IMG/VR virus record: IMGVR_UViG_3300025536_000006
Strand: one strand, 5' to 3'
Length of the DNA: 37,750 bases
From: a virus
Position numbers and translations under genes: made by a program. Below the pieces are notes generated by a model. The model was given only the letters and a program-made list of their open reading frames with translations. It made no database searches and was not told the origin of the DNA. Shown in pieces: positions 1 to 37,750 of this stretch; positions within the stretch are counted from its first letter, which is position 1, and every line of letters starts with the position of its first letter.

Positions 1-127
1 CTGCTATGAAAATCTTTAACCTCGTCATGTATCGCCCTAACCAATTCACGAGTCGATTCCAATTTAGAATCCATATGACGAATATCAGATCGTGACTCCG
101 ATCTATTCCATAAAAATAGCGGTATGA
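1..127. repeat. Terminal direct repeat, copy 1 (identical to 37624..37750)
   Basis: Base-by-base comparison: nt 1-127 equal nt 37624-37750 exactly. This looks like an assembler k-mer overlap on a circular or terminally redundant molecule. Unique length is 37623 nt. Confidence 0.95.
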
Positions 128-176
128 TGAGAGCAGCATTACCTAAAATCAATGCTAAAACTGTTCCTGTGTCCAT
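1..176 (-). CDS. 5' part of a junction-spanning small membrane protein (GRLC-motif family); it continues at 37593..37623 on the circle
   Basis: Manual reverse translation from the ATG at 176-174 gives MDTGTVLALILGNAALIIPLFLWNRSESRSDIRHMDSKLESTRELVRAIHDEVKDFHS. Across the junction it continues as RLCKIEEKRR*. SD-like AGGAAGAG lies upstream. It is paralogous to 17736..17942 and 29601..29786. It is absent from the ORF track because the window cuts it. Confidence 0.8.
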   Translation of the reverse strand, partial: MDTGTVLALILGNAALIIPLFLWNRSESRSDIRHMDSKLESTRELVRAIHDEVKDFHS

Positions 177-196
177 CTCTTCCTAGTTAAGAAAAA

Positions 197-214
197 CCCC
201 TCATCGTTGAGGGG
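197..214 (-). terminator. Intrinsic terminator for the leftward operon ending at 242
   Basis: CCCCTCA-tcgt-TGAGGGG hairpin. On the minus-strand RNA it is followed by UUUUUCUU (complement of 189-196). It lies 28 nt downstream of the stop of 242..454. Confidence 0.65.
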
Positions 215-241
215 TGCTTTCGATCTTAATGTTAAGCGTTC

Positions 242-454
242 TTACGCGGCGATACATTGCTCTTTGCGGGATTTCTTTTCACCTGTAATCATTCGGTTGG
301 TTAAGAGATCCCAGTCAGCGATAGGCTTGCTATAGGCGCTTGGAGTTTGAGAAAGAAGTTGGTCGGCTTTTTCCTCGGCTTCCAAGTAGCTATTCGCATC
401 TACGATCACTTTGTGCTCATAAGATTCACGCCATGTAACTTCAAATTTAGCCAT
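242..454 (-). CDS. Hypothetical protein (70 aa)
   Basis: ORF track. It is the last gene of the minus-strand block and is followed by a terminator hairpin. No recognisable motif. Confidence 0.6.
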   Translation of the reverse strand: MAKFEVTWRESYEHKVIVDANSYLEAEEKADQLLSQTPSAYSKPIADWDLLTNRMITGEKKSRKEQCIAA

Positions 455-581
455 GTTAATACCTCGGTCAGTTTTTTAAAGATTCTATCAAGAGAAAATG
501 TCAGTTTTTTCTTGATTCGTTCTATATTTGATTACTCAAAGGCAAAATTTGTACTTTTTCAAGTTATTTATGTCAACTGGT

Positions 582-1397
582 TTAAACATCAATCACTTCA
601 ATTTCTTCACCAGAAGGAGCTACAGGAGCATGTCTCTTGTCTTCCCATTCCCTCAATACGCTGATGAATTTCTCAGGATTCTTATTAGCCCTATGAGCCA
701 AGGCCAACGTTGTCGTTTCATTAGTCTCTGCAGATTCTTGCATGAACTGCTCTAGAGAGGATTCCTCAATATCAGCGGGTATCTCGAAGGACAACAGCTG
801 CTTTACAGGCTTGGCAGGCTCAAAGACGCTAGGAGATATATCAATAGCCGGCATTTCAGGAGCTTGCGCAGGCTGCTTTAGAGCCGTCTCCTGAAGCTCT
901 CCTTCTACATAACAACCGCCGATACAATCAGGAGTCAATCGTCTTGCTAAGCGCGAAATAGCACGCGCAAAGAGCATATCTTGGGGATTCTTCTTCCATC
1001 CGCCACCTTCTTTGATTAGCCCAGCTCTTGCCGCTTCCTCGATATGATAGGTAGCTTCCATCTCCTCACCTGTATCCTTGCGCTTACCCCATACCTTGCA
1101 GACTTGATCCGTTAGCATTTTCACTTGGACAGCATGTCCATGCTTGCGCATAAGCATATTCATAATCCTGGCAGAGATTTCAAACTTTCCCAGGATATTG
1201 TTAATTCCACCTGAAATTGCTTGCATAGGTTGAACGCCAAGTTCTCTTGCCATGAGCATGATCGATAAGATTGTGGCAATAACCTCTTCCGGCTTACCAC
1301 CGCCGCCTAATTTTTTCCAATGGGCATTAGATGCTGCAATCGTTGCAATAATTTTGTATGACTCAAGCTCATCTTTGGTCGGTATTGTTAGAGACAT
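582..1397 (-). CDS. RecT/Redbeta-superfamily single-strand annealing protein
   Basis: The pattern ARELGVQPMQAISGGINNILGKFEISA ... AARAGLIKEGGGWKKNPQDMLFARAISRLARRLTPD matches the remembered RecT-type signature (GL.P..a...i..i.Gk ; W..P..ML..RA...R). It lies next to a RecB-type exonuclease. Confidence 0.7.
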   Translation of the reverse strand: MSLTIPTKDELESYKIIATIAASNAHWKKLGGGGKPEEVIATILSIMLMARELGVQPMQAISGGINNILGKFEISARIMNMLMRKHGHAVQVKMLTDQVCKVWGKRKDTGEEMEATYHIEEAARAGLIKEGGGWKKNPQDMLFARAISRLARRLTPDCIGGCYVEGELQETALKQPAQAPEMPAIDISPSVFEPAKPVKQLLSFEIPADIEESSLEQFMQESAETNETTTLALAHRANKNPEKFISVLREWEDKRHAPVAPSGEEIEVIDV

Positions 1398-1563
1398 TCC
1401 TGCATTCCTTGTTTTCAGTTAATTCGAAAAAATCCTCAAATTGTACGGCATTGGGATAATCCCTACGCCAACGATAGTATGCCACATCGGGGTTATTTAA
1501 GCGACTCTCTTTATAGGATTTGTATTCTTCCCAAAGAGCCATTAGACTAGACATCTCCCTCAT
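1369..1563 (-). CDS. Hypothetical protein (64 aa)
   Basis: ORF track. It is packed head-to-tail with its neighbours in the leftward operon. Confidence 0.5.
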   Translation of the reverse strand: MREMSSLMALWEEYKSYKESRLNNPDVAYYRWRRDYPNAVQFEDFFELTENKECRNVSNNTDQR

Positions 1564-1783
1564 CCTCTATTTTATATCTGTCAACGTTTTCTAATATATG
1601 CTCATAAAGCGCATCAAGAGCGCGTTGATAATTTGTTTTGTTTCCTTTTCGGGTAATATCATAACAAATATCAAAGATTAAATTCATAATAAATTTATGT
1701 TGAGCCACTTCGTCGATCTCTGCGGGTGGCTCTAGTCTCTCTGAACTTATCATTGCGGCAAGTATTGCGTTTAAATTATTCAT
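1547..1783 (-). CDS. Hypothetical helical protein (78 aa; start moved to MNNLN)
   Basis: The ATG at 1783 is preceded by AAAGGAG and overlaps the upstream stop by 8 nt. The longer track ORF (to 1825) would overlap the upstream gene by 50 nt. Confidence 0.55.
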   Translation of the reverse strand: MNNLNAILAAMISSERLEPPAEIDEVAQHKFIMNLIFDICYDITRKGNKTNYQRALDALYEHILENVDRYKIEDEGDV

Positions 1784-2411
1784 CGCTTTTTTTCTCCTTT
1801 GGCTCTTTTCTGTTAAAATAGTCATAGCACTTTAAAGCGCTAGCGAAAATATCCCAATGCGTACTAATATGAAGTTGCATGAGACATTCCGATTTGACCT
1901 CCTGGGGAAGATCTTCTTGATCTTCTCCTTTTTTCTTTTTGGGGGCTTTCTTCTTAAGATGCAAGATGAAGATCTCGTCATAAGTCCACCCACTTTTCCT
2001 ACATATATTATCATAAGCAGCAAGCTGCACAGCCCACGCCTTACTCTCTTGAGCAGAGGACTTGATGTCTATTAGCGCTTTTTTACCATTCTTAAGCTCG
2101 ACGATCATATCAGGCTCTCCAGAATAGCGGAGCTGATCGTCATAGAGTCGTGTCCTTGTCAAAAGCACTTTCTTAAGACATAAATTACTCCACTCCTTGA
2201 ACGCTTCAAGATATGGAGCGCATTCGATCTCAATCTCAGGAAGCATAAGTCCCTTTGCATAGGCCGTGCAGTAGCGATGAATCTTAGTGCCCTTCTCAGA
2301 GGCTGCAATCAAATTCTCTAAAGGGATGGATCTCATCTCTCGTTCCGTCTGAATTCCTATGATGTCGCTTACGCGCGGATACTTCGTCCGCGCTTGGTCT
2401 TGTTCATTCAT
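1776..2411 (-). CDS. PD-(D/E)XK exonuclease, RecB/Cas4-like
   Basis: Motifs in order: GTKIHRY, GEPDMIV, ALIDIKSS (D...D-x-K) and QLAAY (QxxxY). This set is canonical for RecB-family nucleases. It is paired with the RecT-like gene. Confidence 0.75.
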   Translation of the reverse strand: MNEQDQARTKYPRVSDIIGIQTEREMRSIPLENLIAASEKGTKIHRYCTAYAKGLMLPEIEIECAPYLEAFKEWSNLCLKKVLLTRTRLYDDQLRYSGEPDMIVELKNGKKALIDIKSSAQESKAWAVQLAAYDNICRKSGWTYDEIFILHLKKKAPKKKKGEDQEDLPQEVKSECLMQLHISTHWDIFASALKCYDYFNRKEPKEKKSDE

Positions 2412-2622
2412 CTCTATAATCTCCTATTCTGAGATATTCTTGAGTCCGATTCATTCTTTCTTCCAACTCTTCAATTCTTTTTTCCATTTGTTGAATACGA
2501 ATGTGAAGAATCAAAATGTTTTTTGATTCTATCTCGGGATCTAATGCATCGAAAAAAAGTTGAGTGTTCTTTGTCAAATAAGGCAACGCATCAATCATAT
2601 GGTCATGTTCTTCATTATTCAT
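2404..2622 (-). CDS. Hypothetical coiled-coil protein (72 aa)
   Basis: ORF track. Contains a heptad-like stretch QQMEKRIEELEERMNRTQE. Its ends overlap both neighbours. Confidence 0.5.
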   Translation of the reverse strand: MNNEEHDHMIDALPYLTKNTQLFFDALDPEIESKNILILHIRIQQMEKRIEELEERMNRTQEYLRIGDYRDE

Positions 2623-2788
2623 TATTTCTCTCCAGTTTTTGTCCTTTTCCTAGTCCTAAACCAACGCCGATTTTTTGGAAACATTCTTCGCAGAGATAAG
2701 CCCATGGGCCGTGCTTAGTCTTGGCGTCATATTGAGCTTTTTCCTGGCAGCAATAGTCGCATTTCAAGACTTCCTTTTGCTCCATCAT
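2615..2788 (-). CDS. Small zinc-ribbon protein (57 aa; start moved to MMEQKE)
   Basis: Two Cys pairs (CDYCC ... CEEC). The ATG at 2788 is preceded by AAGGAG. It is the first gene of the leftward operon. Confidence 0.6.
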   Translation of the reverse strand: MMEQKEVLKCDYCCQEKAQYDAKTKHGPWAYLCEECFQKIGVGLGLGKGQKLERNNE

Positions 2789-2820
2789 TCTAACTCCTTT
2801 AACCTTTTTTCCTTGTAAAC

Positions 2821-2843
2821 TTAGCATTGTCTCTATATGCTAA
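2821..2843. promoter_or_regulatory. Inverted repeat TTAGCAT-N9-ATGCTAA in the divergent early control region (candidate operator)
   Basis: Read directly in the 101-nt gap between the divergent operons. It overlaps a sigma70-like TTGTAA-N17-TATGCT pair pointing rightward. Confidence 0.35.
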
Positions 2844-2889
2844 AACATAAACGACCAACTGATTTAATGGAAGTAAAAAGGAGAAAAAA

Positions 2890-3213
2890 ATGAAAGTAAA
2901 AGAAAGACTACAAGCATTCTTCGAGGAGAATGGGTTTCAGAAATCCTGGTACGCTAGGCGAGTCGGCACATCAAAAGCAGTTATCTATGGTATTTTAGGG
3001 GGAAGGATTCAACTTCCGAAGAGGCTATGGAAAAACGCCGTTGAGATGTCAAGAGGATATTTGAAACCAGAAGACATCTTATCGGACTTCTTGAAGGATC
3101 ATCTCGTAGACATCCCCTATATCAAGCTTGAGGAGGATACAGCCAATAAGCGATGGATCATAACCGTTGATGAGGCTTCACAACAGCCTGAAGCGAATTC
3201 TATTGGTGAATAA
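2890..3213 (+). CDS. Cro/XRE-like HTH regulator (putative)
   Basis: AAGGAG RBS. It is the first gene of the rightward early operon. The segment SWYARRVGTSKAVIYGILGG resembles a helix-turn-helix. Confidence 0.4.
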   Translation: MKVKERLQAFFEENGFQKSWYARRVGTSKAVIYGILGGRIQLPKRLWKNAVEMSRGYLKPEDILSDFLKDHLVDIPYIKLEEDTANKRWIITVDEASQQPEANSIGE

Positions 3214-3244
3214 CGGGAATTTTCGTTACAAGTGAACAAAAAAA

Positions 3245-3267
3245 AGAGCCGTCATCGGGACGGCTCT
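3245..3267 (+). terminator. Stem-loop between the regulator and the replication genes (terminator or attenuator candidate)
   Basis: AGAGCCGTC-atcgg-GACGGCTCT forms a 9-bp stem. It is flanked by an A8 run upstream and CAGCTTTCT downstream. Confidence 0.5.
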
Positions 3268-3298
3268 CAGCTTTCTAAACCCTTACCACGGAGTTTAT

Positions 3299-4198
3299 AT
3301 GCATAACAATAGCATAGACCCATCTTTTTCTCAAAGATCAACTAATCCCTATATACCTAACTCAGCCTCAATACCAAATATTCTTTTTGATTATTGGATG
3401 CCCCGCCTCACTCCAAGTGAATTTAAAGTTTTAATGGCCATAGCGCGGAAAACATATGGTTGGCGAAAAGAAATTGACGCTATCTCTGTTAAGCAGTTGG
3501 AGCTAATAACTGGCCTCTCACGTCGAAGTGTGTTTGATGCTGTGAAAGAATTAACGAACACTGGTCTCATATCAAAGATAAAATCTAAAACCGAAGATGG
3601 GGATGAGGCTGCAAATAAATATGTTATACATATAGATGGTTCAGGAGCTGAACAAGAAGAGGGAGTGCAAAAAAAGGGGGGGGGTGGTGCAAAATTTGCA
3701 CCACCGGTGGTGCAAAAAACGTCACACACAAAACCCACTATTACAAAACCCAATGATGATGATGACGCGCATACACGCGAGGATCGTGGAAATGTTCATA
3801 ACTCGGCATCCGATTCATCATCGCCACAGGCCGTAGAGAAGATAAAAGCTAACGGGGAAAAGATACAATGCACTCAAAGCGAATATTTTAGGTATTGCTC
3901 TAAATTCCAAACTGGATTTACAACAGACGAGATCTTAGAGGCTTGGGCGCGGTTTGTTCAATGCGATGGAAGGATCGGAGACTGGAAGAAATACCTAGAT
4001 CAAATAATTATTAACAACAGGAGGAACTCATGCAACTCACAGACCAAGAGCGAAAAGAAAGAAACGAACGACTCGAAAAAGAAATACGAAGACGCAAAAT
4101 ACATTCATTCGGTGGACGTTTCGCAGACGCATCTTTCTCCGCCTCGCAAAAGGGTGCCTGTGACGCAGGAATTATTGGACAAATTGCGTCTTACTTAG
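3299..4198 (+). CDS. Replication initiator / replisome organiser with an N-terminal winged-helix domain
   Basis: LTPSEFKVLMAIARKTYGWRKE...ISVKQLELITGLSRRSVFDAVKELTNTGLI is typical of phage or plasmid wHTH initiators. A DnaC-like loader follows. Iteron-like repeats lie inside the gene. Confidence 0.6.
   Translation: MHNNSIDPSFSQRSTNPYIPNSASIPNILFDYWMPRLTPSEFKVLMAIARKTYGWRKEIDAISVKQLELITGLSRRSVFDAVKELTNTGLISKIKSKTEDGDEAANKYVIHIDGSGAEQEEGVQKKGGGGAKFAPPVVQKTSHTKPTITKPNDDDDAHTREDRGNVHNSASDSSSPQAVEKIKANGEKIQCTQSEYFRYCSKFQTGFTTDEILEAWARFVQCDGRIGDWKKYLDQIIINNRRNSCNSQTKSEKKETNDSKKKYEDAKYIHSVDVSQTHLSPPRKRVPVTQELLDKLRLT
3663..3720. repeat. Iteron-like GGTGGTGCAAAA units (direct and inverted) plus an A7G9 homopolymer tract; candidate origin
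   Basis: GAGTGCAAAAAAA (3664-3675), G9 (3676-3684), the palindrome GGTGGTGCAAA-A-TTTGCACCACC (3683-3705), then GGTGGTGCAAAAAA (3706-3719). All read directly. Confidence 0.45.
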
Positions 4199-4653
4199 AG
4201 AAAAAGAAAGATTTCCTGCTTCTTTTAGGCGCGCCAGGAACAGGCAAAACATACAATTGTTCAGCGATTATGGAGTGGGCTCTTTCTAGAAGCTTCAGCA
4301 TTCGGGCTTATAGTGAAGTAGATCTAATAGCAGAGGCTGATAGCGCAATTCCAAGGGGCTGGATCGTCCAAGATTATATTAAGCAACTTACTGATGATGA
4401 TTTTTTGATTTTGGATGATATTGGATCAGGAAGAGACACTGAATGGACAACCAAACTCGTTGAACAAGTGGTAGATTACCGCTATAAATGGGGAGAAAAC
4501 GAATTTTTTATGCCTACAATTTTCACTAGTAATCTTGATGAAAAGCAATTGAGAGAACGATTTTCTCAGAGAACATGCGACAGGCTCTTCAATTCCAATA
4601 ATGTAATTGTAAGCACATTTGGTATGTCAAGCTTAAGACAAGAAGGTTTGTAG
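4030..4653 (+). CDS. DnaC/IstB-like AAA+ helicase loader
   Basis: Walker A GAPGTGKT, Walker B FLILDDIG, and sensor TSN. Strong AGGAGG RBS 6 nt upstream. It overlaps the initiator gene by 169 nt in another frame. Confidence 0.8.
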   Translation: MQLTDQERKERNERLEKEIRRRKIHSFGGRFADASFSASQKGACDAGIIGQIASYLEKKKDFLLLLGAPGTGKTYNCSAIMEWALSRSFSIRAYSEVDLIAEADSAIPRGWIVQDYIKQLTDDDFLILDDIGSGRDTEWTTKLVEQVVDYRYKWGENEFFMPTIFTSNLDEKQLRERFSQRTCDRLFNSNNVIVSTFGMSSLRQEGL

Positions 4654-4761
4654 ATCACTAGATTCGCTCCAGATTGAACGATCGCAACCAGGGTGCCATA
4701 TTTACTCATCCAGAAACGATCGTTCAATCCTGGGGCTTTAAAACAAACGAGGAGGAAGAAG

Positions 4762-4935
4762 ATGAATTGGTTACAAGTCTTGACAATCGCAGGATCTACA
4801 ATCGGAGCTTGCTGGTATATGCATAGAGAAACATTCAAGGAAATGAAAGATTTCCATGGTAGGCTATGTACGTTGGAAGAACGATATCTTCAGATGATGC
4901 AAAGAATTTTAGAAAAAAAAAGGCAAGATGAATGA
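4762..4935 (+). CDS. Small single-pass membrane protein, GRLC-motif family (57 aa)
   Basis: The ATG at 4762 follows GAGGAGG. Sequence: MNWLQVLTIAGSTIGACWYMHRETFKEMKDFHGRLCTLEERY..., that is a TM helix followed by the KDFHGRLCxxEE motif shared with four paralogues. Confidence 0.75.
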   Translation: MNWLQVLTIAGSTIGACWYMHRETFKEMKDFHGRLCTLEERYLQMMQRILEKKRQDE

Positions 4936-5141
4936 CTCAACCTGTACCCCTAATGAGAGTCTATCACTTCCCTGATTGTACATGCTATAAATGTGATGCC
5001 AGACGAGAGAATAACCTTAATCTTCCTAATGGAGAGAAGAGGACTGTTCTTACCGTCGTAGTTGAAGAGGTAGACGAGCTTACTCCTCTTGCCATTTCTG
5101 TCTTAAGATATACACCACAAAGAAGGAGAAATACCCAATGA
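4932..5141 (+). CDS. Hypothetical protein (69 aa)
   Basis: ORF track. ATGA start/stop coupling with both neighbours. Confidence 0.5.
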   Translation: MTQPVPLMRVYHFPDCTCYKCDARRENNLNLPNGEKRTVLTVVVEEVDELTPLAISVLRYTPQRRRNTQ

Positions 5142-5314
5142 AATATCTAGCACTAATAGCTTTAACTTTATGTCTAACTGGCTGCGCTCGTGATATCGCA
5201 GCAATGAAGCCTAATCATTTGGGCGTGACTCCTTCCTGTGAATGGGAGATTCAAAGAGGCAACAACACGAAAGTGAAGCCTAAGATTCAAACATCCTTAG
5301 ACTGGAATTTCTGA
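5138..5314 (+). CDS. Small lipoprotein (58 aa), not in the ORF track
   Basis: AAGGAG lies 9 nt upstream. The signal peptide MKYLALIALTLCLTGC carries an L-T-G-C lipobox. It is start/stop coupled on both sides (ATGA, TGATG). Confidence 0.7.
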   Translation: MKYLALIALTLCLTGCARDIAAMKPNHLGVTPSCEWEIQRGNNTKVKPKIQTSLDWNF

Positions 5315-5628
5315 TGGGATACACGCGATGTTCTGGATGTGGAGGTCTAAATTATAGTGATATCCACTGCAATGGTTGCGGCCATGTGATGAAAGAGGAA
5401 GAAAAGCCTGATCGGCAATGGGTTAGTTTTAAAGAGAAGCTCCCAGAGATCGGGGAATGGGTTCTCGTTTATACTCCTTGTGAATTCAACTATAAAAAAT
5501 TTCATGTGGGATATCTAAATGAAGCATTATTCTTTGAAATTGGGGCGGATCCTGATGATTATGGTTTAGAGTGTGCTAGCTATGCTGTTACCCACTGGAT
5601 GCCATTGCCGAAGGTTCCGCATGAGTGA
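5314..5628 (+). CDS. DUF551-like protein with an N-terminal zinc ribbon
   Basis: CSGCGG...CNGCGH, then WVSFKEKLPE...VTHWMPLPKVP. This is the W-x-S/V...LP...THWMPLP pattern I remember for DUF551. Confidence 0.6.
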   Translation: MGYTRCSGCGGLNYSDIHCNGCGHVMKEEEKPDRQWVSFKEKLPEIGEWVLVYTPCEFNYKKFHVGYLNEALFFEIGADPDDYGLECASYAVTHWMPLPKVPHE

Positions 5629-5854
5629 ATGGATTAGCGTTAAGGATAGCCTTCCTGAGAAAGACGTAAAAGTATTGGCATGCGATCCATATACGATTCG
5701 AATCGCAGAGTACGGCGTCGGATATCTAGAAAATGACATTGAAAGACTGGGTTGGTGGATAGACCAAAACTTTGACTGGGATGAGGTTACTCACTGGATG
5801 CCGCTCCCTGATAATCCAAACCCTCAACTTGATTACTGGATACCGGATGAATAA
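5621..5854 (+). CDS. DUF551-like protein (77 aa; start moved to MSEWISV)
   Basis: EWISVKDSLPEKDVKVLA...VTHWMPLPDNP. It is a tandem paralogue of the preceding gene. Confidence 0.6.
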   Translation: MSEWISVKDSLPEKDVKVLACDPYTIRIAEYGVGYLENDIERLGWWIDQNFDWDEVTHWMPLPDNPNPQLDYWIPDE

Positions 5855-6065
5855 TCCAAAAATATCAAAGAAAGAATTGATAGAGATGATGAACTGCATG
5901 GACTTTGGCATAGCAGATATAGCCTGCATCAATGGCCATGAAATGTACGCTCACAAGAAGATCGACTCGGATGATCTTGCCTGGTTTCATATTAGCCAGG
6001 GAGGAAGCGGATTCGTTGATCTATTCACAGGACAAATTAGGGAGGCATGTGAAAGCGAGTCGTAA
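5847..6065 (+). CDS. Hypothetical protein (72 aa; start moved to MNNPKIS)
   Basis: The ATG at 5847 overlaps the end of the upstream gene. The longer track ORF would overlap it by 83 nt. Confidence 0.45.
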   Translation: MNNPKISKKELIEMMNCMDFGIADIACINGHEMYAHKKIDSDDLAWFHISQGGSGFVDLFTGQIREACESES

Positions 6066-6096
6066 AGGAAAACTTGACACCTGAAGGAAATGAGTA

Positions 6097-6312
6097 ATGG
6101 AAAAAGAAGAGCTTAAGATAGGCGATATCGTGCAGATCGATCCGGAGCATGATGATATGTTCGGAGCCTGCTTGATGATCGTTACAGAACCCAAAGAATG
6201 GGGCGCTCAAGGATATGTGAATGTCCCTGGCAAAGATGGAGGTCTAGCATTCTATCGATGCAAATATGCAAACATGGAAAGAGTAGGAACGGCTGTATGG
6301 ATCAGAGATTAG
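6097..6312 (+). CDS. Hypothetical protein (71 aa)
   Basis: ORF track. An ATG follows GGAAATGAGTA. No motif recognised. Confidence 0.5.
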   Translation: MEKEELKIGDIVQIDPEHDDMFGACLMIVTEPKEWGAQGYVNVPGKDGGLAFYRCKYANMERVGTAVWIRD

Positions 6313-6333
6313 CCAAAAGTTGACATCAAGTGA

Positions 6334-6786
6334 ATGTTTTACTTTAATGGAGAAATGCTAAGCAAGAAGTCAACGGCAGCCTGGCGAAACATAGGAGGAA
6401 AGCGCATCTACTTTCGCTCTCAATGGGAGATGAACTACGCCAGGTATCTAGAGTTTCTCAAGCAAAAAGGTCTCATCAAAGAATGGGAGCACGAACCCCA
6501 CACCTTTTGGTTTGAAGCAATCAAACGTGGTGTGCGCTCCTACATGCCAGACTTCAAGGTCTACGATCCTGATGGCTCTCATTATTGGGTAGAGGTCAAA
6601 GGATGGATGGATGCCAAAAGCGCTACAAAAATAAAACGTCTTAAAAAATATTACCCCAATGAACATATCGAAGTAGTCGGCAAGAAATGGTTTGCTGAAA
6701 ATCTTAGAGTATACACAAAAATATTTAACCCCCTAGTTTCACATGTGGATTTGCCTGCAAGACAGAGTATTAGTCGATCTCTCTAA
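6334..6786 (+). CDS. PD-(D/E)XK nuclease, DUF1064/TnsA-N-like (possible Holliday-junction resolvase)
   Basis: FRSQWEMNYARYLEFL...YMPDFKVYDPDGSHYWVEVKG fits the S..E...L...PDF...(E)VK core of this nuclease class. Confidence 0.55.
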   Translation: MFYFNGEMLSKKSTAAWRNIGGKRIYFRSQWEMNYARYLEFLKQKGLIKEWEHEPHTFWFEAIKRGVRSYMPDFKVYDPDGSHYWVEVKGWMDAKSATKIKRLKKYYPNEHIEVVGKKWFAENLRVYTKIFNPLVSHVDLPARQSISRSL

Positions 6787-6970
6787 AGTAACTTGGATAG
6801 AAGTTATCAAAGTCTTTCATACAGACGAATGGCTTCTAGAATTTCACTCTTCACCGGAGAAAGAATCATATGGCCTCCTATATAAAACCGAAGCAGAAGC
6901 AGAAGCAGAGTTCGAAAGAATACGATTCCTTCTTTCCAAGTCTCACATTCCGCCAGTCCCCCTCTGCTAA
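6743..6970 (+). CDS. Hypothetical protein (75 aa), start uncertain
   Basis: ORF track only. It overlaps the upstream gene by 44 nt and competes with ORF 6870..7052. Confidence 0.3.
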   Translation: MWICLQDRVLVDLSKVTWIEVIKVFHTDEWLLEFHSSPEKESYGLLYKTEAEAEAEFERIRFLLSKSHIPPVPLC

Positions 6971-7067
6971 GCGAGCCTACTACGGCATTTTTTTCTCATT
7001 TGTAGGATTGATTTTTTCCTGCGTATGGATGATTCTCAAACTCAAATCCTAAACAATCCGAGGTATC

Positions 7068-7235
7068 ATGAAAGGTAAAGAAGTACGAAAGAAAAAAGTT
7101 GAAAAGGTCATGCATGAGATGAAAGAAGGTAAGCTCCATAGCGGATCTAAGAAAGGGCCCGTTGTCACTAATCCAAAACAAGCTATCGCCATAGCAATGA
7201 GCGAAAGCGGACAAGCAAAGAAGAAAAAAAAATGA
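7068..7235 (+). CDS. Small lysine-rich protein (55 aa), not in the ORF track
   Basis: MKGKEVRKKKVEKVMHEMKEGKLHSGSKKGPVVTNPKQAIAIAMSESGQAKKKKK. It resembles a widespread small basic bacterial protein family (DUF6496-like, from memory and unverified). Its stop overlaps the next ATG. Confidence 0.5.
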   Translation: MKGKEVRKKKVEKVMHEMKEGKLHSGSKKGPVVTNPKQAIAIAMSESGQAKKKKK

Positions 7236-7444
7236 GTTGGGAAATTTATTGTGTTCTTATCATTGGAGGTCTTGCCAGCTTCTTGTCATTGAGCTGGAAT
7301 TGGTCTTTGTCAAATAAATATATACAAATTTATAAAGACGTCACGCACGTGCAAAAAACCACGATTGAAATATTAAATATCATATTGGAGATGAAAAAAA
7401 ATAAAGAAAATATCGGAAAGGTGGAAAAAAAGAAAACGAAGTAG
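7232..7444 (+). CDS. Small membrane protein (70 aa)
   Basis: N-terminal TM helix (IYCVLIIGGLASFLSLSW), then WNWS, then a charged helical tail. The architecture resembles the GRLC family but lacks the GRLC motif. Confidence 0.5.
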   Translation: MSWEIYCVLIIGGLASFLSLSWNWSLSNKYIQIYKDVTHVQKTTIEILNIILEMKKNKENIGKVEKKKTK

Positions 7445-7447
7445 AAT

Positions 7448-7951
7448 TTATGAATGATGAATTTTACCATGCTCTGATGCAGATACAATTTGAAGATTTT
7501 CAATACGATTATCTGTAGGATTGCCATTGATATGATGAACATGTTCGTTTCTTTTCAAGGGTCTTCCTAAATGTTGTTCCATAAGCCAACGATGTTCGTA
7601 AACTCGTTTTTTATTCACTTGAATTCTTTTTCTAGCATTATTTCCTTGAGATCCCGTTTTTTCAAATCCCCAAGAAGCCAAGCCAATTTTCATAGCCTGT
7701 GCTCGACATTGTCGAGAACAAAATTTCATTCCATATTTTTTCAATTTCAAAACACTGGGTTGCACATAAGTGGTTTTTTTACAAATAGGGCATTCAATCA
7801 TCTTTCCATTTTTAACTTTTTGTGCTCGAATTGGGTTATGAAAATTTGCTCGACAAACGATCGAACAAAATTGACGATTTTGGCTAGGAACTGTATAAAA
7901 TTCCTTAGAACATATTTTACAATAAACAAATTTGCCATTGGCTTTTGGCAT
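7448..7951 (-). CDS. HNH endonuclease with N-terminal zinc knuckles (free-standing, homing-type)
   Basis: HVHHINGNPTDNRIENLQIVSASEH is the HNH core. Repeated CxxC...FCSxxCR units lie N-terminal. It is a lone minus-strand gene between plus-strand genes. Confidence 0.85.
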   Translation of the reverse strand: MPKANGKFVYCKICSKEFYTVPSQNRQFCSIVCRANFHNPIRAQKVKNGKMIECPICKKTTYVQPSVLKLKKYGMKFCSRQCRAQAMKIGLASWGFEKTGSQGNNARKRIQVNKKRVYEHRWLMEQHLGRPLKRNEHVHHINGNPTDNRIENLQIVSASEHGKIHHS

Positions 7952-8294
7952 ACAAAAATGAACCTCATTTCAGGTTAGGAGGCTATTATCGACAAATTGA
8001 TAAAAAAAGACAAAGCTAAAATAAACAAGATGATGGACGTGTTAGTCAAGAAAGATCTTCCAAGGGATCGAAAGCTAGAAAAATGTGATAAGATGAAGAA
8101 GAAGAAAAAGTGAACATATCATATCACCCAACTTAACGAGGTCTTAATGAAAAACAGCATATTTATTAATTGGATGTTAAGGCCAATTAAATTCTTTATA
8201 GAAAAAATAAAAAAACTGGCAAAAATGACCGATTAAACGAGAATGTATATGATTTCGTGCAACAAAAGAACTATTATCGGACGTTAGGGGGAAA

Positions 8295-8651
8295 ATGAAG
8301 GATAAACATACAAAAGAAATTTTAAATCATAAAGGATGCGAGATTGAACTTTCCAAGGGTAAAGAAAGTATATTTTTTAAAGTATTTTTCGACCCTGATT
8401 CAATCTGGATTGATATCGGCGTGCTTCCTCATTCTGCATTTTTATGTGCTTGCCTTGACGGACAACCCCTTATTGAATGTGAAAGTGGAGAATCTGGATT
8501 AAATAAGCGACAATTTTTAGACATTGAATGGCTCATCAATGAATGGGAAGGAGATCCATATATAATAGAAGCTTTAAAATTCCAAAGATCTAATATTCAA
8601 GCTGATTTACCCAGATTAAGAGAGAAATATTGTTGTGCAAATGGAAAATGA
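8295..8651 (+). CDS. Hypothetical protein (118 aa)
   Basis: ORF track with a GGGGGA RBS. It is the first gene of a chain of overlapping small genes. Confidence 0.55.
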   Translation: MKDKHTKEILNHKGCEIELSKGKESIFFKVFFDPDSIWIDIGVLPHSAFLCACLDGQPLIECESGESGLNKRQFLDIEWLINEWEGDPYIIEALKFQRSNIQADLPRLREKYCCANGK

Positions 8652-8841
8652 ACCTACTTGGCAACATATCTTAGATGAACATTGGAGACAATTCAAGTTG
8701 GCATGCCAATCTATGAATCATGGGGACAAAATGCCTGGACTTAATTGGCGCGAATATGTTCTTTATGATTTATGCAAACGTCACAATGCAGAAATAGGTA
8801 AAGATTATTTTACAACAAATGAAGATGCAGAAACGGAATGA
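8641..8841 (+). CDS. Hypothetical protein (about 66 aa; ATG 8641 or GTG 8635)
   Basis: ORF track. It overlaps the end of the previous gene. Confidence 0.5.
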   Translation: MENEPTWQHILDEHWRQFKLACQSMNHGDKMPGLNWREYVLYDLCKRHNAEIGKDYFTTNEDAETE

Positions 8842-9029
8842 ATGAAAAACTTGAGGATTGGAATAGGCATCCTTTAGAACATCCTATTCCTTTAGATAGA
8901 GAAATAATCGCTCTTTGGAAAAACATGAATGGAAAATGGAAGAGGGAAAAAGTTGATGGCTATTTATTTTATCAGATAAATTTTCCAGAAATTGGTTTTA
9001 CAGGAACAATTTATTGGAAAGAATCATGA
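8838..9029 (+). CDS. Hypothetical protein (63 aa)
   Basis: ORF track. ATGA coupling. It begins MNEKL, as does the next gene. Confidence 0.5.
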   Translation: MNEKLEDWNRHPLEHPIPLDREIIALWKNMNGKWKREKVDGYLFYQINFPEIGFTGTIYWKES

Positions 9030-9223
9030 ATGAAAAACTGTACAATTCAAAAATACTTGATAGACTCCAACGCGACAACAAGCTAACAGTCGTTTGGGTA
9101 GCATGGAAGTTCAAGATGTCCATTCCGCATACTATAAAAGCACTTCAACAGATTGTCCAGGATTTTCCGGAATATCATTTCAATAGTTCAGCAGGAGCAA
9201 TCGTAAAAAATGAAAATACCTGA
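9026..9223 (+). CDS. Hypothetical protein (65 aa; start moved to ATG 9026)
   Basis: ATGA overlap with the upstream stop. The junction sequence ATGAATGAAAAACT is identical to the one at 8838. Confidence 0.5.
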   Translation: MNEKLYNSKILDRLQRDNKLTVVWVAWKFKMSIPHTIKALQQIVQDFPEYHFNSSAGAIVKNENT

Positions 9224-9410
9224 AAAAAAAGCTAAAGAAGCTATTCAAAAATATATTGTAAATGATTGTTGTTCCCAGAGTGAAGCTCTAGCGAAAGCCA
9301 TTAATGTCATAGTGGGGCTATATCGAAATGAGGAATATATGAGAGAAGAGATGCGGGAAGCAATGATTACACATGTTATCATTGAAGGCGTTGAGATCAC
9401 TTTTGATTAG
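9210..9410 (+). CDS. Hypothetical protein (66 aa)
   Basis: ORF track. Last gene of the rightward small-gene chain. Confidence 0.5.
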   Translation: MKIPEKKAKEAIQKYIVNDCCSQSEALAKAINVIVGLYRNEEYMREEMREAMITHVIIEGVEITFD

Positions 9411-9765
9411 CCGTGATTTTTTTAGACTCAAGGAAAGGCTTGTTAGGTCTTCCATGACAAAAATCACAGTGGGCATCAGTACAGGCCGCTGTCAACCATT
9501 TGTTACAGTAATAACAGCAATAAGCGTCATGCTTCGTGGAATAGAGAGGTTTTTTACCGCATTCACATTTAAGCTCAGTGTTCATCGCCATAACTTGCAG
9601 ACTCTCCTCTTGAATAGCTGATAATCCTGAATCGCATTCGGTATCTGATTCGCTCTCGTTTAGCCATTGCTCTATCAAAGCAACGAGTCGTTTTTTTCGC
9701 CAAGCTATACGTTCTGTTCGAGCAACGAGCACTGCCAAGAAGGCAAATCCTAAAAGGTACCCCAT
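9397..9765 (-). CDS. Membrane-anchored Cys-rich protein (122 aa)
   Basis: N-terminal TM helix (YLLGFAFLAVLVA) and a C-terminal Cys cluster (CECG...YCCYYCNKW...CTDAHCDFCHG). Confidence 0.55.
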   Translation of the reverse strand: MGYLLGFAFLAVLVARTERIAWRKKRLVALIEQWLNESESDTECDSGLSAIQEESLQVMAMNTELKCECGKKPLYSTKHDAYCCYYCNKWLTAACTDAHCDFCHGRPNKPFLESKKITANQK

Positions 9766-9810
9766 TAACAGAAAGCATTAGCAAATATCATACACAAAAT
9801 TTCAATCATT

Positions 9811-10107
9811 TCACTTATCCTCGCTGTATAATTCATCCAGTGTTTTTTTCGTCGCAAACACAAGCTCATCCAAAAGCTCTTCTTGAAATTCTCTTCTCAC
9901 TGAACATAGATGTTTGGTTATCTCAACAAAGTACACATTCAGAAAAAGCTGATGGATCATCCCTTTTCGAAGTTGCTCATCTTTGCCAATGGTCTCATCT
10001 GCGAAAAGATCAAAAAGCTCACTGAAAATCCTAGAGATATCTTCAGCTCTTTTGACCAAGATATTTCCCATATCAATCTCTATTTCGATCTCCTCTTCTC
10101 TAGACAT
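9811..10107 (-). CDS. Strongly acidic helical protein (98 aa)
   Basis: ORF track. By my count about a quarter of the residues are D or E (for example REEEIEIEID and QEELLDEL). Confidence 0.55.
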   Translation of the reverse strand: MSREEEIEIEIDMGNILVKRAEDISRIFSELFDLFADETIGKDEQLRKGMIHQLFLNVYFVEITKHLCSVRREFQEELLDELVFATKKTLDELYSEDK

Positions 10108-10489
10108 TCAGCTCTCTCCTCAATAAGGCTTCCAAGTATTTTTGAATGGTGAGGTTATTTTGTATTGCTTTAAGTTTCATGAGCTGGTGTAGTTTTTTGG
10201 GTATTCGTACCATGACTGGATGATATTCCTCATTGACTATAGGTAACGACGGAATAGGATCAGGAATCCTAACGATACTTCTATATGGGACTTCTTCATC
10301 GTTATCTAAGACAATCAGGAAATTATTGTAATCTTTGGCTCCAGCTCTTGTGAAACCTCCGCTTTGTTCTCCATTGCCACCATCAATGAAAATCTCTCCA
10401 CATTTACATCTAACAAAATCATGCCTATTCACGCTCTCAATGACATCGAGACAAATCCTGCACTTAGCCCTATTTCTTTTTGTCATCAT
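10100..10489 (-). CDS. Zinc-ribbon plus C-terminal ribbon-helix-helix (Arc/CopG-like) protein
   Basis: CRIC...CKCG ribbon, then VRIPKKLHQLMKLKAIQNNLTIQKYLEALL, which looks like an RHH. The start is moved to MMTKRN (GGAGAAAG upstream). Confidence 0.5.
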   Translation of the reverse strand: MMTKRNRAKCRICLDVIESVNRHDFVRCKCGEIFIDGGNGEQSGGFTRAGAKDYNNFLIVLDNDEEVPYRSIVRIPDPIPSLPIVNEEYHPVMVRIPKKLHQLMKLKAIQNNLTIQKYLEALLRRELNV

Positions 10490-10793
10490 TTCCACTATCT
10501 TTCTCCAATTTTTTTTCATAAAACTTGACAGCAGTTTTTAATTGACTACAGATAAGATCTATTTGCTTCTCCCTAACCTCGGGTATCATTGACATGATTA
10601 CGGCTACTATTTCCATAAGGTGAGAAGTTATCAGCAGAGAAAAGAAAAAGTCGCCTTTTTCAGATTTAGGAAAATGCAGCCCTACTAAGACTTCCAGCTC
10701 ATTGTTTAAATTGAAAAAATGCTTGCGAATTTCATCTTGATGCGTATTTAAAAAGCTAGCACACACCGATTTAAAGTATTCATTTTTGTCCAT
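10470..10793 (-). CDS. Hypothetical helical protein (107 aa; start moved to MDKNEY)
   Basis: The ATG at 10793 is preceded by AAGGAGG. Confidence 0.55.
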   Translation of the reverse strand: MDKNEYFKSVCASFLNTHQDEIRKHFFNLNNELEVLVGLHFPKSEKGDFFFSLLITSHLMEIVAVIMSMIPEVREKQIDLICSQLKTAVKFYEKKLEKDSGNDDKKK

Positions 10794-10899
10794 TATATCC
10801 TCCTTGATGCTTAATGAAAACAATCTAACAAAAGAGATTGAATTATGAAACCCCAATCTTTTCTTTGACTTAAATTTAAACTTTTTAGAGTATCTGGCT

Positions 10900-11391
10900 A
10901 TGACTAAAAAGATCTCTTGGCATATTGAAGAGCGGAATATCTCTGATCTTACCCCATATCACAAAAACCCTAGAGTCCTCACAAAAGATCAAGAAAGACA
11001 TCTACGCGCTTCATTAGAAAGATTCGGCCTTATCGATAGACCTTGTATCAATACAGACAACACAATCATAGGCGGCCATCAGCGTATCAATGTCCTGGGA
11101 AAAGACATTAAGAGAATAGAAGTCTTCGTTCCCGATCGTGCTCTTGATGAAAAAGAAGTAGAAGAGTTAAATATTCGCTTGAATGCCAATACAGGCTCAT
11201 TTGATAACGATATTCTAGCTAACGAATTCGAAATTGATGATCTAGTATGCTGGGGTATGGAAGGATTACAGTCATTCTTATCCTATGAACTGTCTAATCC
11301 TTTAGACAAAGAAGAAGAAAAAGATTCGGACGATTCCCGTTGCCCTGAGTGCAATCAAAAGATTAAGAAAAAATCTCAGAAGAAGAAATAG
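10900..11391 (+). CDS. ParB-like nuclease domain protein with a C-terminal zinc ribbon
   Basis: LTPYHKNPRVLTKDQ...SLERFGLIDRP...IIGGHQRINVL matches the ParB N-terminal domain signature. Its position just upstream of the terminase genes is common in phages. Confidence 0.75.
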   Translation: MTKKISWHIEERNISDLTPYHKNPRVLTKDQERHLRASLERFGLIDRPCINTDNTIIGGHQRINVLGKDIKRIEVFVPDRALDEKEVEELNIRLNANTGSFDNDILANEFEIDDLVCWGMEGLQSFLSYELSNPLDKEEEKDSDDSRCPECNQKIKKKSQKKK

Positions 11392-11398
11392 GTTTTAG

Positions 11399-11917
11399 AT
11401 GCCGGCTCCTAAAGGAAACAACTTCAATCCAAAAGGTAGACCACTAGCTGATATCGATTGGAACATGTTCGAACAACTTTGCCATATTCAGTGCACTTTA
11501 GGCGAAATGGCAGGTTTTCTTAGAGTTAATAAAGATACTTTATCAGATAGAGCGAAACTACATTATAAAGAAGATTATTCCGTCGTTTATAAAAGGTTTA
11601 GTGAAGGTGGTAAATGTAGTTTAAGAAGATCACAATTTAAACTAGCACAAAAGAATGCTTCAATGGGCATTTGGCTTGGCAAACAGTATCTAGACCAAAA
11701 AGATCACGAATCAGAAACCGACAAGACAGCTCAAATGAATCCTCATCTTGACATCGTGCATCAAGTGCTTGCTGAAAATGCTATTCTAAAGGAAAAGATA
11801 AATGCCATTGAGTCAAAAGCAAATTCAGAGCTATCAGGAAGCGACTCACAGGTTCAACATATGGGTGGGAGCAGTGAGGTCGGGCAAGACCCACTCCAGC
11901 ATCCTCAAGCTTTCTGA
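11399..11917 (+). CDS. terS: Terminase small subunit
   Basis: N-terminal KGRP...HTH-like segment, then NASMGIWLGKQYLDQKD, typical of HTH-type TerS. It lies directly upstream of TerL and overlaps it by 116 nt. Confidence 0.65.
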   Translation: MPAPKGNNFNPKGRPLADIDWNMFEQLCHIQCTLGEMAGFLRVNKDTLSDRAKLHYKEDYSVVYKRFSEGGKCSLRRSQFKLAQKNASMGIWLGKQYLDQKDHESETDKTAQMNPHLDIVHQVLAENAILKEKINAIESKANSELSGSDSQVQHMGGSSEVGQDPLQHPQAF

Positions 11918-13082
11918 ACGTCTTAAAAATGGGCCTCCTGGTGATGCGATGATCATCGGTGTAAACCGATCGACTATCCAGCGTAACATTGTAAATCCGC
12001 TTTACAAATTGCAGGACTTCCCTGTCCCATCTGAAAAATGTAACCATGTAAAGCTATACGGAAGGAATGTCTACTTCATAGGCGCTCCTGATATCAGCGC
12101 GGTTACGACTATCCAAGGTTCAACTTTAGCAATCGCCTATGTTGATGAAGCTACCTGTATACCTGAGCCCTTCTGGAAGATGCTAGAAACTCGGCTTAGT
12201 GTGCCAGGAGCCCAGCTTTTTGCTACCTGCAACCCAGAGGGGCCAGCACACTGGCTGAAAAAGCAGTATATCGACAGGAAAGAGCATGATCTGATCTATT
12301 GGAATTTCCAATTGGACGACAATCCTAGCTTGGATGAGGCATATAAGACGGCTCTCAAGACTTCTTTCTCTGGCATGTATTACAAGCGCTACATTCTAGG
12401 CGAATGGGCTTTAGCTTTCGGTGCTATATGGGATAGCTTCGATGACTACAATCTCTATGAACACCCCATGTCTAATCCCAACTACTATATCTGTGGGATA
12501 GACTATGGAACAACGAATGCAACAGCCGCCGTTTTATGTGCTATCACGCCTAAGCAATTTCCTCAAATACGAATAGAATCAGAGTATTACTACGATTCTG
12601 TAAAGCGAGGAAGATCGAAGACAGATGCAGAGCTTGTCAGGGATATAAAGGACTTCCTTGGCTTTAGGAATGTATCTGCCGTCTATGTAGACCCAGCAGC
12701 AGCGAGCCTTAAGATAGCTCTACGTCAAGAAAACATTCCAGTTGTAGACGCTAACAATGATGTACTACTAGGCATCAAAACTGTCTCGAAATTCATAGCT
12801 GGTAAAAACATCGTCATTCACAAAAGTTGTACCAATCTTATCGAGCAGATTCAATCGTATGCCTGGGACCCTAAAGCTGCTGATAGGGGCGAGGATAAGC
12901 CAATTAAAATAAATGATCATATTTGCGACGCGTTACGCTATAGTATTTGCTCAGCTTTTCCGAGAGGAGATTTCGGCTCGCCTGATGAGCATTTATCTAT
13001 AGAGCAAATACGTCGAAACATTTATGGCGATCAGTTTTCTGCGTTGGGTGAATTTGCTGGTGGTAATGGAGAATATCTGTAG
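11802..13082 (+). CDS. terL: Terminase large subunit (PBSX/Terminase_3-like)
   Basis: Walker A in NIWVGAVRSGKTH near the N terminus, a Walker B-like IAYVDEA, and C-terminal nuclease-type acidic motifs (GIDYG, NDHICDALRY). Confidence 0.9.
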   Translation: MPLSQKQIQSYQEATHRFNIWVGAVRSGKTHSSILKLSERLKNGPPGDAMIIGVNRSTIQRNIVNPLYKLQDFPVPSEKCNHVKLYGRNVYFIGAPDISAVTTIQGSTLAIAYVDEATCIPEPFWKMLETRLSVPGAQLFATCNPEGPAHWLKKQYIDRKEHDLIYWNFQLDDNPSLDEAYKTALKTSFSGMYYKRYILGEWALAFGAIWDSFDDYNLYEHPMSNPNYYICGIDYGTTNATAAVLCAITPKQFPQIRIESEYYYDSVKRGRSKTDAELVRDIKDFLGFRNVSAVYVDPAAASLKIALRQENIPVVDANNDVLLGIKTVSKFIAGKNIVIHKSCTNLIEQIQSYAWDPKAADRGEDKPIKINDHICDALRYSICSAFPRGDFGSPDEHLSIEQIRRNIYGDQFSALGEFAGGNGEYL

Positions 13083-13140
13083 AATTCTGTGTAGTCGAAT
13101 AGATAATTCATGTTAACATATTTCCCTACAAGGAGTTATC

Positions 13141-13824
13141 ATGAAAATCTGTCAATCATGCCATCAAGAAAATAAGTCAAACTACGTCAATTTATGCCAA
13201 TCTTGCTACAACAAGAGATGGTTTGCCAAGTTACCATTGAGATATTGTGCTAATTGCTCAAAGGAATATAAGAATTTCGGCAAGCACTGCTTTACATGTG
13301 CTAAAAAAATTAGAGAAGCTAAGCAACCATTAACACCATGTTCTGTATGTCAGCGGACGAGCGTAAAGATCAAAAATAAAACCAAGATACTCTGTAGTAA
13401 ATGCGAAAGGATAAGAAAAGAAGAAGAAATCCCAGGATATAGAGAGAATAGAATTCTTTACAATCGTATTTCCCATAGAAAATATCGCGGTCAAGAACCT
13501 CATGGGCCTCTTAAGCGTAAACCTCCTGGAGATGGTCATGTAAATAAAGATGGATATAAGATCATTACAAAAGTAGGTCATCCGAATGCCAATTCAGATA
13601 AAGGAGCAATCCCAGAACATATTTTTATCATGAGCGAACATTTAAAAAGACCTCTTAAGAAAGGGGAGAGTGTACATCATAAAAATGGTATAAGACACGA
13701 TAATCGAATAGAAAATCTTGAGTTATGGCACAAAGGACAACCTTCGGGGCAGAGAGTTGAAGATAAGATTAGATATTTTAAAGAATTTCTCGTAGATTAT
13801 GGATATATAATTATTGATCCTTGA
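13141..13824 (+). CDS. HNH endonuclease with an array of about six CxxC zinc knuckles
   Basis: SVHHKNGIRHDNRIENLELWH is the HNH core. The N-terminal half is a series of CxxC pairs. It is inserted between TerL and the portal gene. Confidence 0.85.
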   Translation: MKICQSCHQENKSNYVNLCQSCYNKRWFAKLPLRYCANCSKEYKNFGKHCFTCAKKIREAKQPLTPCSVCQRTSVKIKNKTKILCSKCERIRKEEEIPGYRENRILYNRISHRKYRGQEPHGPLKRKPPGDGHVNKDGYKIITKVGHPNANSDKGAIPEHIFIMSEHLKRPLKKGESVHHKNGIRHDNRIENLELWHKGQPSGQRVEDKIRYFKEFLVDYGYIIIDP

Positions 13825-13832
13825 GGCATTGG

Positions 13833-15878
13833 ATGGGCAGCTACGAAAATTCTAATGGAGGATATTCGCTTGGGGGATATATAGATGGAAATGACGTAGA
13901 TGCTAAAAATATAAAACAGATGATGTCTCATTTCTATGAGTCTAGTTATCCCCAAAACGCATCCTATTGGCAACAAGGCAGCATTGACAAGCGATTCAAA
14001 GCCGGAGATCAGTCATTATGGTCGATGATCTATGGCGACAACAACTACTATCAAGCCCGTAGGTTCTTCTTCAACTTGATACGGCGCCATATCAATATGA
14101 TCTGTGGGTATCAGCGTAAGAATCGTAAATCTACCATTACCCTTCCTAATTTTGAAGGCGATCAGTTATCCGATGAATTCAATGCAGTTCTCAAGTGGAG
14201 TGAAGAAAGAGATGGCTTCCAAGAGTATCTTTCGCAAGCTTTTGAAGGAAGTTGTGACACTGGCATGTCCCTTCTTCATCTTTACCCTGATTATACTCTT
14301 GATCCTGTCAGCGGGGATCTATTTACTGATCAAGTTGCTTACAATAATTTTCTGATCGATCCGTATTTCCGCAAGATGGATCTTACAGACTGCTCATTTG
14401 TCTGGAGGAGGCGTTGGGTCAATCAGGAAGCCGCTAAGGCTCTTCTTCCTGGTCATGCTAAGGAAATTGCCAAGATGCGTCCAAGCGGTCTTAAAGATGG
14501 CAGATTCCCTCTCCAAGCAGAGCTGCTCAATATGGCAACCAATCAGCTCTTTGCCTATGACGAATTCCATTACCGAACATCACGAGAGGCTACCATTGTC
14601 TTAGATCCCAAAACAGGGGAATCTATGCTATGGGAAGAAGATGAAGAAGACAGCGCGGATATGATGGAGCGCACGCTTGCTCAGCAGCCATGGCTAGTCA
14701 TTAAGAAAACTCAGATTCCTACTGTTAAACTTTGCATTTGTTTGGGAGGGAAACCGCTTTACCATGGGCAAAATCTTCTGGGGATTGATTCTTATCCTTT
14801 TATTCCTTCTCTGTGTTATCACGAGCCAGATATTCAGTCTTATGCTTGGCGTGTTCAAGGCATCATTCGAAACTTACGTGATAGTCAGTATCTTTATAAC
14901 ATGAGAAAAGTTATCGAAATGGATATACTCCAATCTCAGATTAACTCTGGATGGATTTATCCGGTCGATGCCGTTGTTGACCCTAAATCTTTTAGACAAT
15001 CAGGACAGGGCTTCCTTGTTCCTCTTAAAGCAGGGCACTTACCAAATGAGATTCAACGCGTCGAGGCAGCAGCTTTGCCTCAATCAATTATGGAGTTATC
15101 CCGTAGCCTCGCAGAAGATATTACCAAAATATCGGGAGTCAACGAAGAGCTACTCGGAGCAGCCACGGATGACAAATCTGGTATACTATCCATGTTGCGT
15201 CAAGGTGCTGGGCTCACGACTCTGCAAACTATCTTCGATAAGCTCGATTATACCCAACGCCTCTATGGTAAGATTCGTCTCCAAGCAATCCGAAAGAACT
15301 TTAGCAAGGGTAAGATCAGTAGCATACTTGGCCATGAACCCGATCCGAGATTCTTCACAAGTCATTCTCTCAAATATTCCGTCACAGTTGAAGAAGGAAA
15401 TTATTCAGCTACTCAAAGACAGATGGAGCTACAACAACTCTTGCACTTCAGAGAACTGGGGATGAATGTAGCTGATAAGACTATCTGGCGAGCTGCATTT
15501 CTTACCAATAAGAAACAAGCTGAGCAAGACTCTGCGGAGATGGCAGAGCAGCAATCCCAGCAACAGCAAGCGCAAGCTGAGCAACAAGAGAAGGCTGAGA
15601 ACGCCAAAGTTATGGCAGCCTATGCAAAATCTAGAGCTGATATGGCCCGCGAGAAAGACCTAGTGGCCTCAGCTCAAGAGAGACTTGCTAAGATCAATGA
15701 AATTCAATCCAACACCGAACATAAGAACACAGAAGCGGATCTAAATCTCGTTAAGATGATGATTGAACTTGAGGATATGGATTTTGCTAATTTCAAAAAT
15801 AGCTTTGAAATGGCGCAATCGATAAAATTAGCAAATGAGCAAGAAAAAACAGCTCAAGCACAAACTCAATTAGCCTAA
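13833..15878 (+). CDS. Portal protein
   Basis: 681 aa. It lies downstream of TerL, with only the HNH gene (13141..13824) between them. GAGG RBS before the ATG at 13833 (the track uses TTG 13821). The Q/A/E-rich coiled-coil C terminus is reminiscent of portal barrel extensions. Confidence 0.7.
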   Translation: MGSYENSNGGYSLGGYIDGNDVDAKNIKQMMSHFYESSYPQNASYWQQGSIDKRFKAGDQSLWSMIYGDNNYYQARRFFFNLIRRHINMICGYQRKNRKSTITLPNFEGDQLSDEFNAVLKWSEERDGFQEYLSQAFEGSCDTGMSLLHLYPDYTLDPVSGDLFTDQVAYNNFLIDPYFRKMDLTDCSFVWRRRWVNQEAAKALLPGHAKEIAKMRPSGLKDGRFPLQAELLNMATNQLFAYDEFHYRTSREATIVLDPKTGESMLWEEDEEDSADMMERTLAQQPWLVIKKTQIPTVKLCICLGGKPLYHGQNLLGIDSYPFIPSLCYHEPDIQSYAWRVQGIIRNLRDSQYLYNMRKVIEMDILQSQINSGWIYPVDAVVDPKSFRQSGQGFLVPLKAGHLPNEIQRVEAAALPQSIMELSRSLAEDITKISGVNEELLGAATDDKSGILSMLRQGAGLTTLQTIFDKLDYTQRLYGKIRLQAIRKNFSKGKISSILGHEPDPRFFTSHSLKYSVTVEEGNYSATQRQMELQQLLHFRELGMNVADKTIWRAAFLTNKKQAEQDSAEMAEQQSQQQQAQAEQQEKAENAKVMAAYAKSRADMAREKDLVASAQERLAKINEIQSNTEHKNTEADLNLVKMMIELEDMDFANFKNSFEMAQSIKLANEQEKTAQAQTQLA

Positions 15879-15893
15879 AACCTGGGAGGGCAT

Positions 15894-16097
15894 ATGGCAA
15901 AAGGCAAAAACATCCCTCTGATGAAAGGAATGTCCAATCATCAGTCTAAAATGGGACAAGAACACTGGGAAAAGACTCAATCTGAACTAGGCTCTGAAAG
16001 CGATCTTCGCTACACAGATAAGCCAAATCCAGAAGCTTTACAAGAGTCTACACAAAAGCTATCTGGCTATGTAAAAAAGAATCAGATGAAATATTAA
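15894..16097 (+). CDS. Hypothetical protein (67 aa)
   Basis: ORF track with a GGGAGG RBS. Confidence 0.55.
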   Translation: MAKGKNIPLMKGMSNHQSKMGQEHWEKTQSELGSESDLRYTDKPNPEALQESTQKLSGYVKKNQMKY

Positions 16098-16161
16098 TTG
16101 CCTCGGGGCAAGGCTTAAGAGAGAGACGTTAATACCTTTTTTCTCATGCCCCATTTAATTT

Positions 16162-16770
16162 ATGCAAGATAGACCTACAGTTGGCGCGTTAGCTGTCAAG
16201 GCTTCACAAGATACTACAAGATATGATCCTCTTGAGATAGGTCATGCTGTCAATGAGGACTTCGGCAAGCAATTAGAAGCTTGTGTGGAGCTGCATGACA
16301 AGATCTTTGATGAAGATGAATATTGCGTATGCTTCGTGCTAGCAAACGATCCTCTTATCCATGGAGTAAAGCGGCGTAAATTCTATGCCTATCCTCACCT
16401 ACCATCTCCTAGACCCGATCAAGGCGTATTCTTATGGAGCAAGCGCAAGCAAACGCTTTTGAAACGACTATGGATTCTTCCGCCCGCTCCAGTGATGGAA
16501 GCCCTTTATCTTTGTCCTAATGTCGCCGACCAATTTAAAAGTATGAAACGCTGGAGCGTGGCTTTTTATGATGGACATTTCTGGGAGTCCATTCGTAAAG
16601 AACATGGCATCAAGATGCTCTCAGAAATCGAATACCTAAATGCTCACCGAGAAGAACTCATCAAGGCGGGCTGCAAGGAGATCGAGACTCTTAGGCCCGA
16701 CCCCTTCGATTTCAGCAAGATTGCAACTTATAAGGTCATAGACACGAACGAGACGAGCCTTAATCAATGA
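16162..16770 (+). CDS. Hypothetical head-module protein (202 aa)
   Basis: ORF track. Its composition looks like that of a real protein. Its last 135 nt overlap a convergent ORF that carries an HhH motif, so the 3' end is uncertain. Confidence 0.5.
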   Translation: MQDRPTVGALAVKASQDTTRYDPLEIGHAVNEDFGKQLEACVELHDKIFDEDEYCVCFVLANDPLIHGVKRRKFYAYPHLPSPRPDQGVFLWSKRKQTLLKRLWILPPAPVMEALYLCPNVADQFKSMKRWSVAFYDGHFWESIRKEHGIKMLSEIEYLNAHREELIKAGCKEIETLRPDPFDFSKIATYKVIDTNETSLNQ

Positions 16771-16923
16771 CTTTTCTAAAGCTTTTGGTAAACATAAAAC
16801 TTGAATTGGGACATTTGCTCCCATGTAAGAAAGCGTCTTGCGATAATGTTCTAGATTTTTCTTTACATCTTCCTTGGAAAATGGAACAACATCCGGATTA
16901 ATAATCATATCATCATCGATCAT
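16636..16923 (-). CDS. Possible RNAP alpha-CTD-like helix-hairpin-helix protein (95 aa)
   Basis: VLCLPKALEKSLIKARLVRVYDLISCNLAEIEGVGPKSLDLLAARLDEF follows the alpha-CTD spacing (L.L......L....I..V.DL.....L..I.G.G.KSL..L...L). It lacks the R-x-x-N-C motif and conflicts with 16162..16770. Confidence 0.4.
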   Translation of the reverse strand: MIDDDMIINPDVVPFSKEDVKKNLEHYRKTLSYMGANVPIQVLCLPKALEKSLIKARLVRVYDLISCNLAEIEGVGPKSLDLLAARLDEFFSVSI

Positions 16924-16933
16924 AGGAGCCTAA

Positions 16934-17665
16934 ATGGAACAAGAAGTTAAATCATCCGAGCCTGAAATTACTCAAAAAAGTGATACAACACAAGAGCAAA
17001 AAGCAACTCCTGAACAAACAGCTCCTCAAGAAACCACCGAACAGATCAACTGGAAGAAGTTTCGAGAAGCAAGAGAAGTTGAGCGTAAGCAAAAGATAGA
17101 GGCAGAAAAACGCGCTGCCGAGAAAGAAGCCGAAGCTCAAGCTCTCAAAGCAGCTATGGAAGCTCTACTGAATAAACAAGATCATCGACAAGCTACGATG
17201 GATGTCTATAATCCCGATCAAGATATCTCAGAAGATGAGAAGATCCAACGCAAGATCGATGCTGCCTTGGCAGAAAGAGAGAAGCGATATCAGCAAGAGC
17301 GCATCCAACAAGAGCAGGCTAACTTCCCTCAGAGATTGACAGAGACCTTCCGTGACTTCGATCAAGTATGCACGCATGAGAATCTAGACTATCTTGAATA
17401 TCACTATCCTGAAGTTGCTGCTGCATTTAAAAACTTACCCGATGGCTATGATAAATGGTCTAACGTTTACAAGGCCGTCAAGAGATTCGTTCCAAACGTG
17501 GATGGAAAAAAAGAGCAGAACAAAGCCGATAAGAACTTCTCCAAGCCACAAGCTATGAGCATTGCCGGAAAGACTCAAGTCGGCGATACAGCTCCTATTC
17601 AACTCGATGAAGCAAGAAGGCAAGCGAATTGGCAGAGAATGCAGAAGGTGATGAAGGGAGGATGA
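16934..17665 (+). CDS. Scaffolding protein
   Basis: Highly charged, Q/E/K/A-rich and coiled-coil-like (EAEKRAAEKEAEAQALKAAMEAL). It lies upstream of the major capsid gene. AGGAG RBS. Confidence 0.65.
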   Translation: MEQEVKSSEPEITQKSDTTQEQKATPEQTAPQETTEQINWKKFREAREVERKQKIEAEKRAAEKEAEAQALKAAMEALLNKQDHRQATMDVYNPDQDISEDEKIQRKIDAALAEREKRYQQERIQQEQANFPQRLTETFRDFDQVCTHENLDYLEYHYPEVAAAFKNLPDGYDKWSNVYKAVKRFVPNVDGKKEQNKADKNFSKPQAMSIAGKTQVGDTAPIQLDEARRQANWQRMQKVMKGG

Positions 17666-17670
17666 GTCAG

Positions 17671-17700
17671 GATCATTTCCGTGATGTTACGAAAATGATC
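17671..17700. terminator. Stem-loop between the convergent scaffold and GRLC-family genes
   Basis: GATCATTTCCGT-gatgtt-ACGAAAATGATC pairs at 11 of 12 positions. There is no clear U tract on either strand. Confidence 0.4.
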
Positions 17701-17735
17701 ACTCATCTATCAAACGGATTCTATGTTTACCTGAT

Positions 17736-17942
17736 TTACTTTCGATTTCTGGTTTTCTCTTCGATAGCACATAGACGCCCGTGGAAGTCTATCATGTCTT
17801 GTCGTATGGCTTCGATTAGTGCAGAAACACGAGTTTCAAGTTGACGATGATCATTACGTGATTCGGATCTATTCCATAACCACAACGTCAAAGTAAATAC
17901 CATGTTTCCTAAAACGAAAATTGTAAATTGTATCCAGTCCAT
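17736..17942 (-). CDS. Small single-pass membrane protein, GRLC-motif family (68 aa)
   Basis: MDWIQFTIFVLGNMVFTLTLWLWNRSESRNDHRQ...MIDFHGRLCAIEEK. It shares WNRSESRxD and DFHGRLCxIEE with its paralogues. It is a lone minus-strand gene inside the head module. Confidence 0.8.
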   Translation of the reverse strand: MDWIQFTIFVLGNMVFTLTLWLWNRSESRNDHRQLETRVSALIEAIRQDMIDFHGRLCAIEEKTRNRK

Positions 17943-17993
17943 TTGAGCCCCTTTGTCCTCTTGTCATTAAATATTTGATTCGTTATGTTGAGG

Positions 17994-18025
17994 TCAGCGT
18001 AACATAAGATTCGCTATCTTAACCC
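17994..18025 (+). promoter_or_regulatory. Conserved box TCAGCGTAACA-N6-TCGCTATCTT, copy A (upstream of the capsid gene)
   Basis: A near-identical box occurs at 30865..30895 (TCAGCGTAACA-N5-TCGCTATCTT). It contains a -10-like TATCTT with no good -35. Both copies are followed by CTTAGGTTC(A/G)AA(T/C)ATG. Confidence 0.5.
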
Positions 18026-18115
18026 ATGGCAGACATATAGGGAATCGCCAACCTAGGCAGTAATTAGTTTTTTTCGCCAAAAACGCCAAAACTAAAACTT
18101 AACTTAGGTTCAAAT

Positions 18116-19072
18116 ATGTCATCTGGGATCACCAACATTAACAACATGGCTCCAGAGCTACCTTTGCAGCTTAGCGAAGATCTGCTCTCTACGCCCATGT
18201 TCAACCTCATTCACAGTTTCGGCGCGGATTTACATTATGCCGAATCACATATTGGGCGAAATATCCGTATGTCCCGATATGAAAGACTCTCCACAAATGG
18301 CGGCCAACTCGATGGTTCTGGTATTGATCCAGCTCCTGAAGTTGTCGTCCGTTCTGATATCGACGCTAAAGTTGAAATCTACGCCAAAACCGTAGTCATC
18401 AACGAGCAAGTTGTATTATGGGAAAACGACAAAGTTCTCACTAAATTCACAGCTCTTCTCGGGCAGTGGCTACGTGAGAAAGAAGATCTTCTGATGCGCG
18501 ATCTTTACGCTTCATCTGTGAGCTACATCAATGCCACAGGCGGGGTAAACGGGGATCAGCCAAGTGAAATTTCTCGTAATGACATCAACAACATTGAGCG
18601 TATCTTGCTTGGCAATGATGCACGCACAATGCTAGAAACCATCGAAGCTCAGAACAAATTCGGTACAGCGCCAACTCGCGATGCCTTCATTGCTCTTGCT
18701 TCGACTGATATCACTCCAGACCTTCAAAACGTTCAAGGCGTACTGCTCAAAAACGCATACCCAATGCAAGAAGGACTGAGACCAGAAGAATACTGTTCAG
18801 TAAGCCGCTTCCGATTCTTTGTCAGCTCAAAAGCTGCTAAGACACCAGGCGCATCTTTGACAGGAGCCACAGTCTATACAATTCCTATGTATGGGCTTGA
18901 AGCTGCAACAAAAGTTGAACAGAACAACTATAGCGCACTCTTAGGGTACAGACCTCCTTATGTTGTGTCTAGCGTTGCCCAAAACAGCCAATTGTATGCC
19001 AAGTTCGCGATCGGTCGAGCAATCACCAATCAGAACTGGATCTCTGGGCTTAACGTAACACAAAGACTGTAA
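18116..19072 (+). CDS. Major capsid protein (HK97 fold, resembling the N4-gp56-type family)
   Basis: GRNIRMSRYERL...GQLDGSGIDPAPE...IDAKVEIYAKTVVINEQV...LLGQWLREKEDLLMRDLY follows the remembered pattern for this capsid family. It lies after the scaffold gene. Confidence 0.8.
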   Translation: MSSGITNINNMAPELPLQLSEDLLSTPMFNLIHSFGADLHYAESHIGRNIRMSRYERLSTNGGQLDGSGIDPAPEVVVRSDIDAKVEIYAKTVVINEQVVLWENDKVLTKFTALLGQWLREKEDLLMRDLYASSVSYINATGGVNGDQPSEISRNDINNIERILLGNDARTMLETIEAQNKFGTAPTRDAFIALASTDITPDLQNVQGVLLKNAYPMQEGLRPEEYCSVSRFRFFVSSKAAKTPGASLTGATVYTIPMYGLEAATKVEQNNYSALLGYRPPYVVSSVAQNSQLYAKFAIGRAITNQNWISGLNVTQRL

Positions 19073-19082
19073 GGAGTTATAT

Positions 19083-20126
19083 ATGCCTTTTACTATTCTT
19101 GATGGTGGTTCATTCACATCGACTGCGGCAGGAGTTAAAATTCCTCTTCCCAGTTCTGCTGATTATTTTAAAATCGTTAACGTAACGCAAATGGCAGCAG
19201 CCGGAACTACCTGCGTTGCTGGCGAATGGTTCGGCTCTAAATTTGGAGCTGGGGCTACCGCTGCTAACGATGGTATCCGCTGGAGAAAGGCTGCATCAAA
19301 TGCAATCTTAATTGATACATTTGCAACAGCTACAGCTACCAACGGCTTTACATATGTCACTACTGCTCCTGTGGTAGAGGCGCAAGCTGCAAATGCTATT
19401 ACAGGTATCACAGCAGCAAACCCAGCGGTTGTTACCCAGACAAATACCTATGCCAATGGTGATCTAGTACGAATTTACAATACTACTGGTGATCTTACAA
19501 TTGGCGGCATGGTATTCCAGATTTCATCTGCATCTGGAGCAGGCTACACGTTGCTTGGTCTTGCAAACGTTGCTGGTAACGGTCTTGCCGCTGCAACAGC
19601 AGGTAATACACGACGTATTTCGACGTTTTCAGCAGTGGAACCAGAATATCTTTATATCACCAACATTAGCCGTGCGACCCAGATGGTTGTTAGCGTTAGC
19701 ATTGATCCTGCTAACTATTATGTTGTGGGTAACAAGGTTCACTTAAGCGTTCCTGCATCGTTTGGAATGACTGAAGCAAACCAACTTACCGGAACAATCC
19801 TGGCACTCAATGCCGTGGCTGCATCCGGAAGCATTGGTGCTTACAATATGACACTGGATATCGATTCAACCGCATTTACTGCTTTTGCATTCCCAGCTTC
19901 TGCATTGTCGCCAACAACTCGCTTGTTTGCAACTTTAGCACCTGCCGGATCAAAAACAGCATATGATCCAGTAACACTGGTTCAAACAGGTTATGAATTT
20001 AACCTCACACCTTTCCGTACAGGTGAGTTTGTTCCTTATATGCTCATTGGCGGCGGCGGGGCAGGTAATGCTTCGGGTGCTGCAAATGACATCATCAACT
20101 GGGCTTCTTATAAATTCGAAACCTAA
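19083..20126 (+). CDS. Virion structural protein with two FCCH-like beta-barrel modules (decoration or head-fibre candidate)
   Basis: AGGAG RBS directly after the capsid gene. Modules ITGITAANPAVVTQTNTYANGDLVRIYN... and YITNISRATQMVVSV...LSVPASFGMTEANQLTGTI...LDIDSTAFTAF. Confidence 0.55.
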   Translation: MPFTILDGGSFTSTAAGVKIPLPSSADYFKIVNVTQMAAAGTTCVAGEWFGSKFGAGATAANDGIRWRKAASNAILIDTFATATATNGFTYVTTAPVVEAQAANAITGITAANPAVVTQTNTYANGDLVRIYNTTGDLTIGGMVFQISSASGAGYTLLGLANVAGNGLAAATAGNTRRISTFSAVEPEYLYITNISRATQMVVSVSIDPANYYVVGNKVHLSVPASFGMTEANQLTGTILALNAVAASGSIGAYNMTLDIDSTAFTAFAFPASALSPTTRLFATLAPAGSKTAYDPVTLVQTGYEFNLTPFRTGEFVPYMLIGGGGAGNASGAANDIINWASYKFET

Positions 20127-20137
20127 GAATTTATGTC

Positions 20138-20174
20138 CCCATGAGTCGGCTACAATGTAGCCGACTCTCATGGG
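20138..20174 (+). promoter_or_regulatory. Long imperfect hairpin spanning the intergenic gap and the ATG of 20170
   Basis: CCCATGA-GTCGGCTAC-aat-GTAGCCGAC-tc-TCATGGG. That is about 15 paired positions with a 2-nt bulge. The right arm contains the start codon at 20170-20172. Confidence 0.55.
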
Positions 20175-20577
20175 ATATAAATTAAGCAAGTACATGGCAA
20201 ACAATATTTACTTACCCCCGACTCCTGTTATCCCAGGGATGCTTCTCATCACTGCTATTACCAATGCCTATCCTATGGTCGTGACCTTCACAAATTCTAT
20301 CTACAATACGTATGTTTTAGGGCAACTTGTTACGCTTACCGTTCCTCCTCCCTACCGAATGATCCAGGCAAATGAGCTTACAGGAAAGATCATAGCTATC
20401 AATGGGTCTACATTTTCATTAGATATCGATTCTAGAAACTTCGATACGTTTGTAATCCCTAATCCCGCATCCATTCCTACTCCTAGTCAGCCCGCGTCCC
20501 TTGCGCCAGGAGGCAGCAGAAATAACTACAACGTAACACTTGAGCCCTTTCAATCACTAAATAACCAAGGAAACTGA
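20170..20577 (+). CDS. Structural protein paralogous to the C-terminal half of 19083..20126
   Basis: ITAITNAYPMVVTF...LTVPPPYRMIQANELTGKIIAINGSTFSLDIDSRNFDTF aligns with the second module of the preceding gene. The start is uncertain (20170 or 20194). Confidence 0.55.
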   Translation: MGYKLSKYMANNIYLPPTPVIPGMLLITAITNAYPMVVTFTNSIYNTYVLGQLVTLTVPPPYRMIQANELTGKIIAINGSTFSLDIDSRNFDTFVIPNPASIPTPSQPASLAPGGSRNNYNVTLEPFQSLNNQGN

Positions 20578-20578
20578 T

Positions 20579-20986
20579 ATGTCCACACTCATTCAAGTAA
20601 CTGCATCAGGAGAAGAACACGGCTTGATTAAAAGACTTGCCAATAGCGTTCCTTTCGATGACTTCAAACATATGTCACCTACTACAAAAGCAAAGGCTGA
20701 GAAACTGAAGAAAGAAGAAAGCAAGATGGTCAAAGCTAAATATCTCAACTCACGCGGTAGGCACGAAAGGCTTACAAAACCCTATTGTAGATGGTCTGGC
20801 GACAATATCCAGATCTGGCATTTCATCCCAGGACATGTCTACGAAGTGCCCATGGGCCTTATCAACGAAGTGAATGCCGTAAAAACAGTTATCCGCGAGG
20901 GTAAATGCGATGAGAATGGAGACAATCCATTGGCTAAAGACGAGATCGATGAGCCCTTACACCAGTTTGTAGCGGCAAATTTTTAA
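20579..20986 (+). CDS. Hypothetical virion-module protein (135 aa)
   Basis: ORF track. TGATATG coupling to the upstream gene. Confidence 0.55.
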   Translation: MSTLIQVTASGEEHGLIKRLANSVPFDDFKHMSPTTKAKAEKLKKEESKMVKAKYLNSRGRHERLTKPYCRWSGDNIQIWHFIPGHVYEVPMGLINEVNAVKTVIREGKCDENGDNPLAKDEIDEPLHQFVAANF

Positions 20987-20999
20987 ATATTGAGGGAAG

Positions 21000-22277
21000 A
21001 TGACATTAGCTCCTGCAAATTCCACATATGCCTACATTGAAACCAAGGTAAGAAGGCTCACTGCGTCATCCAGTGAGCAATCTTTGCGCTCTGCATCGAT
21101 CCAGGAGTATGTCAATAATTTCTATAATCAGAATTTTCCCAATTCGATAAAGACCGACCAAATGCGGTCGGTCTATACGTTCTATACTGCACCAAACATC
21201 GATCGATATCCTGTAAATGTGAACTACAATCAGGGATTCCGCTCTCCTGTATATGTAGATGGCATTCAAGGTTCATTCTTTAAGGATAGAGATCAATTTT
21301 TCCTTATGTGGCCAAGATGGCCTACTCTATTTCAGCAATCTCCTACAACCCTTACAGGCTCTATCACGGCAGCTACAAATGCTAATCCATGTCAGATTAC
21401 GAGCGCAAACCATGGTTTGATTACGGGTAGCGTAATATCGATCACAGGTGTTGTAGGTATGATTCAGCTTAATGGCAATACATATACGATCACTGTAGTT
21501 GATGCAAATAATTTTACACTAAATGGGATTGATTCGACGGCTTTTGGTGTGTACATATCAGATGGAACTTGGACAGCCAATAATCAGTTTTTCTCTTTTA
21601 CAATCGGCTCAGTGCCATTCTTAAGCCAGCAAGTAACCATAGGCTCCGTTGATACAAACGGAGGGGCAATCAGAATCAGTGACGATGGTAATGGCAATCT
21701 TCTCTACGACGTTCCTAACCCCATTATTTCGGTTCCTCCAGCCCTTACAAATGTTCCAGGAATGAAAAATTTAAATACTGGAAATCCTGGCGATCTGGTT
21801 CAAACACTCATTGGCACTGTAAACTACGTAACGGGGCAATTTACCTTTACTCTTCCTTCAGGAGTATCAGTAGGGACTGGACAAATTCTACGCATTTTCG
21901 TCTCTCAGTATACGACTGGAAGACCTTATTCACTGCTTTTCTGGAATAATGAGATCACTATCCGACCAGTGCCTAAATGGACTCATAAGATTGAAGTTGA
22001 AACCTACCTTACTCCTGTTCAGTTCATGAGCTATTCTAATAATCCTATCATGAACCAATGGGCTAAATACATAGCCTATGGAGCCGCTATCGATATCTTG
22101 ACTGATAGACAAGACATGGATGGGGTCAATAATTTGATGGATGCCTTCAAGTATGAAGAAGGACTTGTTTTAGAAAGACAAGGCGCAGAAGAGATAGGAC
22201 AGAGGAATACCACCATCTTTTCGTCATCTGTACAGGGACAAGGAAATTATTGGGGAAGCTGGGGGAACTGGTATTAG
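21000..22277 (+). CDS. Virion structural protein with an inserted FCCH-like module (adaptor or tail tubular A candidate, by position only)
   Basis: GAGGGAAG RBS. The module ITAATNANPCQITSANHGLITGSVISITGVVGMIQLNGNTYTITVVDANNFTLNGIDSTAFGVY spans about aa 120-191. Confidence 0.5.
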   Translation: MTLAPANSTYAYIETKVRRLTASSSEQSLRSASIQEYVNNFYNQNFPNSIKTDQMRSVYTFYTAPNIDRYPVNVNYNQGFRSPVYVDGIQGSFFKDRDQFFLMWPRWPTLFQQSPTTLTGSITAATNANPCQITSANHGLITGSVISITGVVGMIQLNGNTYTITVVDANNFTLNGIDSTAFGVYISDGTWTANNQFFSFTIGSVPFLSQQVTIGSVDTNGGAIRISDDGNGNLLYDVPNPIISVPPALTNVPGMKNLNTGNPGDLVQTLIGTVNYVTGQFTFTLPSGVSVGTGQILRIFVSQYTTGRPYSLLFWNNEITIRPVPKWTHKIEVETYLTPVQFMSYSNNPIMNQWAKYIAYGAAIDILTDRQDMDGVNNLMDAFKYEEGLVLERQGAEEIGQRNTTIFSSSVQGQGNYWGSWGNWY

Positions 22278-24832
22278 TGTCATATAAACCGCTTTACATT
22301 CGCAAAATGGAGACGGGGCTTGTGCAAAGCAGGCAGGATTTCATCTTGCCTGATGATGCCTATCCTGTTTTAGAGAATGCTTATGTATGGCGTGAAAGAA
22401 TCAAAAGACGTCAGGGACTAGATCTTGTAGGAAGATTGCGTAGAGTCTTAACAGGGCTATCTCTTGGCCTTTCTGGGGCCGATCCTTGGACATTTACCAT
22501 CTGGTCAACTCTAGCACCTCCTATCGTTCCTGAAGCTACTGCTCAGATTGAGCCTGGAAGCGTAGTGATCGATATAGGAGGAGTTATACTAATCGATCAA
22601 GGTGATGGAACTTTAGCTACTGCTCCTCCTAGTGGGGTTACAGGGACTATAAACTATCAAACAGGTAGCGTGACAATTATGGGAGCTGGAGCTGGAGTGG
22701 CAACAACCATCAGCTTCAATTATTTCCCTGGCCTTCCTGTGATGGGGCTTCGTTCTAGAGAGCTGAATTCAATCAATATCGAGCAACTTATCGCCTTCGA
22801 TACGTTCTATGCCTACAGATTCGTAGGAACAGGTTGGCAAGAATTTATTCCAGGAACTACCTGGAGCGGGACATTACCTGATGCTGATTCGAATTTCTTC
22901 TGGTCTACAAACTATTGGGTGGGCGATGGTAACCAAAAGATATTTTGGGTCACGAACTTTTCAGGAATCACAGGCGATCCTATTCGCTATACCAACGGCA
23001 CTACCTGGATAAATTTTGCCCCTACGATCAATGCAGCAGGTGAGGTTCTAGCTCAATGTCTCGCCATGTTGCCATTTAGAGGAAGGCTTGTAACATTCAA
23101 TACATTGGAAGGCGCGAATTTAGCCACTTCCGTTGCTTATACCAATCGAATACGATGGGCAGCAATCGGAACGCCATTTAGCACACCAAGTGCGATTGTA
23201 ACGCCTGTAAATGCTAATGCATGGCGTGATGACATACGAGGACAAGGAGGATTTCTTGACATCCCGACTTCTGAAAGTATCGTTGCAGTTGGCTTCGTCC
23301 GTGATAATTTGGTTATTTACTGTGAGCGCAGTACTTGGCAGCTGCGTTATACTGGGCGCTCTATTGCTCCTTTCCAGATTGAAAAAGTTAATAGTGAGCT
23401 CGGCTCAGAAAGTACTTTCAGTGCTGTCCAGTTCGACACATCACTTATCGGAATAGGAGACAAAGGAGTTGTTGAATGCGACAGCTTCAAGTCTGAAAGG
23501 ATCGATATCAAGATTCCCGATCTTGTCTTTGAATTCAAAAATGAAAGCGAAGGAACAAAACGAGTCCATGGCATTAGAGATTTTCAAGAAAGACTTGCTT
23601 ATTGGACTTACGTTTACAATCCTGCATCGACTCCAGGTCAGAAGTTTCCCAACCGTCGATTAGTCTATAACTATGAGAATGACTCCTGGGCTATCTTTAC
23701 AGACTCTTTGACAGCATTAGGAACTTACCAAGAAGCCGTAGCGCGTACATGGATAACAGCCGATTCCACATGGAATAAAGCTAACTTTCCATGGCTAGAT
23801 GTTCCAGCTCAATTTCCTTTCATTGTAGGAGGAAATCAGCAAGGATACGTTCATAAACTTTCGTCTAATCTGTCTCCAAAAACTACTAATGATGTTACTC
23901 TTTTCATCACCAACATCGTAGGAGCTACCACTACGCCTACGATCGTCACAAGCCCTAACCATAATCTTGTGACGGGTCAGGTGATCACCATTCATGATTT
24001 ACCATCTACTGATCCTTATGCAGCTAGTCTAAACAGTCCTAGAACTGGTGCTATTACAGGAGCAACACAAGCCAACCCATGTCAGATCACAAGTACTAAC
24101 CATGGTCTTTTGACAGGTTCTAGAATCGATATCTCAGGTGTGACCGGAATGGTAGAACTCAATGGATTGAGCTATATCATTACGGTAACGGGCGTAAATA
24201 CATTTACTCTAGATGGCATTGACTCTACAAATTTCACTGCCTACGCAGGCGCTGGGACTTGGAGTTACACTAATGCTTTTGCCGTATTCATTGATCCTAC
24301 CAGCAGCCCTTTAGATACCTTCCAGCTTTGGAAGTATTCACCTGTTACACTCGATTTTACCATTCCTCAAACCGATGCTCCAGGAACATATCAAGGCGGA
24401 GGACAAATCGCCGTTAGAGACGGTTTTAGTATCGTTAGCAAGAAATTCAACTTCCTAGAGCAAGGGCAAAACATTCAATTAGGATATATAGATCTTTTGA
24501 CTGATACCACAGAAAGTGGGGCGATCACTCTCAATGTCTATCTCAACTACAATAACAGCAGCCCAGTCAATATTTTGCCAGAGAATGTTAACCCTGTAAC
24601 GTTTTTGCCAGATCCCTTTTTCAATACTACAGTCAATACGTTTCAAGGAGCAGGAATGCCTAGCATAAAGAATAACCAAAGAGTCTTTTGTTCAATGTGG
24701 GGGCATTTTGTCACCCTGCAATGGACTCTATCCAAGGCACAACTTATCAGCGTTGAGCAAGAATCAGACGTACAAATCGATTATCAAATTTTGTGGATAA
24801 GACCAGCAGGAACACAACTCAATAATATTTAG
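22277..24832 (+). CDS. Large tail protein, nozzle / tail tubular B-like (tentative)
   Basis: About 850 aa. The N terminus (KMETGLVQSRQDFILPDDA...ENAYVW...KRRQG) loosely parallels the T7 gp12 N terminus. It carries one full and one partial FCCH-like module. Possible starts are GTG 22277, TTG 22250 or ATG 22307. Confidence 0.45.
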   Translation: MSYKPLYIRKMETGLVQSRQDFILPDDAYPVLENAYVWRERIKRRQGLDLVGRLRRVLTGLSLGLSGADPWTFTIWSTLAPPIVPEATAQIEPGSVVIDIGGVILIDQGDGTLATAPPSGVTGTINYQTGSVTIMGAGAGVATTISFNYFPGLPVMGLRSRELNSINIEQLIAFDTFYAYRFVGTGWQEFIPGTTWSGTLPDADSNFFWSTNYWVGDGNQKIFWVTNFSGITGDPIRYTNGTTWINFAPTINAAGEVLAQCLAMLPFRGRLVTFNTLEGANLATSVAYTNRIRWAAIGTPFSTPSAIVTPVNANAWRDDIRGQGGFLDIPTSESIVAVGFVRDNLVIYCERSTWQLRYTGRSIAPFQIEKVNSELGSESTFSAVQFDTSLIGIGDKGVVECDSFKSERIDIKIPDLVFEFKNESEGTKRVHGIRDFQERLAYWTYVYNPASTPGQKFPNRRLVYNYENDSWAIFTDSLTALGTYQEAVARTWITADSTWNKANFPWLDVPAQFPFIVGGNQQGYVHKLSSNLSPKTTNDVTLFITNIVGATTTPTIVTSPNHNLVTGQVITIHDLPSTDPYAASLNSPRTGAITGATQANPCQITSTNHGLLTGSRIDISGVTGMVELNGLSYIITVTGVNTFTLDGIDSTNFTAYAGAGTWSYTNAFAVFIDPTSSPLDTFQLWKYSPVTLDFTIPQTDAPGTYQGGGQIAVRDGFSIVSKKFNFLEQGQNIQLGYIDLLTDTTESGAITLNVYLNYNNSSPVNILPENVNPVTFLPDPFFNTTVNTFQGAGMPSIKNNQRVFCSMWGHFVTLQWTLSKAQLISVEQESDVQIDYQILWIRPAGTQLNNI

Positions 24833-24839
24833 GTAAATT

Positions 24840-25433
24840 ATGGCATCATATATTCGTAACCAACCCGTGGCCACAGACGACTTAAGCGTTAGTGCTCCGA
24901 TCTTATCAGGTAATACCAACAAAGCCGATGATAGCTTTGGGATCGATCACTTCCAGTTCTCTGATCTGACTACAAACAATGGATTCCATAAGAAAGTCAC
25001 CTTACCAGGGAGTCTAGCTGCTCCTACTCCAGCGGCTGGATTTGGGGATATGTATGCCGTTACTACAGCATCTATCACAAAGCCCATATGGAGAAGAGAT
25101 GGTCTTGCTGGCACACCTGAATTCCCTATGCTACCTATTAAAGCTTTTGGATCATATTCTAGTACTGGAGTAGCTATCGGAACTCCCTCAAATATATTTT
25201 CATGTACAAATGTAAGCACAGGAAGATACGATTTTGTGCTTTCAGCGAATGTTCTTGATCCTGCCGGAGCCGCGAATTATTCCATATTTGCTGCATCTAA
25301 TAAAGCAGGCAGCAATCCAGCGACTATTTTAATGGGCATTCCTCTAACAGCAACAACTTTTCAGGTTTTTAGCCGAGATCATGCGAATGTTTTAACAGAT
25401 TCTGAATTCAGCGTTATGGTTCTTCAATTATGA
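24840..25433 (+). CDS. Virion protein (197 aa), function unknown
   Basis: ORF track. Preceded by TAGGTAAATTATGG, the same junction as at 25907-25920. Confidence 0.55.
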   Translation: MASYIRNQPVATDDLSVSAPILSGNTNKADDSFGIDHFQFSDLTTNNGFHKKVTLPGSLAAPTPAAGFGDMYAVTTASITKPIWRRDGLAGTPEFPMLPIKAFGSYSSTGVAIGTPSNIFSCTNVSTGRYDFVLSANVLDPAGAANYSIFAASNKAGSNPATILMGIPLTATTFQVFSRDHANVLTDSEFSVMVLQL

Positions 25434-25909
25434 CCTCACAAACCTCACAAGAATTCGAATCCTTCGTTCCGGTCTACGATACCGTTCCTGAGAAATGGGA
25501 AGACGGAAGAGCATTCCTTGTTGAGCATTTGAAGAAGATCTCCAATGCCGTCAATATTCGTACAATCGGATGGCTGCTTGATGAAGAGCTTCTCAGTGGG
25601 CAAGCGTTCATTCCTGGAGCAAATACACCAGCAGGTAATACAGGTTCCAATTTTCGTCAGGTTCTAAGAAAAGTTGTGAATGTAGGCCCATTAGTAGCTG
25701 GCGTTAATGCAGGAGTAAACCATGGAGTCACATTCGATGCAAATTTCACGCTTATAGATCTATGGGTAGCAGGAACGGATTCTGTAGGCTTTACAGCAAG
25801 AGTAATAAGTGGCAATGATGTAATCATGAACGCAACACAGTTGGTCATTACATCACCTCAAGCATTTGATAGGGCATATGCCTTCATTGAATATACACAG
25901 GAATTATAG
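25430..25909 (+). CDS. Virion protein (159 aa), function unknown
   Basis: ORF track. ATGA coupling to the upstream gene. Confidence 0.55.
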   Translation: MTSQTSQEFESFVPVYDTVPEKWEDGRAFLVEHLKKISNAVNIRTIGWLLDEELLSGQAFIPGANTPAGNTGSNFRQVLRKVVNVGPLVAGVNAGVNHGVTFDANFTLIDLWVAGTDSVGFTARVISGNDVIMNATQLVITSPQAFDRAYAFIEYTQEL

Positions 25910-25916
25910 GTAAATT

Positions 25917-26537
25917 ATGGGACTTTTCAAAGAGATAGGTAAATTTTTCCGAGGAACTCCTGGGAAGTATCAACAAAGATCTACGCTAAATCCAGAGCAA
26001 CAAGGATTAGCCCAACAATATTACAACTCTATTCGTGGCCAAGGAGCAGGCGGAGCGTTTGGAGATGTTGCGGATTATTATCGCGGTAATTTGAGTGATA
26101 ACCCAGCCGATTTCCAAGCTTTTGCTGCTCCAGAAATGCGAAGGTTCAATGAGCAAATCATCCCTGGTCTTTCCGAACAATTTGCTGGGATGGGCTCAGG
26201 AGGTCTTTCAAGCAGTGGCTTTCGCAACGCAGCAGTTGGAGCAGGTACGGATCTTAGCGAGCGTCTTGGAGCGATTAGAGCGCAACTAAGACAGCAAAGT
26301 GCTCAAGGATTGCAAGGCTTCGCTCAAGGTGGCTTAAACCCATCATTCAATGAAAATCTTTATACAGCAGGACAGCCAGGTTTTATCGATACTGCTATGC
26401 AAGGACTGGGTCAGGCTGGCACAGGAGGCTTTGGAGGATTAGGCGGTTTCGTAGGAGGAGCAGCAAGCAATTGGTTGAAAAATAGACGAGCCAATACTTC
26501 ACAGATTTATGGCAATCAACAAGGTCAGGGAGGTTAA
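25917..26537 (+). CDS. Gly/Gln-rich protein (internal virion or ejection-protein candidate)
   Basis: Low-complexity G/Q/A-rich sequence (GQGAGGAFG, GMGSGGLSSSG, GTGGFGGLGGFVGG). It lies downstream of the tail genes. Confidence 0.4.
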   Translation: MGLFKEIGKFFRGTPGKYQQRSTLNPEQQGLAQQYYNSIRGQGAGGAFGDVADYYRGNLSDNPADFQAFAAPEMRRFNEQIIPGLSEQFAGMGSGGLSSSGFRNAAVGAGTDLSERLGAIRAQLRQQSAQGLQGFAQGGLNPSFNENLYTAGQPGFIDTAMQGLGQAGTGGFGGLGGFVGGAASNWLKNRRANTSQIYGNQQGQGG

Positions 26538-26538
26538 G

Positions 26539-27813
26539 GTGGTACAAATCATAAATGACCCATACGCCGGGAATGTATTCGGTCGTATAGGCAAAGGTCT
26601 CGGTCAAGGTTTAAGCGAGCAGCTTCCTAAAGAGGTAGAACGCACGAGACTTGCTTCTGGATTAAAGAAACTCAGTGAAAAATCTAAAACTGAAAAATTA
26701 TCTCCTTTAGATATATTTACGGAAGCGGCTGGACTTCCTGGTATTACTCCTCAACATCTTTATACGATGGCTCCAATACTTAATCAGCAAATACAAAAAC
26801 AAAATTTCTTAGCACGAGGCGAGCAAGGAGGAGCAGGATCTCCTAATATTGAGAAACCAAATCTAGGAACAGAAGGTCAAAATAGACATTCAGCATCAGG
26901 TGTTCCTAATCTAGCAGCTCCTGAAAGCGGTTTTGTAAGTCCCTCAGATATTGCTAATTATAAAGAAACCGTTTTGCAAGAACCTGGCTTCAATCAGATT
27001 AATTCATTAGCCAAAGATTATTTAGATCAGGGTATTACTCAAGATCCCCAAGAAGCAACTTCGTTAGCTGCGAAGGAATTGGCTCAAAATCGAGCAGCGC
27101 AAGCAACAAAAATTCAAGCCTTTAAGGATGATTTTGGAGGTGAAAATGGGCGATTTGCTTTACAATTGCAGTCGGGCCCGCTTGGTCAAAAAAGCTTTAA
27201 AGCTGTGGCCGGAGAGATCCAACAAGCTCTCTTAGATCAGGGAGAATATAGAGTTGGAGCATTAGGCATGAATCCTGCTGCGGTTGCTCTTGAAATGAGC
27301 AATATCGCTACAGAACTAGGGAAAACTGTAACTCAAACGAATGCAACCGGATCTTTTTGGAATCAATTTGCAAGTAAGCAATCAAAAATCACAGATCTGA
27401 GAGAACAAAAGAAGGAATTTGAAAAATATGGGTTTGGGGAGCAATTTAATGATATCGCATCAGCAGCTTTAGGGATTACGCCTCTAGAAGCTGCAAATAT
27501 ATTGTCTCCTCTAGAAAATAAGTCTATATCTGACATGATTGCAAAAACCAAGAAAATCTCTCAGAAATCAACGCAAAATAATATTGATACAACGACTTTA
27601 GACAAAATCATTCGATCGATCACACCTAAAGACAATCTTTTTTCGATCGAATATATGTTGAGAAATAAGCAACTAGATATTCAACAATTTAAGAAAAGAG
27701 TGCAGGAACTTGTAAATGCCAAGGAAATCGCTCTTACGCCAGAACAAAAAAGACAAATGAAAAGAACCGTAAGTGAATCATTTCTTGGTGATTTATTATT
27801 TGAAGCACTTTAA
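26539..27813 (+). CDS. Internal virion protein candidate (about 424 aa)
   Basis: GTG 26539 follows GGGAGG by 6 nt. The track start, ATG 26509, would overlap the upstream gene by 29 nt. No enzymatic motif recognised. Confidence 0.4.
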   Translation: MVQIINDPYAGNVFGRIGKGLGQGLSEQLPKEVERTRLASGLKKLSEKSKTEKLSPLDIFTEAAGLPGITPQHLYTMAPILNQQIQKQNFLARGEQGGAGSPNIEKPNLGTEGQNRHSASGVPNLAAPESGFVSPSDIANYKETVLQEPGFNQINSLAKDYLDQGITQDPQEATSLAAKELAQNRAAQATKIQAFKDDFGGENGRFALQLQSGPLGQKSFKAVAGEIQQALLDQGEYRVGALGMNPAAVALEMSNIATELGKTVTQTNATGSFWNQFASKQSKITDLREQKKEFEKYGFGEQFNDIASAALGITPLEAANILSPLENKSISDMIAKTKKISQKSTQNNIDTTTLDKIIRSITPKDNLFSIEYMLRNKQLDIQQFKKRVQELVNAKEIALTPEQKRQMKRTVSESFLGDLLFEAL

Positions 27814-27822
27814 GGAGAAAAT

Positions 27823-28395
27823 ATGGCTTCTGCTATTTTTGGAGTTTTAAAATATTTGCCAGCTTCTTTGGCTAGGAAAGCTCTTGCGAAAGCAAACCCT
27901 GGTTTTGAGAATTATTTCTCTAAAGCTTTGAGTTATGGAGTAGATGCTAATCGCGCATTGGATTATCTCATTGATAAATTTGAAAACAGTGCTCAAAAAG
28001 ATTTTAAACAACAGCAAGAATCTAGAGCTGCCGAAGGAACATTAAGACCTGACGAAATGGCAACTAGAAGTCAGGTGGCAAATGCGGCTATTCCAGGAAA
28101 AATATTGAAAGGAGGAGCATCTGCACTTTTAGGAGGAGCATTAGGAATAGGCTCTGAAAGAAGGCCATCCCAAGAACAAGAACCTACATTAACCGATGAA
28201 GAAAAAAGACAAGCTACTCTCCAAGCATTTAATGAAAGATTACGTTCTAAAAAACCTAAATCTGAACTTTCTAGAGAAGAATTGACCCGTCAATTCGAAG
28301 AATCTCAACAAGGCGGTCAAGGTAAAGCAGCTTTACTGTCGACCATGCAGCAGCTTACCGAAGCGCTAAGGCAAATGAGAGGCCAAGGTGGATGA
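27823..28395 (+). CDS. Hypothetical virion-module protein (190 aa)
   Basis: ORF track with an AAGGAG RBS. Charged and helical. Confidence 0.5.
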   Translation: MASAIFGVLKYLPASLARKALAKANPGFENYFSKALSYGVDANRALDYLIDKFENSAQKDFKQQQESRAAEGTLRPDEMATRSQVANAAIPGKILKGGASALLGGALGIGSERRPSQEQEPTLTDEEKRQATLQAFNERLRSKKPKSELSREELTRQFEESQQGGQGKAALLSTMQQLTEALRQMRGQGG

Positions 28396-29029
28396 ACTTC
28401 TGCGATTGCTTATTCAATTCATAGATCAAATCGAAGGATCATTCGATGAATTGGATGATGCGGAAGCTCAAGAAGTAGCTAACTTCTTAACCGAAACCAT
28501 GAACTTTCTCATGGAAGGTCAAGCAGGTCAAGAACCTGCTCAAGGAGAGCCGCAAGTTGAAGCTCCAATACCTGTAGGAGCCGAACTACTTTGGATTCTA
28601 GCTGGCGGCCAAGAAGATGCCTTTGTCAATTATCTTCGTACTTATCCAGACCCTGCTCTCAACTCTATCTTGCAGAATCCAGAGATGCTCCAATCAACAT
28701 TGGATCGTCTCAATAGGACAATGCCTCAAGGTCTCAGAGGTCAAGAAGGAGGCATTCAACAAGCGCCTATCGATTCGAGTAACATCTACGGATTCAACTA
28801 CAATCCAAAGAGCGGCTCACTCCTAGTCCGATTCCAATCAGGAGCTGTTTATGGATATCAAGGCGTTCCACCTGGAGTTTTCCGCGTGTTTCAACAAGGC
28901 GCAATTCCCGCGAAGACAAAAGGCGAGAATCGTTTTGGAAAGTGGTGGCAAGGTAAGATTCCATCACTGGGGGCGGCCTTTTATGAATTGATTCGTCAAG
29001 GTGGCTATCCGTATCAACGCATTTCATAA
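28388..29029 (+). CDS. KTSC-domain protein (213 aa)
   Basis: IDSSNIYGFNYNPKSGSLLVRFQSGAVYGYQGVPPGVFRVFQQG matches the KTSC domain pattern (S.I..v.Y.....L.V.F..G..Y.Y..VP..v...). Confidence 0.65.
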   Translation: MDELLRLLIQFIDQIEGSFDELDDAEAQEVANFLTETMNFLMEGQAGQEPAQGEPQVEAPIPVGAELLWILAGGQEDAFVNYLRTYPDPALNSILQNPEMLQSTLDRLNRTMPQGLRGQEGGIQQAPIDSSNIYGFNYNPKSGSLLVRFQSGAVYGYQGVPPGVFRVFQQGAIPAKTKGENRFGKWWQGKIPSLGAAFYELIRQGGYPYQRIS

Positions 29030-29227
29030 GCCGAGTCCTTCATGCGCTTTCATCATTTTCACATCGAAAAACATCGTATCCTGATTCTTTTTCATGATCT
29101 TAAGAGTTGTTGCGATCTCGTAAAAATGTTCATGCATGAATTCTGATTGCCCACGATATTGAGCTATAGCCATATAAGTATTCATGACAGTCAAAATCAT
29201 TAAAATAACCATATAAAACTTTTTCAT
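29024..29227 (-). CDS. Small membrane protein (67 aa)
   Basis: N-terminal TM helix FYMVILMILTVMNTYMAIA. Last gene of the leftward small-membrane-protein chain. Confidence 0.55.
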   Translation of the reverse strand: MKKFYMVILMILTVMNTYMAIAQYRGQSEFMHEHFYEIATTLKIMKKNQDTMFFDVKMMKAHEGLGL

Positions 29228-29370
29228 TTCTTTACCTCAAGATGTTCAACTTTAACTTCGAGCTTAGCAATTCTTTCCTTCATGTCAGCTAAATAGATCA
29301 TGATTGTGAAAAATGTAGCTACAGCAACAAAATATATGCCGATTTTTTCCCAATTAACCTTATTTTCCAT
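29224..29370 (-). CDS. Small membrane / coiled-coil protein (48 aa), not in the ORF track
   Basis: Manual translation: MENKVNWEKIGIYFVAVATFFTIMIYLADMKERIAKLEVKVEHLEVKK. ATGA coupling to the downstream gene. Confidence 0.5.
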   Translation of the reverse strand: MENKVNWEKIGIYFVAVATFFTIMIYLADMKERIAKLEVKVEHLEVKK

Positions 29371-29434
29371 GAGGGACACTCCAATAAATTCCCCAAGATA
29401 AGATCAAGATACATAAAATAATAGGCCAGATCAT
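29360..29434 (-). CDS. Tiny hydrophobic peptide (24 aa), tentative
   Basis: MIWPIILCILILSWGIYWSVPHGK. AAGGAG RBS. Its start overlaps the upstream stop (ATGA). Confidence 0.3.
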   Translation of the reverse strand: MIWPIILCILILSWGIYWSVPHGK

Positions 29435-29592
29435 TTCTTACTCCTTTCCTCTAATGTGCAAAGTCTGCCATTGATTTCGCTCAAGTCTTTATGGATTCCA
29501 TCTATTTTTGATCCAAGATAAAACATAGGGGCCAACATTAACCCAATAAATGTTGCTATGCCGCCGATAAATCCTACGATTTCGAGAGCCAT
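29431..29592 (-). CDS. Small single-pass membrane protein, divergent GRLC-motif family member (53 aa), not in the ORF track
   Basis: Codon-by-codon manual translation: MALEIVGFIGGIATFIGLMLAPMFYLGSKIDGIHKDLSEINGRLCTLEERSKK. Confidence 0.65.
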   Translation of the reverse strand: MALEIVGFIGGIATFIGLMLAPMFYLGSKIDGIHKDLSEINGRLCTLEERSKK

Positions 29593-29600
29593 TGTCCAGT

Positions 29601-29786
29601 TCATTTTCTACTCTCTTCAATGGCGCAAAGTCTACCGTGGAAGTCCTTCATTTCGGTTTCTATTGCTCGCAGGATCACCATTGTTTCTGCTCTTAATTCT
29701 CGATTATCTGAACGTGATTCTGATCTGTTCCAAAAAAATAAGCCCGCAAAAGTCACGATCAAAATTAGAAATTGTGTCCATTCCAT
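29601..29786 (-). CDS. Small single-pass membrane protein, GRLC-motif family (61 aa)
   Basis: MEWTQFLILIVTFAGLFFWNRSESRSDNRE...MKDFHGRLCAIEESRK. Confidence 0.8.
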   Translation of the reverse strand: MEWTQFLILIVTFAGLFFWNRSESRSDNRELRAETMVILRAIETEMKDFHGRLCAIEESRK

Positions 29787-29835
29787 AACCTCTCTCCTTG
29801 TATATCACTAGTCTATAATATTCAGACATTTAAGA

Positions 29836-30255
29836 TCAATCTCTTTCCTTCGCTTCATCTTCTTGCGTTTTTTCTTGTGAAAGAAATTCCTGAATCTTTT
29901 GAATATCTACTAGTTCTTTTTCTAATTCTATAAAATGTTTTTTAAGATTCCATGCAAGGTTTTCAATTTCTTCTATTTGCATTTTCACATTGGCCAAACT
30001 GTACGGAATTTTGCTAATTCTTTCCTTCATCTTGGTCTCATCAGCCAAACAAAGTCCTCTTTCATTTAAAAATAATCTAATTTCAAATAATGATCTTTTG
30101 CCAAAATTCCTTTCCTTCATTAATTCAGAAGAAGTCCATTTTATTAAATCATTAATCGTAAGGATATTAATTCTCCTTAAACAGTTCTCTGTTCTAGCAG
30201 AAAAATTTGCATCTCTTATTTTTAAATCAAGAATCGTTATGATTTTTTCAGTCAT
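29836..30255 (-). CDS. RNA polymerase alpha-subunit C-terminal-domain (alpha-CTD)-like protein with a C-terminal coiled coil
   Basis: ANFSARTENCLRRINILTINDLIKWTSSELMKERNFGKRSLFEIRLFLNERGLCL aligns with E. coli alpha-CTD [55 protein letters not shown]. The R-x-x-N-C and G-K-K/R-S motifs are retained. Confidence 0.8.
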   Translation of the reverse strand: MTEKIITILDLKIRDANFSARTENCLRRINILTINDLIKWTSSELMKERNFGKRSLFEIRLFLNERGLCLADETKMKERISKIPYSLANVKMQIEEIENLAWNLKKHFIELEKELVDIQKIQEFLSQEKTQEDEAKERD

Positions 30256-30502
30256 TTTTCTCCCTTTTTTGTGAATTTCTCATAGGATGATTTTTAAATT
30301 TCTCCTTCATCCTTTCACATGTTTTGTCGAAAAATTCATCAGAATAATTTGCCATTGCCATAGTCCCAACAAAAGAAATCTTTAAAAAAGCTAAAACGGC
30401 AGATCTGCTCCAACCATTTGCGATGGCAAAGACAAGAATTAGTCTATGTAATTCATCAATTTCTTCTTGAGAAGGATATTTCTTCATTTTTTCTCCCAAC
30501 AA
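30248..30502 (-). CDS. Hypothetical helical protein (84 aa)
   Basis: ORF track. It overlaps both neighbours. Confidence 0.5.
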   Translation of the reverse strand: MLGEKMKKYPSQEEIDELHRLILVFAIANGWSRSAVLAFLKISFVGTMAMANYSDEFFDKTCERMKEKFKNHPMRNSQKREKND

Positions 30503-30759
30503 GGAAACACAGCGATATCATCATGACCACATTCTTCACATTTACCGATCATAGCCATTTGAGTCCCTTTCAAATTCCATTTGCCACAAGCTTCACAAAG
30601 ACGAATACATGTAGAGCGTTTATCCTTCAACTTATTCTCTATGACATGGGCTAGCCATTCTTGGATGCTCTTACCTTCTTTATAGGCTTGCAATTTTGCT
30701 CTGCGATGAAGGTCTCCATCTATCCGAATAGCTAAATATTTTTCTGTTATCTTCTGCAT
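30484..30759 (-). CDS. Ribbon-helix-helix (CopG/Arc-like) regulator with a C-terminal zinc ribbon
   Basis: LAIRIDGDLHRRAKLQAYKEGKSIQEWLAHVIENKL looks like an RHH. CEACG...CEECG forms the ribbon. First gene of the leftward operon. Confidence 0.55.
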   Translation of the reverse strand: MQKITEKYLAIRIDGDLHRRAKLQAYKEGKSIQEWLAHVIENKLKDKRSTCIRLCEACGKWNLKGTQMAMIGKCEECGHDDIAVFPCWEKK

Positions 30760-30793
30760 ATTTTACTCTCTTATTTGAGGCTAACAACTTATC

Positions 30794-30805
30794 ATTGTGC
30801 ACAAT
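30794..30805. promoter_or_regulatory. Perfect 12-bp palindrome ATTGTGCACAAT (candidate operator)
   Basis: Read directly, about 35 nt upstream of the RHH gene start in the divergent control region. Confidence 0.35.
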
Positions 30806-30864
30806 TCCTGGCAATATGGATTAATTTTTCGTAGCAATCTAAAACTTTATTTTGTACATTGGGC

Positions 30865-30895
30865 TCAGCGTAACAAGAAGTCGCTATCTTGATCC
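30865..30895 (+). promoter_or_regulatory. Conserved box TCAGCGTAACA-N5-TCGCTATCTT, copy B (upstream of the fibre gene)
   Basis: It matches 17994..18025 apart from the spacer (1-nt indel) and the flanks. The same CTTAGGTTCGAACTATG initiation context precedes 30962. Confidence 0.5.
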
Positions 30896-30961
30896 TGTAG
30901 GCTGTAGCTACGTTCGCCTTCGTAACAATTTTAGTCTGAAATTTTTACTTAGGTTCGAACT

Positions 30962-33337
30962 ATGACATCAAATTCAATGGGTCAAAACCCACTCGGATAT
31001 ACAGGCATCAACTTCTTTCAAAACCCTGTCCTCATCACTGCTAATCGTGCTCCTACAACTAATGACATTTATCCTATCGGAACTCGATGGTCTGATGGCT
31101 CTGTAAATCCACCTGTTATCTATGAAACTACTGGTAACGGCATCTGGGATGTTGGAGCAAACCCAGTAGCAACAACAACCTCAACAGGTATAGTTGAACT
31201 TGCTACTTATGCAGAACTCTCTACAGGAACAGCTCCTGCCGCATACTATGTTGGCACAGCTAATGACGTTTTCACCTATATCAATTCCGTAGCCGTAGCC
31301 GGAGCCCCTATTGCTCAAACAGGCGTTACAGGGATTACCAACCTAGCTACAGATGCGCAGGCCGTAGCAGGAACAGCAACAGTCCCTGGGGTCACGGCTC
31401 TTGCAGTACAACCATCTAACCTCGCTGCGGTATTTGCAGCTCCTCCAGCAATCGGTGGTACAACTCCAGCTGCTGGGTCATTTACTGCGGTTATTGGTAC
31501 AACAGCTAATTTCTCAGGTCTCATCACAGGCACTGCAAGCGCAACCATCACTACTGGCGCAACAGCTCTTAACCTGGCCTCTGATGCTTCAACTGGTGCA
31601 GTAAATATCGGTACTGGAGCCGGTGCACGTGTAATTACCATTGGTAACGTTACAGGCGCAACGGCGGTAGCTATCAATACAGGTACAGGATCATTTGCGG
31701 TTGCAACAACAGGCGCAGGGGACATCACCTTAACATCTGCCGATACCGTCCTTATCGATGGCGCAGGCGTTGTTGAGATTAATTCCTCGGCTGGCGTGAT
31801 CTCAATTGGCAATGATGCCGTAGCTCAAAATATTAATATTGGTACAGGTGCCGCCGCACGAGTAATTACTTTGGGTAACTCTACAGGCGCCACACAAGTC
31901 GTTCTTAATGGTGGAACAGCAGGGATCTCAGTCGGAGCCAACGCAATTGCACAACCGATCGTCATCGGTAATCAGACTGGTGCAACCAGCGTTACCGTTG
32001 ATTCGGGTACAGGAGCAATCAATATCGGTACTGCGATTGCCAAAACAATCACCATTGGTAATGCTACTGGAGCGACTGCGGTTAACATCACAGCAGGTAC
32101 AGGCGGTTCAACCTATACGACTACAAACGGAACGTTCTCGTTGGTGACTGGTACGGGAGCTATTAATATTGGAGCTGATGCCGCCGCACATACAATTACC
32201 ATTGGTAACTCTACAGGTGCTACATCAGTTGTTGTAAACTGTGGTACAGGCGCTCTTAACATTGGTACGAACGCCATTGCTCACACAGTGACTATCGGTA
32301 ACGTTACTGGTGCCACAGCCGTAAACGTCAATTCGGGCACAGGTGCTTGCGCTTGGACGACAACTAATGGTTCATTCGGCCTGGTGACTGGTACCGGAGC
32401 TATTAACCTTGGGGCTGATGCCGCCGCGAAAACGATTACCATTGGTAATATCACTGGCGCGACTGCCGTCAACGTGAACTCAGGAACTGGGGCATGTGCT
32501 TGGACAACCACAAACGGTAGCTTTGGCTTAGTTACAGGTACAGGTGCAATCAACATCGGGGCTGATGCCGCCGCCAAGACTATAACAATTGGTAACCAAA
32601 CGGGCGCTACAAGTGTTGTAATCGATGCAGGTACAGGTGCATTGAACATTGGTACAGCAATTGCTAAGACCATCACTATCGGTAACATCACAGGCGCAAC
32701 AGCCGTGAATATCAATACCGGAACTGGTGGCTCTACATATACCACTACTAATGGCACATTTGGACTTGTTACTGGAACAGGCGCAATCAACATCGGAGCT
32801 GATGCCGCTGCCAAAACGATTACTATCGGTAACGTGACAGGAGCAACCGCCGTTAATGTCAACTCTGGTAGCGGAGCATGTGCTTGGACTACAACCAATG
32901 GAAGTTTTGGGATTGTCACAGGAACAGGCGCGATCAATATCGGAGCTGATGCCGCTGCTAAGACTATTACAATCGGTAATACAACTGGTGCTACTGCGGT
33001 CAATATTACAGCAGGATCAGGTGCTGTAAACTGTGCTACAGACTTTAACTTGACATCAGTTGCAACTAAGATCTCGATGAATGGCGGTGCAGTAACCGAC
33101 TTCATCGGCAGAGCTACTCTTGTTGCTGGAACTGTAACCGTGGCTAATACCAACATCGCAGCAGGTGATAGGATCTTCGTAACAAGATCAGCCTTGAATG
33201 GCTCGCCAGCATTGGGATTCCCGATCACTACTATCAGCGCAGGCGCAAGCTTCACCATCGCAGCTTATAGCGCAGCTGGTGCTGCCGTAGCTACAGACGT
33301 CTCCACATTTGACTATCTGATTGTCCGGCAGACCTAG
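30962..33337 (+). CDS. Repetitive fibre / receptor-binding-type protein (791 aa)
   Basis: The N terminus carries the tail-fibre-like motifs TGIVELATYAELSTGT and GITNLATDAQAVAGT. Eleven copies of I-T-I-G-N-x-T-G-A-T-x-V follow, then a non-repetitive C-terminal domain. Confidence 0.7.
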   Translation: MTSNSMGQNPLGYTGINFFQNPVLITANRAPTTNDIYPIGTRWSDGSVNPPVIYETTGNGIWDVGANPVATTTSTGIVELATYAELSTGTAPAAYYVGTANDVFTYINSVAVAGAPIAQTGVTGITNLATDAQAVAGTATVPGVTALAVQPSNLAAVFAAPPAIGGTTPAAGSFTAVIGTTANFSGLITGTASATITTGATALNLASDASTGAVNIGTGAGARVITIGNVTGATAVAINTGTGSFAVATTGAGDITLTSADTVLIDGAGVVEINSSAGVISIGNDAVAQNINIGTGAAARVITLGNSTGATQVVLNGGTAGISVGANAIAQPIVIGNQTGATSVTVDSGTGAINIGTAIAKTITIGNATGATAVNITAGTGGSTYTTTNGTFSLVTGTGAINIGADAAAHTITIGNSTGATSVVVNCGTGALNIGTNAIAHTVTIGNVTGATAVNVNSGTGACAWTTTNGSFGLVTGTGAINLGADAAAKTITIGNITGATAVNVNSGTGACAWTTTNGSFGLVTGTGAINIGADAAAKTITIGNQTGATSVVIDAGTGALNIGTAIAKTITIGNITGATAVNINTGTGGSTYTTTNGTFGLVTGTGAINIGADAAAKTITIGNVTGATAVNVNSGSGACAWTTTNGSFGIVTGTGAINIGADAAAKTITIGNTTGATAVNITAGSGAVNCATDFNLTSVATKISMNGGAVTDFIGRATLVAGTVTVANTNIAAGDRIFVTRSALNGSPALGFPITTISAGASFTIAAYSAAGAAVATDVSTFDYLIVRQT
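31600..33030 (+). repeat. In-frame coding tandem repeats (alternating 49-aa and about 79-80-aa units)
   Basis: The landmark GG(A/G)GCTGATGCCGC recurs at 32171, 32411, 32558, 32795 and 32942, with spacings of 240, 147, 237 and 147 nt. The peptide is nearly identical between units, while third codon positions differ. Confidence 0.85.
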
Positions 33338-33355
33338 GTTTGATTCTAATTACTC

Positions 33356-33384
33356 CCTATGGTTTAATGTCCCTAAACCATAGG
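33356..33384 (+). promoter_or_regulatory. 11-bp stem-loop after the fibre gene that overlaps the SD of the HNH gene
   Basis: CCTATGGTTTA-atgtccc-TAAACCATAGG. The right arm runs into AGGAGG (33382-33387), 5 nt before the ATG at 33393. Confidence 0.55.
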
Positions 33385-33392
33385 AGGATTAT

Positions 33393-34010
33393 ATGCACGG
33401 AATATCAGAGTGCGAGACATGTGGGCAAAAATATAAGTGGAGAAGATGCAATAAGGGTAAACCGCCTAGATTTTGCTCTTTTAAATGCAGGAGTTGGAAG
33501 GGTTTAAAGGGTAGGACAAAAAATTCTGAACTATCAGAAGAAGCCAATCTTGCTAGAATAAAAAAAAATTATGAAAAGAATGTTGTTAAACAGGAAGGCT
33601 GCTGGGATTGGAAGGGATGTGTAGTTCGAGGGTATGCAATATTAGGAATTCGTCCTTATCTTAAAGCTCATAGAGCCTCATGGATAGTACATAATGGGCC
33701 GATTCCAAAAGGGGTTCTTGTTTGTCATACTTGTGACAACACAAAATGTACAAATCCAGAGCACTTGTGGCTTGGAACATATAAAGAAAATACACAAGAC
33801 AAAATAAAGAAAGGCAGATCAAATACTCCTAATGGAAGCCAACTAAAAGTAGCTAAATTAACTGAAGAACAAGTTGAAAAAATAAAGTTTATGCTGAATG
33901 ATAAAATACAAGGCAGTGAAATCGCTAGGATGTTTGGAGTTTCACCGAAAGTGATATCTCGCATAAAGCATAATGAAACATGGAAGCATGTTGAGGTAAT
34001 TAATGGCTAA
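33393..34010 (+). CDS. HNH homing-type endonuclease with a C-terminal HTH
   Basis: VCHTCDNTKCTNPEHLWLGTYKENTQD is an HNH_3-type core. There is an N-terminal CETCG...FCSFKCR knuckle and a C-terminal IARMFGVSPKVISRIKHNETW helix-turn-helix. Confidence 0.8.
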   Translation: MHGISECETCGQKYKWRRCNKGKPPRFCSFKCRSWKGLKGRTKNSELSEEANLARIKKNYEKNVVKQEGCWDWKGCVVRGYAILGIRPYLKAHRASWIVHNGPIPKGVLVCHTCDNTKCTNPEHLWLGTYKENTQDKIKKGRSNTPNGSQLKVAKLTEEQVEKIKFMLNDKIQGSEIARMFGVSPKVISRIKHNETWKHVEVING

Positions 34011-34254
34011 GAAATCATCCCTCTATGATGGAATGGGTAGTGGGGGAGAAATCCCCCACACTGGAAAAGTCAAAGAAGTCATGAATTTATATGACAAAAG
34101 ATCTTTGAAAGATTCCGCTGGACATTGTATTTTAAATTCTAAAGAAGCACTCATGGGAGCGTTGAATCAATCGCTCAAGAGTAAAAACCGTCTCAAAAAC
34201 GATGAGGGTATTTACACAAGTGATGCAGCTACAGATGAATTTAGAAACTTTTAA
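34003..34254 (+). CDS. Hypothetical protein (83 aa)
   Basis: ORF track. It overlaps the end of the HNH gene by 8 nt. Confidence 0.5.
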   Translation: MAKKSSLYDGMGSGGEIPHTGKVKEVMNLYDKRSLKDSAGHCILNSKEALMGALNQSLKSKNRLKNDEGIYTSDAATDEFRNF

Positions 34255-34268
34255 ATAGGAACGAGTTG

Positions 34269-34499
34269 ATGTTTGAAAATATGATGGGCATGCAGTTATT
34301 TTCCTACACTGTAGATGGGAAAAAAGGCTTTATATTTTTTGAAAATGGCACACCACTGCCTGTGGCCAAAGAGATGTTATTCCAATGCCAAAAGCAACTT
34401 GGGCAAATCGAGGATAACGTAAAAGCTCAGCAAGAAGCTCAAGCCACGGCTCAAGCTAAAGATGAATCTAAAGTAGAGCCTATAATGGAAGCTGTATGA
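34269..34499 (+). CDS. Hypothetical protein (76 aa; ATG 34269)
   Basis: ORF track. The TTG at 34266 is immediately followed by this ATG. Confidence 0.5.
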   Translation: MFENMMGMQLFSYTVDGKKGFIFFENGTPLPVAKEMLFQCQKQLGQIEDNVKAQQEAQATAQAKDESKVEPIMEAV

Positions 34500-34684
34500 A
34501 GAAAAATTGGATTCAAGATGCCCTTGGGCCTAAGAGTAAAGGCAAGCTACATAAAAAGCTTGGCGTGCCTGAAGGGAAAAAGATTCCAGAATCCAAAATC
34601 AAGAAAGCCGAGCATTCCAAGAGTCCAAAGTTGCGTAAAGAAGCAACTTTGGCTCAAACCCTGAAACATTTAAGGAAAAAATAA
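34496..34684 (+). CDS. Small lysine-rich protein (62 aa)
   Basis: ORF track with ATGA coupling. Its composition is basic, like that of 7068..7235. Confidence 0.5.
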   Translation: MKKNWIQDALGPKSKGKLHKKLGVPEGKKIPESKIKKAEHSKSPKLRKEATLAQTLKHLRKK

Positions 34685-35025
34685 TGGCTGATATTTCATC
34701 TTTCCAGGCAATCCCTGCCGTATCTTTTGACTTAACAACGCTTACGGGAAGCTTTCAGTCTCTTAATGGATCTGGGTTTTCAGACGATATCAAGATCATG
34801 AAGATTTTCAATCCCAGTACGACGACAGGGGTTGATATTAGCTATGATGGAGTCAATAAACATGATTATTGGCCTCCAGGGGCAACACTTATCATCGATT
34901 TCCAAACCAATCATGCTGACAACGCTTCGAATGGCGCGGGAACACTTTATGGTCGAAAAGGACAGATTATTTACGGAAGGACATCTACAACGAGCACAGA
35001 GTTGCAGATCGCTGGTTATCGCTAA
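34684..35025 (+). CDS. Hypothetical tail-module protein (113 aa)
   Basis: ORF track. TAATG coupling. Confidence 0.5.
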   Translation: MADISSFQAIPAVSFDLTTLTGSFQSLNGSGFSDDIKIMKIFNPSTTTGVDISYDGVNKHDYWPPGATLIIDFQTNHADNASNGAGTLYGRKGQIIYGRTSTTSTELQIAGYR

Positions 35026-35039
35026 TATTGTGAGGACAA

Positions 35040-35591
35040 ATGAGTCAATTTTTTAGAGATCCTTCTGCAAGTCCTCCTCCTCCTGGATCAGTTGTAGAAT
35101 TTACTGGTGATACCGGTACAAATCCCGTACCTCCAGATGGCTCAGGCAATGTAAATTTATTTGAAGATCCTACAGCGCCAGGCATAATAACCCGAGGTAA
35201 TATAGCCACAAACACAGTGTTCTTTGGCTTAGCTCAACCCACAACCTGTGGTACAGGACAAACGATCAATACCGGCACAGCGGATCTTGTAACATTGTCG
35301 CTCGGTGCTTCTGCTGCTACCTATACTTTGAATGCAAATGTGGCAGGAAAAGCAGCAACCCAATCAGGTGTTGGGGGCACATCTTTTGCAGTTGTACGTA
35401 CAGATGGAGCGACAGCAACATTAATCGATATTAGCGACGATGTCATCAACAGTGATTTAGTGTTAGCAGGTGCGTCATTTACTTTCGTTGCCTCGGGCAA
35501 TGATGTTATTTTGAGGGCTACGGGCTCTCTTGGAACAGTAATCAATTGGAACGGCTGCGTTACATATGTATCCGTTGTAGCAGGTATATAA
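35040..35591 (+). CDS. Tail-fibre-associated protein (183 aa)
   Basis: The FTGDTGTNPVPPDGSGNVNL motif recalls N-terminal segments of phage fibre proteins. It lies directly upstream of the tailspike gene. Confidence 0.45.
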   Translation: MSQFFRDPSASPPPPGSVVEFTGDTGTNPVPPDGSGNVNLFEDPTAPGIITRGNIATNTVFFGLAQPTTCGTGQTINTGTADLVTLSLGASAATYTLNANVAGKAATQSGVGGTSFAVVRTDGATATLIDISDDVINSDLVLAGASFTFVASGNDVILRATGSLGTVINWNGCVTYVSVVAGI

Positions 35592-37288
35592 TGGCTGGTA
35601 TAAAAAACGATGTCTTGTACGGCTTGAATGCTGATTTTTCAAGAGCAGGAGCACATACTGCTTCCGAATCCAATGGTCTAGTCGTTGATGCCGATCTTTG
35701 GATAGGCTCTACTGCATTGAACGCTGGCGGAACTCATATTAATAAAGGCACTCTTACTTCACCCAACAGCTCAATCACTTTTGGGTATTCTTCTCCAAAC
35801 ATCACAGCGGTAGTAAATACAGCCGTAATCACCGATCTTCACACAGCGAGATTCATCGTAAGTGCTGGGGGTCTTACAGACGGTGCGAATTATACCTCAA
35901 TTCAAACGGCTATCAATGCAGCGGCAGGAGCCGGAGGCAATCAGACAGTCTTTATCCAGCCAGGGACATATACAGAGAATCTAACGCTGGCAGCAGGCGT
36001 GAATCTATGTGCATATGGGCCGAGTTCTATGTTTAATCAAAACACAGGAACAATTCCCAATGTAGTTATTAAAGGAACATGTACTTTTACATCAGCAGGA
36101 ATAGTCGGCATACAAGGAATTTGTCTTGAAACAAATAGTGCTGCGGCTCTAGCAGTTACAGGATCGTCGGCTTCTCAAGTAATTTTAGATAAATGTTATT
36201 TGAATTGCACTGACAATACTGGAGTCACTTTTTCTTCATCTTCATCATCTAGTCTCATTGAGTTTTTATATTGCTCGGGAGATATCGCTACAACTGGAAT
36301 TGCACTTTTTGCTCATAGTGGGGCAGGACAATTAAGAACTCTTTATACATTTTTTTTAAATTCAGGCCTATCTACTACTGCAAATACTGTCTCAGGCACA
36401 GGATTTTTTGGCCCCAATTACAGCTCTTTTGCCAATGGTATTTCTTTATCTAACTCAGCTTCAGGAAATGGTGGACAAAATAACTATCATATGGCTGCAG
36501 CACAAGTTTGCATTACAACAGCAAATACTGCTAGCTACTCTGAAGAGATGGGTCTATTTGTTGCCGGCGCATCAAAAGCAATTAGTATTGGCGCAGGATC
36601 TGCAGTAGCTCTTTATACATGTTTTGTTAGTGGTTCTGTAAGTGCAGTCATTGATGGCACAGGAACGCTTACATATACCAATCTGACTATGAATTCAAAT
36701 GCTACAATCAATTCAGGATTGACTATTTCCAATGGAGCATCAAATACATATATTTCTGGACAAGGCGCAGGTACAGCAGGCCAGGTTTTAACATCTAATG
36801 GCGCATATGCACCTCAGACTTGGCAAACGCCTTCGGGAGGAAAATTAGTACAACAAGTCAGAGTAAATAAAACGGCAGCCCAAACCGTAACATCATCAAT
36901 AACAGCAATTACCACCCAACCCACTACTTCAACTGGCACATCCGTTGTGAGTGTTAGCATCACGCCAACTAATGCAAGCAATATATTATTGATTGAAGGA
37001 AATCTAGTATGTACAAGCGGGGGTAACTTTGTTTCTGCCTATATCATACAAAACTCAGCAGGCAATGGGTTTGGTACAGCGTGGCAAAGTGGTTCAGCCG
37101 CCAACCTTCCGATGACTATCCCTATCAGATATTACATGACAGCGGGGGGAACATCGGCTATTACTTTTGATCTGTATACCACTGTTCAATCTGGTGGGAA
37201 CGTATACGTAAACGCTAATACTTCCGGAACTCAGCTATCGGGCGGCAGTGCGTTTACTAGTCTTGTAATCTCTGAGATTCAAGTCTAG
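35591..37288 (+). CDS. Tailspike with a right-handed beta-helix (pectin-lyase-fold-like); possible depolymerase
   Basis: ANYTSIQTAINAAAGAGGNQTVFIQPGTYTENLTLAAGVNLCAYG is typical of the start of a parallel beta-helix. The start is moved to the ATG at 35591 (TAATG coupling). Confidence 0.6.
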   Translation: MAGIKNDVLYGLNADFSRAGAHTASESNGLVVDADLWIGSTALNAGGTHINKGTLTSPNSSITFGYSSPNITAVVNTAVITDLHTARFIVSAGGLTDGANYTSIQTAINAAAGAGGNQTVFIQPGTYTENLTLAAGVNLCAYGPSSMFNQNTGTIPNVVIKGTCTFTSAGIVGIQGICLETNSAAALAVTGSSASQVILDKCYLNCTDNTGVTFSSSSSSSLIEFLYCSGDIATTGIALFAHSGAGQLRTLYTFFLNSGLSTTANTVSGTGFFGPNYSSFANGISLSNSASGNGGQNNYHMAAAQVCITTANTASYSEEMGLFVAGASKAISIGAGSAVALYTCFVSGSVSAVIDGTGTLTYTNLTMNSNATINSGLTISNGASNTYISGQGAGTAGQVLTSNGAYAPQTWQTPSGGKLVQQVRVNKTAAQTVTSSITAITTQPTTSTGTSVVSVSITPTNASNILLIEGNLVCTSGGNFVSAYIIQNSAGNGFGTAWQSGSAANLPMTIPIRYYMTAGGTSAITFDLYTTVQSGGNVYVNANTSGTQLSGGSAFTSLVISEIQV

Positions 37289-37298
37289 GAGTAACTAT

Positions 37299-37490
37299 AT
37301 GAAAATGTATGACGCAGGAATCATCGTTCTTATCTGCATTCTAGTGATCGCTGCGAGCGCGGGCGTGATATCTGTAAAATATCTTGGCCATGACAATGCA
37401 GTTGAGGAAGCGGCTGAAGAGGTCATCAAGGCTGAGACAGGCGTGAATATTGATCTTTCTCCTTCATCAGATGAAAAAAAGAACCCCTGA
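37299..37490 (+). CDS. Small membrane protein (63 aa), holin-like by position only
   Basis: TM helix GIIVLICILVIAASAGVI followed by an acidic tail. Last gene of the rightward late block. Confidence 0.5.
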   Translation: MKMYDAGIIVLICILVIAASAGVISVKYLGHDNAVEEAAEEVIKAETGVNIDLSPSSDEKKNP

Positions 37491-37505
37491 GAGAATTCCC
37501 AGGGG
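37484..37505 (-). terminator. Intrinsic terminator for the junction-spanning minus-strand gene
   Basis: CCCCTG-N10-CAGGGG. On the minus-strand RNA the hairpin is followed by UUCUUUUUUU (complement of 37474-37483). Confidence 0.55.
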
Positions 37506-37592
37506 CGAGGAGAATCATAATGAAAAAACTGACAAGTAAAATCTAGACTTATCAGGATTTTCATACAATGCTAATATTTTCTTTAAGTTAGT

Positions 37593-37750
37593 CTACCTTC
37601 TTTTCTCTTCGATTTTACACAGTCTGCTATGAAAATCTTTAACCTCGTCATGTATCGCCCTAACCAATTCACGAGTCGATTCCAATTTAGAATCCATATG
37701 ACGAATATCAGATCGTGACTCCGATCTATTCCATAAAAATAGCGGTATGA
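37593..37750 (-). CDS. 3' part of the junction-spanning GRLC-family gene (same gene as 1..176)
   Basis: Reverse translation ends ...DFHSRLCKIEEKRR, with the stop codon (TAG) at 37593-37595. The full gene is 207 nt (68 aa) on the circular molecule. Confidence 0.8.
   Translation of the reverse strand, partial: IPLFLWNRSESRSDIRHMDSKLESTRELVRAIHDEVKDFHSRLCKIEEKRR
37624..37750. repeat. Terminal direct repeat, copy 2
   Basis: Identical to nt 1-127. Confidence 0.95.

Follow-up and report, generated by a model that had tools for sequence, protein, structure and literature searches.

The repeated box upstream of the capsid and fibre genes in this viral DNA is probably a cis-acting leader RNA and not a promoter, one that would gate translation of the late mRNAs and perhaps protect their 5' ends. 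The stems of the element, its pseudoknot pairing, its strand specificity and its position relative to a conserved predicted promoter were established by comparing sequences, namely those of the window (the whole stretch of 37,750 nucleotides that was analysed) with those of about 150 related metagenomic phage loci.

The paired-block box occurs at two sites in the window

The first-pass annotation had described a two-block box at 17994-18025 (box A) and at 30865-30895 (box B), and nowhere else. Both copies were found on the + strand, as TCAGCGTAACA-N6-TCGCTATCTT at 17994-18020 and as TCAGCGTAACA-N5-TCGCTATCTT at 30865-30890. A scan of both strands for the two-block pattern returned exactly these 2 matches in the window and none in dinucleotide-preserving shuffles of it (0/100). 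Since single blocks, with 1-2 mismatches allowed, were no more frequent in the window than expected by chance, the signal sits in the paired arrangement of the blocks. From the box ends to the start codons, the distances of 91 nt (capsid) and 67 nt (fibre) were confirmed. The start context said to be common to the two genes is real, and the exact 10-mer ACTTAGGTTC is confined to the two start regions (18102-18111 and 30947-30956); the longer formula given for this context, GAA(T/C)ATG, is one base off in copy B, which reads GAACTATG. Direct alignment of the two copies revealed a third common block, TAGGCnGTA, which is the beginning of the next unit of the array described below. The box flanks, which had passed as non-conserved, are the site of a compensatory change: where the outer stem pair of copy A is T-A, that of copy B is C-G.

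A fuzzy version of the box was found among 80 relatives in L001 only, and the exact box had 0 matches in the viral collection. Because the box is not kept as a string, its structure was examined.

A predicted sigma-70-type promoter lies ahead of each box

The two predicted promoters are as follows.

17961..17989, + strand: predicted sigma-70-type promoter of the capsid transcript, with -35 TTGTCA (17961-17966), an AT-rich 17-nt spacer and -10 TATGTT (17984-17989); from a consensus scan and a register as in the leaders of 36 relatives.
30832..30860, + strand: predicted promoter of the fibre transcript, with -35 TAGCAA (30832-30837), a 17-nt spacer and -10 TACATT (30855-30860); from a register the same as that of the family promoter.

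The fibre promoter scores below the threshold of a simple consensus scan; the capsid leader of one relative (L051) carries TAGCAA-17-TATACT. Conservation was counted over 36 non-redundant leaders of relatives, of which 30 have T at -35 and 29 have T at -7. The hexamer TAnnnT begins exactly at -12 in 20/36, compared with at most 3 at adjacent offsets, and A occupies +1 in 27/36. The spacing in the window is TTGTCA-17-TATGTT-6-A17996 and TAGCAA-17-TACATT-6-A30867, that is, hexamers within the 16-18 bp separation of sigma-70 promoters and a -10 element ending about 7 nt before +1. In this register the predicted +1 falls within the box, on the A of AGCG. The first unit carries AGC in 30/39 leaders, as would be expected if this A is +1. 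Simple promoter and terminator scans across the late region gave counts at chance level, and for this reason they were used only together with positional conservation. The proposal that transcription starts independently before the capsid and fibre genes is supported.

The box itself had been read as an activator-dependent late promoter, with TATCTT as the -10 element, a poor -35, and TCAGCGTAACA as the site of an activator of the ribbon-helix-helix (RHH) or alpha-CTD-like type. TATCTT does fit TAnnnT, late structural genes lie downstream of both boxes, and an alpha-CTD-like gene and an RHH gene adjoin box B. However, TAnnnT stands at the equivalent position in just 6/39 first units of relatives, and in the window TATCTT forms the end of the hairpin loop and the 3' arm. 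The positionally conserved -35/-10 pair directly upstream is the better one, and the assignment of TCAGCGTAACA as an activator site is not supported either. What relatives keep of the box is its base-pairing and not its string, and a single promoter leaves unexplained why this unit type recurs 30-60 nt downstream in one and the same leader. The proposed binders fared no better: the RHH (30484-30759) and alpha-CTD-like proteins and the neighbouring ORFs had 0 matches in about 160 loci of relatives that carry the units, although the units are family-wide. We therefore consider the activator-promoter reading extremely unlikely. Readings of the box as a sigma-54, ECF-sigma or Bacteroidetes-type promoter were dropped by eye, as spacing and conserved positions did not fit.

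Each box is the first unit of a tandem array of covarying, probable RNA units

Comparison with the relatives showed that neither box stands alone: each opens a tandem array of 2-3 units, as its unit 1. A unit begins with a 5' trinucleotide (AGC, GGC or GAC) and (U)G-W-W; after a spacer follow the 5' and 3' arms of a variable stem, which enclose a 7-nt loop (Y-U-C-G-Y-Y-A). Whatever the position of the unit, the G after the trinucleotide and loop residues U2, C3, G4 and A7 are invariant; the dominant loops are TTCGCTA, CTCGTCA, TTCGCCA, CTCGCCA, TTCGTCA and TTCGCAA. A covariance model, R1, was built from 69 units of relatives, with the window rows left out. Applied to both strands with filters off, its top three matches in the window were 18053-18086, 17993-18023 (box A) and 30897-30927. 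The parts of the two leaders are listed here.

17996..18021, + strand: unit 1 of the capsid leader (box A); AGCG (17996-17999; predicted +1 A17996) paired with loop CGCU (18012-18015); stem UAAGA (18005-18009) with UCUUA (18017-18021); loop UUCGCUA (18010-18016); from R1 (17.8 bits, second-best in the window), a structural scan and pseudoknot covariation.
18028..18057, + strand: unit 2 of the capsid leader, degenerate, a predicted anti-start-region element; GGC-A-G-A; stem UAGG (18038-18041) with CCUA (18052-18055); loop AUCGCCA (18044-18050); GACAUAU (18032-18038) and AACCUAGG (18050-18057) complementary to the start codon and Shine-Dalgarno (SD) region; from the MFE fold and an own-versus-permuted test across the family.
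18056..18084, + strand: unit 3 of the capsid leader; GGC-A-G-U-A, with GGC complementary to the loop GCC; stem UUUU (18069-18072) with AAAA (18080-18083); loop UUCGCCA (18073-18079); from the best R1 match in the window (18053-18086, 22 bits, E 0.002, filters off) and an RNAalifold hairpin.
18102..18120, + strand: capsid translation-initiation region, ACUUAGGUUC, with SD UAGGU (18105-18109) and AUG (18116-18118); predicted pairing with unit 2.
30867..30891, + strand: unit 1 of the fibre leader (box B); AGCG (30867-30870; predicted +1 A30867) paired with CGCU (30882-30885); stem CAAGA (30874-30878) with UCUUG (30887-30891); 8-nt loop AGUCGCUA; from the two-block match and homologous fibre-leader units in relatives.
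30897..30927, + strand: unit 2 of the fibre leader; GGC-U-G-U-A; stem UACG (30909-30912) with CGUA (30921-30924); loop UUCGCCU(U); from the third-best R1 match in the window (11.2 bits, E 1.4) and the MFE fold.
30947..30964, + strand: fibre translation-initiation region, ACUUAGGUUCGAACUAUG, with AUG (30962-30964).

Capsid unit 2 fell below the R1 threshold and was not detected, and box B was missed because its loop has one extra base. In 1.05 Mb of relatives, R1 gave 52 matches, all on the + strand and nearly all in capsid leaders; a homologous fibre-leader cassette was found in five relatives (L082, L096, L098, L114 and L126). Folded singly, the units of the window give weak energies of about -3 kcal/mol, no better than those of shuffles.

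The stems covary among relatives. Covariation also links the trinucleotide to loop positions 4-6 and points to a small pseudoknot. Without selection, trinucleotide/loop combinations fell into the classes GGC/GCC (25), GAC/GTC (22) and AGC/GCT (17), with 0 cases of GGC/GTC or GAC/GCC. The middle pair was GC in 51 and AU in 18, with 0 unpaired (GC 33, AU 11 and other 1 on the model-derived alignment), and in the GGT/ACC class the third pair is compensated too. As in an H-type pseudoknot, the trinucleotide-loop helix is 95% paired with two covarying pairs and exclusive classes, and the second helix, the stem, covaries at every pair. With only 3-4 bp the pseudoknot helix is short, and its separation from the 3' arm by just 1 nt raises a steric concern. 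The loops start Y-U-N-R with the pairing partners 3' of the U, which on sequence grounds points to a U-turn geometry.

Across 70 leaders, 74/135 loop heptamers are flanked by stems of at least 4 bp, where 5.9 would be expected and none of 200 shuffles gave more than 13; this count is restricted to leaders and free of ascertainment bias. The corresponding minus-strand count was 3/431. The first, string-only unit definition was too permissive, giving 563 candidates that were mostly coding-sequence noise, and it was kept for the strand contrast only. RNAalifold on a structure-naive MAFFT alignment recovered the hairpins of units 1 and 3, with compensatory changes in 9/10 pairs. All three hairpins together, in which G-U pairs are many, were 82.7% paired compared with 61.1% when shuffled, and their covariation was 0.609 compared with 0.224 (0/500 shuffles reached it), shuffle-based figures that are inflated because the sequences are phylogenetically related; slid controls gave at most 0.157.

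We also considered the box as a DNA operator, in which a dimeric repressor, such as the neighbouring RHH protein, would bind the inverted repeat AAGA(T)-N-ATCTT (+10 to +25) and block both late promoters, a role that may coexist with one in RNA. Structure alone is insufficient to explain the near-identity of boxes A and B within one genome, stems and spacer included. Stems that are identical within a genome and vary freely between phages are what would be expected of operators co-evolving with one repressor; the element also overlaps +1, as is typical for operators, and the RHH gene is divergently placed at box B. Yet the loop is asymmetric and strand-specific, and both the trinucleotide-loop covariation and the G-U pairs would be meaningless in duplex DNA. 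Three different stems in one leader would require three repressors, the RHH gene is missing from unit-bearing relatives, and in L082 the first units of the capsid and fibre leaders have unlike stems. An operator thus appears very unlikely, and the evidence favours the leader RNA.

The units of one leader have only the motif positions in common and differ in their stems. Tandem Repeats Finder detected no array in either leader, and hence no repeat of the ToxI-like type III toxin-antitoxin kind; by ARAGORN, the window contained 0 tRNA or tmRNA genes and nothing tRNA-like.

The middle unit is complementary to the start region of its own gene

Sequence comparison across the family demonstrated that the middle unit, with its arms and the beginning of its loop, is specifically complementary to the SD/start-codon region of the gene downstream. 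Family-wide, the calculated pairing of a leader with its own start region was -15.9 kcal/mol, compared with -11.0 +/- 0.35 kcal/mol for permuted combinations, a contrast that, like the slid controls, lessens the inflation due to kinship without removing it. Other segments of the same phage gave -10.1 to -12.8 kcal/mol, and the own-specific signal was limited to -32..+15 and absent through +250. The upstream segment both complements the start region and covaries with it, as would be expected of SD sequestration.

Predicted accessibility agreed with this pairing. Across the family, accessibility of the SD-AUG stretch was 0.31 with the native leader, 0.50 with a truncated leader and 0.42 with a chimeric leader (p ~1e-7); for the capsid start of the window, P(unpaired) was 0.26 (native), 0.60 (truncated) and 0.58 (chimeric). 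In the MFE fold of 17996-18135, segments of capsid unit 2 pair with 18103-18110 and 18114-18120. In the fibre leader, GUUCGCCU of unit 2 (30912-30919) is complementary to AGGUUCGAAC (30951-30960), and the MFE fold pairs the unit with the SD region. The start context common to the capsid and fibre genes is likely explained by the need of the start region to pair with unit 2 of the leader. According to nested-structure thermodynamics, the default state is one with the start region closed.

Family range and database searches

The viral collection contains 270 relatives of the capsid. With the two-unit DNA pattern, 45 matches were obtained in this collection. The structured ones all belong to the capsid family of the window, whereas the others arose by chance in coding DNA; no spread of the cassette to other phage families was found with this pattern. 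As far as found, the cassette therefore appears confined to the uncultured phage family of the window. Against cultured phages, megablast with the capsid region and tblastn with the capsid protein returned nothing, and the portal gave only matches of about 23% identity, so that neither a cultured relative nor a host could be named from the capsid and portal searches. A capsid scan of species-representative genomes gave six contigs of metagenome-assembled genomes (MAGs), which we treated as mis-binned phage and not as host evidence because their taxa are mutually inconsistent.

Rfam gave no gathering-level match in the window. At E values up to 10, both leaders returned noise only (14-16 bits, compared with gathering scores of 43-90) and no riboswitch family. 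Among about 40 ORFs searched against Pfam and PHROGs, none conserved with the cassette was a candidate RNA-binding, antiterminator, sigma-like or NusG-like protein. An RfaH ops-like reading of GGCTGTAGC was dropped, since across the family the consensus reads GGCTGA/T, then a variable spacer, and since the loop is the pairing partner of the motif.

Proposed mechanism

In the model that we propose, transcription would start at the A of AGCG, so that the capsid and fibre mRNAs would begin with the box as their first ~25 nt. Each unit would form a hairpin with a 7-nt YUNR-type loop, in outline like an anticodon loop, and loop positions 3/4-6 would pair back to the 5' trinucleotide (AGC, GGC or GAC) and the conserved G to give a compact pseudoknot. 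Unit 2 would have two mutually exclusive states: an open one, in which it is folded as hairpin and pseudoknot and the start region is free, and a closed one, in which it is paired with the start region. Unit 1, with its first 3-4 nt paired, might in addition shield the 5' end from 5'-end-dependent decay; 5'-end protection cannot account for the internal copies of the same unit type. An element that sequesters the start would be unexpected before a gene needed in very large amounts, and the gate may be on or off by default.

The kinetics of co-transcriptional folding alone could set the gate, or a protein or ligand could do so in trans by recognising what is conserved in the units. In the second case, a phage or host protein or a small ligand would bind the units, stabilise their fold and free the start region; Mu Com acting on mom mRNA and tandem riboswitches are models for such late translational activation by a factor. 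The invariant residues present in all units exceed what a stabiliser or an anti-SD element needs, the start region is closed by default in the nested-structure calculation, and the promoter looks constitutive, so that late timing would have to come from elsewhere. On the other hand, an intrinsic U-turn with an anticodon-loop-like fold and a pseudoknot can explain the invariant residues, there is no conserved RNA-binding protein candidate beside the cassette, and no riboswitch family was matched at the permissive threshold. Dependence on a factor is thus conceivable, if somewhat unlikely. More speculatively, the units might represent an undescribed compact class of aptamer or protein-recognition element, intramolecular codon-anticodon mimics in which a U-turn loop pairs with a 5' 'codon' and which, in tandem, would sense a phage or host factor or directly engage the ribosome and so switch on capsid and fibre translation. 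We consider this unlikely; if it were true, late timing in this phage family would be set at translation by a new RNA fold.

Relation to known systems

The E. coli thrS leader is a translational operator of tandem anticodon-like stem-loops, and the leader of phage T4 gene 32 controls translation through a 5' pseudoknot; each is bound by its gene's own product. The units described here likewise are structured elements upstream of a start region, with a predicted control of translation. For the present leaders, no conserved candidate RNA-binding protein lay beside the cassette, and the negative Rfam search showed no sequence homology. In E. coli ompA and in the phage T7 gene 10 leader, 5'-terminal stem-loops stabilise the mRNA; here too, predicted structure lies at or a few nt from the predicted +1 of a late or structural mRNA that would be highly expressed, whereas the 5' nucleotides are predicted to be held by a loop pseudoknot instead of a simple terminal stem.

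The HK022 put and lambda nut sites are promoter-proximal RNA hairpins that stand at the beginning of long operons, with two of them per genome. The arrangement in the window invites comparison with them, since each of two long operons (18116-29029 and 30962-37288) has tandem hairpins directly after its predicted promoter, the number of sites per genome is two, as with putL/putR and nutL/nutR, and a linear motif followed by a conserved-loop hairpin superficially resembles boxA plus boxB. A processive antitermination RNA would modify RNA polymerase to read through the long late operons. However, these operons contain no excess of intrinsic terminators (18, compared with 15.4 +/- 4.0 expected), none of them convincing between + strand genes. 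Matches to boxA (YGCTCTTWA) with at most 1 mismatch numbered 45, compared with 42.8 expected, and none fell in 17996-18115 or 30867-30961. In addition, boxA and boxB are bound by separate proteins, unlike the linear motif here, whose pairing partner is its own loop, and antitermination would leave unexplained why unit 2 is complementary to the start region. Antitermination is accordingly improbable.

A close parallel for gating was found in the Levivirus (MS2) maturation gene, in whose 5' UTR a long-distance interaction between an upstream complement and the SD is delayed by a metastable hairpin (PMC4615214). Both leaders have a 5'-terminal hairpin, predicted here, and an upstream segment complementary to the SD. 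A local hairpin can take up this segment instead, and ribosome binding would depend on which of the two mutually exclusive folds is adopted. They differ in that the RNA here would be the mRNA of a dsDNA phage made by host RNA polymerase and not a replicating RNA genome, in that the local hairpin is one of 2-3 repeated U-turn-loop pseudoknot units, and in that the predicted targets are the major capsid and fibre genes rather than a low-copy protein. The loops in turn resemble those by which antisense RNAs and their targets recognise each other, the YUNR U-turn loops (Franch et al. 1999, as presented in PMC4485353): positions 1-4 are Y-U-C-G, and the bases after the U pair with the trinucleotide or the SD region. 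Compared with the loops of that account, pairing here would be intramolecular within one mRNA leader, and, like an anticodon loop (positions 32-38), the loop has 7 nt and ends in an invariant A.

Significance

This family of uncultured ~38-kb phages places an ordinary-looking promoter before the major capsid gene, and often before the fibre gene, followed by a conserved and covarying RNA array in which one unit is tailored to the ribosome-binding site of its own gene. For annotation, the lesson is that a repeated 'box' before late genes can be the 5' end of an mRNA and not a promoter. The unit, a very small predicted pseudoknot module of ~30 nt, could serve as a design element. Control of late genes in tailed phages is usually framed as transcriptional, through activators, sigma factors and antiterminators. 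If the proposed model is true, these leaders would represent a new structured-RNA family outside Rfam, and the phage protein needed most abundantly would be gated at translation.

Genome setting of the two boxes

The window represents a complete tailed-phage genome of approximately 37.6 kb (37,623 bp), circular or terminally redundant, with an exact 127-bp direct repeat at its termini (1-127 and 37624-37750). In addition to tail and structural proteins, and lambdoid-style replication genes in the early region, the following genes were annotated.

11802-13082, terminase large subunit
13821-15878, P22-type portal
18116-19072, major head protein (capsid), phrog_1357
30962-33337, 791-aa ORF, named the fibre gene after the first-pass annotation

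Family searches gave no identity for the 791-aa ORF, which contains a 147-nt tandem repeat at 32306-32595 (two copies, 75% identity, corresponding to a 49-aa protein repeat). Two HNH endonuclease genes lie between the terminase and the portal (13141-13824) and directly after the fibre gene (33393-34010). E1_FCCH-like beta-barrel domains (E about 1e-11) were present in the structural proteins encoded at 21000-22277, 22250-24832 and 35546-37288, and the C-terminus of the 580-aa protein among these gave a weak Pgp3-C-like match, under the Pfam threshold. A search for a close cultured relative found none, and the taxon assignments of MAG contigs carrying capsid relatives were mutually inconsistent. 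The viral collection contains 270 relatives of the capsid gene; the loci fetched were 80 centred on the capsid gene and 80 longer ones centred on the 860-aa structural gene.

The first-pass annotation had described a two-block box upstream of the capsid and fibre genes, and both copies were found as described: box A at 17994-18020 (plus strand, TCAGCGTAACA-N6-TCGCTATCTT) and box B at 30865-30890 (plus strand, TCAGCGTAACA-N5-TCGCTATCTT), with 91 nt and 67 nt from the box ends to the starts of ORFs 18116-19072 and 30962-33337, respectively. The complete pattern occurs at only these two places on both strands of the window and in 0 of 100 dinucleotide-preserving shuffles; either block by itself, with mismatches allowed, occurs at chance-level frequency. 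Box B copies the sequence of box A, but its loop is one base longer and its outer stem pair is C-G instead of T-A. As to the start context that the two genes were said to share, the 10-mer ACTTAGGTTC does precede only these two start codons, while the longer formula misses the sequence of copy B by one base.

Tandem hairpin units in the leaders of related phages

The box string itself was not conserved among relatives. Their capsid leaders carry two to three tandem units built on one plan. Each opens with a 5' trinucleotide (AGC, GGC or GAC), which usually precedes a T; next come a G that never varies, two positions occupied by A or T, and a spacer of 2-8 nt. A stem of 3-7 bp, its sequence free to vary, then closes a loop of 7 nt with the pattern Y-T-C-G-Y-Y-A. 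The first unit begins with AGC in 30 of 39 leaders, and later units with GGC or GAC. Loop heptamers were plentiful on the plus strand and missing from the top of the minus-strand list. Among 70 non-redundant, phylogenetically related leaders, stems of at least 4 bp surrounded 74 of 135 loop heptamers, where 5.9 would be expected and none of 200 partner shuffles gave more than 13. Candidates chosen by string only had stems in 113 cases on the plus strand and 3 on the minus strand. RNAalifold, run on a structure-naive alignment (MAFFT, 25 complete leaders), recovered the unit 1 and unit 3 hairpins, and 9 of the 10 pairs carried compensatory changes. In the naive alignment the three hairpins were 82.7% paired (61.1% when shuffled), and their covariation score was 0.609 compared to 0.224 for shuffled alignments (0/500; phylogenetically related sequences) and at most 0.157 for slid controls; G-U pairs were numerous. 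Judged by these comparisons, the predicted stems are real and independent of the search method.

Sixty-nine units of relatives, and none of the window's own sequence, went into a covariance model, which was then used with filters off to scan both strands of the complete window. The best match was unit 3 of the capsid leader (18053-18086, 22 bits), followed by box A (17993-18023, 17.8 bits) and unit 2 of the fibre leader (30897-30927, 11.2 bits), with all remaining matches at 11 bits or below. Over 1.05 Mb of relatives, 52 of 52 matches were on the plus strand, nearly all in capsid leaders. The window boxes belong to the unit family of the relatives; single window units have weak predicted folding. 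Stem and spacer are identical between boxes A and B, while the first units of the capsid and fibre leaders of one relative (L082) have different stems. The identity of the boxes could reflect gene conversion, recent leader recombination or a shared sequence-specific partner.

Predicted pairing of the loop with the 5' trinucleotide

Loop positions 4-6 are the Watson-Crick complement of the 5' trinucleotide, a property for which the scans did not select. The trinucleotide/loop classes were GGC/GCC (25), GAC/GTC (22), AGC/GCT (17) and TGC/GCA (4), with zero units in the mismatched classes GGC/GTC and GAC/GCC. In the seed alignment the middle pair was GC in 51, AU in 18 and unpaired in 0, and the outer pair was GC in 40, AU in 14, UA in 4, CG in 1 and other in 10; the model-derived alignment gave the same picture. 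In a GGT/ACC class, whose loop is CTCACCA, the third pair, elsewhere invariant, also has a compensatory change. These data point to a predicted pseudoknot between the loop and the 5' trinucleotide. The invariant G could additionally pair with loop C3, with the T bulged; the window lacks this T, and AGCG is paired to CGCU without a gap. The unit loop fits the YUNR U-turn loop motif (PMC4485353) and appears to match the outline of an anticodon loop (Y32-U33-N34-37-A38). A DNA operator at boxes A and B would account for their identity within the window genome, but it leaves the loop asymmetry, the pseudoknot covariation, the G-U pairs and the multiple different stems unaccounted for.

A predicted promoter in front of the leader

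Thirty-six non-redundant leaders were anchored on the first base of unit 1, which is A in 27 of them. The -35 region showed T at -35 (30/36), T at -34 and G at -33, and in the -10 region G stands at -14 in 15 leaders, T at -12 in 24, A at -11 in 25 and T at -7 in 29; TAnnnT begins exactly at -12 in 20/36 leaders and at neighbouring offsets in at most 3. This register is that of a sigma-70-type promoter with its predicted +1 at the first base of unit 1, and the predominance of AGC in the first unit is consistent with that position. Both window promoters have the same register as the relatives.

TTGTCA(17961)-17-TATGTT(17989)-GAGGTC-A17996, plus strand, predicted capsid promoter
TAGCAA(30832)-17-TACATT(30860)-GGGCTC-A30867, plus strand, predicted fibre promoter

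An activator-dependent late promoter inside the box, with TATCTT as its -10 and with RHH and alpha-CTD-like proteins as candidate activators, had been proposed. This model fails the conservation test, since TAnnnT is present at the equivalent position in just 6 of 39 relatives, and the co-occurrence test, since the genes for both proteins are absent from every relative's locus. The TATCTT spans loop positions 6-7 and bases 1-4 of the 3' arm. In the window, the RHH and alpha-CTD-like genes lie in a leftward island (29024-30759, minus strand) just upstream of the fibre promoter; the island also holds two ORFs without matches.

29836-30255, minus strand, free-standing RNA polymerase alpha-CTD-like protein (Pfam E 3.7e-16)
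30484-30759, minus strand, RHH/HicB-like protein

An alpha-CTD encoded by a phage is unusual. None of the island genes had a homologue in the relatives' loci, and the island looks like an accessory (moron-like) insertion; a small leftward ORF adjoining box A was present in 10 relatives' loci. By this distribution, the leftward genes at both boxes are accessory and not obligate partners. An antitermination RNA found no positive support, as terminators were not in excess and no boxA was found in the leaders, and Pfam and PHROGs annotation gave no RNA-binding or antitermination candidate conserved with the cassette.

Predicted pairing of the leader with the start region

The capsid start region (-20 to +3), which contains the Shine-Dalgarno (SD) sequence and the start codon, pairs with its own leader at a mean duplex energy of -15.9 kcal/mol, compared to -11.0 +/- 0.35 kcal/mol with the leaders of other phages (the strongest of 30 permutations reached -12.0). 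Other 23-nt segments from that phage were less complementary (-10.1 to -12.8 kcal/mol), and the own-specific signal was confined to -32 to +15 of the mRNA, with a peak of about -4.8 kcal/mol and zero through +250. The partner was the middle unit in 12 of 13 leaders with three detected units and either unit in those with two, and the pairing often engages both unit arms and the loop start, as when ATACGCCTCG pairs with CGAGGCGTAT (L062) or ATACCTCGCCAGTATG with CATACTGTCGAGGTA (L072). In the pseudoknot-free ensemble, SD-AUG accessibility was 0.31 with native, 0.50 with truncated and 0.42 with chimeric leaders; the drop with the native leader was found in 55/71 leaders (p about 1e-7; phylogenetically related sequences). 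The window values were 0.26, 0.60 and 0.58, respectively. The predicted fold of the window capsid leader (-29.2 kcal/mol, z = -2.5) pairs AACCUAGG (18050-57) with CUUAGGUU (18103-10) and GACAUAU (18032-38) with AUAUGUC (18114-20), and in that of the fibre leader GUUCGCCU, in the loop of unit 2, is joined to AGGUUCGAAC; the fibre leaders of relatives are likewise predicted to pair with the start region. The start context shared by the capsid and fibre genes may reflect this pairing. Many leaders also carry a conserved AACTTA(C/T) just 5' of the SD (window, 18093-18110), which is similar to UUAACUUUA, the 'epsilon' enhancer of T7 gene 10, and is complementary to the GTAAG where units 2 and 3 meet.

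Proposed mechanism and distribution

Overall, comparison of the sequences supports three features: tandem strand-specific hairpins with loop-to-5'-trinucleotide pairing, a leader that starts where a conserved promoter has its predicted +1, and one unit specifically complementary to the start region. We propose that the leader would toggle between an open fold, with folded units and a free start region, and a closed fold, with unit 2 paired to the start region. The pseudoknot would be a lock favouring the open state, and unit 1, with its first nucleotides in predicted pairs, may shield the 5' end. Among documented systems, the Levivirus maturation-gene leader comes closest in its logic: the SD is bound by a complementary stretch lying upstream, and formation of this duplex is slowed by a metastable hairpin (PMC4615214). 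A protein or ligand may set the fold, a version that is less likely than not but gains weight because every unit retains the same invariant residues. A start region closed by its own leader would be surprising for a gene whose product is required in large amounts.

A protein-independent two-unit DNA pattern matched 45 places in the viral collection. Every match with stems had a capsid homologue downstream, at 61-78 nt in most loci, and the remaining matches were all without stems. In three loci the homologue lay about 1.15 kb downstream; there the capsid gene is split, and tblastn first matched its distal portion. An insertion of 0.3-0.8 kb, which may be an intron or homing element, splits the capsid gene after about residue 99-117 in three relatives; that of L094 encodes a 177-aa ORF (4729-5262).

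L094:4266-5961, split capsid gene
L099:5233-6993, split capsid gene
L164:6001-7232, split capsid gene

ToxI-like repeats were excluded by a tandem-repeat search. The tandem U-turn-loop pseudoknot unit had no match in Rfam and no counterpart in the literature searched. Leaders that sequester the SD are known, as are 5' stabilisers; this unit is not among the Rfam families, and, as far as the two-unit pattern shows, the cassette appears specific to this capsid and phage family.

Follow-up and report, generated by a model that had tools for sequence, protein, structure and literature searches.

Five genes in the window, by which we mean the whole 37,750-nucleotide stretch of viral DNA that was analysed, are copies of one very large, phage-restricted and unannotated family of tiny single-pass membrane proteins, in which strong purifying selection maintains the amino acid sequence of the C-terminal motif. 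In related phages the number and the position of the copies are fluid and some of the slots that they occupy are empty; thus, the motif is constrained while the gene complement is accessory, and we infer that the genes are 'moron' cargo with variable copy number, position and orientation.

The two ends of the window share 127 bp exactly, and the window therefore is a podovirus genome of 37,623 bp, circular or terminally redundant (Table 1). Its portal is of the P22 type, an integrase could not be recognised, and a comparison of the window with GenBank phages gave no match. The nearest cultured relatives of the terminase are Streptomyces phages at approximately 41% identity, which is uninformative as to the host, and the labels of the MAG bins contradict each other (Scalindua, Bacteroidaceae, Chlamydiae twice, Kosmotogaceae and Nitrososphaeraceae). 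Weak hints at a host among PVC bacteria come from the Chlamydiae and Scalindua bins and from a Pgp3-like match of the fibre tip, which is below the Pfam threshold and gained no support in PDB and plasmid searches.

Table 1. Family copies, neighbouring genes and other elements of the window
Feature	Position	Strand	Remarks
Junction copy, 5' part	1..176	-	start codon 176-174; encodes MDTGTVLALILGNAALIIPLFLWNRSESRSDIRHMD...; runs on across the genome junction
Junction copy, 3' part	37593..37750	-	ends ...VKDFHSRLCKIEEKRR*
Terminal duplicate	37624-37750		duplicate of window 1-127
Terminator-like hairpin	189..214	-	CCCCTCA-acga-TGAGGGG, then TTTTTCTT; sequence inspection
Short-linker family copy, 57 aa	4762..4935	+	tail extension ...LEERYLQMMQRILEKK; after DnaC/IstB-like gene, rightward replication operon
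Small lipoprotein gene	5138..5314		~200 nt downstream of the 4762 copy
Candidate sixth member, 70 aa	7232..7444	+	MSWE + TM + WNWS + helix; without the DFHxRLC motif
Family copy, 68 aa	17736..17942	-	solitary, antisense, between scaffold and major capsid genes
Putative ejection-protein genes	25917-29029	+	assigned from position and composition
Small TM + charged-helix gene	29024..29227	-	distal end of the two-copy leftward operon
Small TM + charged-helix gene	29224..29379	-	distal end of the two-copy leftward operon
Divergent family copy, 57 aa	29431..29604	-	...EINGRLCTLEERSKK; glycine-zipper pattern in the TM helix
Family copy, 61 aa	29601..29786	-	leftward operon, between ejection-protein block and fibre gene
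RNA polymerase alpha-CTD-like protein	29836..30255	-	PF03118, E 3.7e-16
84-aa unknown protein gene	30248..30502	-	promoter-proximal part of the two-copy operon
RHH (Arc/HicB-like) regulator	30484..30759	-	PHROG HicB-like 1.4e-5, Arc-like 1.6e-3

Judged from the letters of the DNA, the five genes are real and translated in frame, with a purine-rich Shine-Dalgarno-like sequence upstream of all five. The junction copy becomes a single 68-aa ORF on the circularised genome and has the terminator-like hairpin directly upstream of its ribosome-binding site, the protein of the 17736 copy is identical to the entry P0001 of a public collection, and the subtype of the 4762 copy recurs in relatives (for example L058, L023, L064 and L079). 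The original prediction had located copies between scaffold and capsid, between the virion and fibre blocks and across the genome junction, which is correct on the gene map in every case. The fifth gene, which it had placed at 29431..29592, exists as well, but its start is more likely 29604, where the reading frame opens with the family-typical N-terminus MNWT... and the start codon shares ATGA with the stop codon of the upstream copy. The gene at 7232..7444 is possibly, and with some uncertainty, a distant sixth member, as it reaches 14.3 bits with the HMM described below against a shuffle maximum of 4.7, but an hhalign probability of only 4.6%.

Membership was scored with an HMM of 117 outside homologues from which the window sequences were excluded, and 200 composition-matched shuffles per sequence served as the null. 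The junction copy scores 131, the 17736 copy 108, the 29601 copy 85, the 4762 copy 30.4 and the 29431 copy 20.6 bits, whereas the best of the 200 shuffles per copy gives 5.9-8.8 bits (5.9 for the 29431 copy). Pairwise BLASTP similarity persists after composition correction (3e-18 to 5e-3), with values of 4e-16 to 3e-18 when the three long copies are compared with each other and of 3e-6 to 5e-3 for pairs that include either short copy. The proposal that the five genes make up one family is hence borne out beyond chance by both approaches. Clustering of the family gives 4,870 clusters at 90% identity and 790 at 50%, and 142 matches were obtained in IMG/VR; the members listed are 50-147 aa long, and all of the 120 best matches listed are located on contigs of at most 42 kb. 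Comparison with Pfam, PHROGs, NCBIfam, PADLOC, PDB sequences and GenBank phages gave negative or non-significant results, and Foldseek found no match in PDB/BFVD, which is to be expected because the AF2 shape is a single long helix. The absence of resemblance to a named holin, spanin or exclusion family, as noticed at the outset, consequently stands. No fusion to another domain was found in the family, and a literature search for the motif retrieved no paper.

The family proteins start with an acidic N-terminus of around five residues. It leads into a single TM helix, which often contains an Asn near its middle or a GxxxG/glycine-zipper motif. Next come a basic juxtamembrane box that reads WNRSESRxDxRH in the long subtypes, and an amphipathic/coiled-coil helix of variable length with a hydrophobic periodicity of 3.5-3.6 residues. 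The C-terminal 17 residues A-I-x-x-E-M-K-D-F-H-x-R-L-C-x-I-E-E are nearly invariant, with 84-100% conservation at most positions, so that the conservation profile is concentrated in the C-terminus and not in the TM helix; TM helix and linker vary freely and include repeated linker segments. M1, R-L-C and E-E are invariant across the five copies. The cysteine described as invariant is accordingly present in all five, but family-wide in 247 of the 269 members examined, while the predicted N-terminal TM helix is evident by hydropathy in four copies (best 17-residue Kyte-Doolittle window 1.8-2.5) but borderline in the 4762 copy (1.18). For the 29601 copy, the AF2 monomer is modelled as one continuous helix from residue 2 to residue 60 (pLDDT 93.5).

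This build resembles PspB, in architecture only, as PspB is of about 60-75 aa with an N-out TM helix and a cytoplasmic leucine-zipper-like helix, and the juxtamembrane segments P-I-W-L-W-L-H-Y-S-N-R-S-G-R-S of PspB and P-L-F-L-W-N-R-S-E-S-R-S of the family are similar. The copies might be envelope-stress modulators, distant homologues or mimics of PspB, that act on the membrane-stress machinery of the host and so sustain or manipulate the proton-motive force while infection proceeds, a very unlikely explanation in our estimation. The hhalign probability is 87.8% against the single Escherichia coli sequence and 49% against a PspB alignment, with the controls P22 Rz (0.8%) and SieA (0.14%) lower; PspB shuffles that preserve the segments nevertheless reach 56% (95th percentile 12%), and the signal consequently belongs only to about the top 1-2% of chance. 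None of the five copies has an hmmscan match to PF06667 or to the NCBIfam PspB model, and PF06667 is outside the 25 Pfam families most matched by 146 diverse members. Furthermore, DFHxRLC has no counterpart in PspB, pspA and pspC were not found nearby in the window, and PspB is encoded by a single-copy chromosomal gene of the psp operon, in contrast to a multi-copy phage gene.

Lysine and arginine amount to 0.31 before the TM helix versus 3.13 in the 15 residues after it. The positive-inside rule, as the only basis for the topology, predicts an N-out/C-in orientation, which would leave the cysteine probably in the reducing cytoplasm and a disulfide unlikely, contrary to the disulfide-linked oligomers initially suspected. 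A metal or partner-binding site, composed of His and Cys at i and i+4 with flanking Asp/Glu, fits better than a disulfide, and the polar and small-residue motifs of the TM helix together with the heptad pattern point to oligomers, formed either by one subtype or by several of the co-encoded ones. The same predicted orientation sets the family apart from the i-spanins (Rz), with which it has in common an N-terminal TM helix, a coiled-coil helix with a conserved Cys and, for the 4762 copy, a lipoprotein gene in the vicinity. Rz is N-in/C-out and spans the periplasm with about 130-150 aa, more than twice the length available here, and an o-spanin is neither embedded in nor adjacent to the other copies. 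Sequence kinship with Rz, namely P22 gp15, as well as with SieA is ruled out by the hhalign probabilities given above.

Conservation acts on the protein. The WNRSESR box, which had been proposed to be shared at the DNA level by three copies, was indeed retrieved there over 38 nt (76-113, 17842-17879 and 29698-29735) with 76-82% identity. The paralogous genes are only 51-61% identical in nucleotides, residues identical between paralogues are encoded by different codons in about half of the cases, and across 147 genes the codon choice at the motif positions equals the background usage; conservation of the DNA box can thus be explained by residue conservation plus codon bias. A role of the box at the DNA or RNA level was discarded, as synonymous codons are free and the tRNA and Rfam scans of the window gave 0 matches.

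A TM helix and linker that vary while the last 17 residues are conserved could also indicate a membrane tether, with the TM helix anchoring a C-terminal motif that recruits a cytoplasmic factor of phage or host, for example in replication, partition, division or proteolysis. In its logic, such a tether would resemble phi29 p16.7 or small regulators of membrane enzymes. The lack of fusions to other domains and the location of copies in replication and recombination operons of this genome agree with such a function, but the partner factor is hypothetical and an accessory, mobile distribution would be unusual for a part of the replication or assembly apparatus, so that we consider a tether rather improbable.

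That distribution is apparent from the relatives, in which stretches of up to 20 kb contain between 0 and 5 copies. Loci with the family have 1-5 copies, which form arrays at several sites, occur in either orientation and frequently lie antisense in hypervariable slots of the conserved structural module. When relatives were selected by a tail protein, just 7 of the 26 spans from portal to fibre contained a copy. Lengths of 17 nt to 1.9 kb were measured for the slot preceding the fibre gene and of 147 to 1,244 nt for the slot between scaffold and MCP, with the MCP 87-91% identical; the ejection-fibre slot is the commonest site, and in several relatives copies are situated between the ParB and TerS genes of the late strand. 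In the present genome, copies are in addition appended to leftward and rightward non-structural operons. Presence or absence among close relatives and insertion between conserved genes, often in opposite orientation, are hallmarks of morons that the copies share, and the fluid copy number and the empty slots speak against the initial notion of strong selection to keep five copies.

As free-standing HNH genes use the same kinds of intergenic slots, the copies could, at the extreme, be selfish or nearly neutral mobile mini-genes that move between slots, perhaps together with the HNH genes, and from which the phage gains nothing. Insertion at one site in either orientation and a variable copy number would be in line with this explanation, which we nevertheless find barely credible, as the 17-residue motif experiences extreme purifying selection across the 790 clusters at 50% identity with synonymous change free, conserved subtypes recur across genomes and the proteins are without a nuclease or recombinase domain.

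Promoter and terminator scans around the copies yielded nothing that exceeded the shuffled expectation. A 32-nt block recurs upstream of the RHH operon and upstream of the 17736 copy. It was rejected as an element of the family copies, since it is more probably part of the divergently oriented late genes for MCP and fibre, which also have a leader in common.

In the operon that contains two family copies, the genes for the RHH regulator, the 84-aa protein and the alpha-CTD-like protein (29836..30759) are promoter-proximal, while the two small membrane-protein genes at its distal end possess a family-like architecture, although no kinship in sequence with the family was detected; in relatives, the same arrays contain homologues of the 29224 protein. 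The arrangement recalls phage P22, where genes 7, 20 and 16 (+) are followed by sieA, orf59a and mnt (-), arc and ant, and the tailspike gene 9 (+), as in the window the putative ejection genes (+) are followed by small TM proteins as far as the RHH gene (-) and by the fibre gene (+). Thus, in both phages a leftward cassette with an RHH regulator at its head extends between the last ejection gene and the tailspike or fibre gene and encodes inner-membrane proteins, a location that for the family is predicted. SieA possesses 162-164 aa and three TM helices, and escape from P22 SieA occurs by mutations in the ejection proteins gp16 and gp20 (PMC10883804). The family proteins differ from SieA in having 57-68 aa, one TM helix, multiple copies and other sites as well, and are, as noted, unrelated in sequence.

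Tentatively, and with the balance still tipped against it, we read the copies as oligomeric inner-membrane accessory proteins for superinfection exclusion or envelope takeover. The proteins would be made during infection, or from a putative episomal prophage, and would alter the inner membrane in favour of the phage, with the helix and the His/Cys motif hanging off its cytoplasmic face. The likeliest mode would be exclusion, in which the proteins interfere, at its inner-membrane or cytoplasmic end, with the conduit through which incoming related phages eject their DNA. SieA plays this part in P22, where it takes up the equivalent slot. The assignment is speculative and draws only on the position and the class of the genes. 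Against it, the putative interaction motif varies hardly at all, whereas an exclusion protein in an arms race would be expected to differ at its interaction surface, and if cytoplasmic the motif is out of reach of the periplasmic parts of the conduit.

The main rival to exclusion is a holin/antiholin lysis timer, in which oligomers permeabilise the inner membrane at a defined moment that the charged C-terminus adjusts, and the paralogues act as holin and antiholin partners. The holin-like size, the lone TM helix, the highly charged, basic end of the protein at the C-terminus and the Asn and glycine-zipper motifs of the TM helix are all compatible with a holin, as is the failure to recognise another holin, an endolysin or a spanin anywhere in the genome, and the copies between ParB and TerS occupy the place of lambdoid lysis cassettes. 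Weak PHROG matches (phrog_16918, E 0.002; phrog_9233, E 0.015) are non-significant and concern one copy each, and no Pfam holin family is among the 25 families most matched by the 146 diverse members. Likewise, class III-like holins of the BhlA/UviB type are small, with one TM helix, a charged tail, TM oligomerisation motifs and paired or multiple copies; hhalign against an SPbeta BhlA sequence gives 19%. The family differs in being accessory, dispersed, conserved in the tail and without endolysin neighbour or significant profile match. No copy adjoins an endolysin here or in relatives, and endolysin is absent from the frequent neighbours in 87 related loci, which argues against a core role in lysis. 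A variable number and location with empty slots would be unexpected for an essential lysis gene, it is the soluble tail rather than the TM helix that is conserved, and three copies of this genome reside on non-structural operons with RecT, DnaC and RHH/alpha-CTD genes. Overall, a lysis timer appears unlikely.

As endolysin and holin are unrecognised in the genome and among the frequent neighbours of relatives, the proteins could even be the sole lysis device of the lineage. Otherwise they could gate the inner membrane against DNA of incoming phages, in either case as a new class of phage membrane effectors. The TM helices and cytoplasmic coiled coils would then join subtypes into hetero-oligomers that are stapled through a His/Cys metal or redox site at DFHxRLCxIEE, with the gate working from the cytoplasmic side, a scenario that we regard as quite doubtful.

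Whatever the function, a family of thousands of distinct metagenomic sequences is without a match in Pfam, PHROGs, NCBIfam, PADLOC, PDB or the searched literature. Gene callers routinely overlook small membrane proteins, and two of the copies described here were missing from the ORF track. At the same time, small membrane proteins are a growing source of mechanisms of phage-host interaction such as exclusion, lysis control and the regulation of membrane enzymes. Definition of the family would improve the annotation of a widespread lineage of uncultured podoviruses and would provide candidates for new exclusion or lysis functions, with a tractable handle in a 17-residue motif that hardly changes while the rest of the protein does, and in several subtypes per genome that move between hypervariable slots of a very conserved virion module. 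If the host is indeed a PVC bacterium, these genes would also belong to the first tailed phage group described for hosts of that kind.

With respect to family membership, all five ORFs translate as originally described into tiny single-pass membrane proteins with a C-terminal (K)DFHxRLCxIEE motif, and the copies, named here by coordinate, are still related once composition is controlled. Against an external HMM of 117 homologues from other samples, with the window's own proteins left out, they score 131, 108, 85, 30.4 and 20.6 bits, while the best of 200 composition-matched shuffles per copy reaches 5.9-8.8 bits only; pairwise composition-corrected BLASTP gives 4e-16 to 3e-18 for the three long copies (junction, 17736 and 29601); with the short ones (4762 and 29431) the values are 3e-6 to 5e-3. 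Shine-Dalgarno-like sequences precede 5/5 copies. For the fifth gene a start at 29604 is more probable than the 29592 first proposed, as it yields MNWT..., a family-typical N-terminus, and overlaps the upstream stop; two genes of the same operon resemble the family in architecture, with no detectable sequence similarity. A sixth ORF, scoring 14.3 bits versus a shuffle maximum of 4.7 and only 4.6% in hhalign, is a possible remote member.

Location of the family copies and of other features of the genome
Feature	Position	Strand	Context or basis
Junction copy	37593..wrap..176	-	last in leftward RecT operon, directly after terminator-like hairpin
4762 copy	4762..4935	+	after DnaC-like gene
17736 copy	17736..17942	-	alone, antisense, within virion module
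29601 copy	29601..29786	-	after RHH and alpha-CTD genes
29431 copy	29431..29604	-	after RHH and alpha-CTD genes
Family-like architecture, two genes	29224..29379; 29024..29227
Possible remote member	7232..7444
Strong terminator-like hairpin	189-214	-	between 70-aa gene 242..454 and ribosome-binding site of junction copy
Lipoprotein, 58 aa, lipobox LTGC	5138-5314	+	early rightward operon, about 200 nt downstream of 4762 copy
Alpha-CTD-like protein (RNA polymerase), 139 aa	29836-30255	-	immediately upstream of two family copies
HNH endonuclease genes, free-standing	7448-7951 (-); 13141-13824 (+); 33393-34010 (+)		by eye
Large virion proteins, adjoining	21000-22277; 22250-24832
First fibre gene	30962-33337
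Second fibre protein	35546-37288
Shared block of about 32 nt	17992-18023; 30863-30893	- (reading)	upstream of major capsid and first fibre genes
Shared leader	18095-18118; 30941-30964		just ahead of both ATGs
Portal, P22-type
Large terminase
Capsid protein			named 'N4-gp56 family' by JGI
Lambda-O-like replication protein
DnaC/IstB-like ATPase
RecT-like protein
DUF551 and DUF1064 proteins
ParB-like protein			by eye only
Ribbon-helix-helix (RHH) regulator

Beyond the window, the profile search recovered 4,870 clusters at 90% identity and the exhaustive search 790 clusters at 50% identity, with 142 matching stretches in IMG/VR; among the matches listed, members have 50-147 aa and no domain fusions, and the longest member-bearing contig among the best 120 matches has 41,950 bp. 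That no named holin, spanin or exclusion family accounts for these proteins was borne out, with nothing significant for the five copies in Pfam, PHROGs and NCBIfam or for 146 diverse members in Pfam, no match in PADLOC, PDB sequences or Foldseek searches of PDB and BFVD, and the motif string absent from the literature searched. The family is real, under strong constraint, very abundant and without earlier description; while small phage-encoded membrane accessory proteins are a known kind, the family itself is new.

The constraint acts on the protein. Paralogues share 51-61% of their nucleotides, and about half of the residues identical between them use different codons. Related contigs supplied 147 distinct family genes, in which the codons at motif positions track background usage, with all six Leu codons seen, TGT 61 and TGC 51 times, and AGA for 41% of Arg codons versus 43% in the background. 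The proposed conserved DNA box does exist, as a shared stretch of 38 nt; as motif codon choice mirrors the background, residue conservation together with codon bias accounts for it, and the differing codons rule out a role as DNA element. The copies are protein genes.

In 269 members, the segment ahead of the hydrophobic helix (median length 5 residues) carries 0.31 K+R and 1.15 D+E and the 15 residues past it 3.13 K+R, which by the positive-inside rule predicts an N-out/C-in topology. The membrane helix often contains an Asn at its centre (..LGNAA..) or shows a GxxxG/glycine-zipper pattern. AlphaFold2 models the 61-aa copy (29601), on a 48-sequence alignment, as a single continuous helix over residues 2-60 (mean pLDDT 93.5), and past the membrane hydrophobicity has a sharp period of 3.5-3.6 residues. 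After a linker of a few to about 100 residues, at times with internal repeats, conservation peaks in the last 17 residues (residue and per cent conservation, A68 I88 x x E90 M65 K89 D97 F100 H99 G71 R96 L98 C94 A55 I84 E97 E88). The motif Cys occurs in 247/269 members, being the sole Cys in 220; relatives lacking it end, for example, in ...DFHGRLERQDAEFK... or ...RLTRIEDRLEF. Disulfide-linked oligomers had been proposed for this Cys; if the tail is indeed cytoplasmic, a site that binds a metal or a partner would be more plausible, His and Cys lying one helical turn apart with Asp and Glu on the flanks. Tethering of a cytoplasmic partner is among the possible functions.

The family is firmly shown to occur in multiple copies and to move about a genome backbone that is itself conserved. 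The 87 loci that were found by way of the family have 1-5 copies per <=20 kb, often as tandem arrays of differing subtypes, and subtypes are kept across genomes, the 4762 type with its tail ...LEERYLQMMQRxLE being seen in other contigs. As anticipated, copies sit at module boundaries, some antisense: the commonest site, that of 29431-29786, is flanked by the last putative ejection-protein gene (assigned from composition and position) and the fibre gene, with copies antisense to these two, and copies are also found at scaffold|capsid (both orientations occur), ParB|TerS and portal|TerL. Among 80 relatives retrieved independently through a tail protein (<=20 kb per contig), only 7/26 portal-to-fibre loci carry a copy; the pre-fibre slot measures between 17 nt, when empty, and 1.9 kb, the scaffold|capsid gap between 147 and 1,244 nt, while the capsid protein is 87-91% identical. 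On these <=20 kb per contig the family is accessory, moron-like cargo of hypervariable slots, and the supposed strong selection for keeping five copies is not supported.

Occupied slots also hold other small TM-plus-coiled-coil genes; in relatives, further families of this make-up occur within the arrays, one of them ending ...TDRLYEMFIDLVKERK (related loci concerned include L016:1187-2020, L030:8220-8393, L059:9558-9767 and L067:516-1298). HNH genes of relatives are found in the same sort of virion-module intergenic slots, and a small serine recombinase (resolvase/invertase type, by eye) lies <=2.5 kb from family genes in 13 loci. In the window, the block AAGATAGCGAnTTCTTnTGTTACGCTGAsC and the near-identical leader ACTTAGGTTCnAAnT are probably a late promoter and its leader in duplicate; both intergenic regions stand back-to-back with minus-strand units bearing family copies. 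As the hairpin (CCCCTCA-acga-TGAGGGG then TTTTTCTT) precedes its ribosome-binding site, the junction copy may depend on read-through transcription.

The first 127 bases of the window equal the last 127, so that it represents a genome, either circular or terminally redundant, with 37,623 bp and 41% G+C. Across this complete 37.6-kb podovirus genome no gene for an endolysin, holin, spanin or integrase was recognised, tRNA and Rfam scans gave no match, and no similar sequence was found among GenBank phages. No contig bearing small-protein or capsid-protein homologues exceeds about 42 kb among the best 120 matches listed for each, which suggests that the phage is virulent or episomal; the genome has a ParB-like gene. 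That the host is a bacterium is indicated by ribosome-binding sites, the alpha-CTD and the lipoprotein with its lipobox. The alpha-CTD domain is N-terminal (PF03118, E 3.7e-16), and the protein may be a transcription-takeover factor. Family matches in the genome collection include Chlamydiae MAGs (2/5) and a Scalindua MAG (1/5), and the C-terminus of the second fibre (residues 460-578) has a weak similarity to PF05475, the domain that ends the Chlamydia plasmid protein Pgp3 at its C-terminus (E 5.6e-5, 23.4 bits versus a cut-off of 25). This is a weak hint of a PVC-group host, and searches of PDB and plasmids did not back it. The first fibre gene holds about ten tandem coding repeats (spacing 147 and 93 nt) for (A/T)ITIGNxTGATAVN-type units, and the two adjoining large virion proteins each have an E1_FCCH-like beta-barrel domain (PF16190, E about 5e-11 to 7e-11).

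The layout of putative ejection-protein genes (+) / small membrane-protein genes ... RHH regulator (-) / fibre (+) mirrors that of P22, 7, 20, 16 (+) / sieA, orf59a, mnt (-) / arc, ant / tailspike (+). The superinfection exclusion protein SieA has 162-164 aa and three TM helices (PMC10883804), an architecture unlike that of the tiny single-pass family, and hhalign (0.14%) detects no sequence relationship; what links the two is analogy in position and function, not family membership. By this analogy we tentatively suggest, with considerable doubt, that the proteins would form oligomers in the inner membrane as accessory factors which would protect the infected or lysogenic cell or condition it, superinfection exclusion being the likeliest means. 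The lipoprotein, with no family match, could be a candidate exclusion lipoprotein or o-spanin-like protein. A holin/antiholin role is the main rival, kept because no lysis genes are recognisable in the genome and in some relatives copies head the late operon, and is nevertheless unlikely: holin families give no significant match, and no endolysin lies beside a copy in the window or figures among frequent neighbours in the 87 loci. P22 Rz reaches 0.8% in hhalign. PspB-like stress modulation is possible, as phage-shock protein B (PF06667) shares size, architecture and a similar juxtamembrane string; however, its hhalign value of 87.8% with a single sequence falls to 49% with an alignment, segment-preserving PspB shuffles reach up to 56% (95th percentile 12%), and there is no HMM-level match.

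Cumulatively, what stands of the original interpretation is a new family fitting no named one; the disulfide and the selection for five copies are not supported. While a new mechanism is not yet demonstrated, the family merits formal definition and a few simple experiments.

What the first reader, a model, noticed from the sequence alone, without database searches (positions are those of the whole stretch)
29836..30255. Phage-encoded stand-alone RNA polymerase alpha-CTD-like protein fused to a coiled coil
Residues about 15-70 align position by position with the C-terminal domain of bacterial RpoA: ARTENCLRRINILTINDLIKWTSSELMKERNFGKRSLFEI versus E. coli [40 protein letters not shown]. The alignment includes the equivalents of R265, N268, C269, G296, K298 (here R) and S299. 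In E. coli these residues contact UP-element DNA.

The alpha N-terminal assembly domain is absent. A roughly 65-aa coiled coil follows instead, which could dimerise the module. The phage has no RNA polymerase or sigma factor that I can see. A free alpha-CTD mimic could therefore redirect host transcription. It could compete for UP elements or activator contact surfaces, or tether RNAP-binding factors to phage promoters. To my knowledge the function of such phage alpha-CTD-only proteins has not been established.
Basis: partly seen in the sequence, partly recalled or inferred. Interest (0 to 1): 0.75.

Follow-up and report, generated by a model that had tools for sequence, protein, structure and literature searches.

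The report
Phage-encoded free RNA polymerase alpha-CTD protein
An uncultured phage carries a small accessory gene whose product is a genuine copy of the DNA-binding tail domain of the bacterial RNA polymerase alpha subunit joined to a coiled coil. This protein type is already annotated in other phages but has never been tested, and it probably tunes host transcription.

Summary
Window 29836-30255 (-) encodes a 139-aa protein. Residues 7-70 are a true RpoA alpha-CTD: Pfam PF03118 scores E=3.7e-16, and the AlphaFold model superposes on solved alpha-CTDs at 0.5-1.0 A. All 50 listed PDB fold matches are RpoA. R265, N268, C269, N294, G296, K297 and S299 are kept, and K298 is R. There is no alpha-NTD. 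Residues 87-125 form a regular six-heptad coiled coil.

The window is a complete circular phage genome of about 37.6 kb, and Pfam finds no RNAP or sigma factor in it.

The gene is not core. It sits in a 1.9-kb opposite-strand cargo cassette at a variable junction. None of 38 related phages carries it there, and the conserved boxes persist in a relative that lacks it.

The protein type is not new. Stand-alone alpha-CTD proteins occur in at least 45 distinct IMG/VR viral contigs and in UniProt phage entries. They are often fused to sigma region 4, Mor, HTH or RHH domains. I found no paper on their function.

The most likely role is a dimeric binder of AT-rich, UP-element-like DNA that modulates host RNAP. 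Whether it competes or activates is unresolved.

Verdict: new member of a known but uncharacterised kind, of moderate interest.

The parts
29836..30255 (-). Gene for the 139-aa alpha-CTD plus coiled-coil protein (stop codon included)
   Evidence: ORF list. Pfam PF03118 E=3.7e-16. The only alpha-CTD ORF in the window.
30260..30265 (-). Shine-Dalgarno AGGGAG, 4 nt before the ATG. The ATG lies inside the end of the upstream gene (ATGACTGA overlap).
   Evidence: Read directly from the sequence.
30046..30237 (-). Alpha-CTD domain, residues 7-70. It has a double helix-hairpin-helix fold and the 265-determinant residues R21, N24, C25, N50, G52, K53, R54 and S55.
   Evidence: RMSD 0.5-1.0 A to solved alpha-CTDs, including DNA-bound 1lb2, 3n97 and 9zum.
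29998..30045 (-). Linker, residues 71-86. It contains a short helix (71-81), and pLDDT is about 60, so it is probably flexible.
29842..29997 (-). C-terminal long helix, residues 87-138. Heptad coiled coil spans 87-125, followed by an acidic end. The whole tail (residues 71-139) has pI 4.9 and the CTD (residues 1-70) has pI 9.6.
30248..30502 (-). Upstream gene of unknown function. The ORF is 84 aa, but the likely start is the ATG at 30487, giving 79 aa, preceded by GGGAG. It overlaps the target's start codon.
   Evidence: No family hit. The single-sequence AF2 model is helical but of low confidence, pLDDT 62.
30484..30759 (-). First gene of the cassette: a 91-aa ribbon-helix-helix protein (HicB/Arc-like) with a CxxC...CxxC zinc ribbon. 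Its stop overlaps the next gene's ATG (ATGA).
   Evidence: Pfam HicB 2.9e-5. PHROG HicB-like and Arc-like hits. Sequence read directly.
29024..29786 (-). Four small downstream genes. Three are paralogous proteins with an N-terminal TM helix and a C-terminal amphipathic helix (61, 57 and 51 aa). The fourth is a 67-aa ORF.
   Evidence: Repeat families D6 and D7. Homologues at the same junction in relatives.
29024..30759 (-). The whole opposite-strand cargo cassette, lying between the KTSC-domain late gene (28388-29029, +) and the tail-fibre gene (30962-33337, +).
   Evidence: In 38 relatives this junction varies from 17 to 2764 bp and carries different cargo.

Best explanation
The gene encodes a free alpha-CTD module that cannot assemble into RNA polymerase, because it has no alpha-NTD. 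Its C-terminal coiled coil most likely pairs it into a dimer. That would present two basic alpha-CTDs on short flexible linkers, much as RNAP presents its own two alpha-CTDs.

Every residue that alpha-CTD uses to read the minor groove of AT-rich UP elements is retained. I therefore infer that the protein binds UP-element-like AT-rich DNA, and possibly alpha-CTD-docking partners. By doing so it would compete with the host polymerase's own alpha-CTDs. The expected effect is to damp UP-element-dependent and class-I-activator-dependent host promoters and shift RNAP towards other promoters.

It is an accessory (moron-like) gene. It is translationally coupled to a ribbon-helix-helix/zinc-ribbon DNA-binding protein and a small unknown protein, and either may target or regulate it.

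Shown: domain identity, fold, conserved DNA-contact residues, heptad coiled coil, lack of an NTD, accessory status, and gene coupling.

Inferred: dimerisation, DNA binding, competition with RNAP, and the direction of the effect.
For: Domain and fold.

DNA-contact residues are conserved in this protein (offset). Across 45 viral stand-alone alpha-CTD proteins, R265 is kept in 45/45, S299 in 39/45, N268 in 35/45 and K/R298 in 36/45. The DNA-binding face is therefore what selection keeps.

The CTD is basic (pI 9.6) and the tail has a regular heptad pattern.

There is no alpha-NTD, and RpoA equivalog scores fall far below cutoff.

Pfam finds no phage RNAP or sigma factor, so the phage depends on host RNAP.

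Phages are known to attack exactly this interface. T4 Alt and ModA ADP-ribosylate alpha R265 and abolish UP-element and CRP contacts (PMC2988021). The phiKMV protein Rac causes cleavage of alpha (PMC7552054).

The E261 equivalent, which contacts sigma region 4 in E. coli, is N here. This fits a competitor slightly better than a recruiter.
Against: There are no experimental data of any kind.

Isolated alpha-CTD binds DNA only weakly (general knowledge), so effective competition would need high expression or avidity.

The host is unknown. I could not compare the domain with the host's own alpha-CTD or check that host promoters use UP elements.

About a quarter of viral alpha-CTD proteins are fused to sequence-specific transcription-factor domains: sigma r4, Mor, HTH and RHH. 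This points at least as much to promoter-specific regulation or activation as to global competition.

The gene is missing from nearly all relatives, so its effect is dispensable.
Confidence: 0.35

Rival explanations
1. Promoter-specific co-regulator or activator. The alpha-CTD/coiled-coil protein works with the co-translated RHH/zinc-ribbon protein, and perhaps the 79-84-aa protein, at specific operators. The RHH partner supplies sequence specificity. The alpha-CTD supplies flanking minor-groove contacts, or a contact to sigma region 4 or to RNAP's own alpha-CTD, and so recruits or positions host RNAP.
For: Three genes are translationally coupled (ATGA and ATGACTGA overlaps).

One viral protein, L027, fuses alpha-CTD and a FitA-like RHH in a single chain, which is a Rosetta-stone hint. 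Others fuse alpha-CTD to Sigma70_r4 (5), Mor (2) or HTH_17 (3).

In other viral contigs the gene lies in early, replication or regulatory regions: near DNA polymerase A in 12 loci, near an integrase, or about 2 kb upstream of a terminase.

D259 is retained.
Against: The E261 equivalent is lost (N17).

The gene is absent from 38 of 38 relatives at this junction and from 80 loci around the tail genes, so it is not the phage group's late activator.

The boxes upstream of the MCP and fibre genes are conserved in L141, which lacks the gene.

The RHH gene itself has no homologue in the relatives.
Confidence: 0.27
2. A nucleoid-associated or architectural DNA-binding protein. An oligomerising coiled coil plus an AT-rich minor-groove reader is the same design logic as H-NS/MvaT/Lsr2. 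It could act in silencing or anti-silencing, or as an accessory factor for DNA transactions such as site-specific inversion.
For: The architecture is a coiled coil plus a minor-groove AT binder.

The related phage L006 has the reverse order: a long N-terminal helical region followed by a C-terminal alpha-CTD. Its gene start overlaps the end of a Gin-like DNA invertase gene. Gin-type invertases need a DNA-bending accessory protein, Fis (general knowledge).
Against: There is no recombinase in this window. There is no sequence relation to H-NS-type proteins. Only six heptads are present, which suggests a dimer more than a filament. The many viral fusions to transcription-factor domains point to transcription.
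Confidence: 0.13
3. A decoy substrate or target. The free alpha-CTD soaks up factors that attack or dock on RNAP alpha-CTD, such as ADP-ribosyltransferases or takeover proteins from competing phages, or host regulators like Spx- or CRP-type activators. That would give superinfection exclusion or host reprogramming without any DNA binding.
For: The gene has moron-like, opposite-strand, variable-cargo status. Alpha-CTD is a documented target of phage enzymes. R265, the residue T4 modifies, is kept.
Against: This is purely speculative. Conservation across viral homologues is concentrated on the DNA-contact face. The host and its competing phages are unknown.
Confidence: 0.08
4. A non-functional remnant of a captured host rpoA 3' end, or a generic HhH domain mislabelled as alpha-CTD.
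For: The gene is unique. Only the protein itself was found in the 5.8-billion-protein word search, and there is no full-length homologue among 1.84 billion representatives.
Against: The ORF is intact, with its own Shine-Dalgarno sequence and coupling to the upstream gene. It has a new, well-formed coiled coil. All key residues are kept. All 50 listed structural matches are alpha-CTDs, and the HHH_5 family did not match this protein. The same architecture type recurs in many viral contigs.
Confidence: 0.04

Closest known systems
C-terminal domain of the bacterial RNA polymerase alpha subunit (RpoA alpha-CTD, Pfam PF03118; e.g. PDB 1lb2, 3n97, 1z3e, 9zum)
   Same: Same fold, at 0.5-1.0 A RMSD and 38-43% identity to E. 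coli and B. subtilis. The DNA-contact residues R265, N268, C269, N294, G296, K297 and S299 are the same, and K298 is R.
   Different: It is not attached to an alpha-NTD or to the long flexible linker, so it cannot be an RNAP subunit. It carries a C-terminal coiled coil instead. The E261, V287 and R317 equivalents differ (N, S and E). It is encoded by a phage.
[quoted passage not shown]
   Same: They are small phage proteins of about 100-290 aa, consisting of one alpha-CTD plus a lineage-specific extension. None has an alpha-NTD. R265 is invariant (PMC9127768).
   Different: The tail of this protein has no detectable homologue. Only the architecture type recurs: alpha-CTD first, then a helical tail of about 70 aa. 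None of these proteins has a tested function.
Viral alpha-CTD fusions to transcription-factor DNA-binding domains (Sigma70_r4, Mor, HTH_17, FitA-like RHH), e.g. MT835636/L002, L004, L017, L038, L027
   Same: They share the same alpha-CTD module in phage genomes. Some also contain a coiled-coil segment between the domains.
   Different: Here the sequence-specific DNA-binding domain is not in the same chain. An RHH/zinc-ribbon protein is instead encoded two genes upstream in the same coupled operon.
T4 Alt/ModA ADP-ribosyltransferases and phiKMV Rac (phage factors that disable alpha-CTD function)
   Same: They would have the same physiological target, the alpha-CTD/UP-element/activator interface of host RNAP (PMC2988021, PMC7552054). 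If the decoy model is right, the outcome would also be similar.
   Different: The mechanism is entirely different: enzymes that modify or cleave alpha, versus a stoichiometric mimic. There is no sequence or structural relation.
H-NS-type xenogeneic silencers (oligomerisation coiled coil plus AT-rich minor-groove binding domain)
   Same: The design is the same: a coiled coil joined by a linker to a small basic domain that reads AT-rich minor grooves.
   Different: The folds are unrelated and the domain order is reversed. The coiled coil here is short. Nothing about this comparison was tested.

Membership tests
Pfam PF03118 RNA_pol_A_CTD domain family | The profile HMM score is above the curated gathering threshold. 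| tested here: met
   59 bits against a cutoff of 23.8, E=3.7e-16, residues 7-64 covering model positions 9-66 of 67.
Pfam PF03118 RNA_pol_A_CTD domain family | A compact fold of about 65 residues with two helix-hairpin-helix motifs that superposes on solved alpha-CTDs. | tested here: met
   AF2 pLDDT is above 90 over the domain. In Foldseek, all 50 listed PDB matches are alpha-CTDs, with RMSD 0.5-1.0 A and target TM-scores of 0.8-0.93.
Pfam PF03118 RNA_pol_A_CTD domain family | The '265 determinant' DNA-contact residues are present (R265, N268, C269, G296, K298, S299). | tested here: met
   R21, N24, C25, G52, R54 (conservative) and S55, from the ungapped alignment offset of +244.
Pfam PF03118 RNA_pol_A_CTD domain family | The domain actually binds AT-rich UP-element DNA. 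| not testable with these tools
   This needs EMSA or anisotropy with purified protein.
RpoA (RNA polymerase alpha subunit) | An N-terminal dimerisation/assembly domain is present (PF01193/PF01000), and the full-length equivalog score is reached. | tested here: not met
   There is no NTD family hit. NCBIfam RpoA equivalogs score 42-58 bits against cutoffs of 228-523 and align only to model positions of about 233-338. The protein is 139 aa.
RpoA (RNA polymerase alpha subunit) | The gene sits in a ribosomal-protein operon context (rpsD-rpoA-rplQ). | tested here: not met
   The neighbours are phage genes. True rpoA contaminants in the phage database do show rpsD and rplQ flanks (L001 and L003).
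Stand-alone viral alpha-CTD proteins (uncharacterised; annotated by domain name only) | A short phage-encoded protein with a single PF03118 domain, no alpha-NTD, and a lineage-specific extension. | tested here: met
   This protein. Comparison set: 45 of 45 IMG/VR proteins hit PF03118, and none hit alpha-NTD families. BFVD entries.
Stand-alone viral alpha-CTD proteins (uncharacterised; annotated by domain name only) | The protein is orthologous over its full length to other members. | tested here: not met
   The tail (residues 69-139) has no significant match to any of the 56 viral ORFs (best E=0.048). There is no full-length homologue in either protein database.
Dimeric coiled-coil (leucine-zipper-like) proteins | An uninterrupted heptad repeat with hydrophobic a/d positions inside a long helix. 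| tested here: met
   Positions a/d are L87, V90, I94, I97, A101, L104, F108, L111, L115, I118 and L125. The helix spans 87-138 with pLDDT above 90.
Dimeric coiled-coil (leucine-zipper-like) proteins | The oligomeric state is demonstrated. | not testable with these tools
   Only single-chain prediction is available. This needs SEC-MALS, AUC or a multimer prediction.
H-NS-like silencers | Homology to the H-NS/MvaT/Lsr2 DNA-binding or oligomerisation domains. | tested here: not met
   No such family appears in the Pfam, PHROG or NCBIfam results. The resemblance is architectural only.

The most novel reading that the evidence does not exclude
Free, coiled-coil-dimerised alpha-CTD proteins are a widespread, uncharacterised class of phage transcription-takeover factors. 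They would work by molecular mimicry of the polymerase's own promoter-upstream reader. They would occupy UP elements or alpha-CTD docking sites, either alone or targeted by partner or fused sigma-r4/Mor/RHH domains, and so reprogram which promoters host RNAP uses. This would be a stoichiometric counterpart to T4's enzymatic inactivation of alpha R265.
Probability: 0.3. Interest if true: 0.7.

Novelty: new member of a known kind. Interest (0 to 1): 0.45.

Why it matters
The contact between alpha-CTD, UP elements and activators is a major control point of bacterial transcription. Phages are known to disable it enzymatically.

A phage-made free alpha-CTD would be a simple mimicry route to the same control point. 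The family is numerous in viral metagenomes, and no functional study turned up in my searches.

This particular protein is small, soluble-looking and modular: a basic DNA-binding domain joined to a zipper. It is therefore an easy entry point for EMSA, in vitro transcription and two-hybrid assays.

If the decoy or co-activator role is confirmed, it would add a new class of host-takeover or regulatory factor. It would also explain why alpha-CTD keeps being fused to sigma-r4, Mor and RHH domains in phages.

If the role is not confirmed, this is simply another accessory DNA-binding protein.

Tried and rejected
1. Close homologues. The word-indexed search of 5.8 billion proteins found only the protein itself. 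The exact-sequence contig look-up found nothing on record, and cluster membership gave no name. Single-protein pattern scans of IMG/VR and of GTDB genomes found nothing.

2. Host identification failed.
- A TerL scan of genomes found nothing.
- The window has no tRNA genes.
- Megablast against GenBank phages found nothing.
- A portal tblastn found only a 25%-identity hit in Pseudomonas phage Itty13.
Comparison with the host's own RpoA was therefore impossible.

3. Cultured-phage homologues. A tblastn search gave 11 records, but most are bacterial rpoA contamination flanked by rpsD and rplQ (L001 and L003). Only MT835636 is a genuine phage multidomain alpha-CTD protein.

4. PHROGs has no family covering the alpha-CTD part.

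5. The idea that the conserved boxes at 17994 and 30865 are this protein's targets is rejected as a requirement, because L141 keeps the boxes without the gene. Other relatives share no exact motif longer than 11 nt between the regions upstream of MCP and fibre.

6. Tail homology among viral alpha-CTD proteins is not significant. My crude heptad score does not discriminate well across the family, so I do not claim that all tails are coiled coils.

7. Defence-system membership. Only a weak PglW match turned up (E about 1e-3). I treat it as a shared HhH-like segment and nothing more.

8. Rfam found no known RNA family anywhere in the window.

9. The promoter scan of the cassette region found fewer sigma-70-like sites than in shuffled sequence, so it is uninformative.

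10. The single-sequence AF2 model of the upstream 84-aa protein has low confidence (pLDDT 62), so I ran no fold search on it.

11. The Iyer and Aravind 2012 paper on the bacterial transcription apparatus could not be read because it is not held.

Full report
**Observation.** The ORF at 29836-30255 on the minus strand exists as described. It has an ATG start and encodes 139 aa. An AGGGAG Shine-Dalgarno sequence lies 4 nt upstream, and the start codon sits inside the end of the preceding gene (ATGACTGA).

Pfam assigns residues 7-64 to PF03118, the bacterial RNA polymerase alpha-chain C-terminal domain. The match is E=3.7e-16 at 59 bits, against a gathering cutoff of 23.8. A sequence search of the PDB returns almost only RpoA chains. 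The best are Francisella alpha-2 at 2e-11, B. subtilis alpha-CTD at 3e-10 and E. coli at 6e-7.

The E. coli alignment is ungapped, with query 11-71 matching alpha 255-315.
- R21=R265, N24=N268 and C25=C269.
- G52=G296, R54=K298 and S55=S299.
- N50=N294 and K53=K297 also match.
- D259 is kept as D15, but E261 is N17.

**Structure.** An AlphaFold2 model built on a 46-sequence alignment has mean pLDDT 87.5, and above 90 over the domain. In Foldseek against the PDB, all 50 matches listed are RpoA alpha-CTDs. RMSD is 0.5-1.0 A over 63-65 residues, and target TM-scores are 0.8-0.93. The matches include DNA-bound alpha-CTDs (1lb2, 3n4m, 3n97, 9zum).

That criterion is not met.

After a low-confidence linker (residues 71-86, pLDDT about 60) comes a single helix spanning 87-138. 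Its heptad register is clean. Position a is L87, I94, A101, F108 and L115, and position d is V90, I97, L104, L111, I118 and L125. Ten of 13 core positions are strongly hydrophobic. A 28-residue window scores 8/8, a value that 2 of 50 shuffles reach.

The coiled coil is real but spans about six heptads, not about 65 residues. The alpha-CTD half (residues 1-70) is basic (pI 9.6) and the tail (residues 71-139) is acidic (pI 4.9).

There is no alpha-NTD. NCBIfam RpoA equivalogs align only through their C-terminal ends, and they score 42-58 bits against cutoffs of 228-523. The protein contains an alpha-CTD but is not an RpoA.

**Genome context.** The window is a complete circular phage genome of about 37.6 kb, because bases 1-127 repeat exactly at 37624-37750. 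It encodes TerL, portal, major capsid protein and tail proteins, plus RecT, an exonuclease, an O-like initiator and an IstB-like loader. About 50 ORFs were scanned against Pfam, and none hit a sigma factor or an RNA polymerase. The phage presumably relies on host RNAP.

The target lies in a 1.9-kb minus-strand cassette (29024-30759). The cassette is embedded between two plus-strand late genes, a KTSC-domain protein (28388-29029) and the tail fibre (30962-33337). Its gene order is:
- a 91-aa ribbon-helix-helix protein with a zinc ribbon (Pfam HicB 2.9e-5; PHROG Arc-like and HicB-like hits);
- a 79-84-aa protein of unknown function;
- the alpha-CTD protein;
- three paralogous small proteins, each with a TM helix and an amphipathic helix;
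- a 67-aa ORF.

The first three genes overlap at their stop and start codons (ATGA and ATGACTGA) and share a GGGAGAAAA-ATG ribosome-binding context. They are probably made together.

**Is the gene core or cargo?** The phage belongs to a large uncultured group. An alignment-based portal scan found 137 IMG/VR relatives at 39-83% identity. A scan with a tail protein found 140. There is no close cultured relative.

An alpha-CTD HMM finds no hit in the 80 loci spanning 10 kb either side of the tail-protein gene. It finds only one hit in the 80 portal loci.

In 38 relatives that cover the KTSC-to-fibre junction, the gap ranges from 17 to 2764 bp. The cargo there is different and lies mostly on the minus strand: small TM/coiled-coil proteins, RHH proteins, a helicase, DUF29-like proteins and HNH endonucleases. 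None is an alpha-CTD gene. The gene is therefore accessory cargo at an insertion hot spot.

The one relative with an alpha-CTD gene is L006/L092, whose portal is 44% identical. It carries the gene in a different place, a 7.5-kb insertion between the portal and scaffold genes. Its domain order is reversed: a 230-aa protein with a long N-terminal helical region and a C-terminal alpha-CTD that shares the unusual RTENCL motif. Its start overlaps the end of a Gin-like DNA invertase gene (E=3.5e-28 to Mu Gin).

**The conserved boxes.** The motif is TCAGCGTAACA-N4-(A/G)TTCGCTATCTT, followed by a shared TTACTTAGGTTC(A/G)AA leader end. They are also conserved upstream of the MCP and fibre genes in L141. 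L141's MCP N-terminus (the first 120 aa compared) is 95% identical, yet it lacks any alpha-CTD gene. The boxes do not depend on this protein.

**How common is the type?** The protein itself is an orphan. Only the protein itself was found in the word-indexed 5.8-billion-protein search, and there is no full-length relative among 1.84 billion cluster representatives.

In that exhaustive search, 5654 proteins match at E<=1e-3. The top of the list is dominated by cellular proteins with 2-11 tandem alpha-CTD repeats, or TPR plus two alpha-CTDs. The domain is thus a mobile module well beyond RpoA.

NCBI already names cellular stand-alone versions 'DNA-directed RNA polymerase subunit alpha C-terminal domain-containing protein'.

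In viruses, a pattern-limited IMG/VR scan returned 56 loci. In these the domain sits in ORFs of 101-424 aa. Forty-five sequences were scanned: the query, 43 non-redundant representatives of those loci, and MT835636. All hit PF03118, and none hit alpha-NTD families. Co-occurring domains were Sigma70_r4 (5), HTH_17 (3), Mor (2), FitA-like RHH (1) and other HTH domains.

About half of these ORFs have the same layout as ours, with alpha-CTD first and then a helical tail of about 70 aa. The tails are not detectably homologous to ours.

[quoted passage not shown] These include uncultured Caudovirales entries of 111-135 aa, Rhodococcus phage Finch and Mycobacterium phage Mithril. An Erythrobacter phage paper lists such an ORF (PMC9127768).

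Across the 45 viral proteins, conservation at positions not forced by the search patterns is:
- R265 in 45/45;
- S299 in 39/45;
- N268 in 35/45;
- K/R298 in 36/45.

N294, G296 and K297 are also invariant, but they were part of the search pattern.

In other contigs the gene lies near DNA polymerase A (12 loci), a helicase, an integrase, or just upstream of a terminase. These are early, replication or regulatory regions.

I found no paper that tests the function of any such protein.

**Mechanism.** Shown: a bona fide alpha-CTD with an intact DNA-reading face, no means of joining RNAP, a zipper-like tail, co-translation with an RHH/zinc-ribbon protein, and accessory status.

Inferred: the tail makes a dimer that presents two alpha-CTDs, which bind AT-rich UP-like minor grooves.

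My preferred reading (0.35) is competition with the host polymerase's own alpha-CTDs for UP elements or docking partners. This would damp UP- and activator-dependent host promoters. It would be a stoichiometric analogue of what T4 Alt and ModA achieve by ADP-ribosylating R265 (PMC2988021). The loss of the E261 equivalent fits a competitor slightly better than a recruiter.

The main rival (0.27) is a promoter-specific co-regulator that works with the RHH partner. It is supported by the gene coupling, the alpha-CTD-RHH fusion in L027, and the sigma-r4 and Mor fusions elsewhere.

Lesser rivals are:
- an H-NS-like architectural role or a recombination-accessory role (0.13; compare the invertase linkage in L006);
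- a decoy for factors that target alpha-CTD (0.08);
- a dead remnant or a generic HhH domain (0.04), contradicted.

**Verdict.** Function is untested, the link to the boxes is weakened, and the gene is dispensable cargo.

This is a new member of a known but uncharacterised kind. Interest is moderate at 0.45. A specialist would not be astonished that the domain occurs in phages, because databases already label it. The family is nonetheless abundant, unstudied and directly testable, and a mimicry mechanism would be a worthwhile addition to phage-host transcription biology.

Noticed in passing
window 1-127 and 37624-37750: There is an exact 127-bp terminal direct repeat. The contig is therefore a circularly closed, complete phage genome of about 37,623 bp. 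Many IMG/VR relatives are 37-39 kb.
   Followed up: partly
window 17970-18118 and 30841-30964: The leaders upstream of the major capsid and tail-fibre genes share conserved elements. One is the box TCAGCGTAACA-N4-(A/G)TTCGCTATCTT, about 95-120 nt before the ATG. The other is a shared TTACTTAGGTTC(A/G)AA(T/C)ATG start context. It does not look like a sigma-70 promoter, and there is no Rfam hit. It is conserved in relative L141 but not recognisable in more distant relatives. It may be a late promoter or leader element.
   Followed up: partly
window 17736-17942 (-), 29224-29379 (-), 29431-29604 (-), 29601-29786 (-), and about 37590 across the origin (-): At least five paralogous small genes encode proteins of 51-68 aa. 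Each has an N-terminal TM helix and a C-terminal helix ending in ...DFHGRLCAIEE.... All lie on the minus strand within or next to plus-strand late genes. Homologues recur as cargo at the KTSC-fibre junction of related phages. No family matched them, and their function is unknown.
   Followed up: partly
window 29029-30962, compared with L141-L217: The junction between the KTSC-domain gene and the tail-fibre gene is a hot spot for variable cargo. In 38 relatives the gap ranges from 17 to 2764 bp. The cargo includes small TM proteins, RHH proteins, a helicase, DUF29-like proteins and HNH endonucleases.
   Followed up: yes
L006 4971-6213 (IMGVR_UViG_3300029258_004552): A related phage carries a 230-aa protein with an N-terminal helical region and a C-terminal alpha-CTD. 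Its ATG overlaps the end of a Gin-like DNA invertase gene. Both sit inside a roughly 7.5-kb insertion between the portal and scaffold genes, which also holds a DEAD-like helicase and a signal-peptide protein.
   Followed up: partly
L027 6001-6408; L002 3398-4393; L004, L017, L038, L005, L036, L051/L054: Some viral proteins fuse alpha-CTD to a FitA-like RHH, to HTH_17 plus a sigma-r4-like domain plus a coiled coil, to sigma r4 alone, or to Mor. The sigma-r4 plus alpha-CTD combination would mimic the polymerase's whole module for reading the upstream promoter.
   Followed up: partly
proteins P0002-P0150, e.g. P0002, P0024, P0008: Cellular and metagenomic proteins carry 2-11 tandem alpha-CTD repeats. 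One is 1031 aa with a signal-peptide-like N-terminus. A common architecture of about 445 aa combines TPR repeats with two alpha-CTDs. I know of no characterisation of these.
   Followed up: no
window 30962-33337: The tail-fibre gene contains about 10 imperfect tandem repeats with a period of mostly 147 nt (49 aa) and the motif ...TITIGN-x-TGATAVN-x-N-x-GTG.... GC content rises to 49% here, against about 41% for the genome.
   Followed up: no
window 35546-37288: A 580-aa late protein gives a sub-threshold match of its C-terminus to the Pgp3 C-terminal (TNF-like trimer) domain of the Chlamydia plasmid protein (E=5.6e-5, 23.4 bits against a cutoff of 25). It could be a receptor-binding tip. It is too weak to serve as a host clue.
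   Followed up: no
window 7448-7951 (-), 13141-13824 (+), 33393-34010 (+): There are three HNH_3 homing-endonuclease-like genes. One lies between the terminase and portal genes, and one lies directly after the tail fibre.
   Followed up: no
window, whole genome: Pfam and PHROG scans recognised no integrase, CI-like repressor or lysis genes (endolysin, holin), despite a lambdoid-style exo/RecT and O-like/IstB-like replication module. The phage's lifestyle and host remain unknown.
   Followed up: partly
window 29836-30255 product, residues 12-106: There is a weak match to an internal segment (about residues 800-890) of the BREX kinase PglW (E about 1e-3 in both NCBIfam and PADLOC). PglW may contain an alpha-CTD-like HhH segment.
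   Followed up: no
L001 and L003 (MT835508, MT836419, 'Bacteriophage sp.' GenBank records): These 'phage' records carry a full rpsD-rpoA-rplQ operon. They are bacterial contamination, or host DNA within virome contigs.
   Followed up: yes
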